Below are positions 1-34,177 of a stretch of 34,177 bases of DNA, one piece after another; within the stretch, counting starts at the first letter, position 1, and each line of letters begins with the position of its first letter. Below the pieces are notes generated by a model. The model saw only the letters and a program-made list of their open reading frames with translations. It was not told the DNA's origin and made no database searches. Source of the stretch: an uncultured Bacteroidaceae bacterium (GTDB lineage Bacteria > Bacteroidota > Bacteroidia > Bacteroidales > JAFGXI01); NCBI GenBank assembly GCA_964603745.1, contig CAZRWZ010000003.1, forward strand, positions 1 to 34,177, read 5' to 3'. A program made the position numbers and the translations under genes.

Positions 1-1604
1 GTACACCCATTGCCATCAGTAACAGTTAAATTGTAAGTTCCTGCTGATAAATTAGTTTGGTCTTTGTCTGTTACAACCAAACCAGAACCATCAGATGTAG
101 CCCAATTATAATTATAAGTTCCTGCACCTGTACCTCCTGAGAGTGAAATACTTATTGCTCCATCTTGCAAAGTATTACAAGAAATATTTTGAATATTATC
201 TTCGGTTAATGTTAATATTCCATTCTCGGTTAGAGTAACAGAATATGTTTTTGTACAACCAACAGCATCAGTTAAGTTTAAATCGTAAGTTCCTGCTGTT
301 AATCCTGTTGGGTCTTCTTGTGTTTCTTGTCCCGAAGGAATAGTTCCATCAGCACTTGCCCAACTATATGTATAAGGCGAAGTTCCTCCTGTAACTGTTA
401 TATTAATACTTCCGTTTGTATCTCCGTTACAGAGTGGGTTAGAATGTGTATCACTAATATTAATTACTGTATTATTTTCTAGTTTATAAGGACCTGATGT
501 AATAAAGCAATTATTATCATCAGTAATTGTTATTGTGTAAGTTCCAGAAGATAAACCTGTGAAATTACCATCATTATTTGTTGGTGTTCCTCCTCCAATA
601 TCGTAAGTTAAGGTTCCTGTTCCTCCACTTGCATCAACATCAATAAATCCTGTTCCTCCATCGCAAATATATTGTGAATATGTAGAATCGTCTATTATAA
701 TTGCTGGAGGAGCTGTAACATCATAATCAAATATTTCTGTACAGCCATCTTTATCTGTAATGGTAACAAAATATTTAGCTGCACACAAATTAGAAATAGT
801 GTTTGTAGTTTCACTATTAGACCAATTATAAGAATATGGAGCACCACTAAAAGGTGTAACAACATTAATTTTTATTTTACCATCGCAATCGCTAGGACAA
901 GTTTCGTTTGTTATTGTTTTAAAAGGACTCATTGGAGCTTTTGCAGATACATTCGCATCACAACCAGCAACGTCATTATCATTATCTAAAATAGCAATAT
1001 TATAATCTGTTCCACAACCACAAATATTATTAAAAGTATAGGGTAATGAATTTACTCCTATAATTGCTTCATCAATAGAACAACTGCCATCATTTTCATC
1101 ACCATTTAAAAGTATTGTAATAGGGAAATCTATTGTGCCGCTCTGATAATCAACGGTTATACTCCCATCACAATCGCCGGGACAAGTTTCATTGGTTGAG
1201 CTACAAGATACAGTATAAGAATCTCCTGCTCCTCTTGTTTCAGGGTCATTTAGTATTCGTAGTTTTATATTTTTATTAAATGAGAATTTAGTTTTGTTGT
1301 TTATTTTGTAAGTAATTAATTGCTTTTCGCCTATAAAGCTTAATTTTATGCTTGCGTTTAATGATTTTGTAATTCCAAGTTGATTAAGATTTATATTTAA
1401 AATTTCTTTATCTGTTGAATTTTCATCAAAATAAACATCGTTATAAATTATAGGAACAGAAAATCCACTTTCTCCACCAGAAGTTTCTGCCCAATGATTT
1501 ACATCATTCCAATTGCCCGAACCATTAACCCAATAACGAGACTGAGCATTTAAGTTTATGCTAATAAAAATAAGTAGTATAAATAGAGTATATATTTTCT
1601 TCAT
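1..1604 (-). CDS. SprB-repeat cell-surface adhesin, N-terminal part (gene start in window, 3' end runs off the left edge)
   Basis: Not in the ORF track because no stop lies in the window. A reverse-strand ATG at 1604..1602 opens a frame I translated without stops down to position 3. The product begins MKKIYTLFILLIFISINLNAQ (signal peptide), then RYWVNGSGNWNDVNHWAETSGG. Repeated Cys-containing modules follow (ETCPGDCDGSITV..., LCNGDTNGSINITVTGGTSPYTYSW, LTAGTYDLNLTDAVGC, LSAGTYNLTVTDGNGC), typical of SprB-type repeats in gliding Bacteroidota adhesins. Confidence 0.8.
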   Translation of the reverse strand, partial: MKKIYTLFILLIFISINLNAQSRYWVNGSGNWNDVNHWAETSGGESGFSVPIIYNDVYFDENSTDKEILNINLNQLGITKSLNASIKLSFIGEKQLITYKINNKTKFSFNKNIKLRILNDPETRGAGDSYTVSCSSTNETCPGDCDGSITVDYQSGTIDFPITILLNGDENDGSCSIDEAIIGVNSLPYTFNNICGCGTDYNIAILDNDNDVAGCDANVSAKAPMSPFKTITNETCPSDCDGKIKINVVTPFSGAPYSYNWSNSETTNTISNLCAAKYFVTITDKDGCTEIFDYDVTAPPAIIIDDSTYSQYICDGGTGFIDVDASGGTGTLTYDIGGGTPTNNDGNFTGLSSGTYTITITDDNNCFITSGPYKLENNTVINISDTHSNPLCNGDTNGSINITVTGGTSPYTYSWASADGTIPSGQETQEDPTGLTAGTYDLNLTDAVGCTKTYSVTLTENGILTLTEDNIQNISCNTLQDGAISISLSGGTGAGTYNYNWATSDGSGLVVTDKDQTNLSAGTYNLTVTDGNGC

Positions 1605-1989
1605 TTAGTTAAATTTCAATATTAAATGTTTTTTTACGTATAATTTATCAATTGTGTTACATAGAAATACAATTAATTTACTAAAGTATATTATTATTAT
1701 AATAATACATAATTTATGATATACTAAATTTGTTGTTGAAATTTATTTGTTTTTACAATTAGCTGTTTATTAAAACATTAACGAGTTGATGCTGCAATCA
1801 TCAAATACTTTATAGACAATCTCTATTTAGGGTTTGTTGAGAAACACATAACAGATTGTTGCAAAGACACTTAAACCAAAACATACTATTGTAAGTGCAA
1901 CCTTTTTAAAACATATGTGCTTATGCGTTTGCATTTACAAATGTTAAAACCATAGTTTTATGCTTGCTCTGAGGCACATCATATTTAAT

Positions 1990-2151
1990 ATACTCAAACC
2001 AGATAGCTTTTAAGGTTTTCTACTTTTTCTTTTTCCTTTTTTATTTGTTTAAATTTATAAGCGTAACCTAGCTATGCTTAAAATTTTAAACTCTAAAAAA
2101 GAAAAAATAAATCCATATAAATTCCCGAAAAGCTAAATGGATTGAGTATAT
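1990..2151. repeat. REP-A copy 1: ~160-bp long imperfect palindrome (MITE/REP-like intergenic repeat)
   Basis: Termini are atatactcaa / ttgagtatat, a perfect 10-bp inverted repeat. Inner arms also pair: agatagctttt/aaaagctaaat, tttttctttttcc/aaaaaagaaaaaa, gtttaaatttataagcgt/atgcttaaaattttaaac. Near-identical copy at 5055-5222 and a truncated inverted copy at 31220-31334. Confidence 0.85.
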
Positions 2152-2153
2152 AC

Positions 2154-2184
2154 AAAAAAAGCCCGCAATAAGCGGGCTTTTTTT
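2154..2184. terminator. Bidirectional rho-independent terminator
   Basis: A7 run, then gcccgc-aataa-gcgggc (6-bp GC stem), then T7 run. It lies 22 nt downstream of the stop of the minus-strand gene 2206..3936. Confidence 0.8.
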
Positions 2185-2205
2185 GTTTTTTATTAATATG
2201 TTCAA

Positions 2206-3936
2206 TTACTCAACAATTGATTTAAAAGTTGTGTCTTCGAAATAATTAGCAAATTCCATATCTGTTTTTGCAGCAGCCTTAAGACTTGCATTTTTTTCTA
2301 CAGCCGATCTTAAATTATTAAATAATAAATCGGTGTTAGAACTACGTGCACCTGCAATAGCTTTTAAATAAAAATTCATTGCACTGTCTTTGTCGTCTCC
2401 ACTATCAGCAGCTTTAACAGCTCCGTCATTATCTCCGTTTAATAATTTTGCTAAACCTGAGTTAAAAGAATTATTATCGCCAAACATAGAAACAGCACTT
2501 GCGTAATCAGCTTCTTTTATTGCTACAATTCCTTTGTTATAATTAACCTCTGCACCAGCACCTCCGGCAGATGTAAATAATTCTTTTGCATCGGCAACAT
2601 TACCTTTAACTAATTCTACAGCACCTAAATTATTAAGTACTTTAGAGTTTGTGTTATCTAATTCTTTTGCAGCTTCAAAAGCTTGTTTTGCTTCGTCATA
2701 TTTTTCTGTTTCAAATAAGATAACGCCTTTGTTGTTAAAACCTCTCCACTCTTTAGGATAAATTTCGGAACATTTTGTGTATACATTTAATTTTTGGGCT
2801 TGATCTTTTGTTAAAGTAGCAGCATAAAGTAATTCTTCTACATTTAAGCTATCAGGCTTTGCATTAAAAATAGCTGTAATTTCTTCGTCAGAATATCCAA
2901 TTAAATTAACATTAACATTAATTTTAGAACGACGTAATTTAGGAAGTATATCTTTAGCTAATTCTAAATATACAGCAGAAATATTTTTAATTTCTTTTTC
3001 TCTTGTTTCAGTATCAGAATACATAGAAAGAACTTTTAATATTAAGTCTTTATCTGCAATATCAGAAGCTTGAACTAATTGTTTAAAACCGTCCCAGTCT
3101 TCTGCAGTAATATTATTGCTTACAAAATCTTCTTTGCTTGCAGCTTCTACTTTTCTAAATTGTTTTTGAATGTATTTGTCGGCAGCTTTAGAACGATTAT
3201 CGGCTAATTTAGAGTTTAGGTCTTCTGCTCCATCAGGTGATGCATACGAAGAAACTGTTACGCCTGTAAATTCTTTTCTTTCGTTTTCTTTAGCTTCGTT
3301 AATATATTCAACTAATGCTTTAACCTCATCTTTTCTAAGTTCAGAGCTTCTAACTTGGGCTTGTTGTATATTATATAAAATTTCAGCTTGTTTTTTATCA
3401 GCTGTAATTCTTTGGAATTTGTCTGCTCCAATAATTACTTTACCTTTCATATTAACTAAAAGTGGAGTAGCTATAACACCACTAGCTATTTCTTTTACAT
3501 CAAAACCTACTTTTTTGTCAGGTTTAGTAGCAATATAAGCGTCAACTCTAACTTCAAGTTTAGACATTTTCATTGCATCGGCATAAGAAATTCTGTCTGT
3601 GTAAGAAAAGCTTCCACCACTAACGTAAGCTATTGTAGTATTATTATCTTGAACAGCTTCTCCTTGAACTTTTACAGTTTTAAAGGCTTTTTCTCCGCCT
3701 TCCCATTTCAAAACAGGAGTTACGTCGGCCATTGCTTTTTTGTTAAAGTACTTTTCAGGAAATTTTCCTGTAATACTAATATCTACACTATCCGCATGTT
3801 CTTCTAAAACAGGTGGAGTTACAGTATAATCAACCATACCGTAGTTTTTCTTCATTTTGTTTAAGCCACCGCAACTTGTTAAAATTACTGTGGTTAAAGC
3901 CACTGATACTAATGTTAAAATTTTTCCTCGTCTCAT
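2206..3936 (-). CDS. Lipoprotein with OmpA-C-like segment and C-terminal TPR-like repeats
   Basis: ORF track, 576 aa. Lipobox-type signal (VILTS|CGG). Segment SSYASPDGAEDLNSKLADNRSKAADKYI resembles the OmpA/MotB peptidoglycan-binding motif. The C-terminus has helical repeats (KYDEAKQAFEAAKELDNTNSKVLNNLGAVEL...). TAA stop followed by a terminator. Confidence 0.8.
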   Translation of the reverse strand: MRRGKILTLVSVALTTVILTSCGGLNKMKKNYGMVDYTVTPPVLEEHADSVDISITGKFPEKYFNKKAMADVTPVLKWEGGEKAFKTVKVQGEAVQDNNTTIAYVSGGSFSYTDRISYADAMKMSKLEVRVDAYIATKPDKKVGFDVKEIASGVIATPLLVNMKGKVIIGADKFQRITADKKQAEILYNIQQAQVRSSELRKDEVKALVEYINEAKENERKEFTGVTVSSYASPDGAEDLNSKLADNRSKAADKYIQKQFRKVEAASKEDFVSNNITAEDWDGFKQLVQASDIADKDLILKVLSMYSDTETREKEIKNISAVYLELAKDILPKLRRSKINVNVNLIGYSDEEITAIFNAKPDSLNVEELLYAATLTKDQAQKLNVYTKCSEIYPKEWRGFNNKGVILFETEKYDEAKQAFEAAKELDNTNSKVLNNLGAVELVKGNVADAKELFTSAGGAGAEVNYNKGIVAIKEADYASAVSMFGDNNSFNSGLAKLLNGDNDGAVKAADSGDDKDSAMNFYLKAIAGARSSNTDLLFNNLRSAVEKNASLKAAAKTDMEFANYFEDTTFKSIVE

Positions 3937-4207
3937 AATATTAAAGAAGTTGAATTAAATACATATTTATAATAAATTACAAATTTAACAATGTTTTTAA
4001 AATAAAAAAGATTTTATTGCCTTGATTTACATATTATACAACATTTTTATGCAAAATGGGTATAAATTTGTATTAATTTCGCAAAGCTAAACTACTTGTA
4101 TCTATTGAAAAATAAGGGGTTCTATTGCTCTCATTAATAGATTAAGATTTTTATATATTTTTTTAATTTTTTTCTAGTTTAGCACTAAAATTGCGTTAAA
4201 TAGTTTA

Positions 4208-4939
4208 TTATTCTATCGTTTTTTTAGAAGATATCACTAATCTATTAATTTCTGATAATTCATTTTTTGTTAAATTACGCCATTCGCCAACAGGAATATC
4301 TAAAGATACATTCATAATTCTAACACGTTTTAATTTCACTACTCTATAATCTAAATATTCGCACATTCTACGAATTTGCCTGTTTAATCCCTGTGTAAGT
4401 ATAATTTTAAATTGAGTTCTACCTATTTTACTTACTTCGCATTTTCTGGTAATAGTATCTAATATAGGAATGCCTTTACTCATTTGCTGAATAAATTCTT
4501 TTGTAATTTCTTTATTTACAGTAACTATATATTCCTTTTCGTGATGATTTCTTGCTCGCAATATCTTGTTTACAATATCTCCATCATTAGTTAAAAAAAT
4601 TAAGCCCTCACTTGGTTTATCTAATCTACCTATCGGAAAAATCCTTTCGGGATAATTTATATAATCTATAATATTATCTTTTTCAACTTTTGTATCGGTT
4701 GTGCAAACTATCCCTATTGGTTTGTTAAAGGCAATATACACCATGTTTTTTTCGGGAGCATGAATTATTTTGCCATCAACAATTATTTGATCTTTTTTAG
4801 AAATTTTAGTTCCCATTTCAGGAATTTTCCCGTTAATTTTTACTCGACCTTGTTCTATAAGTTTATCTGCTGCTCGGCGAGAGCAGTAGCCTATTTCGCT
4901 TAAATATTTGTTTATTCTGGTATTTTCTTGTTCTTGCAT
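4208..4939 (-). CDS. rluF: 23S rRNA pseudouridine synthase, RluF-like (RsuA family)
   Basis: ORF track, 243 aa. S4 domain ([29 protein letters not shown]). Catalytic motif [21 protein letters not shown] plus [11 protein letters not shown] and RIMNVSL..GEWR. It is colinear with E. coli RluF as I remember it. Confidence 0.9.
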
Positions 4940-5054
4940 TAATTTAGAAAGCTTATATTAATTGATTAATCTACGACAATGAAAGTGCAAAAATATTTTT
5001 AATTAACATCTTATACAAATTTAATTTTAAAATACTCTATAAGATAAAAGTGTA

Positions 5055-5222
5055 ATACTCAAACCACATAGTTTTTCGGGTTTTCTACTTTTTCTTTTTC
5101 CTTTTTTATTCGTTTAAATTTATAAGCGTAACATTAGATATGCTTAAAATTTTAAACTCTAAAAAAGAAAAAATAAATGTGCATAAATTCACAAAAAGCT
5201 AAATGGATTGAATATATTTGTT
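5055..5222. repeat. REP-A copy 2 (full length, same orientation as copy 1)
   Basis: Aligns to 1990-2151 over essentially its whole length with scattered substitutions. For example, ttttcggg here corresponds to tttaagg in copy 1, and cacaaaaag here to cccgaaaag in copy 1. Confidence 0.85.
5213..5220 (+). promoter_or_regulatory. Candidate Bacteroidota -7 promoter box TATATTTG (TAnnTTTG consensus)
   Basis: Exact match to TAnnTTTG, 33 nt upstream of the TTG start at 5254. It straddles the right terminus of REP-A copy 2. Confidence 0.35.
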
Positions 5223-5253
5223 ATTTTTGTTTATTGTAAGAAAATAATTATCA

Positions 5254-8200
5254 TTGAATAAAGACCTAGTAATAATAATTGATAAGCTTGAAGCATTTAT
5301 TCGTAAATTCTATAAAAACAGGATTTTACGTGGTTCTATTTTGTTAATTTTATTATCCTCTATTTATTTTTTACTAATTACATCAATTGAATTTTATGCA
5401 CGTTTTGGCTCTGTTTTAAGAGCTTTTCTTTTGTTTTCTTTTGTTTTTCTAAATATTAGCATATTTATTTATTATGTTTTAATTCCTTTTCTTAAAATTT
5501 ACCGCATTGGTAAACGCTTAGATTATTACACAGCATCAAAAATAATTGCAAAACATTTTTCTAATGTTGATGATAAGATTATCAATGTTTTAGAGCTTTC
5601 TGAAGACGACAAAGTTAGTGGTTCGTCAAAAGAATTGATATTGAAAAGCATAGAGCAAAAATCTAAAGAATTGAAACCTGTTATTTTTACAAAGGCAGTA
5701 AACTTACGTGAAAATTTAAAATTTGCTAGATATTTTGTACCTGTTGCTATTATTGTTTTAGTAATTTTGTTTTTTAACCCTGCAATAATTTCTGATGGTG
5801 CAACACGTGTTATTCATTACAATACTTTTTACAAAATAGAAGCTCCATATTTATTTAATTTACAAAACGATAGTTTGTCGATAGAGAAAGGCAAAGATTT
5901 TGAAATTAAACTAGAAATTGAAGGAAAAGAGCTGCCGCAAAGAATGTTTGTGAAGTATGGCGGTGTAAAATATCTAATGAAAAAAGAACAAAAGAGATTC
6001 TATTCTTACAAGCTTTTTGGTGTAAACAACAACATCAATTTTTATTTTACCGACGAAGAATTTACCTCCGAAAAACATAATTTAAAAGTAATGCCGGTGC
6101 CTACAATCATAGATTTTAGCATAAGCATCAATCCACCTAATTATACTGGTGCTAAATCTTTTATATTAAAAAATATTGGCGATATATCGGTGCCAGAGGG
6201 TAGTAAAATTACTTGGGATTTTAACACAAAATTTGCCAACAAATTGATTTTAACTTTTAATGATAGTATTAAACTAAATCCTAACAAGGGTTTAAAAAGT
6301 TTTGTTTTTGAAAAACAAGCAAAAACAGACCAAAATTATAGTATTAATATCTCTAATAAATATATTGACAAAAAAAATATTTTAAAATACAAACTACTTG
6401 TTACTAAAGACTTGTATCCAGAAATAAGATTGCGTGCAATTGAAGACAGCAGCCAAGTTGGCTTGTTTTATTTTTCGGGAATAATTTCTGATGATTATGG
6501 GTTTAAGAAGCTAAAATTCAATTATAAAGAAAAAGATAGCGACAAATTATTTTCTGTTGATTTACCTGTAAATAAACAAACTACCACTCAAGAATATTTC
6601 TATTCTTTCGATTTTAATTCTGTTGATATAAAAACAGATATTGAATATTATTTCGAGGTTTTTGATAATGATGAAGTAAATGGTAGCAAATCGGTGAAAA
6701 CCGTAAAATATGTTTTTCATAAACTAAGCGAGAAAGAGCTTGCCGAATACGAAAATGATAAAAACAAAAGCATTAATTCTAAAATAGAAGAAACAAAAAA
6801 ATTAACAAAAGATTTGCAAAAAGATTTAGCCGAATTACAAAAAGATTTAATCAATAATAAAAATTCGGAGTGGGAAAATACGCAAAAATTAAAAAATATT
6901 ATAGAAAAACAAAATCAGTTAGAAAAACTGATGGACAATATATCTAAAGAAAACAAAGAGAAAAATAAATTGTCGGATACCTACGATAAAAAATCGGAAG
7001 AGCTTAAGCAAAAGCAAGAAGAAATTCAAAAACTTTTAGATAAAGTAATGGACGATGAGATGAAAAAACTTATGGAAGAGCTTCAGAAACTTATGGAAGA
7101 ATTTGACGAGAAAAAGCTTAACGAACTTAGCCAAGAATACGAAATGTCGCTTGAGGATATGAACAAACAATTAGATCGTAATCTAGAACAACTTAAACAA
7201 TTAGAAGTAGAAAAAAAACTAGAAAAAACAATTGACGATTTAAACAAACTTGCAGGAGAACAAAAAAAACTATCGCACAAAACAGAAAAGAAAGAAGAAG
7301 GTTTAGAAAATTTGCAAAAGCAAGAAAAAGAACAAGCCGATAAGTTTGATGAGTTGAAAGAAAATTACAAAGACCTGCAAAAGAAAAACGAAGCATTAGA
7401 AAATCCTATGCGAATAGAAGATTTTGAGCAAGAGCTTGAAAACATTAAACAACAGTTTAATAAAACAAACGAAGAAATGCAGAAATCTAACAGTAAAAAA
7501 GCATCGAAAAGCCAAAATAAAAACTCGCAGCAAATGCAAGAACTTGCACAACAAATGCAGGCTATGATGCAATCTGGGCAATCATCGCAACAATCTGAAA
7601 ACGAAGATGATTTAAAACAAATTTTAGATAATGTAATTAGATTTTCTATAAATCAAGAAGAACTGTTAAGCGAAACTAAAACAATAAACACAAGAGATCC
7701 TCGAAAGGTTGAAATAACAAATGAGCAAAATAAAATATTTGACAATTTTGAATTAATACAAGATAGTTTATATGCTTTGGCAAAACGAATTCCTCAGTTA
7801 AACAGCAAAATAAACAAAGAAATTGTTTATATCAATAAGCAAAAAGAATATTTAGTTGACGAAATGGAAGATAATAAATTGGCACAAGCAAAAGTTCGGC
7901 AGCAAAATATAATGACATCGGCAAACGAATTAGCTTTGTTATTAGACGAGGTTCTAAAACAAATGCAACAGCAAAAAAAATCTCAGTGTTCCGGAAATAA
8001 TCAATGTAACAAACCCGGCGGTGGTAAACCTTCTTTATCGCAAATGCGAAAACAACAAGAAAGCCTAAAATCGCAAATGGAAGGTATGATTAAAGATTTG
8101 AAAGGACAAAAGAAAAATCCTGGAGGACAAAAAACCAACAAGAGTATAGCAAAAATGTTAGCTCAACAAGAAATGTTTCAAGATCAATTGTCGGAACTAA

Positions 8201-8556
8201 TGCGAAACTCGAATCTTTCGCCTAAAGATGCTAAAAAATTAAGCGAAATTAATGGCATGATTGAGGATATGAAAAAAGATCTTGTAAATAAAAATATTAC
8301 ACCAGAATTAATTCGTCGTCAAGATCAGATAATTACACGTTTGTTAGAGGCAGAAAATTCTGAGTATGAAAGAGAAATAGATAAAAAACGCAAATCGGAA
8401 CAAGGTTTTGATGATGAAAGACAAAATCCTCCGGATATAGAAAAATATAAAAAATCGCAAGAAGGATTTGATGAAATATTACTTTATAAGAACCTGAAAC
8501 TTAACAGATACTATAAAGAAAAATATAATGAATATATGTTAGAATTAAACAAATAA
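5254..8556 (+). CDS. Large membrane-anchored coiled-coil protein, DUF4175-like
   Basis: ORF track, 1100 aa, TTG start. N-terminus DKLEAFIRKFYKNRILRG followed by hydrophobic helices. Central K/E/Q-rich coiled coil of about 300 aa. Cys motif QCSGNNQCNKPGGGKP. The size and layout match what I recall of the Bacteroidota DUF4175 family (not verified). Confidence 0.75.
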   Translation: MNKDLVIIIDKLEAFIRKFYKNRILRGSILLILLSSIYFLLITSIEFYARFGSVLRAFLLFSFVFLNISIFIYYVLIPFLKIYRIGKRLDYYTASKIIAKHFSNVDDKIINVLELSEDDKVSGSSKELILKSIEQKSKELKPVIFTKAVNLRENLKFARYFVPVAIIVLVILFFNPAIISDGATRVIHYNTFYKIEAPYLFNLQNDSLSIEKGKDFEIKLEIEGKELPQRMFVKYGGVKYLMKKEQKRFYSYKLFGVNNNINFYFTDEEFTSEKHNLKVMPVPTIIDFSISINPPNYTGAKSFILKNIGDISVPEGSKITWDFNTKFANKLILTFNDSIKLNPNKGLKSFVFEKQAKTDQNYSINISNKYIDKKNILKYKLLVTKDLYPEIRLRAIEDSSQVGLFYFSGIISDDYGFKKLKFNYKEKDSDKLFSVDLPVNKQTTTQEYFYSFDFNSVDIKTDIEYYFEVFDNDEVNGSKSVKTVKYVFHKLSEKELAEYENDKNKSINSKIEETKKLTKDLQKDLAELQKDLINNKNSEWENTQKLKNIIEKQNQLEKLMDNISKENKEKNKLSDTYDKKSEELKQKQEEIQKLLDKVMDDEMKKLMEELQKLMEEFDEKKLNELSQEYEMSLEDMNKQLDRNLEQLKQLEVEKKLEKTIDDLNKLAGEQKKLSHKTEKKEEGLENLQKQEKEQADKFDELKENYKDLQKKNEALENPMRIEDFEQELENIKQQFNKTNEEMQKSNSKKASKSQNKNSQQMQELAQQMQAMMQSGQSSQQSENEDDLKQILDNVIRFSINQEELLSETKTINTRDPRKVEITNEQNKIFDNFELIQDSLYALAKRIPQLNSKINKEIVYINKQKEYLVDEMEDNKLAQAKVRQQNIMTSANELALLLDEVLKQMQQQKKSQCSGNNQCNKPGGGKPSLSQMRKQQESLKSQMEGMIKDLKGQKKNPGGQKTNKSIAKMLAQQEMFQDQLSELMRNSNLSPKDAKKLSEINGMIEDMKKDLVNKNITPELIRRQDQIITRLLEAENSEYEREIDKKRKSEQGFDDERQNPPDIEKYKKSQEGFDEILLYKNLKLNRYYKEKYNEYMLELNK

Positions 8557-8663
8557 TAGTTGTTGTAAAAAAATTTATACAAATTAAATGCAACTAATTA
8601 TTATCAATAAAGTATAAGCAATAGGTTGAATAAAATTCTATTTAAAACTTTGGCAGGTTAATT

Positions 8664-9059
8664 ATGATAAAAAAAATTAAATTAAAAACACATACAGATA
8701 GTCTACTGATTGTTGAAAAATATATAGATCAGATGAAAGATGAAGGTATTATTACAGAAGACTGTTATGGAAATATAATGGTTTGTGCAACCGAAGCAGT
8801 TAATAATTCTATATATCACGGAAATAAAGAAGACATAAAAAAATCAATTTATTTACAAATTGAATACAACGATAAAAATTTAGTTTTTAATGTAAAAGAT
8901 GAAGGTGCGGGCTTCAATTACGAAAATATCCCTGACCCAACATTACCAGAAAATTTAGAAAAATTAAGCGGCAGAGGTGTTTTTTTAATTAAAAATCTTG
9001 CCGATGAGGTAGAGTTTTTAAACAATGGCTCCGAAATTAAATTTTCGTTTAAATTATAG
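8664..9059 (+). CDS. GHKL-type ATP-binding protein, RsbW/SpoIIAB-like anti-sigma serine kinase fold
   Basis: ORF track, 131 aa. N-box EAVNNSIYHG, G1 box VKDEGAGF, G2 box GRGVFLIKNLADEVEF. Confidence 0.75.
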   Translation: MIKKIKLKTHTDSLLIVEKYIDQMKDEGIITEDCYGNIMVCATEAVNNSIYHGNKEDIKKSIYLQIEYNDKNLVFNVKDEGAGFNYENIPDPTLPENLEKLSGRGVFLIKNLADEVEFLNNGSEIKFSFKL

Positions 9060-9088
9060 AAACAGCTCCTTTTTCTACACAAATATTA

Positions 9089-9508
9089 ATGATAAATTTT
9101 AACTATAATTATCCAGATTTTTCTTTAGAAAACAATTTACAATATAAATTGTGGATTGAAAATTGCATAGAACATTTTAAGCTTGAAACAGGCGAAATAT
9201 CTTATACTTTTGTTAATGATAATGAACTCTTAGATATTAACAAAGAATTATTAAATCACGATTTTTATACTGATATTATTACGATAGACCAACGTGTTGG
9301 TGATATTATTTCGGCAGATATTTTTATTTCTATTGATAGAATTAAAGATAATTCTAAAGAATTAGAAACCGAGTTTTCTGAAGAACTAAAACGAGTTATT
9401 ATTCACGGTTTACTCCATATTGTTGGTTTTAACGACCATAGTGATAACGAAAAATCGGAAATGCGTAAGCAAGAAGATTTTTGCATTTCGTTGTTTAATT
9501 CCAATTAG
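9089..9508 (+). CDS. ybeY: rRNA maturation endoribonuclease YbeY
   Basis: ORF track, 139 aa. Zinc-binding motif HGLLHIVGFNDH (H-G-x-L-H-x-x-G-x-x-H). Confidence 0.9.
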   Translation: MINFNYNYPDFSLENNLQYKLWIENCIEHFKLETGEISYTFVNDNELLDINKELLNHDFYTDIITIDQRVGDIISADIFISIDRIKDNSKELETEFSEELKRVIIHGLLHIVGFNDHSDNEKSEMRKQEDFCISLFNSN

Positions 9509-9605
9509 GGTCTGCTGAAAATCTCTGAGGGGCATTAGATTTTTTGTGTTCGTGAGTTTCAGTCTAAAAGGTGGGTGAAGAATTTAAATTGCAGAATACA
9601 AAGCC
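9503..9605. repeat. REP-B half copy (left terminus plus internal module)
   Basis: aattagggtctgctgaaaatc resembles the REP-B terminus taattagNgtctgYY. gtgaagaatttaaattgcagaatacaaag matches gtgaggaatttaaaccgcagaatacaaaag at 13189-13219. It fills the convergent gap between ybeY and the histidine kinase gene. Confidence 0.6.
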
Positions 9606-9619
9606 CTACAAGGCATTTT

Positions 9620-12217
9620 TTATTGCATTAATTTAAATTTAATCAAATTAATTAAAGCCTCGCCATCAATAGGTTTTGTTATAAATTCGTTAAATCCGGC
9701 ATTTAATATTATTTTTTTATCTTTTTCGTTAGAGTATGCCGTTTGAGCAATAAAAATAACATCATTATATATTGGCCATTTTTCTTTTATTTTACTCATT
9801 AATTTTATGCCGTCCCAACCATCAGGTAAATTAATATCAATAAGCATTATATCAAACTCTTTTCCGTCTTTCAACCTTTTGCTTATTAAGTCTAATGCTT
9901 CTTCGCAATTTGATGCAGAGGTAACTTTTGTAATTCGTTCTAATAAAGAATGCAATACAAGTTTGTTAAAATAATCATCTTCTACTACAAATACTTCAAA
10001 ATCTTTTTTTCTAAAAATTTCATCGGGAATGCCAATAGTTGTAGTTTCTGGTGTATAGTTTTCATTTTTTGAATTATCTGCCGGAATAAATAAACTTACA
10101 ATAGTGCCAGTTCCTTTTTTAGATGAGATTTCAATTCTACCGTTCATTAATTTAATTAATCGTTTTGCCAATGGTAGTCCTAATCCCATTCCTTGATATT
10201 TTCTTTCAAAGCCTTTGCTTTCTTGGGTAAATGATGCAAAAATATGAGGTAAAAATTCGCTGTCGATTCCTTGTCCGGTGTCTTTAATTCTGATATAAAC
10301 CTCTTCGTAATCTTTATAATAGCCTGTTTCTATGCTAATTGTGCCTTGACTAGTATATCTTACAGCATTGTCAATAACATCATTAATTATTTTTGCAAGA
10401 TTTTCTTTGTCGGATATAACTGTTGGGATATCTTGAAAATTAGTTTCAAGATTTAGTTTTTTATCATTAATTTTAAATCTGTGGAGTTCGCAAACGCTTG
10501 AGGTAACTTCATTTACAGAGAATGTTTCTTGTTTTATTACAATATCATTTGCTTCTAATCTGCTAAAATCAATAATATTATTTAATAGATTTAATAGTCT
10601 GTTGCTATTTTGAAGTATTCCACTAATAAATTCATTTATTACACTATCTTTTTCTCCTTCAAATTTTCTTTCTAATAAAGATGCCAATCCTGATATTGCA
10701 TTAAGTGGTGTTCTTATTTCGTGACTAATATTAGATAAAAAGAAATCTTTTAAATAATTAGCTCTTTTTTCTTTTTCTATTGTTGAACTAAGTGTGTTTT
10801 CAATTTGTTTTTTATTATGTATTTCGTTTTCTAGCTCTTTTGTACGGTCTTTTATTTTCTGCTCTAACTCATTGTTTAAACTTATAAGCTGTTTGTTTAT
10901 AGAAGCAATTTGTTCGTTCTTTTCTTTAAGTAATTTAGCATTAGATATTTTAGATTTAAATCTACTAAATATTAAAACTGATATTGCAATAACCAACAAA
11001 ATAGTTATTATCATAAAGTACTTAAAATTATGAGCTTTTTCAATAAATATTTTATTAGCTTCATCTTTGTCTTTAATAAATTTTAATTCTTTTTCTTTTG
11101 ATTCTATATTATATAAAACCATTAATTCTGAAAGTTTATCAGATTTCTCTTTGGAAAATAAACTGTCTTTAACAGAAATATATTTTTTTAAATAATAGTT
11201 AGAAGATTTAAAATCGTTTTTAGAAGAATAAATCTTAGAGTATTCTTCGTAAATATCTTTTAATGTGTTATTTATTTTTAATCTTTTAGATATTACTTCT
11301 GCTTTTTGTAAATAATCAATGGCTATTTCATTAAATTTTAGTGCATGATAAGTTTTGCCTAAACTTGTATAAATAAGAGCTTTAAGCTTGTCGTTTTTTT
11401 GGCGTTCGCTTATAAATAAAACTTTTTTGTAAAATTCTAATGCTTTGTCGTAATCTGCTTTGTAGTAATACATATCACCCTTATTGCCATAAGAATTAGC
11501 TAAGCCCATGTCATCATTACATTCAATTCTTAGTTTTATCGATTTATTAAAATAAAAAAGTGCAGAATCATATTGATTTATTTTAGAATATGTACCTCCT
11601 AAGTTATTTAAAAAATATGCATACGTTCTAATATCATCTTTTTCTTTTAATAATGATTTTGATTTATTAAAAAACTCAATAGCTAAATCGTATTTCCCTG
11701 AACCTTTATATACCAAACCAATATTATTATAAACAGCTGCAATTTTTTTATTTAAACATAATTCTTGATACATTTTTAGTGCTTCAAGAAAATATTCTAA
11801 TGATTTGTCGTAAATATCCCAATTAAAATACATTACGCCTAATTGATTTAGCGATTTAGCTACTTCTTTTTTGTGTTTTTCATCTTTCTTATATTCTTTT
11901 AATGCCATTCTAGTGTATTTAATGGCATTTTTATAATCCGATTTATAATAATAGATGTCTGTTAAAGTATTAATGCTTTTAATTTTATATTCAGATGTGT
12001 TTTTTTTAGTAGAAATTAAATATGCTTTATTTGCGTAATACAAAGCAGTATCATAGTTTATGGTATAATATTGTTTTGATAATTCTAATAAATCTTTAAT
12101 ATTTTTTTCTTCAGAAGATTTATCAATAACAGTCTTTAAACTATCAATTTTATTAGCAAATAAAAAAGTAGAACAAAACAAAAGAATTAGTAATATGTTT
12201 ATATTATAGAGTTTCAT
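9620..12217 (-). CDS. Hybrid sensor histidine kinase/response regulator with N-terminal TPR array
   Basis: ORF track, 865 aa. Signal/TM segment, many TPR-like repeats, a second TM segment and a coiled coil. H-box FLSNISHEIRTPLNAISG. HATPase boxes (NAVRYT, IKDTGQGI, GMGLGL). C-terminal receiver domain (VVEDD..., MLIDINLPD, ITKP). Confidence 0.9.
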   Translation of the reverse strand: MKLYNINILLILLFCSTFLFANKIDSLKTVIDKSSEEKNIKDLLELSKQYYTINYDTALYYANKAYLISTKKNTSEYKIKSINTLTDIYYYKSDYKNAIKYTRMALKEYKKDEKHKKEVAKSLNQLGVMYFNWDIYDKSLEYFLEALKMYQELCLNKKIAAVYNNIGLVYKGSGKYDLAIEFFNKSKSLLKEKDDIRTYAYFLNNLGGTYSKINQYDSALFYFNKSIKLRIECNDDMGLANSYGNKGDMYYYKADYDKALEFYKKVLFISERQKNDKLKALIYTSLGKTYHALKFNEIAIDYLQKAEVISKRLKINNTLKDIYEEYSKIYSSKNDFKSSNYYLKKYISVKDSLFSKEKSDKLSELMVLYNIESKEKELKFIKDKDEANKIFIEKAHNFKYFMIITILLVIAISVLIFSRFKSKISNAKLLKEKNEQIASINKQLISLNNELEQKIKDRTKELENEIHNKKQIENTLSSTIEKEKRANYLKDFFLSNISHEIRTPLNAISGLASLLERKFEGEKDSVINEFISGILQNSNRLLNLLNNIIDFSRLEANDIVIKQETFSVNEVTSSVCELHRFKINDKKLNLETNFQDIPTVISDKENLAKIINDVIDNAVRYTSQGTISIETGYYKDYEEVYIRIKDTGQGIDSEFLPHIFASFTQESKGFERKYQGMGLGLPLAKRLIKLMNGRIEISSKKGTGTIVSLFIPADNSKNENYTPETTTIGIPDEIFRKKDFEVFVVEDDYFNKLVLHSLLERITKVTSASNCEEALDLISKRLKDGKEFDIMLIDINLPDGWDGIKLMSKIKEKWPIYNDVIFIAQTAYSNEKDKKIILNAGFNEFITKPIDGEALINLIKFKLMQ

Positions 12218-12381
12218 TAAATCTTATTGTCAAATACAAATGTAATATTAATTATCCCAAAACAGTGTATAATTAGGATTATTTTTTTTAAAAGTCTTAT
12301 ATTTTGTTAAAAAAACGATGCTATTATAATATTATTTGTTAAGTATTTTGCTTTAACATATAATTTTTTCATCTTTACCCT

Positions 12382-13107
12382 GTGAAATTATACACAGAAA
12401 ATATTGTAAAGAAATATGGTTCAAGAACTGTTGTAAAAGGTGTATCTATTGAAGTAAATCAAGGAGAGATTGTTGGTTTACTTGGACCAAACGGTGCAGG
12501 AAAAACAACATCTTTTTATATGATTGTTGGTTTAATTAAGCCACATACAGGTAAAATATTTTTAGATGATAAGGATATTACAAAATATCCAATGTATAAA
12601 AGAGCTCGTTTGGGTATTGGGTATCTAGCTCAAGAGGCTTCGGTTTTTCGTAAAATGAGTATAGAGGATAATATTTCTGCTGTTTTGGAGCTTTCAAAAT
12701 TTTCTAAAGAAGAACAACGCCATCGATTAGAAAATTTACTTGATGAATTTGGTCTTCAGAAAATACGTAAAAGTTTAGGTATTCAGCTTTCGGGAGGAGA
12801 ACGTCGTCGTTGCGAAATTGCTCGTGCCTTATCTATCGACCCTGCTTTTATTTTACTAGACGAGCCATTTGCTGGTGTCGATCCTATTGCTGTAGAAGAT
12901 ATTCAAGAAATTGTATCAAAACTAAAAAATAAAAATATTGGTATTTTAATTACCGACCATAATGTTCACGAAACTTTATCAATTACCGATAGAACTTATC
13001 TGCTTTTTGAAGGCAGCATATTAAAATCTGGTAATGCAAAAGATCTTGCCGAAGACGAACAGGTTAGAAAAGTTTATCTTGGTAAAAACTTTGAACTAAG
13101 ACAATAA
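12382..13107 (+). CDS. lptB: LPS export ABC transporter ATP-binding protein LptB
   Basis: ORF track, 241 aa, GTG start. Walker A GPNGAGKTT, signature LSGGERRR, Walker B ILLDEPFAGVDP. Near-colinear similarity to E. coli LptB, including the C-terminal VRKVYLG. Confidence 0.9.
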   Translation: MKLYTENIVKKYGSRTVVKGVSIEVNQGEIVGLLGPNGAGKTTSFYMIVGLIKPHTGKIFLDDKDITKYPMYKRARLGIGYLAQEASVFRKMSIEDNISAVLELSKFSKEEQRHRLENLLDEFGLQKIRKSLGIQLSGGERRRCEIARALSIDPAFILLDEPFAGVDPIAVEDIQEIVSKLKNKNIGILITDHNVHETLSITDRTYLLFEGSILKSGNAKDLAEDEQVRKVYLGKNFELRQ

Positions 13108-13130
13108 GTTATTATATAGGAGACTTCTAA

Positions 13131-13284
13131 TAATTAGCGTCTGTTCATAAAGTCAAGAGATTGAACTATAAAGTTCGAGTTCAAAGCGTGTGAGGAATTT
13201 AAACCGCAGAATACAAAAGTATTTGAGGATTTAAATTTTGAGCAACAACGCAGAAATCGGACTTTATAGACAAGCTCTAATTAG
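13131..13284. repeat. REP-B copy 1: MITE-like element with ~24-bp terminal inverted repeats
   Basis: Left end is taattagcgtctgttcataaagtc. The right end reverse-complements to taattagagcttgtctataaagtc. The interior carries two gagga-atttaaa-N-gcagaa modules. An inverted homologous copy lies at 24151-24326. Confidence 0.8.
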
Positions 13285-16200
13285 TCTTTTTCTCTAACAA
13301 GTTGTAATGCACCTTTTACTTCAGTTTCTTCGTCGTCGTACACTCCTTTGTATCTAATTACATAGAAATATACACCTGGTGAAGCATAATTGTTTCCAAC
13401 TTTACCGTCCCAACCAGCTTCTTCAGTTCTCCAGTCATCCCATTGATATAAAACTTTACCCCAACGGTTCATAATAAATCCTTCAAATGCTTTTAAAGAT
13501 TTAGCATATACTTGGAAATAATCGTTAGAGCCATCGCCATTAGGTGTAAATACATTAGGTATTTTAATATACGATTCGCTATCAACCATAATAAATCTGT
13601 ATGCAGTAGTATCGTAACAACCTTCTGTGCTTTTAACAATAAGGTCAATTTCGTAGTTTCCTTCTGAGAAAGTATAAGTTGGATATTCGTCTTTAGATTC
13701 GTAGATAATATTACCTTCTTCATCTCTAACAATCCAATTATATTTACTAGCATCAACGGTGTTATGATACATTGTAACATCAAGAGGTGCTGTTCCTTCT
13801 GTATTCATTCTTTCATCATCAATAACAGCATCTATAAAACCACTCTCACCAACAATTAATTGTAATGTATCTTTACAATGATGTTGTTCTCCTACATATC
13901 CCGGGTCTAATGTAATTAGCGATACGTAATCAACAGCAACATAGCTTGTGTCTGATGAAGTTAAACCATAAATAGAATCTATCACACAATTTGCTCCATT
14001 ATCAATTTGTTCGTCAAATCCTTGTATATTATTTTCCGGATCAGCTACCAAAGTAGAACTTTGCCAGCAATTCATTATTGCATAAGAAATAGTATCTTCA
14101 CAAGTTGTAATACTATCGTTAATTATCTTAATAATACCATTATTCTGCCCACATGTTGCATCTCTATTTTCAAACTTAGGATAAACAATTTCCGGTTCTT
14201 TAATAAATGTTGCACCATTTGTTGGAGAAGTACAACCCCAATCACTATGTGTAAGCAAACTTACTTTATGAAGAAGATTATCACAATCGCCATCGGTTGT
14301 CCATCTAACATAATGGCTACCTTGTTTTAAGCTGTCTATATTAGTGCTTGTTCCACTTTCTGTGCTATCTATAGTTGGATTATCAAAGAATTGCCAAGAC
14401 CAACTTGTAGGATTTGCATCGTTATCTGGTTCTGCCCATATTTTGGCAGCTTCTCCATGGCAATAAGGTCTGCGGAAACCTATTTCTCCAGAAGGTCTTT
14501 TAGCAAAAGATAATAATAATGTATCTTTATCTTCGCAACCATTTTCAGAGTTTGTTCCTGTCCATACCAAAGTATAATAATCGTTTCCGGATATTCCTGT
14601 AGAGTTCCATATAATTACAGACACAGAATCGTTCTCTACTTGTGAAACATTACCACTTGCATCAGGATTAAAAAATGATATTCCTGAACTTGCTTTAGAC
14701 CAATAGCCGTCTCCTATATTTATACTAGGATTTAATATATAAAAACCTCCGCCATCAGCTAAACAAACAGTATCAGTTCTTACAGAGTCTACATATTCGC
14801 CTGTAGAAGTTATTGTATTTTCTAATCTATAACAACCCGGACAAGCATCAACTTGTGGTTTTTGTTTAAATGTTACTGTAACAAAATCTGAAGTGTCTTG
14901 ACATACAGGATAATTACTACCCGGTATTATTCCATTTTCTATTACATAAGCAAAAGATGCTGTTCCATAATCACCTGCTGTAACTGTAGTATTAGCTTCA
15001 TGATCACTAGGATCCCAATCAACACCATTTCCTGATAAAGAAATCCAGTATCCTGTTGCACAGTATATGTTTTGAGAATTTGTAAGATCAAGCTTTAAAC
15101 CACAAACCTCAGGTTCTATAATCACAGTATTGTTATCTGCCTGTATATCAGGATAGAAAAATGCTTTCATAGTGTCTTTTGCTACACATTGAGTTCCTGT
15201 GAAAGAACCAATATTATATTCTTGCCATATCATTGTAACAGAATCTACACAATAATGCTCTGGTACAGGAAAAGTGATATACGCATTTGGGTTGTGTTGT
15301 TGATCAGGATCTTCAACTATTGGCATTGTAGTGTTTGCAGTAGTATCAAAAAAGGCAGAATCAGTCCAATAAATAGGAGCATTTTGCCAAGTTCCATAAG
15401 CAGAAGTTCCGCTGGCATCTACCTGAGCATTCATTTGTAGTCTCCAACCACAAATACTTGTGTCGTTTCCTGCACTAATTTCAGGTATTCTAATAAATTC
15501 AATTATAACAGTATCGGTGCTTGCACAAGATTCCATATTGATATTATATTCGTGCCAAACAAAATAATAAGTGCCATATTCTGTAACAGTTATTGATGTT
15601 GCATTAGTATCTTGTGCTGCTTCACTTCCATCTCCAAATGTTACTGAACCACCTGCAGGAACAGAGTCTATTGACCAATGTCCTGCTGATGCATTAATTG
15701 ACGGTGTAGCATGTAATCTCCATTTTTGTCCACAAACACCAATATCCATACCTGCATTTGCTTCGGGTTGTTCAAAGAATGTTATTGTTACCCAACTATC
15801 TGATGTACACTCTGAACCGGAAACTCCTGTGCTACTAGCAGACCAAATAAGTGTAAATTCTACTTGTGAAGAATCTGTCCATTCTAACATATTTGGATTT
15901 ATCGAAATCCAAGTGTTTGGGTCGTTTGGGCTTAATATTGTTAATCTATTATCGGGGCAAGTCCAATGTCCTTGACCTAAAGCTTGCATTTGATAAGAAG
16001 ATTCGCATGTTTCATCATTATTACCCGGATAAGATAATTCGGCAGGGCGTTCAAAAGTTATATCTATATGGTCTTGGCTTTCGCACATACCATTAGAAAC
16101 ATGCCAGTAAAATTGTTCTGTAACATAATCATCTTGACCCCAACTTGGCAAAATTGTTATACAAACATCTGTTACTGTATCAGAAGGAGCTATATATGCT

Positions 16201-18461
16201 CCGTTAGGAGCTGTCCAATATCCATAAAAACCAGGACCCCAGTTTCCAACAGTATCAACAGATAAGCATACAGTGTTTCCACAAGTATCGGCTCCGTTAA
16301 TAATAATATTTGGCATTTGTATAAAAGCAACCTCTACACTTGATGTGTCAGAACACACATTATTAGGGTCAGTTTCTACCCAAAATAAATTATATACTCC
16401 GTAGTTTGCTGTAACAGATGGAGTAGGCGAAGTATTAGGATTAATTGTTACTCCGGTAGTATTTAACCAATGTCCGGTATTACCGGCACTAATAGAGGCA
16501 TGTAAACCTCCTGATGTGCTACAAAAAGCAGTATCTTGTCCTGCAAAAGTATTTATTGTTGGATAAAATGTTATAATTACTTGGTCTGTTGAATCGCAAT
16601 CTCCACTAATTTCGTGATATCCGAAAGTATAAGCTCCCGGCATATTAACTGTTACTTGCGATTGATTATTATTTATTTCACTAAAATCGACACTAGAAGA
16701 TGCCGGAGAATTAATAACTACCCACTCCATATTATTACCCGGAGAAGGAGTATAACCATTCATGCTGTAAATTAATCCACATACATCTTCGTCGGCACCT
16801 GCATCAGGGTGAGGTATTGTACAACAACCATCTGTTCCTGCAGGTAATATACTAACAGAACCTGTTGCAACTTCGGAGGTACAACCATTTTCGGTTACCT
16901 GTAAAGTTATTTGAGCAGGAGAGCAATCTGCAGCTGTTCCCATAGCAAACTGGATTGTTAAAGAATCCGGATTTGTATCGCTTCCTATTAATGTTGCTCC
17001 TGTACATGAGCTTGGCCATGTCCAGTTATATGTAGCACTATTGCTGGCATTACCTACATAAATTAAACTAGCAGTAGAACCTTCGCATATTACATCAGAA
17101 TTAAAAGTAGCAGTAGGTAATTGATTAACTGTTACCGTTTGTTGGCTATTTGCATCAGAGCAACCATTTTCGGCATCAACTTGTAGTGTTATATTATTTG
17201 AACCAACCGGCATAATAACATCATAATCTCCTTGTCCCGATCCTGAAACCACTGTACCACCTGCAAAATCCCAAGTATATGTATCAGTAGCTGTTCCGTT
17301 ACCTGTATATTCTACATGAACCGTATCTCCTTCGCATACTGGTGTTGTTGCTGTAAAATCGGCTGTTATTGGTTGGTTATCTTCAATTGTAATAGTAATT
17401 GTATCTGTTCCACAAACAGATGTTTGTATTATTAAATCAATAGTTTCATTGCCTTCTATATTGCCATCTAAAGTAGGAGTTATCACTATTGCTGTAGAAT
17501 CTTCTCCTGCATTAAATTGGATAGTTCCATTTAAATTATTGTAATCTGTTCCGTTTGTTGCTGTTCCTTCAATTGTATAAGTAATTGTTGAGTCAGAAAT
17601 AACAGGTTGTTCTAAAGTAAAGGAAATAACAACATCTCCACATCCTTCAATAACTGTTCCTGTTGCGTTAGTATTGGTATATGATAAATCAATATCTAAA
17701 GCATTACTAGAAAAACTATTTGCTTCTAAAAATATAGCAGAATCAAATACAGAATCTCCAGCATCTCCTATTGCAATTTTTATATGATATGTTTCGCAAG
17801 CTGTAACATCTAATGATACTGTTAATACTGTTGTTAATCCATCATATTCTACAGTTGTACCACCTGTATTATCAACATAATATTGAGTAGGAAAAACATT
17901 GTCAATTGTAACGGGGTCGGTGCTATTTGGCATTAAAGCAACATTTTTACTGTTATTAGAAAATGGGCCAGATATTCCGGGTCCATTAACAAAAAAGCCA
18001 AATACATCATTAAAATCAGAGCCTACATATTCAGGAAATTCTTCTGATGCAAAAACATATTTAAATTCAACATGGTCTGATAAAGGCACAAAATCAAATT
18101 CTAATACAACGGCATCATTAATTGAATAATTTGAGCCTAATAATTGTTGTAAATCTGGGTCGCTTCCCGAATCAACAGTAGCACCTGCTCCCGGCTGAGT
18201 ATTTGCCGCTAATGCTAGGTTTACATCGCCACAAGCCAAAATTACGCCTCGGTCTAAACCAATTGATGTTGAAGCACAATTGCTAAATTCTCCAATTACT
18301 GCACTTGATGTGGTGTTAATTGTAATGTTAGAAATGTCTACTCCACCACCTACAATAACATCGTTTACGTAATAATCTACGCCTGCACCTGTGGTTACAG
18401 TTTGTGAATAAGATAACAATGTTGTTATCATTAATCCAATAATTAATATATATTTTTTCAT
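13281..18461 (-). CDS. Giant secreted T9SS cargo protein: choice-of-anchor-L N-domain, Calx-beta-like, PKD-like and novel repeats, type-B (gliding motility-associated) C-terminal sorting domain
   Basis: ORF track, 1726 aa, with signal peptide. N-terminal motifs DPDLQQLL..NDAVVLEFDFVPLSDHVEFKYVFASEEFPEYVGSDFNDVFGFFVNGPG...YHIKIAIGDAGDSVFDSAIFLEANSF indicate a choice-of-anchor L domain. TITYTIEGTATNGTDYNNLNGTIQFNAGEDS is Calx-beta-like. The C-terminus IPNVFTPNGDGSNDYF...NRWGKVLY...WDGK...ASPGVYFYVI is a T9SS type-B CTD. Confidence 0.9.
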   Translation of the reverse strand: MKKYILIIGLMITTLLSYSQTVTTGAGVDYYVNDVIVGGGVDISNITINTTSSAVIGEFSNCASTSIGLDRGVILACGDVNLALAANTQPGAGATVDSGSDPDLQQLLGSNYSINDAVVLEFDFVPLSDHVEFKYVFASEEFPEYVGSDFNDVFGFFVNGPGISGPFSNNSKNVALMPNSTDPVTIDNVFPTQYYVDNTGGTTVEYDGLTTVLTVSLDVTACETYHIKIAIGDAGDSVFDSAIFLEANSFSSNALDIDLSYTNTNATGTVIEGCGDVVISFTLEQPVISDSTITYTIEGTATNGTDYNNLNGTIQFNAGEDSTAIVITPTLDGNIEGNETIDLIIQTSVCGTDTITITIEDNQPITADFTATTPVCEGDTVHVEYTGNGTATDTYTWDFAGGTVVSGSGQGDYDVIMPVGSNNITLQVDAENGCSDANSQQTVTVNQLPTATFNSDVICEGSTASLIYVGNASNSATYNWTWPSSCTGATLIGSDTNPDSLTIQFAMGTAADCSPAQITLQVTENGCTSEVATGSVSILPAGTDGCCTIPHPDAGADEDVCGLIYSMNGYTPSPGNNMEWVVINSPASSSVDFSEINNNQSQVTVNMPGAYTFGYHEISGDCDSTDQVIITFYPTINTFAGQDTAFCSTSGGLHASISAGNTGHWLNTTGVTINPNTSPTPSVTANYGVYNLFWVETDPNNVCSDTSSVEVAFIQMPNIIINGADTCGNTVCLSVDTVGNWGPGFYGYWTAPNGAYIAPSDTVTDVCITILPSWGQDDYVTEQFYWHVSNGMCESQDHIDITFERPAELSYPGNNDETCESSYQMQALGQGHWTCPDNRLTILSPNDPNTWISINPNMLEWTDSSQVEFTLIWSASSTGVSGSECTSDSWVTITFFEQPEANAGMDIGVCGQKWRLHATPSINASAGHWSIDSVPAGGSVTFGDGSEAAQDTNATSITVTEYGTYYFVWHEYNINMESCASTDTVIIEFIRIPEISAGNDTSICGWRLQMNAQVDASGTSAYGTWQNAPIYWTDSAFFDTTANTTMPIVEDPDQQHNPNAYITFPVPEHYCVDSVTMIWQEYNIGSFTGTQCVAKDTMKAFFYPDIQADNNTVIIEPEVCGLKLDLTNSQNIYCATGYWISLSGNGVDWDPSDHEANTTVTAGDYGTASFAYVIENGIIPGSNYPVCQDTSDFVTVTFKQKPQVDACPGCYRLENTITSTGEYVDSVRTDTVCLADGGGFYILNPSINIGDGYWSKASSGISFFNPDASGNVSQVENDSVSVIIWNSTGISGNDYYTLVWTGTNSENGCEDKDTLLLSFAKRPSGEIGFRRPYCHGEAAKIWAEPDNDANPTSWSWQFFDNPTIDSTESGTSTNIDSLKQGSHYVRWTTDGDCDNLLHKVSLLTHSDWGCTSPTNGATFIKEPEIVYPKFENRDATCGQNNGIIKIINDSITTCEDTISYAIMNCWQSSTLVADPENNIQGFDEQIDNGANCVIDSIYGLTSSDTSYVAVDYVSLITLDPGYVGEQHHCKDTLQLIVGESGFIDAVIDDERMNTEGTAPLDVTMYHNTVDASKYNWIVRDEEGNIIYESKDEYPTYTFSEGNYEIDLIVKSTEGCYDTTAYRFIMVDSESYIKIPNVFTPNGDGSNDYFQVYAKSLKAFEGFIMNRWGKVLYQWDDWRTEEAGWDGKVGNNYASPGVYFYVIRYKGVYDDEETEVKGALQLVREKD

Positions 18462-18509
18462 AATTTGGTTTTTAAATATAATAAAATTGTTATTAGTATT
18501 TTTTGAAAT

Positions 18510-18908
18510 TTATAAATTTCCTATTTGTGCAGGATTATATTCTTTGTTATTTATTAAAATCTTATAAACGCCAATTTTACTAAAAAAATATTCGTAATAT
18601 TTCCAATGATTTGCATATTTGTATAAAACAAGTTTAGCAGTTCTTTCACCGTTTTCGTTGGTATCAGAAATAGTTATACTTGTTACTCCTCTATAGCCGG
18701 AAATTTTATTTTTTAGAGTTTCTAGACTAGAATTATCGTTTAAATTTTGTATTGTAAACGTAAATTCTTTTGGTGTTTCTTTATTTTCAAATTGAGTGGT
18801 AAAATCACTTGTTTTTTCAAAAACAAACACTAAATTATTTGTGGCATTCTGTGCAAAAGTTATAAAAGAAAATACAATTGCAATTAATAATAAAAATACT
18901 TTTTTCAT
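18510..18908 (-). CDS. Small secreted hypothetical protein
   Basis: ORF track, 132 aa. Signal peptide MKKVFLLLIAIVFSFITFAQ. Its stop lies 48 bp upstream of the giant cargo gene on the same strand, so co-transcription is plausible. I recognise no motif. Confidence 0.6.
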   Translation of the reverse strand: MKKVFLLLIAIVFSFITFAQNATNNLVFVFEKTSDFTTQFENKETPKEFTFTIQNLNDNSSLETLKNKISGYRGVTSITISDTNENGERTAKLVLYKYANHWKYYEYFFSKIGVYKILINNKEYNPAQIGNL

Positions 18909-19194
18909 AATACTATTTTTGGTTACATCTAATATGACAGTTTTAAAAACAAAATAGTTGCCTTAAAAAACTAAAAAACAATATTACAATTTTTTTTAGG
19001 TTTTTACAAAAAAAATATTCTGCTTAGATATAGTGGTAAGTCAAGATTGTAATATACTTATTACCAACAGAATACTTCTACGGGTTGATTTTTATTGAAG
19101 TCCAATATTGTGGGTATAATTTTTAAAGTTTGTTTATAAAATCTTACTTTAAGCTTGTTGTTTAAAATTTAAATTCTAACACAACTTGACATTG

Positions 19195-19330
19195 CGATTT
19201 TAATTTTGTGCAGAAATTAGACTTTAGACCCTTGCTTCACTCTGCGAGTTCACAATGATGGGAGAATTTAAAGAGATTACTTCGCTACGCTCGTAATGAC
19301 TCTATAATTTTACGGTTCTGCCGAAAATAT
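19195..19330. repeat. Mosaic of REP-B-derived fragments
   Basis: gcgattttaattttgtgcagaaattagactttagac parallels the REP-B right end (ggatttaaattttgag..gcagaaatcggactttatagac). gggagaatttaaagag resembles the internal module. ttacggttctgccgaaaatat resembles the 9503 terminus (ttagggtctgctgaaaatct). Confidence 0.55.
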
Positions 19331-19428
19331 CGTATATTACCAAATAAAGTATAAAAACTGCTATGTTAAAATATTACATTCGTTATTTTGTTTATTGTAA
19401 GAAAATAATTATTAGAAGTCCTTTTAAA

Positions 19429-22209
19429 TTATTTGTTATCAGAAATCTCAATCAACTTTTCAAGTTGCTGAATTCTATATTCTAATTCGTTAATTTTCTT
19501 TTCGTTATGAGATAGTGTAAAATTTTCAAAGAATACAGAAACTAATTTATGTTTAACACCGTTAATCATTTTTGTTTCAGTTTTCCAATTCACGGGTTCT
19601 GCAACACGTGCAATAATATTTGCAACTTCGTATTTTCCAACATCTTTAGTTGCATGTCCTTTTACAGATGATGAAATAAGATAATCACCAATTTGTAAAT
19701 TTTCGCCATTATCAACAATCCACATAGAACCATTTCCTACTGCCATAACTAAATCAGATTTTCTTGTGCTGTTAATTTCTTGTTTGCCAAAGTAAGAACC
19801 TATAATATTTGAAGAATTTTCTTTTTGGCTAACAGTACCTCCATAAATAATTTCACCTGTTTTATTATCATTATCAATATATTCGTTGTTTCCTGTTAGG
19901 CTAATCAACATACCTTCTTCAACATTTTCATTAATATTAACTAAGTGAGAACCTGTAAAAGTTCCGTATGTTAGTATTCCTGTATTATTTACAGATATAC
20001 TTCCTGTTAAAGAAGGAAATCCTACGGCATGTGTTTTAGAATAAAATTCTACTAAAGTACCTGCACCACCTGTTCCTTGAGGAGTCATTAATGTAAAACG
20101 TGCTGCGGCTTCACTTTGTCCTATTACATGTAAACTTCTTTTTGGAGACATTGTTCCAATACCAACATTACCTCCCATTATTGCCATAACACTATCATCA
20201 GTAACAATATAGCCCGAATTGTCTAAAGCAATACCAAACGAATAAGTTCCATTAACAACTATATTATTACCAAAAACTGTTGAATATGCTCCATCGGCAA
20301 CAGTTGCTGAGCCAAAAGATGTTGAATAATTACCAGAAGCAACAGTTGCTGCACCAAAAGCAGTAGATGATACTCCAGAAGCAGTAGTATTCACACCAAA
20401 TGAAGTAGCAAAATATGCTTCAGCATTTGTATTATATCCGAATGCAAATGCACTAAAAGCACTAGCAGTATCTTTAGATCCAAAAGTAAATGATACATCT
20501 CCACTAGAACGATTTAACATTCCAATTGAAAATGCTGCTTGCCCACTAGCTATAACAGAATCTCCAATAGCGAAAGCACCTCTGTTGGTTGCTTCGGAGT
20601 AAACACCAAAAGCAAAAGAGCCATCGCTTGATGAAATATTTCCTGCACCAAAAGCAAAAGAGCCATAACCTGTTGCTTCATTTATATAACCAAATGAAAA
20701 AGCACCAATTCCCGAAGAATTATTTCTTGCTCCAATTGCATAAGATCCTTTAGCATATGTGTGATTATCTAAACCTATTGCAGCAGAATACTGTCCATGT
20801 GTTGACGAACCAACTCCCATTGCAATAGAGAATTTAGCATAAGTTGTATCGTATAAACCCGATGCGAATGAATATGAACCTAAAGCTGCAACATTAGAAC
20901 CAAAAGCAATACAGCCAATAGAATCAGTTCTTGCTCCAAAGCCAAATGCTAAAGAATAGTCGCCTTTAGCAATAGTTCTGTTAGATGTTGATAAACCTGT
21001 AATTGTATCAAATCCGCATGTTCCAAAAGCATAAGATGCATGGCCACCGGCATAAGTAGAATCTCCAAATGCCATAGAATTATCTCCTACTGCATTAGAG
21101 TGTATTCCTATTGATGTTGAGTTAAAACCTGCGGCTCTTGCTTGATATCCCATTGCTTGAGAGTAATCGCCTTTAGATTTACTTTCAAAACCTGCTGCAA
21201 ATGAGTTAAATCCAATACTGTCTCGGTGTTCTATTAAAACTTTTCCCACAAGAAATGCTTCTTTAAAGGGATACCACATTACACGAGCTTGGCTAGGGTT
21301 AATTATTTCGGTGGAGTCGCTTGCTCCAATATTAAAAAAGTCGTTTGATATAGATTTGTTTAATCTGTAGCCTCCTACTGCAAAACCTCCTTTATCGGTA
21401 TTTATTTTAGCTCCATCATCTTCTCTAATATAAATTCTAACACTATCGGGTGTAACTCTTAAATATTCGTTAGTCATTGATTTGTTTAATCTGTAACCTC
21501 CAACAGCAAAACCTCCTTTGTCGGTATTTATTTTTGATGCATTATCATCTACATAAATTCTAACACCTCCATCATAAACTGCAAAAATTGTTTGACCATT
21601 TTTGTTTTTAACTTCAAACAATGCTGAGTCGGGGTCAACATTTTCGTCTCCTTGAATTACCATCATTCCTGAAGGGGTGCTTGTTCCAACGCCAACCCAA
21701 CCATCGTTATAATATAAATTGCTATTATTTTGTTGCCACAAACCTGCATAATCTCCCATAAAAACTTGTCCTCCGTCTGTTAAATAGAGTGTGTCGTTAT
21801 GAAAATTTAATATTTGTTTTGTTTCAACATCTTTAGAATACATAGCAAAAGGTACGGCAACTAGAGTTGATGTACCCATTTCTATATAATTTGATCCTCC
21901 TGTTTCATCAAGTTCAGTTTTCAACGAATAATCTTCTAATTTCCAATTTATTGCCGAAAAATCATCGTTTGTTGTTCCTGTTCCAATATTTAGATTTACT
22001 AAGCCAAAATCATTAGTAGTTTTGTCAAAAGTTTCGGTATAAACAGTTGTTGAAGCTTGTAGAATACTCATTTTAAAAGAGACGTTTTGATTTGATAAAA
22101 TTGCCCCTGATGCATCTCTTACAACTGTTTGATATTTAAAACTATTTGGGAATTGAGCAAGTAAAAAAGTACTTACTAATAATGATAAAATAAATGTAAT
22201 TTTTTTCAT
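19429..22209 (-). CDS. Secreted surface protein with YadA-head-like (Hep_Hag-type) repeats and a C-terminal beta-rich domain plus coiled coil (tail-fibre-like architecture)
   Basis: ORF track, 926 aa. Signal peptide ...TFLLAQ|F. N-domain FKYQTVVRDASGAILSNQNVSFKMSILQ...LVAVPFAMYSKD. Tandem 42-aa duplication (KINTDKGGFAVGGYRLNKS...). About 330 aa of 14-residue-period repeats (SxAxGxxxxAxGxxS, e.g. AAFSIGMLNRSSGDVSFTFGSKDTASAFSAFAFGYNTNAEAYFATSFG). The C-terminal heptad segment is NELEYRIQQLEKLIE. Confidence 0.8.
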   Translation of the reverse strand: MKKITFILSLLVSTFLLAQFPNSFKYQTVVRDASGAILSNQNVSFKMSILQASTTVYTETFDKTTNDFGLVNLNIGTGTTNDDFSAINWKLEDYSLKTELDETGGSNYIEMGTSTLVAVPFAMYSKDVETKQILNFHNDTLYLTDGGQVFMGDYAGLWQQNNSNLYYNDGWVGVGTSTPSGMMVIQGDENVDPDSALFEVKNKNGQTIFAVYDGGVRIYVDDNASKINTDKGGFAVGGYRLNKSMTNEYLRVTPDSVRIYIREDDGAKINTDKGGFAVGGYRLNKSISNDFFNIGASDSTEIINPSQARVMWYPFKEAFLVGKVLIEHRDSIGFNSFAAGFESKSKGDYSQAMGYQARAAGFNSTSIGIHSNAVGDNSMAFGDSTYAGGHASYAFGTCGFDTITGLSTSNRTIAKGDYSLAFGFGARTDSIGCIAFGSNVAALGSYSFASGLYDTTYAKFSIAMGVGSSTHGQYSAAIGLDNHTYAKGSYAIGARNNSSGIGAFSFGYINEATGYGSFAFGAGNISSSDGSFAFGVYSEATNRGAFAIGDSVIASGQAAFSIGMLNRSSGDVSFTFGSKDTASAFSAFAFGYNTNAEAYFATSFGVNTTASGVSSTAFGAATVASGNYSTSFGSATVADGAYSTVFGNNIVVNGTYSFGIALDNSGYIVTDDSVMAIMGGNVGIGTMSPKRSLHVIGQSEAAARFTLMTPQGTGGAGTLVEFYSKTHAVGFPSLTGSISVNNTGILTYGTFTGSHLVNINENVEEGMLISLTGNNEYIDNDNKTGEIIYGGTVSQKENSSNIIGSYFGKQEINSTRKSDLVMAVGNGSMWIVDNGENLQIGDYLISSSVKGHATKDVGKYEVANIIARVAEPVNWKTETKMINGVKHKLVSVFFENFTLSHNEKKINELEYRIQQLEKLIEISDNK

Positions 22210-22294
22210 ATAATCTTGTTTTTAGTTTAAAAAAGCAAGTTACATTATTATTTTTTAAAATAAAAAGAAAATAAATATTTTTTATCAACTCGTC

Positions 22295-23344
22295 TTAAAT
22301 ATCTTGTAATATGTTAATCAGATTTTTTTCGGTATTTAAAATTTTTGTTTGTTCTACTTTTAATAATAAATCGGGTAAATTAAAAAATTCTTGATTTCCT
22401 GCAACAAAATATTTTTTATCGGATAGGTATTTTGCTAAATATTCTTGTTCTGTTTGTCCGGTTGTGGGTACTATTATAGCTTTTTTTTGTAGAAAAACAT
22501 AGTCCATAATGCTTGAGTATCCTGAGCGAGATATTAAAACTTCGGATTGTAGAATTAGTTTATTTAGCTCAACAGTATCAGCAAAAGCTATGTAATCTAT
22601 GTTTCCGAATTCAGATTTTTTTGCTTGATTGTTACCTCTAACAATTATTACGGCATTATTTGTATCGCCCAAACGAGTTTCTATAAACTGCTCGAAAATA
22701 GACCTTTGTGGCTCAGGTCCAGATAAAATTACAAGTATATCGTTGTTTATTTCTAAATTAAACTTTTTAAATTTGCTTAATATACCAATATATTTAAGCT
22801 TTTTAATATGTGTGTTTTTATGAGATAATTCCCCTGAAAAGTTATTGCTACCTTCTATATCAGGAATCCAACAAATATCAAATTTATTTATTAAATGTGT
22901 GTTTATTTTATTTAAGATATTTTCTAAAAATTTTATTTTTTTAGGAAGTAAAATATGTGTTTGATGAGTAATAAATATTGATTTTATTTTTTTATTATAA
23001 AATCCATACCTATTATCAGATATTATAATATCAATATTATGTTTTTTTATTAATTTTTCGGCCTGTTTATGCTCTTTTTTAATTGCAATAATAATTTTTG
23101 GAATTTGAGATAAAATAATCAAGTTTTGAGATTTTTTATAAGACAGTTTAATATTATATTGAACAATATCTTCAAAAATTAAATCGGGAAAACTAGAATA
23201 TAACAATTTTTTTTGCAAAGCATTTGCTGCAATAATAATATTATGCCCATTGTTTTTTAAAAATTCGATTATAGGAATAATTCTACTTGCGTGTCCCATT
23301 CCCCAATCTAAAGGGCTTATCAATATATTTTTTGTAGTTTTCAA
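22295..23344 (-). CDS. Glycosyltransferase (GT-B fold, GT28/MGT-like)
   Basis: ORF track, 349 aa. N-terminal ISPLDWGMGHASRIIPIIEFL (G-x-G-H loop of MurG/MGT-like enzymes). C-terminal SRSGYSSIMD...PTTGQTEQEYLA, which looks like a nucleotide-sugar binding region. Confidence 0.7.
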   Translation of the reverse strand: MKTTKNILISPLDWGMGHASRIIPIIEFLKNNGHNIIIAANALQKKLLYSSFPDLIFEDIVQYNIKLSYKKSQNLIILSQIPKIIIAIKKEHKQAEKLIKKHNIDIIISDNRYGFYNKKIKSIFITHQTHILLPKKIKFLENILNKINTHLINKFDICWIPDIEGSNNFSGELSHKNTHIKKLKYIGILSKFKKFNLEINNDILVILSGPEPQRSIFEQFIETRLGDTNNAVIIVRGNNQAKKSEFGNIDYIAFADTVELNKLILQSEVLISRSGYSSIMDYVFLQKKAIIVPTTGQTEQEYLAKYLSDKKYFVAGNQEFFNLPDLLLKVEQTKILNTEKNLINILQDI

Positions 23345-23421
23345 TAAAAAATGTTAATTATTGCCAATTATTATACTAATTAAGTAATTTTGTTCGAGAT
23401 AAAAAAATTATAAAAAATAAA

Positions 23422-24009
23422 ATGTCATTTTTTGGTTTATATTTCGATTTAGGAATTTTTCATATTCTCGATTTTGAGGCTTATGATCATATTCTATTTA
23501 TAATAACTTTGGTTGCCGTTTATTTTATTAAACAATGGCGACAAATATTAATTTTAGTAACAGCTTTTACTATTGGGCACGCTACAACATTGGTGCTATC
23601 AACATTAGATATTATACATGTAAACCCTGCTTATGTAGAATTTCTTATCCCAATAACAATTTTAATTACAAGTATTGCAAACATTTTAGTTAAAACAACA
23701 TCAGAAATTAACAAAAAACTTTATTATTCTAAATATGCTATTTCTGTAATATTTGGTTTAATTCATGGTTTGGGTTTTTCAAGTTATCTTAAAAGCATGC
23801 TAAGTGCTGCCGATGATTTAATAATGCCATTACTTGCATTTAACTTAGGTATTGAAGCAGGGCAGTTTATTGTAGTGTCAATAATTTTGATAATTTCTTA
23901 TGTATTCTTAAGTAAATTAAAAGTAACTCAACGAGAATGGAATATTTTTATTTCGGGAGCAGGTTTTGGGGTATCATTAATATTAGCTCTAGAAAGATGG
24001 CCTTTTTGA
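23422..24009 (+). CDS. HupE/UreJ-family membrane protein (putative Ni/Co transporter accessory)
   Basis: ORF track, 195 aa, 5-6 hydrophobic helices. N-terminal GIFHILDFEAYDHILFIITL matches the HupE_UreJ_2-type H-I-x-x-G-x-D-H-x-L-F signature. TGA stop. Confidence 0.7.
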   Translation: MSFFGLYFDLGIFHILDFEAYDHILFIITLVAVYFIKQWRQILILVTAFTIGHATTLVLSTLDIIHVNPAYVEFLIPITILITSIANILVKTTSEINKKLYYSKYAISVIFGLIHGLGFSSYLKSMLSAADDLIMPLLAFNLGIEAGQFIVVSIILIISYVFLSKLKVTQREWNIFISGAGFGVSLILALERWPF

Positions 24010-24150
24010 TTTCCATTGCAAACATAAAGTTTATTTACAAAGTGAAAGAATTACAAAAAACTCTTGAAGTAGGCTAACAGAGAGGAATGGTTAAGGATTT
24101 TAATCCTAAAAATCAGCATAAATCAAAGTCAAAAAAAAAAATCTAGAAGC

Positions 24151-24326
24151 TAAATGGTGTCTGTCTATAAAGTCCGATTTCTGCGTTGTTGCTCAAAATT
24201 TAAATCCTCAAACACCTTAGTATTCTGCAGTTTAAATTTCTCACACGCCCTCGAAATAAATCGGGACAGGCTTTGAACTCAAACTTTCTACACCAGATAC
24301 TTGACTTTATAGACAAGCACTAAATA
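24151..24326. repeat. REP-B copy 2 (inverted relative to copy 1, with a ~23-nt internal insertion)
   Basis: taaatggtgtctgtctataaagtc ... gactttatagacaagcactaaata. The interior aligns with the reverse complement of 13139-13275, apart from an extra ccctcgaaataaatcgggacagg. Confidence 0.8.
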
Positions 24327-24422
24327 CACTAAAGTACATTTTCTTACAATAAAAAAAAATTAGAAGCCCTCTTAAAACAATATATTTATTTAGATTTGTA
24401 TTAATTTATATTATCTAAGAAA

Positions 24423-27400
24423 ATGAAGTCAATAACAAATATATTTTCGTCTATAACTGCTGCTATGACACTAATAGTTGTGTATTTTATTAGTGCTGCT
24501 ATTGCCACATTTGTAGAAAACGATTTTGGTGTATCTGCCTCATCTTGGTTAGTTTACAAATCGAGTTGGTTTAATACTTTGCACATACTTTTAGTTATAA
24601 TAATGATTAGTGTAATCATTAAATACAAAATGTTTCAGCTAAAAAAACTTGGGGTCTTAGTTTTTCATATTGGTTTTGTGATAACAATTATTGGTGCGGG
24701 TTTAACCCGATTTATCGGATACGAAGGAACAATGCACATTAGAACAGGCGAAACATCTAATAAAATAATTACAAATCCTAGTTTTTTATTTACCCAAATA
24801 ACCCACAACGATTTACTTTATGTTAGCGAACTACCTGTAAAATTTAACAAATTAAAAAACCCAAGCCATACCGAAGAAATAAATTTTAAGGGAAAAAAAT
24901 TTAAACTTAAAATTACTGATTATATTGCAAATGCAGCAGAAAGAATTGCTAAAGATACAAACGGAGAAACCATTCTTTTATTTATGATTTCTGATGGCAT
25001 TTCTAACAACGAATTTTTTATTAAACAAGCTACAAGTAAAATATTAAACACGCAAAAATTTAGTTTTAATGATGGCAACGACCCCTCTGCAATACATATT
25101 CTTGACACTGATACCGGACTTATTGTAAGTAATCCATATCCAATGCATTACAGAAATATGAGCGATACTATTGAAGGAATAATTCCCGCAGGTGCAACCA
25201 CTAAATTCGTAAAAAATCGCTTATACGAATGGAATATGTATAAACTCGTAATAAAAGAAATTTATACTAATGCTAACACAATTGTTAAATCAAATAAAAA
25301 TACAAATCAATTTCCATTAGACGCAATTTCGGTTGAAATTAGTGATAAAAAAACCTCTAAACAATTTTATGTTTTTGGAAAAGAGCGATTTAAAGGCGAA
25401 CCTGTTATTTTTAGCATAAACGATTACAATTTTGAAGTATCTTACGGCTCAAAAGAAATTGAATTACCATTTAGTTTAACACTAAATAAATTTAGTTTAG
25501 AACGATATCCCGGGTCTATGAGCCCATCATCTTACGAAAGCAATGTAACACTTACCGATAAAGAAAATAACTATTCACACAAGTATAATATTTTTATGAA
25601 TAATGTATTGAATTACAGAGGATATCGTTTCTTTCAATCATCTTACGACCCCGACGAACACGGCACAATTCTATCTGTAAACAAAGATACTTTAGGAACA
25701 TATCTAACATATTTGGGATATATTTTGCTAACACTAGGAATGTTTATCACAATATTTAACAAAAATAGTCGCTATCGAAGTCTTGGTAAAAAACTAAAAG
25801 AAATGTCTAACAAAAAAGCTGCAATTTTAATTATTGGGCTTTTTGTTTCGTTTAGCGGATTTGCCCAAGAAAAAAGCAATTTGCCTGTAATAAATATTGA
25901 GCATTCCGATAAATTCGGACACTTGCAAGTACAAACACAGCAAGGTAGAATAGAGCCTATAAACACCCTATCAAACGAACTTTTACGCAAACTTTCTAAG
26001 CGTTCTACATACAAGGGTTTAAACTCCGATCAAGTTTTTATTAGTATGATTGTAGCTCCCGAAGCTTGGGCAAAAGAGCCGTTAATTAAAATTACTCACC
26101 CCGAGCTTATTAAAATGTTTAACGCAAAAGATAAACATATTGCATTAAGCGATGTTTTCGACATAAACAATAACTACAAAATTCAAAAATTAGTACAAAC
26201 TGCCTACGAAAAAAATAATTCTCGTCGCAATATGCTCGACAAAGACATTATTAAACTCGACGAAAAAGTTAATATACTTTATAATTGGTTAAATGGAAAT
26301 TATCTTACAATTTTTCCTAAACCATTTGATGAAAATAACAAATGGTATAATCTTAACAATGCAGGGCAAGTTTTTGTTGGCGAAGATTCTGCTTTTATTT
26401 ATAATGTTTTTCAGTTATATTACTCTGATTTACTGCAAGCTACAAAAACAAATTCTTGGGCAAAAGCCGACTCGTCTTTGGCATTTATAAATATGTATCA
26501 ACAAAAAGCCGGAGCCAATGTAATTTTATCTGAGAAAAAAATAAACTCCGAAATTCTTTACAACAAAGCAAGTATTTTTCGCCATTTGTTTGAGTTCTAT
26601 TTTATAATTGGCTTGATATATTTGGTATTTTTATTTGTTAAAATTTTATATCCTAAGCTAAAAACCAAATATCTCGATTACGGATTTTTTAGTATTATTC
26701 TAATAGCTTTTGTTTTTCATAACTCTGGTTTAATTTTACGATGGTATGTTTCGGGACACGCACCGTGGAGCAACGGATACGAAAGTATGATTTACATATC
26801 TTGGGCAACAATGCTTGCAGGTTTTATATATTACCGAAATTCTAAAATTGCCCTTGCAGCCACAACAGTTCTTGCCGGAATGGTGCTTTTGGTAGCACAT
26901 CTAAGTTGGATCGACCCACAAATTACAAATCTTGTTCCTGTGCTAAAATCGTATTGGCTTACAATTCACGTTTCGGTAATTACTGCAAGTTACGGATTTT
27001 TGGCACTTGGTGCTTTGCTCGGGTTTATTAATCTGATATTAATAATTTTTAAAAATGCTGAAAACAAAGAACATATAGATTTCAACATCAAAAAAATAAC
27101 TTATATAAATGAAATGTCGCTTACACTAGGCTTGTTTTTACTAACAATAGGCACTTTCCTTGGCGGAGTTTGGGCAAACGAAAGCTGGGGCAGATATTGG
27201 GGTTGGGACCCTAAAGAAACTTGGGCTTTAATTTCAATGTTGGTTTATGCTTTTGTAATCCATATGCGTTTTATTCCAGGTCTGCGCGGATTTTTCGCTT
27301 TCAATTTTGCAGCATTAATTAGTATTTCTTCTGTAATAATGACTTATTTTGGAGTAAACTATTACCTTTCGGGATTACATTCTTATGCTTCGGGCGACCC

Positions 27401-27545
27401 TGTGCCAATTCCTGCATTTGTTTTTTACAGTTTAGCTGTTGTTTTAGTGATTTCGCTTTTTGCGTTTATTAAAGATAAAAAAATCAATAATATTACCACA
27501 AGCAAACAAGATATAGCTAAAGAAACAAATAACAAACCTGACTAA
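24423..27545 (+). CDS. ccsBA: System II cytochrome c synthase, fused CcsB(ResB)-CcsA
   Basis: ORF track, 1040 aa. ResB-like part (ERYPGSMSPSSYESNVTL, NYRGYRFFQSSYD). CcsA part with the Trp-rich haem-handling motif WGRYWGWDPKETWALISMLVY and flanking conserved His residues. Confidence 0.9.
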   Translation: MKSITNIFSSITAAMTLIVVYFISAAIATFVENDFGVSASSWLVYKSSWFNTLHILLVIIMISVIIKYKMFQLKKLGVLVFHIGFVITIIGAGLTRFIGYEGTMHIRTGETSNKIITNPSFLFTQITHNDLLYVSELPVKFNKLKNPSHTEEINFKGKKFKLKITDYIANAAERIAKDTNGETILLFMISDGISNNEFFIKQATSKILNTQKFSFNDGNDPSAIHILDTDTGLIVSNPYPMHYRNMSDTIEGIIPAGATTKFVKNRLYEWNMYKLVIKEIYTNANTIVKSNKNTNQFPLDAISVEISDKKTSKQFYVFGKERFKGEPVIFSINDYNFEVSYGSKEIELPFSLTLNKFSLERYPGSMSPSSYESNVTLTDKENNYSHKYNIFMNNVLNYRGYRFFQSSYDPDEHGTILSVNKDTLGTYLTYLGYILLTLGMFITIFNKNSRYRSLGKKLKEMSNKKAAILIIGLFVSFSGFAQEKSNLPVINIEHSDKFGHLQVQTQQGRIEPINTLSNELLRKLSKRSTYKGLNSDQVFISMIVAPEAWAKEPLIKITHPELIKMFNAKDKHIALSDVFDINNNYKIQKLVQTAYEKNNSRRNMLDKDIIKLDEKVNILYNWLNGNYLTIFPKPFDENNKWYNLNNAGQVFVGEDSAFIYNVFQLYYSDLLQATKTNSWAKADSSLAFINMYQQKAGANVILSEKKINSEILYNKASIFRHLFEFYFIIGLIYLVFLFVKILYPKLKTKYLDYGFFSIILIAFVFHNSGLILRWYVSGHAPWSNGYESMIYISWATMLAGFIYYRNSKIALAATTVLAGMVLLVAHLSWIDPQITNLVPVLKSYWLTIHVSVITASYGFLALGALLGFINLILIIFKNAENKEHIDFNIKKITYINEMSLTLGLFLLTIGTFLGGVWANESWGRYWGWDPKETWALISMLVYAFVIHMRFIPGLRGFFAFNFAALISISSVIMTYFGVNYYLSGLHSYASGDPVPIPAFVFYSLAVVLVISLFAFIKDKKINNITTSKQDIAKETNNKPD

Positions 27546-27584
27546 AATTAAATATCTTTATTGAAATAAAAAAAACTAAGCTAT

Positions 27585-28424
27585 ATGAAATTAATTGCAG
27601 ATAGTGGCTCAACAAAAACAGAGTGGATTTTACTCGACAAAAAAACCAAAATATTTAATACAATTGGTTTAAATCCTGTTTTTGTAAATGCGGAAACTGT
27701 TGCTAAAACAATTCAGAATTCAGATATTTTTAATTTTAAAGATAAAATAAGCGAAGTGCATTTTTTTGGTGCCGGTTGTGGTTCGTTAGAACGTAACAAA
27801 ATTATTTATTCGGGTTTATCTGCAATTTTTAGAAATGCCAATATTTCGGTCGAAAATGATTTGCTTGGTGCAGGTATTGCAATGTTTAAAAACTCAGAAG
27901 GTATTATTGCAATTTTGGGTACAGGTTCTAACACAGGAGTATATAAAAACAAAACAATTATAGAAAATATAAATTCTTTAGGTTATATTTTAGGCGACGA
28001 AGGTAGCGGTGCAGTTATAGGAAAAAGCTTTTTAAAAGCTTTTTTAAACAAAGAATTGCCAAAAAATATTGAAGATAATTTTAATAAAACTTTTAATATC
28101 GGAATTAACGAAATAATTCAGAAAGTGTATAAAGAACCCTTTCCAAACAGGTTTTTAGCTTCGTTTATGCCTTTTATTCATGCAAATAAATCTGATGATT
28201 TTGTGCAAAATCTTTTATGCGATTGTTTTACAGATTTTTTTGAGAAAACAATTATTAAATATGAAAATTACCAAAATTATAAAATAAAAATTATTGGTTC
28301 TGTTGCACATTTTTTTAGCGATGAAATAAAAATTGCTGCAAAAAAATTAAATATTGAAATTACTGATATTGCTAAATCTCCTAGTGATGGGCTAATTTAT
28401 TTTTATGCAGAAAATAAAAATTAA
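27585..28424 (+). CDS. BadF/BadG/BcrA/BcrD-type ATPase, N-acetylglucosamine kinase-like
   Basis: ORF track, 279 aa. ADSGSTKTEW phosphate-1 motif, ILGTGSN, and GYILGDEGSGAVIG, typical of the ASKHA sugar-kinase fold. Confidence 0.8.
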   Translation: MKLIADSGSTKTEWILLDKKTKIFNTIGLNPVFVNAETVAKTIQNSDIFNFKDKISEVHFFGAGCGSLERNKIIYSGLSAIFRNANISVENDLLGAGIAMFKNSEGIIAILGTGSNTGVYKNKTIIENINSLGYILGDEGSGAVIGKSFLKAFLNKELPKNIEDNFNKTFNIGINEIIQKVYKEPFPNRFLASFMPFIHANKSDDFVQNLLCDCFTDFFEKTIIKYENYQNYKIKIIGSVAHFFSDEIKIAAKKLNIEITDIAKSPSDGLIYFYAENKN

Positions 28425-28446
28425 TTAGGGTCTGCAGTAAACCCTA
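28422..28446. terminator. Compact hairpin filling a 19-nt convergent gap (stem tagggt/acccta, 9-nt loop)
   Basis: TAATTAGGGTctgcagtaaACCCTA. The TAA stop of 27585..28424 starts the motif. The TAG stop of 28444..29682 (cta on the + strand) forms the last bases of the 3' stem arm. No long U run, so terminator function is uncertain. Confidence 0.4.
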
Positions 28447-29682
28447 TTTCACAATTTTATCATAAAACTTAATAAACGAATTAAAAAACAAATCGCCTTT
28501 TAACATATAACCTTCTTTTGTAAAATGTATTCTATCTCGTTTCATTAAGTGGTGATTATACCATACTTGCGAAGAATTAAACCCTCCCATAATTTCATAT
28601 AAATCCCACACAGCTGCATTATATTTCTTTGCCAGTTCCATAATAACTTCTTCTTGTAAAGCAGTGTTTTTATTTGGATATTTTTTATATAAATAATCAT
28701 CATTCGGAACAGTAATCATGATGGCTGTGTTTGGGTTTGCGTTTAAGATACGCTGTATTAGAGTGTCGTAATTATTTTTATAAATATTTTTATTAAATTT
28801 TGTTCCATAAGCATCATTTGTTCCCAACGAAAGTATTACCATATCTGGTTTAATTACTTCAATATTTTCTTCAAACATATTGCATTTTAAAAACGAAGGA
28901 ATACTTGCTCCGTTTACACCAACAGCATCGTAAATAATTCCGGGGTCATCAGTTTCCGATTTTATTCCATAAAGTTCAAATCTTTTTTCTAAGCTATCGG
29001 TTTTAACTATTTGTATTCTAATAGTATCGCAATATTTTTCTAAGTGATATTCTGAGTAATGTTTTGTTGGAAAATCAGTTTTTGCAACAATACTATTAGA
29101 TAAAACATTTACATCATAACCAATGCTATCGCTAAGATTATAAAATATTTTAATTTTATTAAAATCGTAAAGCGGATAATTTTCTCTTGAATAAATTGTT
29201 ATTTCGCTAACGCTATCTTTTGTACTTACTTGATATCCTGATAAACCAAAATTACAATTTGTTTTCTTTTTAACATTTTTGCAATGTTTCCAACTACCAG
29301 TATATTTTACTACATAATTATACGGATTATTAGTTTTTGCTATTTTAAAAGGAAAAATAAAACCTCTGCCACCATTTAATCCTGGGTAGAAACTTTGCAT
29401 TCGTTCTCTCATTCTGTTTGTATAAATATCGGCTTGAATATGAGAGCCTCCTATATGTACAATTTCTAATTGTCCTTCTCCTTTTAGGATAATATTTTTG
29501 TATTTAGTAAAAAAATTCACAAAACTACTACTGTCGCCGGGGAATTTAAGAACATTTTTTTTGTAGTTAATAAAATCGTAAAATTTTATTTCGTAAGGAT
29601 ATTCTGGCAATTGAGCAAATACACTCCCAAACGACGAAAGTAATATTGTTAGTAATAACCTATTTAGGATTGTTTTTTGCAT
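28444..29682 (-). CDS. Secreted SGNH/GDSL-family hydrolase (putative O-acetyl esterase/transferase)
   Basis: ORF track, 412 aa, signal peptide ...GSVFAQ. Block I variant VHIGGSHIQAD, block III ILSLGTNDA, block V DRIHFTKEGY. Confidence 0.75.
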   Translation of the reverse strand: MQKTILNRLLLTILLSSFGSVFAQLPEYPYEIKFYDFINYKKNVLKFPGDSSSFVNFFTKYKNIILKGEGQLEIVHIGGSHIQADIYTNRMRERMQSFYPGLNGGRGFIFPFKIAKTNNPYNYVVKYTGSWKHCKNVKKKTNCNFGLSGYQVSTKDSVSEITIYSRENYPLYDFNKIKIFYNLSDSIGYDVNVLSNSIVAKTDFPTKHYSEYHLEKYCDTIRIQIVKTDSLEKRFELYGIKSETDDPGIIYDAVGVNGASIPSFLKCNMFEENIEVIKPDMVILSLGTNDAYGTKFNKNIYKNNYDTLIQRILNANPNTAIMITVPNDDYLYKKYPNKNTALQEEVIMELAKKYNAAVWDLYEIMGGFNSSQVWYNHHLMKRDRIHFTKEGYMLKGDLFFNSFIKFYDKIVK

Positions 29683-29696
29683 TTAATTATAATTAA

Positions 29697-31163
29697 TTAT
29701 AAACTATATTCTATATTTTTTTCTTTGTTTTCATCATATTCATTTAAAGCTTTTTCTAAAGCTTCGTAAAATTTTTCTGCAATAATTTTTGCTCCTTTAT
29801 GCGAAAAATGTATGTAATCTTTTGCGGCTAAAGGAGGCTCGGAATTTACCCAAGCTGGCATTGAGTTTTCTCCGCCCATAGCTTCAAACATATCCCAATA
29901 AATATAACCTGCTTTTTTTGTTACTAACTTCATTTCTTCAATAACCGAAGGTAGCATTGGGTAAGAAATAAACTCGCCGTCAATATTTTGCGACATATCT
30001 GCAGGTCCAATTACAATTATTGGAATTCTTTTGTCTAATTTTTTAAACATTTTAAGCTGTTTGTAAAATGCATTACAATATCTTTTAACACCTCGTTCTG
30101 TTTTTATGTATGGAATAGCATTGCCGCCATATTCAAGAATTACCATTTTTACGTTTAATAGATTAAACATTTTTTTATATGAGCTGTAATATATACTCGT
30201 AAAATCGGTTCCTGATGCTCCACGCATTGGAATATTATCTACTACAATACCTCTTGTGTTTTCAAGCGAAATACCGTAAATATCAGGACTATCTTTACCT
30301 GTAAATTTTATACTAAGTTTTTTAGGCGATTTTTTTAAATACCATTCTTTAACTTGCACAGATTTTTTTGTGCTAAGTTTATCAAAATGTATAAGTTTGT
30401 CATCGGCATAAACTTCGGCTAAAACAGGCTCATGCGAATTTCCGTAAAATAATCGTACTTTGTTGTAATATCTATCGTTTCTGTATGCAATATTTGAACG
30501 GCTAAAATTAATACTTGCCTCATAAACAGGTGTGTCTGCTTGCATTTTTAGTGGTGCAAATCTAGAAAAAGTTCCCATAGCACCATAATTTCTATGGGTT
30601 AAATTGGAGTCTCTTCTGCCAAAGATATTATATCTTTTCCAATTCCCTTCAATTTCTTGATTTATTGAAAACGATTCTGCAAGTTTATCTGCGGCAACAA
30701 GTCCATTTCCTGAACCGCCAAAGCGTTTCTGCATTTTATATCGTAAATAACCAGTTATTCTATCTCCTTCTATTTGCGAATCGCCATAGTGTAATACGTG
30801 AGCTGTTTTTCGGCTTTTTTCCATGTCTTCAAAAAAGTTATAAAGTAGAATTCTACCTGCATCGCTATATATTAAAGTTTGAATGCTTTTTGTTTTAATT
30901 TCCAGACTGTCTATGTTTTTTACATCTGCCGTATCAGTGCCTTTGTTTACAGCTATTTCTGGCTCATCAATTTTTATGTTTACAATATCAGAAATATCAA
31001 CATATTCTGTTTTTTTATTTTCTAATAACGAATTAAATGAAATAAATTTTAAATTGAAGTTATCTGAAATTTTAATTTTTCCATTGGCAAAAGGGATTGT
31101 TAAAAGTAGCAAAACAAAAAGTGTACTTATTATAAAAATTAATATTTGCCACGGTTTTATCAT
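29697..31163 (-). CDS. Membrane-anchored SGNH/GDSL-family hydrolase
   Basis: ORF track, 488 aa, N-terminal TM helix. Block I LHYGDSQIEGD, block V DYIHFSHKGA. It lies 14 bp upstream of the second SGNH gene on the same strand. Confidence 0.75.
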   Translation of the reverse strand: MIKPWQILIFIISTLFVLLLLTIPFANGKIKISDNFNLKFISFNSLLENKKTEYVDISDIVNIKIDEPEIAVNKGTDTADVKNIDSLEIKTKSIQTLIYSDAGRILLYNFFEDMEKSRKTAHVLHYGDSQIEGDRITGYLRYKMQKRFGGSGNGLVAADKLAESFSINQEIEGNWKRYNIFGRRDSNLTHRNYGAMGTFSRFAPLKMQADTPVYEASINFSRSNIAYRNDRYYNKVRLFYGNSHEPVLAEVYADDKLIHFDKLSTKKSVQVKEWYLKKSPKKLSIKFTGKDSPDIYGISLENTRGIVVDNIPMRGASGTDFTSIYYSSYKKMFNLLNVKMVILEYGGNAIPYIKTERGVKRYCNAFYKQLKMFKKLDKRIPIIVIGPADMSQNIDGEFISYPMLPSVIEEMKLVTKKAGYIYWDMFEAMGGENSMPAWVNSEPPLAAKDYIHFSHKGAKIIAEKFYEALEKALNEYDENKEKNIEYSL

Positions 31164-31219
31164 AAGTAGGTTTTTTATTAACTTAGTTGAGTTTAAAACT
31201 CGGTTCTTTTTTAATTAGA

Positions 31220-31334
31220 AACAAATATACTCAATCTATTTAGCTTTTCGGGAATTTATGCTGATTTATTTTTTCTTTTTTAGGGTTTAAAATTTATACG
31301 CATAGCTAGCTTACGCTTATAAATTTAAACGAAT
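31220..31334. repeat. REP-A copy 3 (inverted, truncated: right ~110 bp only)
   Basis: Its reverse complement is attcgtttaaatttataagcgtaagctagctatgcgtataaattttaaaccctaaaaaagaaaaaataaatcagcataaattcccgaaaagctaaatagattgagtatatttg. This matches the right two-thirds of copies 1 and 2. Confidence 0.8.
31222..31229 (-). promoter_or_regulatory. Candidate -7 promoter box TATATTTG
   Basis: Exact TAnnTTTG match on the minus strand, 58 nt upstream of the ATG at 31163. It occupies the same position at the REP-A terminus as the box at 5213-5220. Confidence 0.35.
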
Positions 31335-31343
31335 ACAAGAATC

Positions 31344-31385
31344 AAAAAAAGACTGTCTTAGTTTATCTTTAGACAGTCTTTTTTT
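31344..31385. terminator. Bidirectional rho-independent terminator
   Basis: A7, then agactgtct-(12-nt loop)-agacagtct (perfect 9-bp stem), then T6. It lies 21-27 nt beyond the TAA at 31406 that ends the extended DUF1573 reading frame. Confidence 0.8.
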
Positions 31386-31405
31386 ATAATTAATTTTACT
31401 TATTT

Positions 31406-31639
31406 TTAATGTGCAGTATTATTTTTTGCAGGTGCTGTATGCTGTGGCTGTGTTGCAGCAGGAACAACAACCTCGCCAGACATTTTAAGCAGTATTATTT
31501 GATGGTTAGGGTCGTTAGTGGTAACAGTTATAGTTTTGTTTTGTTTATTTCTTTTACCTCTAGTGTTAAATGATACAGATACTTTTCCTGTTTCACCTTT
31601 TTTTATTGGTTGGTTAGTTTTGCTAACCGCTGTGCAACC
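31406..31639 (-). other. Same-frame continuation of the DUF1573 gene beyond the TGA (77 codons + TAA)
   Basis: My translation is GCTAVSKTNQPIKKGETGKVSVSFNTRGKRNKQNKTITVTTNDPNHQIILLKMSGEVVVPAATQPQHTAPAKNNTAH*. It completes the domain (xGCT...P.K.GE.G.I.V.F.T.GK.G...K.ITV.TN) and ends just before the terminator at 31344-31385. Confidence 0.75.
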
Positions 31640-32584
31640 TCAACTGCCTTTTACTTTTCTAATAATTAAGTCGTTTTTGCCTTCGTTTTTAAAAGTAAAC
31701 TCGTGTTTAACAACTTCTCCTTGTTTTACAGTGCCAAATTTATATACTGTTGTATCAAATTTAATAATTGGTGCTGCTGCAAGTTGTTCAGGTGTCCAGT
31801 TACTAAAGTCTTCTTCAATTGTAGCTCTAATTGTAATATAGTTTGCTCTGCCATCTACTTTATCATTAATTATTACATTAATTCTTCTGTTTTGAGCACC
31901 CCATAATTGTTTTCCGTTTCCATCTACAACTTTGCTGGCATCATAGGTAATATAAATTTTACCTTTTTGTTTTGGTTTTAATACTTGCGGAACTGCTTTC
32001 ATTGTTATATAAGCAGGAACATTTTTAAAAGCAATTTTTAAATCATCAACACTATTATTAATAATGTCGGTAGAATCAGTTTTAACTTGTGTGTTCTTTA
32101 ATTTGTTTAAAGCAAAGAAATTCTTTTTTAAACGAAGCCTTCCATTGTCCATTTGCTGACGATATTTATCTGCAATAGATTGTGGTTTAGGTATTACGTT
32201 TCCGGTTACTCTAAGATAGTTAGTTCCTGAATTTGAGGTAACTGTTAGCCTTTTATTAATTCTTCCGGAAGTTCTTTGTGGATTATATCTTGATTTAATA
32301 ACTCCTTTTTCGCCTGGCTTAATTGCTGTTTTAGGCCATTCATAAGCTGTAAGCCCATAATCAGGTTTAACACTCGTTATCAATAAATCTTCAGCTCCAA
32401 TGTTTGTAAATTCAAACAAACATTCTATTGTTCCATCAACTTCTCTGATAGTTCCTAGCTGATAAACCTCTTTAACAAACGAGATTTTAGCTTGCTTCTG
32501 TTGGGCAATGATATTTAGGCTAAAAAGCATAAATAAACCCATAATAATTACATTATTCTTCATCTCATATAAATTTTTTAACAT
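31640..32584 (-). CDS. DUF1573-like repeat protein (three domains), as delimited by an in-frame TGA
   Basis: ORF track, 314 aa. Signal peptide and three ~95-aa domains of the DUF1573 pattern (F.FG.V..G......F.F.N.G...L.I..V). The track ORF ends ...LIIRKVKGS-TGA, in the middle of the third domain. Confidence 0.8.
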   Translation of the reverse strand: MLKNLYEMKNNVIIMGLFMLFSLNIIAQQKQAKISFVKEVYQLGTIREVDGTIECLFEFTNIGAEDLLITSVKPDYGLTAYEWPKTAIKPGEKGVIKSRYNPQRTSGRINKRLTVTSNSGTNYLRVTGNVIPKPQSIADKYRQQMDNGRLRLKKNFFALNKLKNTQVKTDSTDIINNSVDDLKIAFKNVPAYITMKAVPQVLKPKQKGKIYITYDASKVVDGNGKQLWGAQNRRINVIINDKVDGRANYITIRATIEEDFSNWTPEQLAAAPIIKFDTTVYKFGTVKQGEVVKHEFTFKNEGKNDLIIRKVKGS

Positions 32585-32701
32585 GTAAATTTACAAATTA
32601 TATTAATACTAATGCAATAATTTTAACTATTTTTAGATTTTTTAAGTTATTAGTTTTTTAGTTATTGTTACTATGATAGAGTTATTTACCAATAAATTAA
32701 G

Positions 32702-33418
32702 ATGTTAATGTCTGAAAACTATTTTAAATTTAAGCAATTTATAATTTTTCAAGATAATTGTGCTATGAAGGTTGGCACCGATAGTGTTTTGCTAGGTGCT
32801 TTTGTTAATCTTGATAATATCAAAACTATTTTAGATATTGGAACAGGCACGGGGCTTATTGCTTTAATGCTTGCTCAAAAATCTAACGCAAAAATAACTG
32901 CAATTGAGATTGATAAACCAGCTTTTGAACAAGCTTTACAGAATGTGTCTAATTCTGTTTTTTCTGAACAAATAACTTTAATAAATTTACCTGTTCAAGA
33001 TTTTGCTAAAAATGGAACACAAAAATACGATTTAATAATTTCAAATCCGCCCTACTATCAGCATCACTTAAAATCTGGAAATAAGCAAAAGGATATTGCT
33101 AGACATAATGAAACACTAGACTACAAAGAGCTTGTAATGTCTTCAAAATTAATGTTAAACAAGAATGGTAGATTTTGTGTAATAATTCCTAAAGATGATG
33201 AATCTTATTTTATTGATATTTGTAAGGATAATAAACTTTTATTATCGCAGATATTAAATATTAGACCTACTCCAACAAAAAATATTAAAAGGGTAATATT
33301 AGAGTTTAGTTTTAATGAGACAAAAATTGAAAGCTCGGAGTTAATTATTGAGATAAATGGAAGACATAATTATTCGCAAAGATATAAACAATTAACAAAA
33401 GATTTTTATCAGTTTTAG
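32702..33418 (+). CDS. trmN6: tRNA1(Val) (adenine37-N6)-methyltransferase, YfiC/TrmN6-like
   Basis: ORF track, 238 aa. FKFKQF..FQDNCAMKVGTDSVLLGA, SAM motif LDIGTGTGLIALMLAQ, catalytic ISNPPYY. Colinear with E. coli YfiC as recalled. Confidence 0.85.
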   Translation: MLMSENYFKFKQFIIFQDNCAMKVGTDSVLLGAFVNLDNIKTILDIGTGTGLIALMLAQKSNAKITAIEIDKPAFEQALQNVSNSVFSEQITLINLPVQDFAKNGTQKYDLIISNPPYYQHHLKSGNKQKDIARHNETLDYKELVMSSKLMLNKNGRFCVIIPKDDESYFIDICKDNKLLLSQILNIRPTPTKNIKRVILEFSFNETKIESSELIIEINGRHNYSQRYKQLTKDFYQF

Positions 33419-33623
33419 TTTGAAATATATTTTTAAAATCAGCGTTCTTTATTCTAACAGTTGCGTTTTAAATTGGGTTGTTTTCAAAGTCAGTTACTTT
33501 CCATAATAATATATGAATATCCAAATCTTTAACCTTTGAAAATTAGTCAAATCGAAGATTTGGCGGGGCTGAAACGAAGCACTACCGTTAAAACTACCGC
33601 TGAAACCGCTATTGCTTTTGCTG

Positions 33624-33935
33624 TTAGGCTACGTTTATTATCTCTCCGTATTTTTTAATCTCATTTACTAATGGATTACTTTCATTAAAATCACTTTCTT
33701 TTATTGGGTGCGGTTCAATTCGGCTATCAATTTGTCGACGCAATCTCATTAATTCAAGTTGTATATTCATTAGATTATCGTAGTCTTTTAGAATAACAGC
33801 AATATCAATGTCGCTATCAATATGACTTGAACCTTTTGCATAAGAACCGAATAAAATAATTCCTACACAGTCATATTTTTCAGTGACTTTTACAGCAAAT
33901 CTTTTAACTATGTCTATAATTTCTCTTTTATCCAT
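33624..33935 (-). CDS. Minimal nucleotidyltransferase (MNT/MntA-like antitoxin candidate)
   Basis: ORF track, 103 aa. Pol-beta-type motif ILFGSYAKGSSHIDSDIDIAV (G-S-x(n)-D-x-D). Confidence 0.8.
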   Translation of the reverse strand: MDKREIIDIVKRFAVKVTEKYDCVGIILFGSYAKGSSHIDSDIDIAVILKDYDNLMNIQLELMRLRRQIDSRIEPHPIKESDFNESNPLVNEIKKYGEIINVA

Positions 33936-34177
33936 TTTCTTATTTCTTTAATTCGTTCAATCCATAATTTTGCAAAATCTTTCGTGCATTGATTATAGAA
34001 CTCTCGTTTATAATCATCGTATCTTGCATTAATGTTGAAAAGTGAGATAGCATCTAACCAATCAGCATATTCTTCATTTAATTCAATTCCACTTTTTTCT
34101 GCAATTCGAAGTAAGTTATGAATTGGTGGCGAATGTTTCTTTTTTGTTTTTACAAAATATGCTTTTAGTAATTTTTC
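33914..34177 (-). CDS. HEPN-domain protein, C-terminal part (5' end beyond the right edge)
   Basis: Not in the ORF track because it is truncated. The minus-strand frame is open from 34177 to the TAG at 33916..33914. It reads EKLLKAYFVKTKKKHSPPIHNLLRIAEKSGIELNEEYADWLDAISLFNINARYDDYKREFYNQ...IRKWIKEKL, with the (K/R)..H.L..L and ..ARY helices typical of MNT-associated HEPN proteins. It overlaps the MNT start by 22 nt. Confidence 0.65.
   Translation of the reverse strand, partial: EKLLKAYFVKTKKKHSPPIHNLLRIAEKSGIELNEEYADWLDAISLFNINARYDDYKREFYNQCTKDFAKLWIERIKEIRKWIKEKL

Follow-up and report, generated by a model that had tools for sequence, protein, structure and literature searches.

The minimal SECIS element of E. 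coli fdhF is a 17-nt upper stem-loop located 11 nt from the UGA codon, and in model systems SelB contacts a guanine in the SECIS loop. The bSECISearch model, as summarised in PMC13188914, describes an apical loop of 3-9 nt, an upper stem of 4-16 bp, a UGA-to-loop distance of 16-37 nt and a sufficiently stable fold, and the published bSECIS model needs a G within the first two loop positions (PMC13188914). DUF1573 (pfam07610) proteins with a UxC/UGC motif constitute a listed selenoprotein family, OS_HP2 (PMC1976440, PMC2398784, PMC9312934, PMC13188914), which was published in 2007-2008 by Zhang & Gladyshev (2007, PMC1976440) and in the GOS survey of 2008 (PMC2398784); the 2007 paper shows no SECIS for it. 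The published examples derive from deltaproteobacterial symbionts of worms and from metagenomes of the ocean, whereas the clade described here belongs to the Bacteroidales. Surveys of cultured genomes carried out in 2006 and 2015 reported the Bacteroidetes to be without the Sec-decoding trait, and our literature search on Sec in Bacteroidota/Bacteroidales returned solely statements of its absence.

The DNA under study, referred to as the window, is a stretch of 34,177 nucleotides from an uncultured Bacteroidaceae bacterium, and all the features discussed below lie on its minus strand. The predicted full selenoprotein CDS occupies positions 31406..32563, with 385 codons counted from the second ATG, the Sec-UGA included, and a final TAA at 31408..31406. 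The frame reads IIRKVKGS, TGA (31642..31640), GCTAVSKTNQPIKKGE and then stays open for 77 more codons up to the TAA, as an earlier sequence-only reading of this DNA had stated. The second ATG (32563) is likely the start codon rather than the ATG at 32584, with orthologues beginning with MKNN or MRNN; the latter ATG is an alternative start of the ORF, and counting from it the in-frame TGA (31640..31642), a predicted selenocysteine codon, is residue 315. When a Cys was put at the stop, the Pfam DUF1573 profile (PF07610) matched residues 274-372 over positions 1-98 of 98 (6.5e-56), and the NCBIfam model NF041425, "OS_HP2 family (seleno)protein", returned 115.2 bits against a curated cut-off of 100. 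The gene is a further member of the published DUF1573/OS_HP2 selenoprotein family, which it extends while overturning nothing. It shares with that family the Pfam domain and the U-G-C motif, in which Sec would take the place of the first Cys of CGC, and here too the Sec forms are far outnumbered by Cys homologues; it differs in having three Ig-like domains, the first of which has lost its CxC.

The sequence features suggest a secreted or periplasmic protein built of three tandem Ig-like domains. A putative N-terminal signal peptide (32504..32563) would be cleaved between MKNNVIIMGLFMLFSLNIIA and QQ, an A-QQ junction kept across the alignments, and the AlphaFold2 model (mean pLDDT 93.6) showed a hydrophobic helix at residues 3-23 followed by three beta-sandwich domains. 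Domain 1 (DUF1573-type, 32192..32488) has its CxC motif replaced by K-P-D-Y-G-L-T (32368..32348), and in alignment A1 the SCGCT of the Cys homologues stands against DYG or DVA in the Sec clade. Domain 2, a middle beta-sandwich devoid of a Cys motif and delimited by the secondary structure of the model (31814..32158), contains a Sec-clade-specific insertion (VVDGNGKQ) of some 6 residues (alignment A1, columns 240-250). Domain 3 (DUF1573, 31466..31765), corresponding to the best Pfam stretch at residues 274-372, bears the U-G-C motif in a turn, with modelled strands E308-313 and E317-321 flanking residue 315.

The Cys-type DUF1573 proteins of Bacteroidota (e.g. P0012-P0120, 355-411 aa, from Bacteroidales, Marinilabiliaceae and Salinivirgaceae) show the same three-domain architecture and signal peptide at 40-50% identity and keep the IRK.K.S-C/U-GCTA stretch, while differing in that they have SCGCT motifs in both domains 1 and 3, encode the Sec column by TGT or TGC and lack the domain 2 insertion. 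The TGA aligned with the first Cys of SCGCT of these homologues in the third domain, so that alignment and Pfam match agree with the first-Cys placement made by the sequence-only reading. Among 111 aligned homologues C315 was nearly invariant and C317 invariant. The codon of this partner Cys of the U-G-C motif, TGC at 31634..31636, falls in a column occupied by Cys in 111/111 homologues and was TGC in all 13 Sec-type sequences (from the codon table for 12 and from alignment A5 for L003).

An alignment of orthologues, which the earlier reading had proposed as a check, bore out its expectation: the column was Cys in Cys-type relatives, and TGA occurred at the same codon in 13/13 distinct orthologous sequences, representing 17 loci (the window and L001-L016) at about 50-98% protein identity. 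No member of the Sec clade carried TGT or TGC at the Sec codon. The 17 loci stem from independent assemblies, obtained from different samples with different assemblers; three of them (L001, L002 and L003) each belong to a different named Bacteroidales MAG, scans of genome and metagenome collections gave 3 and 4 loci respectively, and the lineages of the Sec clade are represented by the MAGs CAMZKE01, DYMG01 and DYOK01. For the 58 codons after the TGA, comparison of orthologues with the window returned dN/dS values of 0.09-0.26, against 0.13-0.47 upstream, with synonymous sites near saturation (pS 0.5-0.7); for the TGA-carrying homologues the downstream range was 0.09-0.28. These values indicate that the codons downstream of the TGA are under purifying selection, as are those upstream. 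A scan of the window and of all loci for other read-through candidates outside this gene family gave none.

A SECIS-like hairpin of 17 nt (31612..31628) starts 11 nt after the UGA and consists of a 6-bp stem, GGUUAG/CUAACC, closed by a 5-nt loop, CAAAA, exactly as previously drawn from the sequence. Its stability was ordinary, with -8.0 kcal/mol in the window and an MFE z of -0.69 versus shuffles, and the orthologue folds ranged from -7.4 to -17.2 kcal/mol. Since single-sequence thermodynamics was not significant, covariation was used as evidence for the hairpin. RNAalifold on the orthologues predicted the same helix (31612..31628), and 96.2% of the cells were paired as compared with 8-36% in slid controls. 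Compensatory changes occurred in three of the six pairs, and the covariation score was 0.376 versus 0.176 for shuffles, a value reached by 0/500 of them. The stem codons changed together, as GUU/AAC, GUC/GAC or GAU, and GCC/GGC, while the flanking pair varied among A-U, U-G, G-C, C-G and U-A. Codon choice within the stem was also off the local preference, with GTY and never GTA, an invariant ACT, and AAC or GAC where AAT is preferred elsewhere. At the corresponding position the hairpin was absent in the four Cys homologues compared. The predicted hairpin is well supported through this covariation across orthologues. The judgement of the sequence-only reading that the SECIS evidence was weak holds for the single sequence and no longer does once the orthologues are counted, the covariance folding that it had suggested having returned the helix.

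The possible extended lower stem that had also been pointed out (GGUU/AACC, 31639-31636 with 31611-31608) is present in the window sequence and in its MFE fold (31608..31639), and outer GGYU...RRCC pairings were found in many orthologues; because their registers shift from one orthologue to the next, this weakly supported outer stem was not counted. RNAalifold also proposed a 5-bp helix that would set the UGA in a tetraloop (31647..31634); it displayed wobble changes alone and zero compensatory ones, and was rejected as unsupported. A search of Rfam, over the whole window at gathering thresholds and over 31500-31700 at E <= 10, returned only noise, namely miRNA models at 13-16 bits.

The comparison with bacterial SECIS models showed both agreement and divergence. 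A coding-region hairpin directly 3' of the UGA, with a 5-nt loop and an upper stem of 5-6 bp, matches the bSECISearch consensus, and the UGA-to-loop distance of 17 nt (11-nt spacer plus 6-nt 5' arm) falls within its range of 16-37 nt. The 17-nt element and 11-nt spacer are the same as in the minimal fdhF SECIS. In contrast, the loops observed among orthologues (CAAAA, UAAAA, UAAAG, UAACG and CACAA) have no G or GU at their first positions, and the hairpin differs from the bacterial SECIS consensus and fdhF in lacking a bulged U; its thermodynamic stability is modest. On a permissive, hypothetical reading in which the invariant G-C pair that closes the loop is taken as open, the loop becomes G-Y-A-A-A-A-C and acquires the G feature. 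The locus provides a compact SECIS candidate supported by covariation, with an unusual loop.

On the basis of the TGA conservation, the purifying selection downstream, the covariation of the hairpin, the Cys found at this column in homologues and the family membership assigned by HMM score, we consider it highly probable that the UGA at 31642..31640 is decoded as selenocysteine, with the downstream 17-nt hairpin acting as SECIS, in a DUF1573/OS_HP2 protein. This was also the leading proposal of the sequence-only reading, and the comparative evidence agrees with it. The hairpin would recruit the SelB-GTP-Sec-tRNA(Sec) complex to the ribosome with the UGA in the A site, and Sec insertion would generate a U-G-C motif in the beta-turn of the last domain, replacing the C-G-C of most homologues. 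Such decoding would place a conserved selenoprotein in the Bacteroidales, within a phylum scored as Sec-free by the older surveys. An ARAGORN scan covering the window and 12 loci detected no tRNA, and hence no tRNA-Sec, and a tblastn search with the SelA and SelB proteins of E. coli gave no match in the 207 kb of window and related contigs that it covered.

The reported lack of the Sec trait in Bacteroidetes and the absence of the consensus G from the hairpin loop would also suit a recoding of the UGA to a residue other than Sec in a lineage without canonical Sec machinery, either to Cys via a tRNA-Sec-like tRNA(Cys) and a SelB-like factor or to Trp/Cys by hairpin-stimulated near-cognate read-through. 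We regard such recoding as having a slim chance, as bacterial selenoproteins are typically recognised by just this combination of a Cys-aligned TGA, a following x-C and a canonically spaced hairpin, Sec members of the family are already accepted, and a costly UGA has been kept over about 50% sequence divergence with no obvious gain where a plain Cys would be usable. A more ambitious proposal, tentative and on balance rather unlikely, is that a clade of uncultured Bacteroidales, with MAGs labelled Paludibacter, Acetofilamentum and "uncultured Bacteroidales" among its members, reads UGA as Sec through a SECIS variant with an A-rich loop devoid of the guanine contacted by SelB, non-Sec recoding being the rarer alternative. 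If true, the G-less loop would imply a divergent or laterally acquired mode of SelB-RNA recognition.

Selenocysteine decoding also has to be weighed against a TGA acting as a genuine stop, which would yield a functional product of 307-314 aa with two and a half domains and leave the 77-codon tail untranslated or as a separate small gene. In 8/13 orthologue clusters the gene callers did stop here, and the tail was at times predicted as a small gene of its own; nevertheless, all orthologues keep the tail in frame, with dN/dS of about 0.1-0.3, the junction offers no start codon, and termination would split a single beta-sandwich domain, breaking the third one after four of its strands in the model. 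Transcription signals point the same way, as the TAA is followed by a strong intrinsic terminator consisting of a hairpin and a U-run (about 31343..31386; -17.6 kcal/mol, z = -4.78, with 0/200 shuffles equally stable), while none follows the TGA, in line with what had been noted from the sequence. A simple terminator scan missed this hairpin because of its 12-nt loop. Taken with these observations, a genuine stop appears very improbable.

Public protein sets mis-annotate the gene and all 13 orthologue clusters, 8 of which end at VKGS while 5 carry a spurious Trp resulting from code-4 calling, so that these entries either miss or misstate the third domain and the reactive residue. The W at the Sec column of five database orthologues (P0001, P0002, P0010, P0011 and P0064), together with an AT-rich genome (29.9% GC), could be taken to indicate an alternative genetic code that reads TGA as Trp (code 4) or Gly (code 25), a chance that we rate as close to nil. 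The W is a gene-calling artefact: under table 11 the DNA of P0010 and P0064 does not yield the database protein, and TGA stands at the W codon in the DNA of the loci that correspond to these proteins or lie closest to them (L004/L005, L007/L016, L014, L002 and L012). TGA is not reassigned genome-wide, since among the 9575 codons of the window's 19 ORFs a single one is an in-frame TGA whereas 89 are TGG, and ORFs run uninterrupted under table 11 up to 1726 aa. The 18 other ORFs of the window end in TAA 13 times, in TAG 4 times and in TGA once; the sequence-only reading had counted 13, 5 and 1 over 19 ends. Finally, although a single third-position change from TGT or TGC would suffice, the very fresh nonsense lesion (pseudogene) and the sequencing or assembly error that had also been envisaged are hardly credible, given a same-codon TGA in 17 independently assembled loci and 13 distinct sequences down to about 50% identity, purifying selection on the downstream codons and no clade member with TGT or TGC.

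With the TGA read as selenocysteine, the U-x-C pair would most plausibly form a reversible, redox-active selenenylsulfide or bind a soft metal. Because the Sec clade has a single U-G-C where the Cys-type proteins have C-G-C twice, there is a hint that this motif may be the functional centre of the DUF1573 domain. A sequence search of the PDB with domain 3 gave no match at E <= 1, and the fold search provided no functional lead, returning besides a P. gingivalis protein just generic ASH/HYDIN Ig-like matches. That protein, PDB 2qsv from Porphyromonas gingivalis W83 (function unknown), was the best rigid structural match, with a TM of 0.72 normalised to the target over 236 aligned columns; at 15% identity it shares the tandem beta-sandwich fold and informs on the fold alone. 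The same tandem fold is shared with Ig-like domains of the ASH/HYDIN/CEP192 type.

On the minus strand of the window, an open reading frame runs from 32584 through ...NDLIIRKVKGS to a TGA at 31642..31640, the start found in orthologues being the second ATG at 32563. Past the TGA, the same frame reads GCTAVSKTNQPIKKGETGKVSVSFNTRGKRNKQNKTITVTTNDP... and stays open for 77 codons up to a TAA at 31408..31406. A strong terminator hairpin with a U-run (about 31386..31343, minus strand; -17.6 kcal/mol, z = -4.78) lies 3' of the TAA and no structure comparable to it was found 3' of the TGA, while a 17-nt hairpin, GGUUAG-CAAAA-CUAACC (31628..31612, minus strand), is located exactly 11 nt from the UGA. 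The coordinates in the sequence-only reading all proved right when the window was re-read.

Profile searches were run on the 392-aa product with the stop replaced by Cys. The product matched Pfam DUF1573 (6.5e-56), its last domain (residues 274-372) spanning the profile end to end, and reached 115.2 bits with the NCBIfam model NF041425 "OS_HP2 family (seleno)protein", whose curated cut-off is 100. OS_HP2, "Olavius symbiont's hypothetical protein 2", is a selenoprotein family dating from 2007 (PMC1976440), and a 2008 ocean-metagenome survey treated it as equivalent to pfam07610 plus a UxC motif, with 2 Sec forms versus 354 Cys homologues (PMC2398784). Since DUF1573/OS_HP2 selenoproteins were already described in these two papers, the kind of protein is known, its family and motif being present in the literature and in NCBI annotation models. 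On comparative sequence evidence, the conserved TGA is a genuine site of recoding and the protein a further predicted member of these selenoproteins from a Bacteroidales lineage, with three modest additions, namely the phylum, the G-less loop of the putative SECIS and the loss of the first CxC.

In a protein search that gave 566 homologues, each of the nearest 13 clusters pointed to a TGA in this position. The database products P0003-P0009 and P0041 end at ...VKGS (307-311 aa), and P0001, P0002, P0010, P0011 and P0064 read through with a W in the TGA column. This W is an artefact of gene calling with genetic code 4: the DNA of P0010 and P0064 translated under table 11 does not give the database protein, and the loci corresponding or closest to the W-bearing proteins carry TGA at the codon. 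The TGA set comprises 13 distinct sequences with protein identities from 98% to about 50%, its three named sources being Bacteroidales MAGs labelled "uncultured Bacteroidales bacterium", "Paludibacter propionicigenes" and "Acetofilamentum sp.". Homologues further away, at 50% identity or below, show SCGCT at the TGA position, and neither TGT nor TGC was found at the codon in any member of the TGA clade.

A nonsense lesion, proposed as an alternative in the sequence-only reading, is rejected by the retention of the TGA in these 13 sequences and by selection on the tail. Pairwise Nei-Gojobori comparisons of 58 ungapped codons 3' of the TGA, each against the window, gave dN/dS of 0.09-0.26 with pS of 0.5-0.7. 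The 45 codons before the TGA gave indistinguishable values (0.13-0.47), and therefore purifying selection acts on the tail just as on the remaining gene. In the AlphaFold2 model (111 homologues, mean pLDDT 93.6), which consists of a presumed signal peptide in the form of a hydrophobic N-terminal helix, followed by three Ig-like beta-sandwich domains, a stop at the TGA would split the third sandwich mid-domain. An alternative code with TGA as a sense codon was also rejected, as the 19 ORFs of the window (9575 codons) hold one in-frame TGA, the candidate Sec codon itself, versus 89 TGG; TGA terminates one window gene, table-11 ORFs extend up to 1726 aa and the remaining TGA-bridged open frames are antisense to real genes. 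A sequencing error, also raised earlier, is dismissed by the presence of TGA in the window and in all 16 related loci.

The hairpin was evaluated on an ungapped nucleotide alignment of the 13 distinct sequences by scoring a 6-pair helix (columns 33-38 with 44-49). Standard pairs occupied 96.2% of the cells, falling to 8-36% when the 3' arm was slid by 1-3 columns, and compensatory changes occurred at 3 of the 6 pairs. The covariation score was 0.376 versus 0.176 for shuffled alignments, none of 500 shuffles reaching the observed value, and RNAalifold independently recovered the same helix. The covariation couples a synonymous site with a residue replacement, in that Asn AAC accompanies Val GUU, Asp GAC or GAU accompanies Val GUC and Gly GGC accompanies Ala GCC; the flanking stem pair occurs as A-U, U-G, G-C, C-G or U-A. 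Codon choice in the stem deviates from local preference towards keeping the pairs in the 12 sequences tabulated, the locus from the Acetofilamentum sp. MAG being concordant in the alignment: the stem Val is GTY, with nearby mostly-Val codons being GTA in most sequences; the stem Thr/Ala codon ends in T in all; and the stem Asn/Asp codon ends in C in 11 of 13, with Asn at codon +25 being AAT in 10 of the 12 tabulated. None of four Cys-type homologues had a hairpin at the corresponding position. The single-sequence folding energy was ordinary (z = -0.69).

The E. coli fdhF minimal SECIS is a 17-nt element with an 11-nt spacer, a geometry shared by the window hairpin. The latter also fits the bacterial SECIS consensus in loop size, stem length and the 17 nt from UGA to loop; however, the consensus wants a G within the first two loop positions (PMC13188914), which is missing in the loops of the TGA clade (YAAAA, UAACG and CACAA) and would be provided only by opening the invariant closing G-C pair. 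A scan of the window and of 12 loci revealed no tRNA gene, and hence no tRNA-Sec, and SelA and SelB of E. coli, used as tblastn queries, gave no match in 207 kb of window and related contigs, far too little sequence to inform on genomes. Surveys of 2006 (PMC1794560) and 2015 (PMC5322559) described Bacteroidetes as being without the Sec-decoding trait, and no later report of it in Bacteroidota or Bacteroidales was found among the papers searched.

Within the model, residue 315 lies in the third-domain turn joining strands 308-313 and 317-321. A fold search returned ASH/HYDIN-type Ig domains and PDB 2qsv, a Porphyromonas gingivalis protein of unknown function; a PDB sequence search found no relative. 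In the protein alignment, domains 1 and 3 of Cys-type homologues each have a C-G-C, whereas the TGA clade retains a single U-G-C. The domain-1 S-C-G-C-T has become K-P-D-Y-G-L-T in the window (32348..32368, minus strand; residues 73-79) and is missing in every clade member having that domain (ADYGIK and GDVAIS in relatives), P0064 being without it. Because the clade lost the domain-1 motif and keeps one U-G-C, the comparison points to the motif as the functional centre, with one Sec site taking the place of two Cys sites. With the UGA in the ribosomal A site, the hairpin would be bound by SelB-GTP-Sec-tRNA(Sec) and Sec inserted, after which the ribosome would melt the hairpin and finish domain 3. 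The selenoprotein would be exported via its signal peptide, and the U-G-C turn might serve in redox chemistry as a selenenylsulfide or bind a soft metal.

RNAalifold also proposed a 5-bp helix, GGYAG/GYUGC, with the UGA in a UGAG tetraloop (31634..31647, minus strand). It showed one-sided wobble changes only, was considered unsupported and may reflect the conserved codons GGY AGU UGA GGY UGC. The Cys codon two positions past the UGA (31634..31636, minus strand) is TGC in all 13 sequences, against 51 TGT and 29 TGC in window genes, which could point to an RNA-level or codon-context constraint at the recoding site.

Public gene calls for the clade (P0001-P0011, P0041 and P0064) are all wrong, and none carries a selenoprotein annotation. 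Either the product ends at ...VKGS, the tail sometimes being called as a separate 59-72-aa gene (tail regions L015 9293-9511 and L016 10979-11158), or genetic code 4 was applied to the contig, giving Trp read-through.

In the Acetofilamentum sp. MAG (L003, DYOK01000081), a short Cys-type DUF1573 gene (SCGCI, 2052..2513) lies directly upstream of the two-domain Sec-type gene (2569..3495; VRNVKGS-TGA-GCTAVSTTD, hairpin GUCAG-CACAA-CUGAC), the two being tandem paralogues. P0064, the 287-aa Sec-type variant without domain 1 (L012 330..1193), has the context KAG-U-GCTAAS and a wholly re-paired hairpin, GCCAG-UAACG-CUGGC.

Several loci preserve the divergent arrangement with trmN, the upstream trmN being conserved between the window and L008, L009 and L015. 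Downstream, relatives carry acpP-fabF-rnc and the window two ORFs of 488 and 412 aa (28444..31163, minus strand; compared with the same three loci), neither with an NCBIfam match. Elsewhere in the window, a 103-aa MntA-like nucleotidyltransferase (type VII toxin-antitoxin antitoxin; 33624..33935, minus strand) scored 44 bits against a cut-off of 60. A 926-aa ORF (19429..22209, minus strand) gave weak matches, far below cut-offs, to trimeric-autotransporter adhesin repeats and to the Bdellovibrio "mosaic adhesive trimer" N-terminal domain. A 1040-aa ORF (24423..27545, plus strand) looks like a fused ResB/CcsA-type protein; its C-terminal quarter matches CcsB, a cytochrome c biogenesis protein, with a score narrowly below the curated cut-off (186.8 versus 187.6 bits). 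Finally, a Bacteroidota marker on the contig is a 1726-aa protein (13281..18461, minus strand), which combines a choice-of-anchor L domain (1.2e-66) with a T9SS type B sorting domain at its C-terminus.
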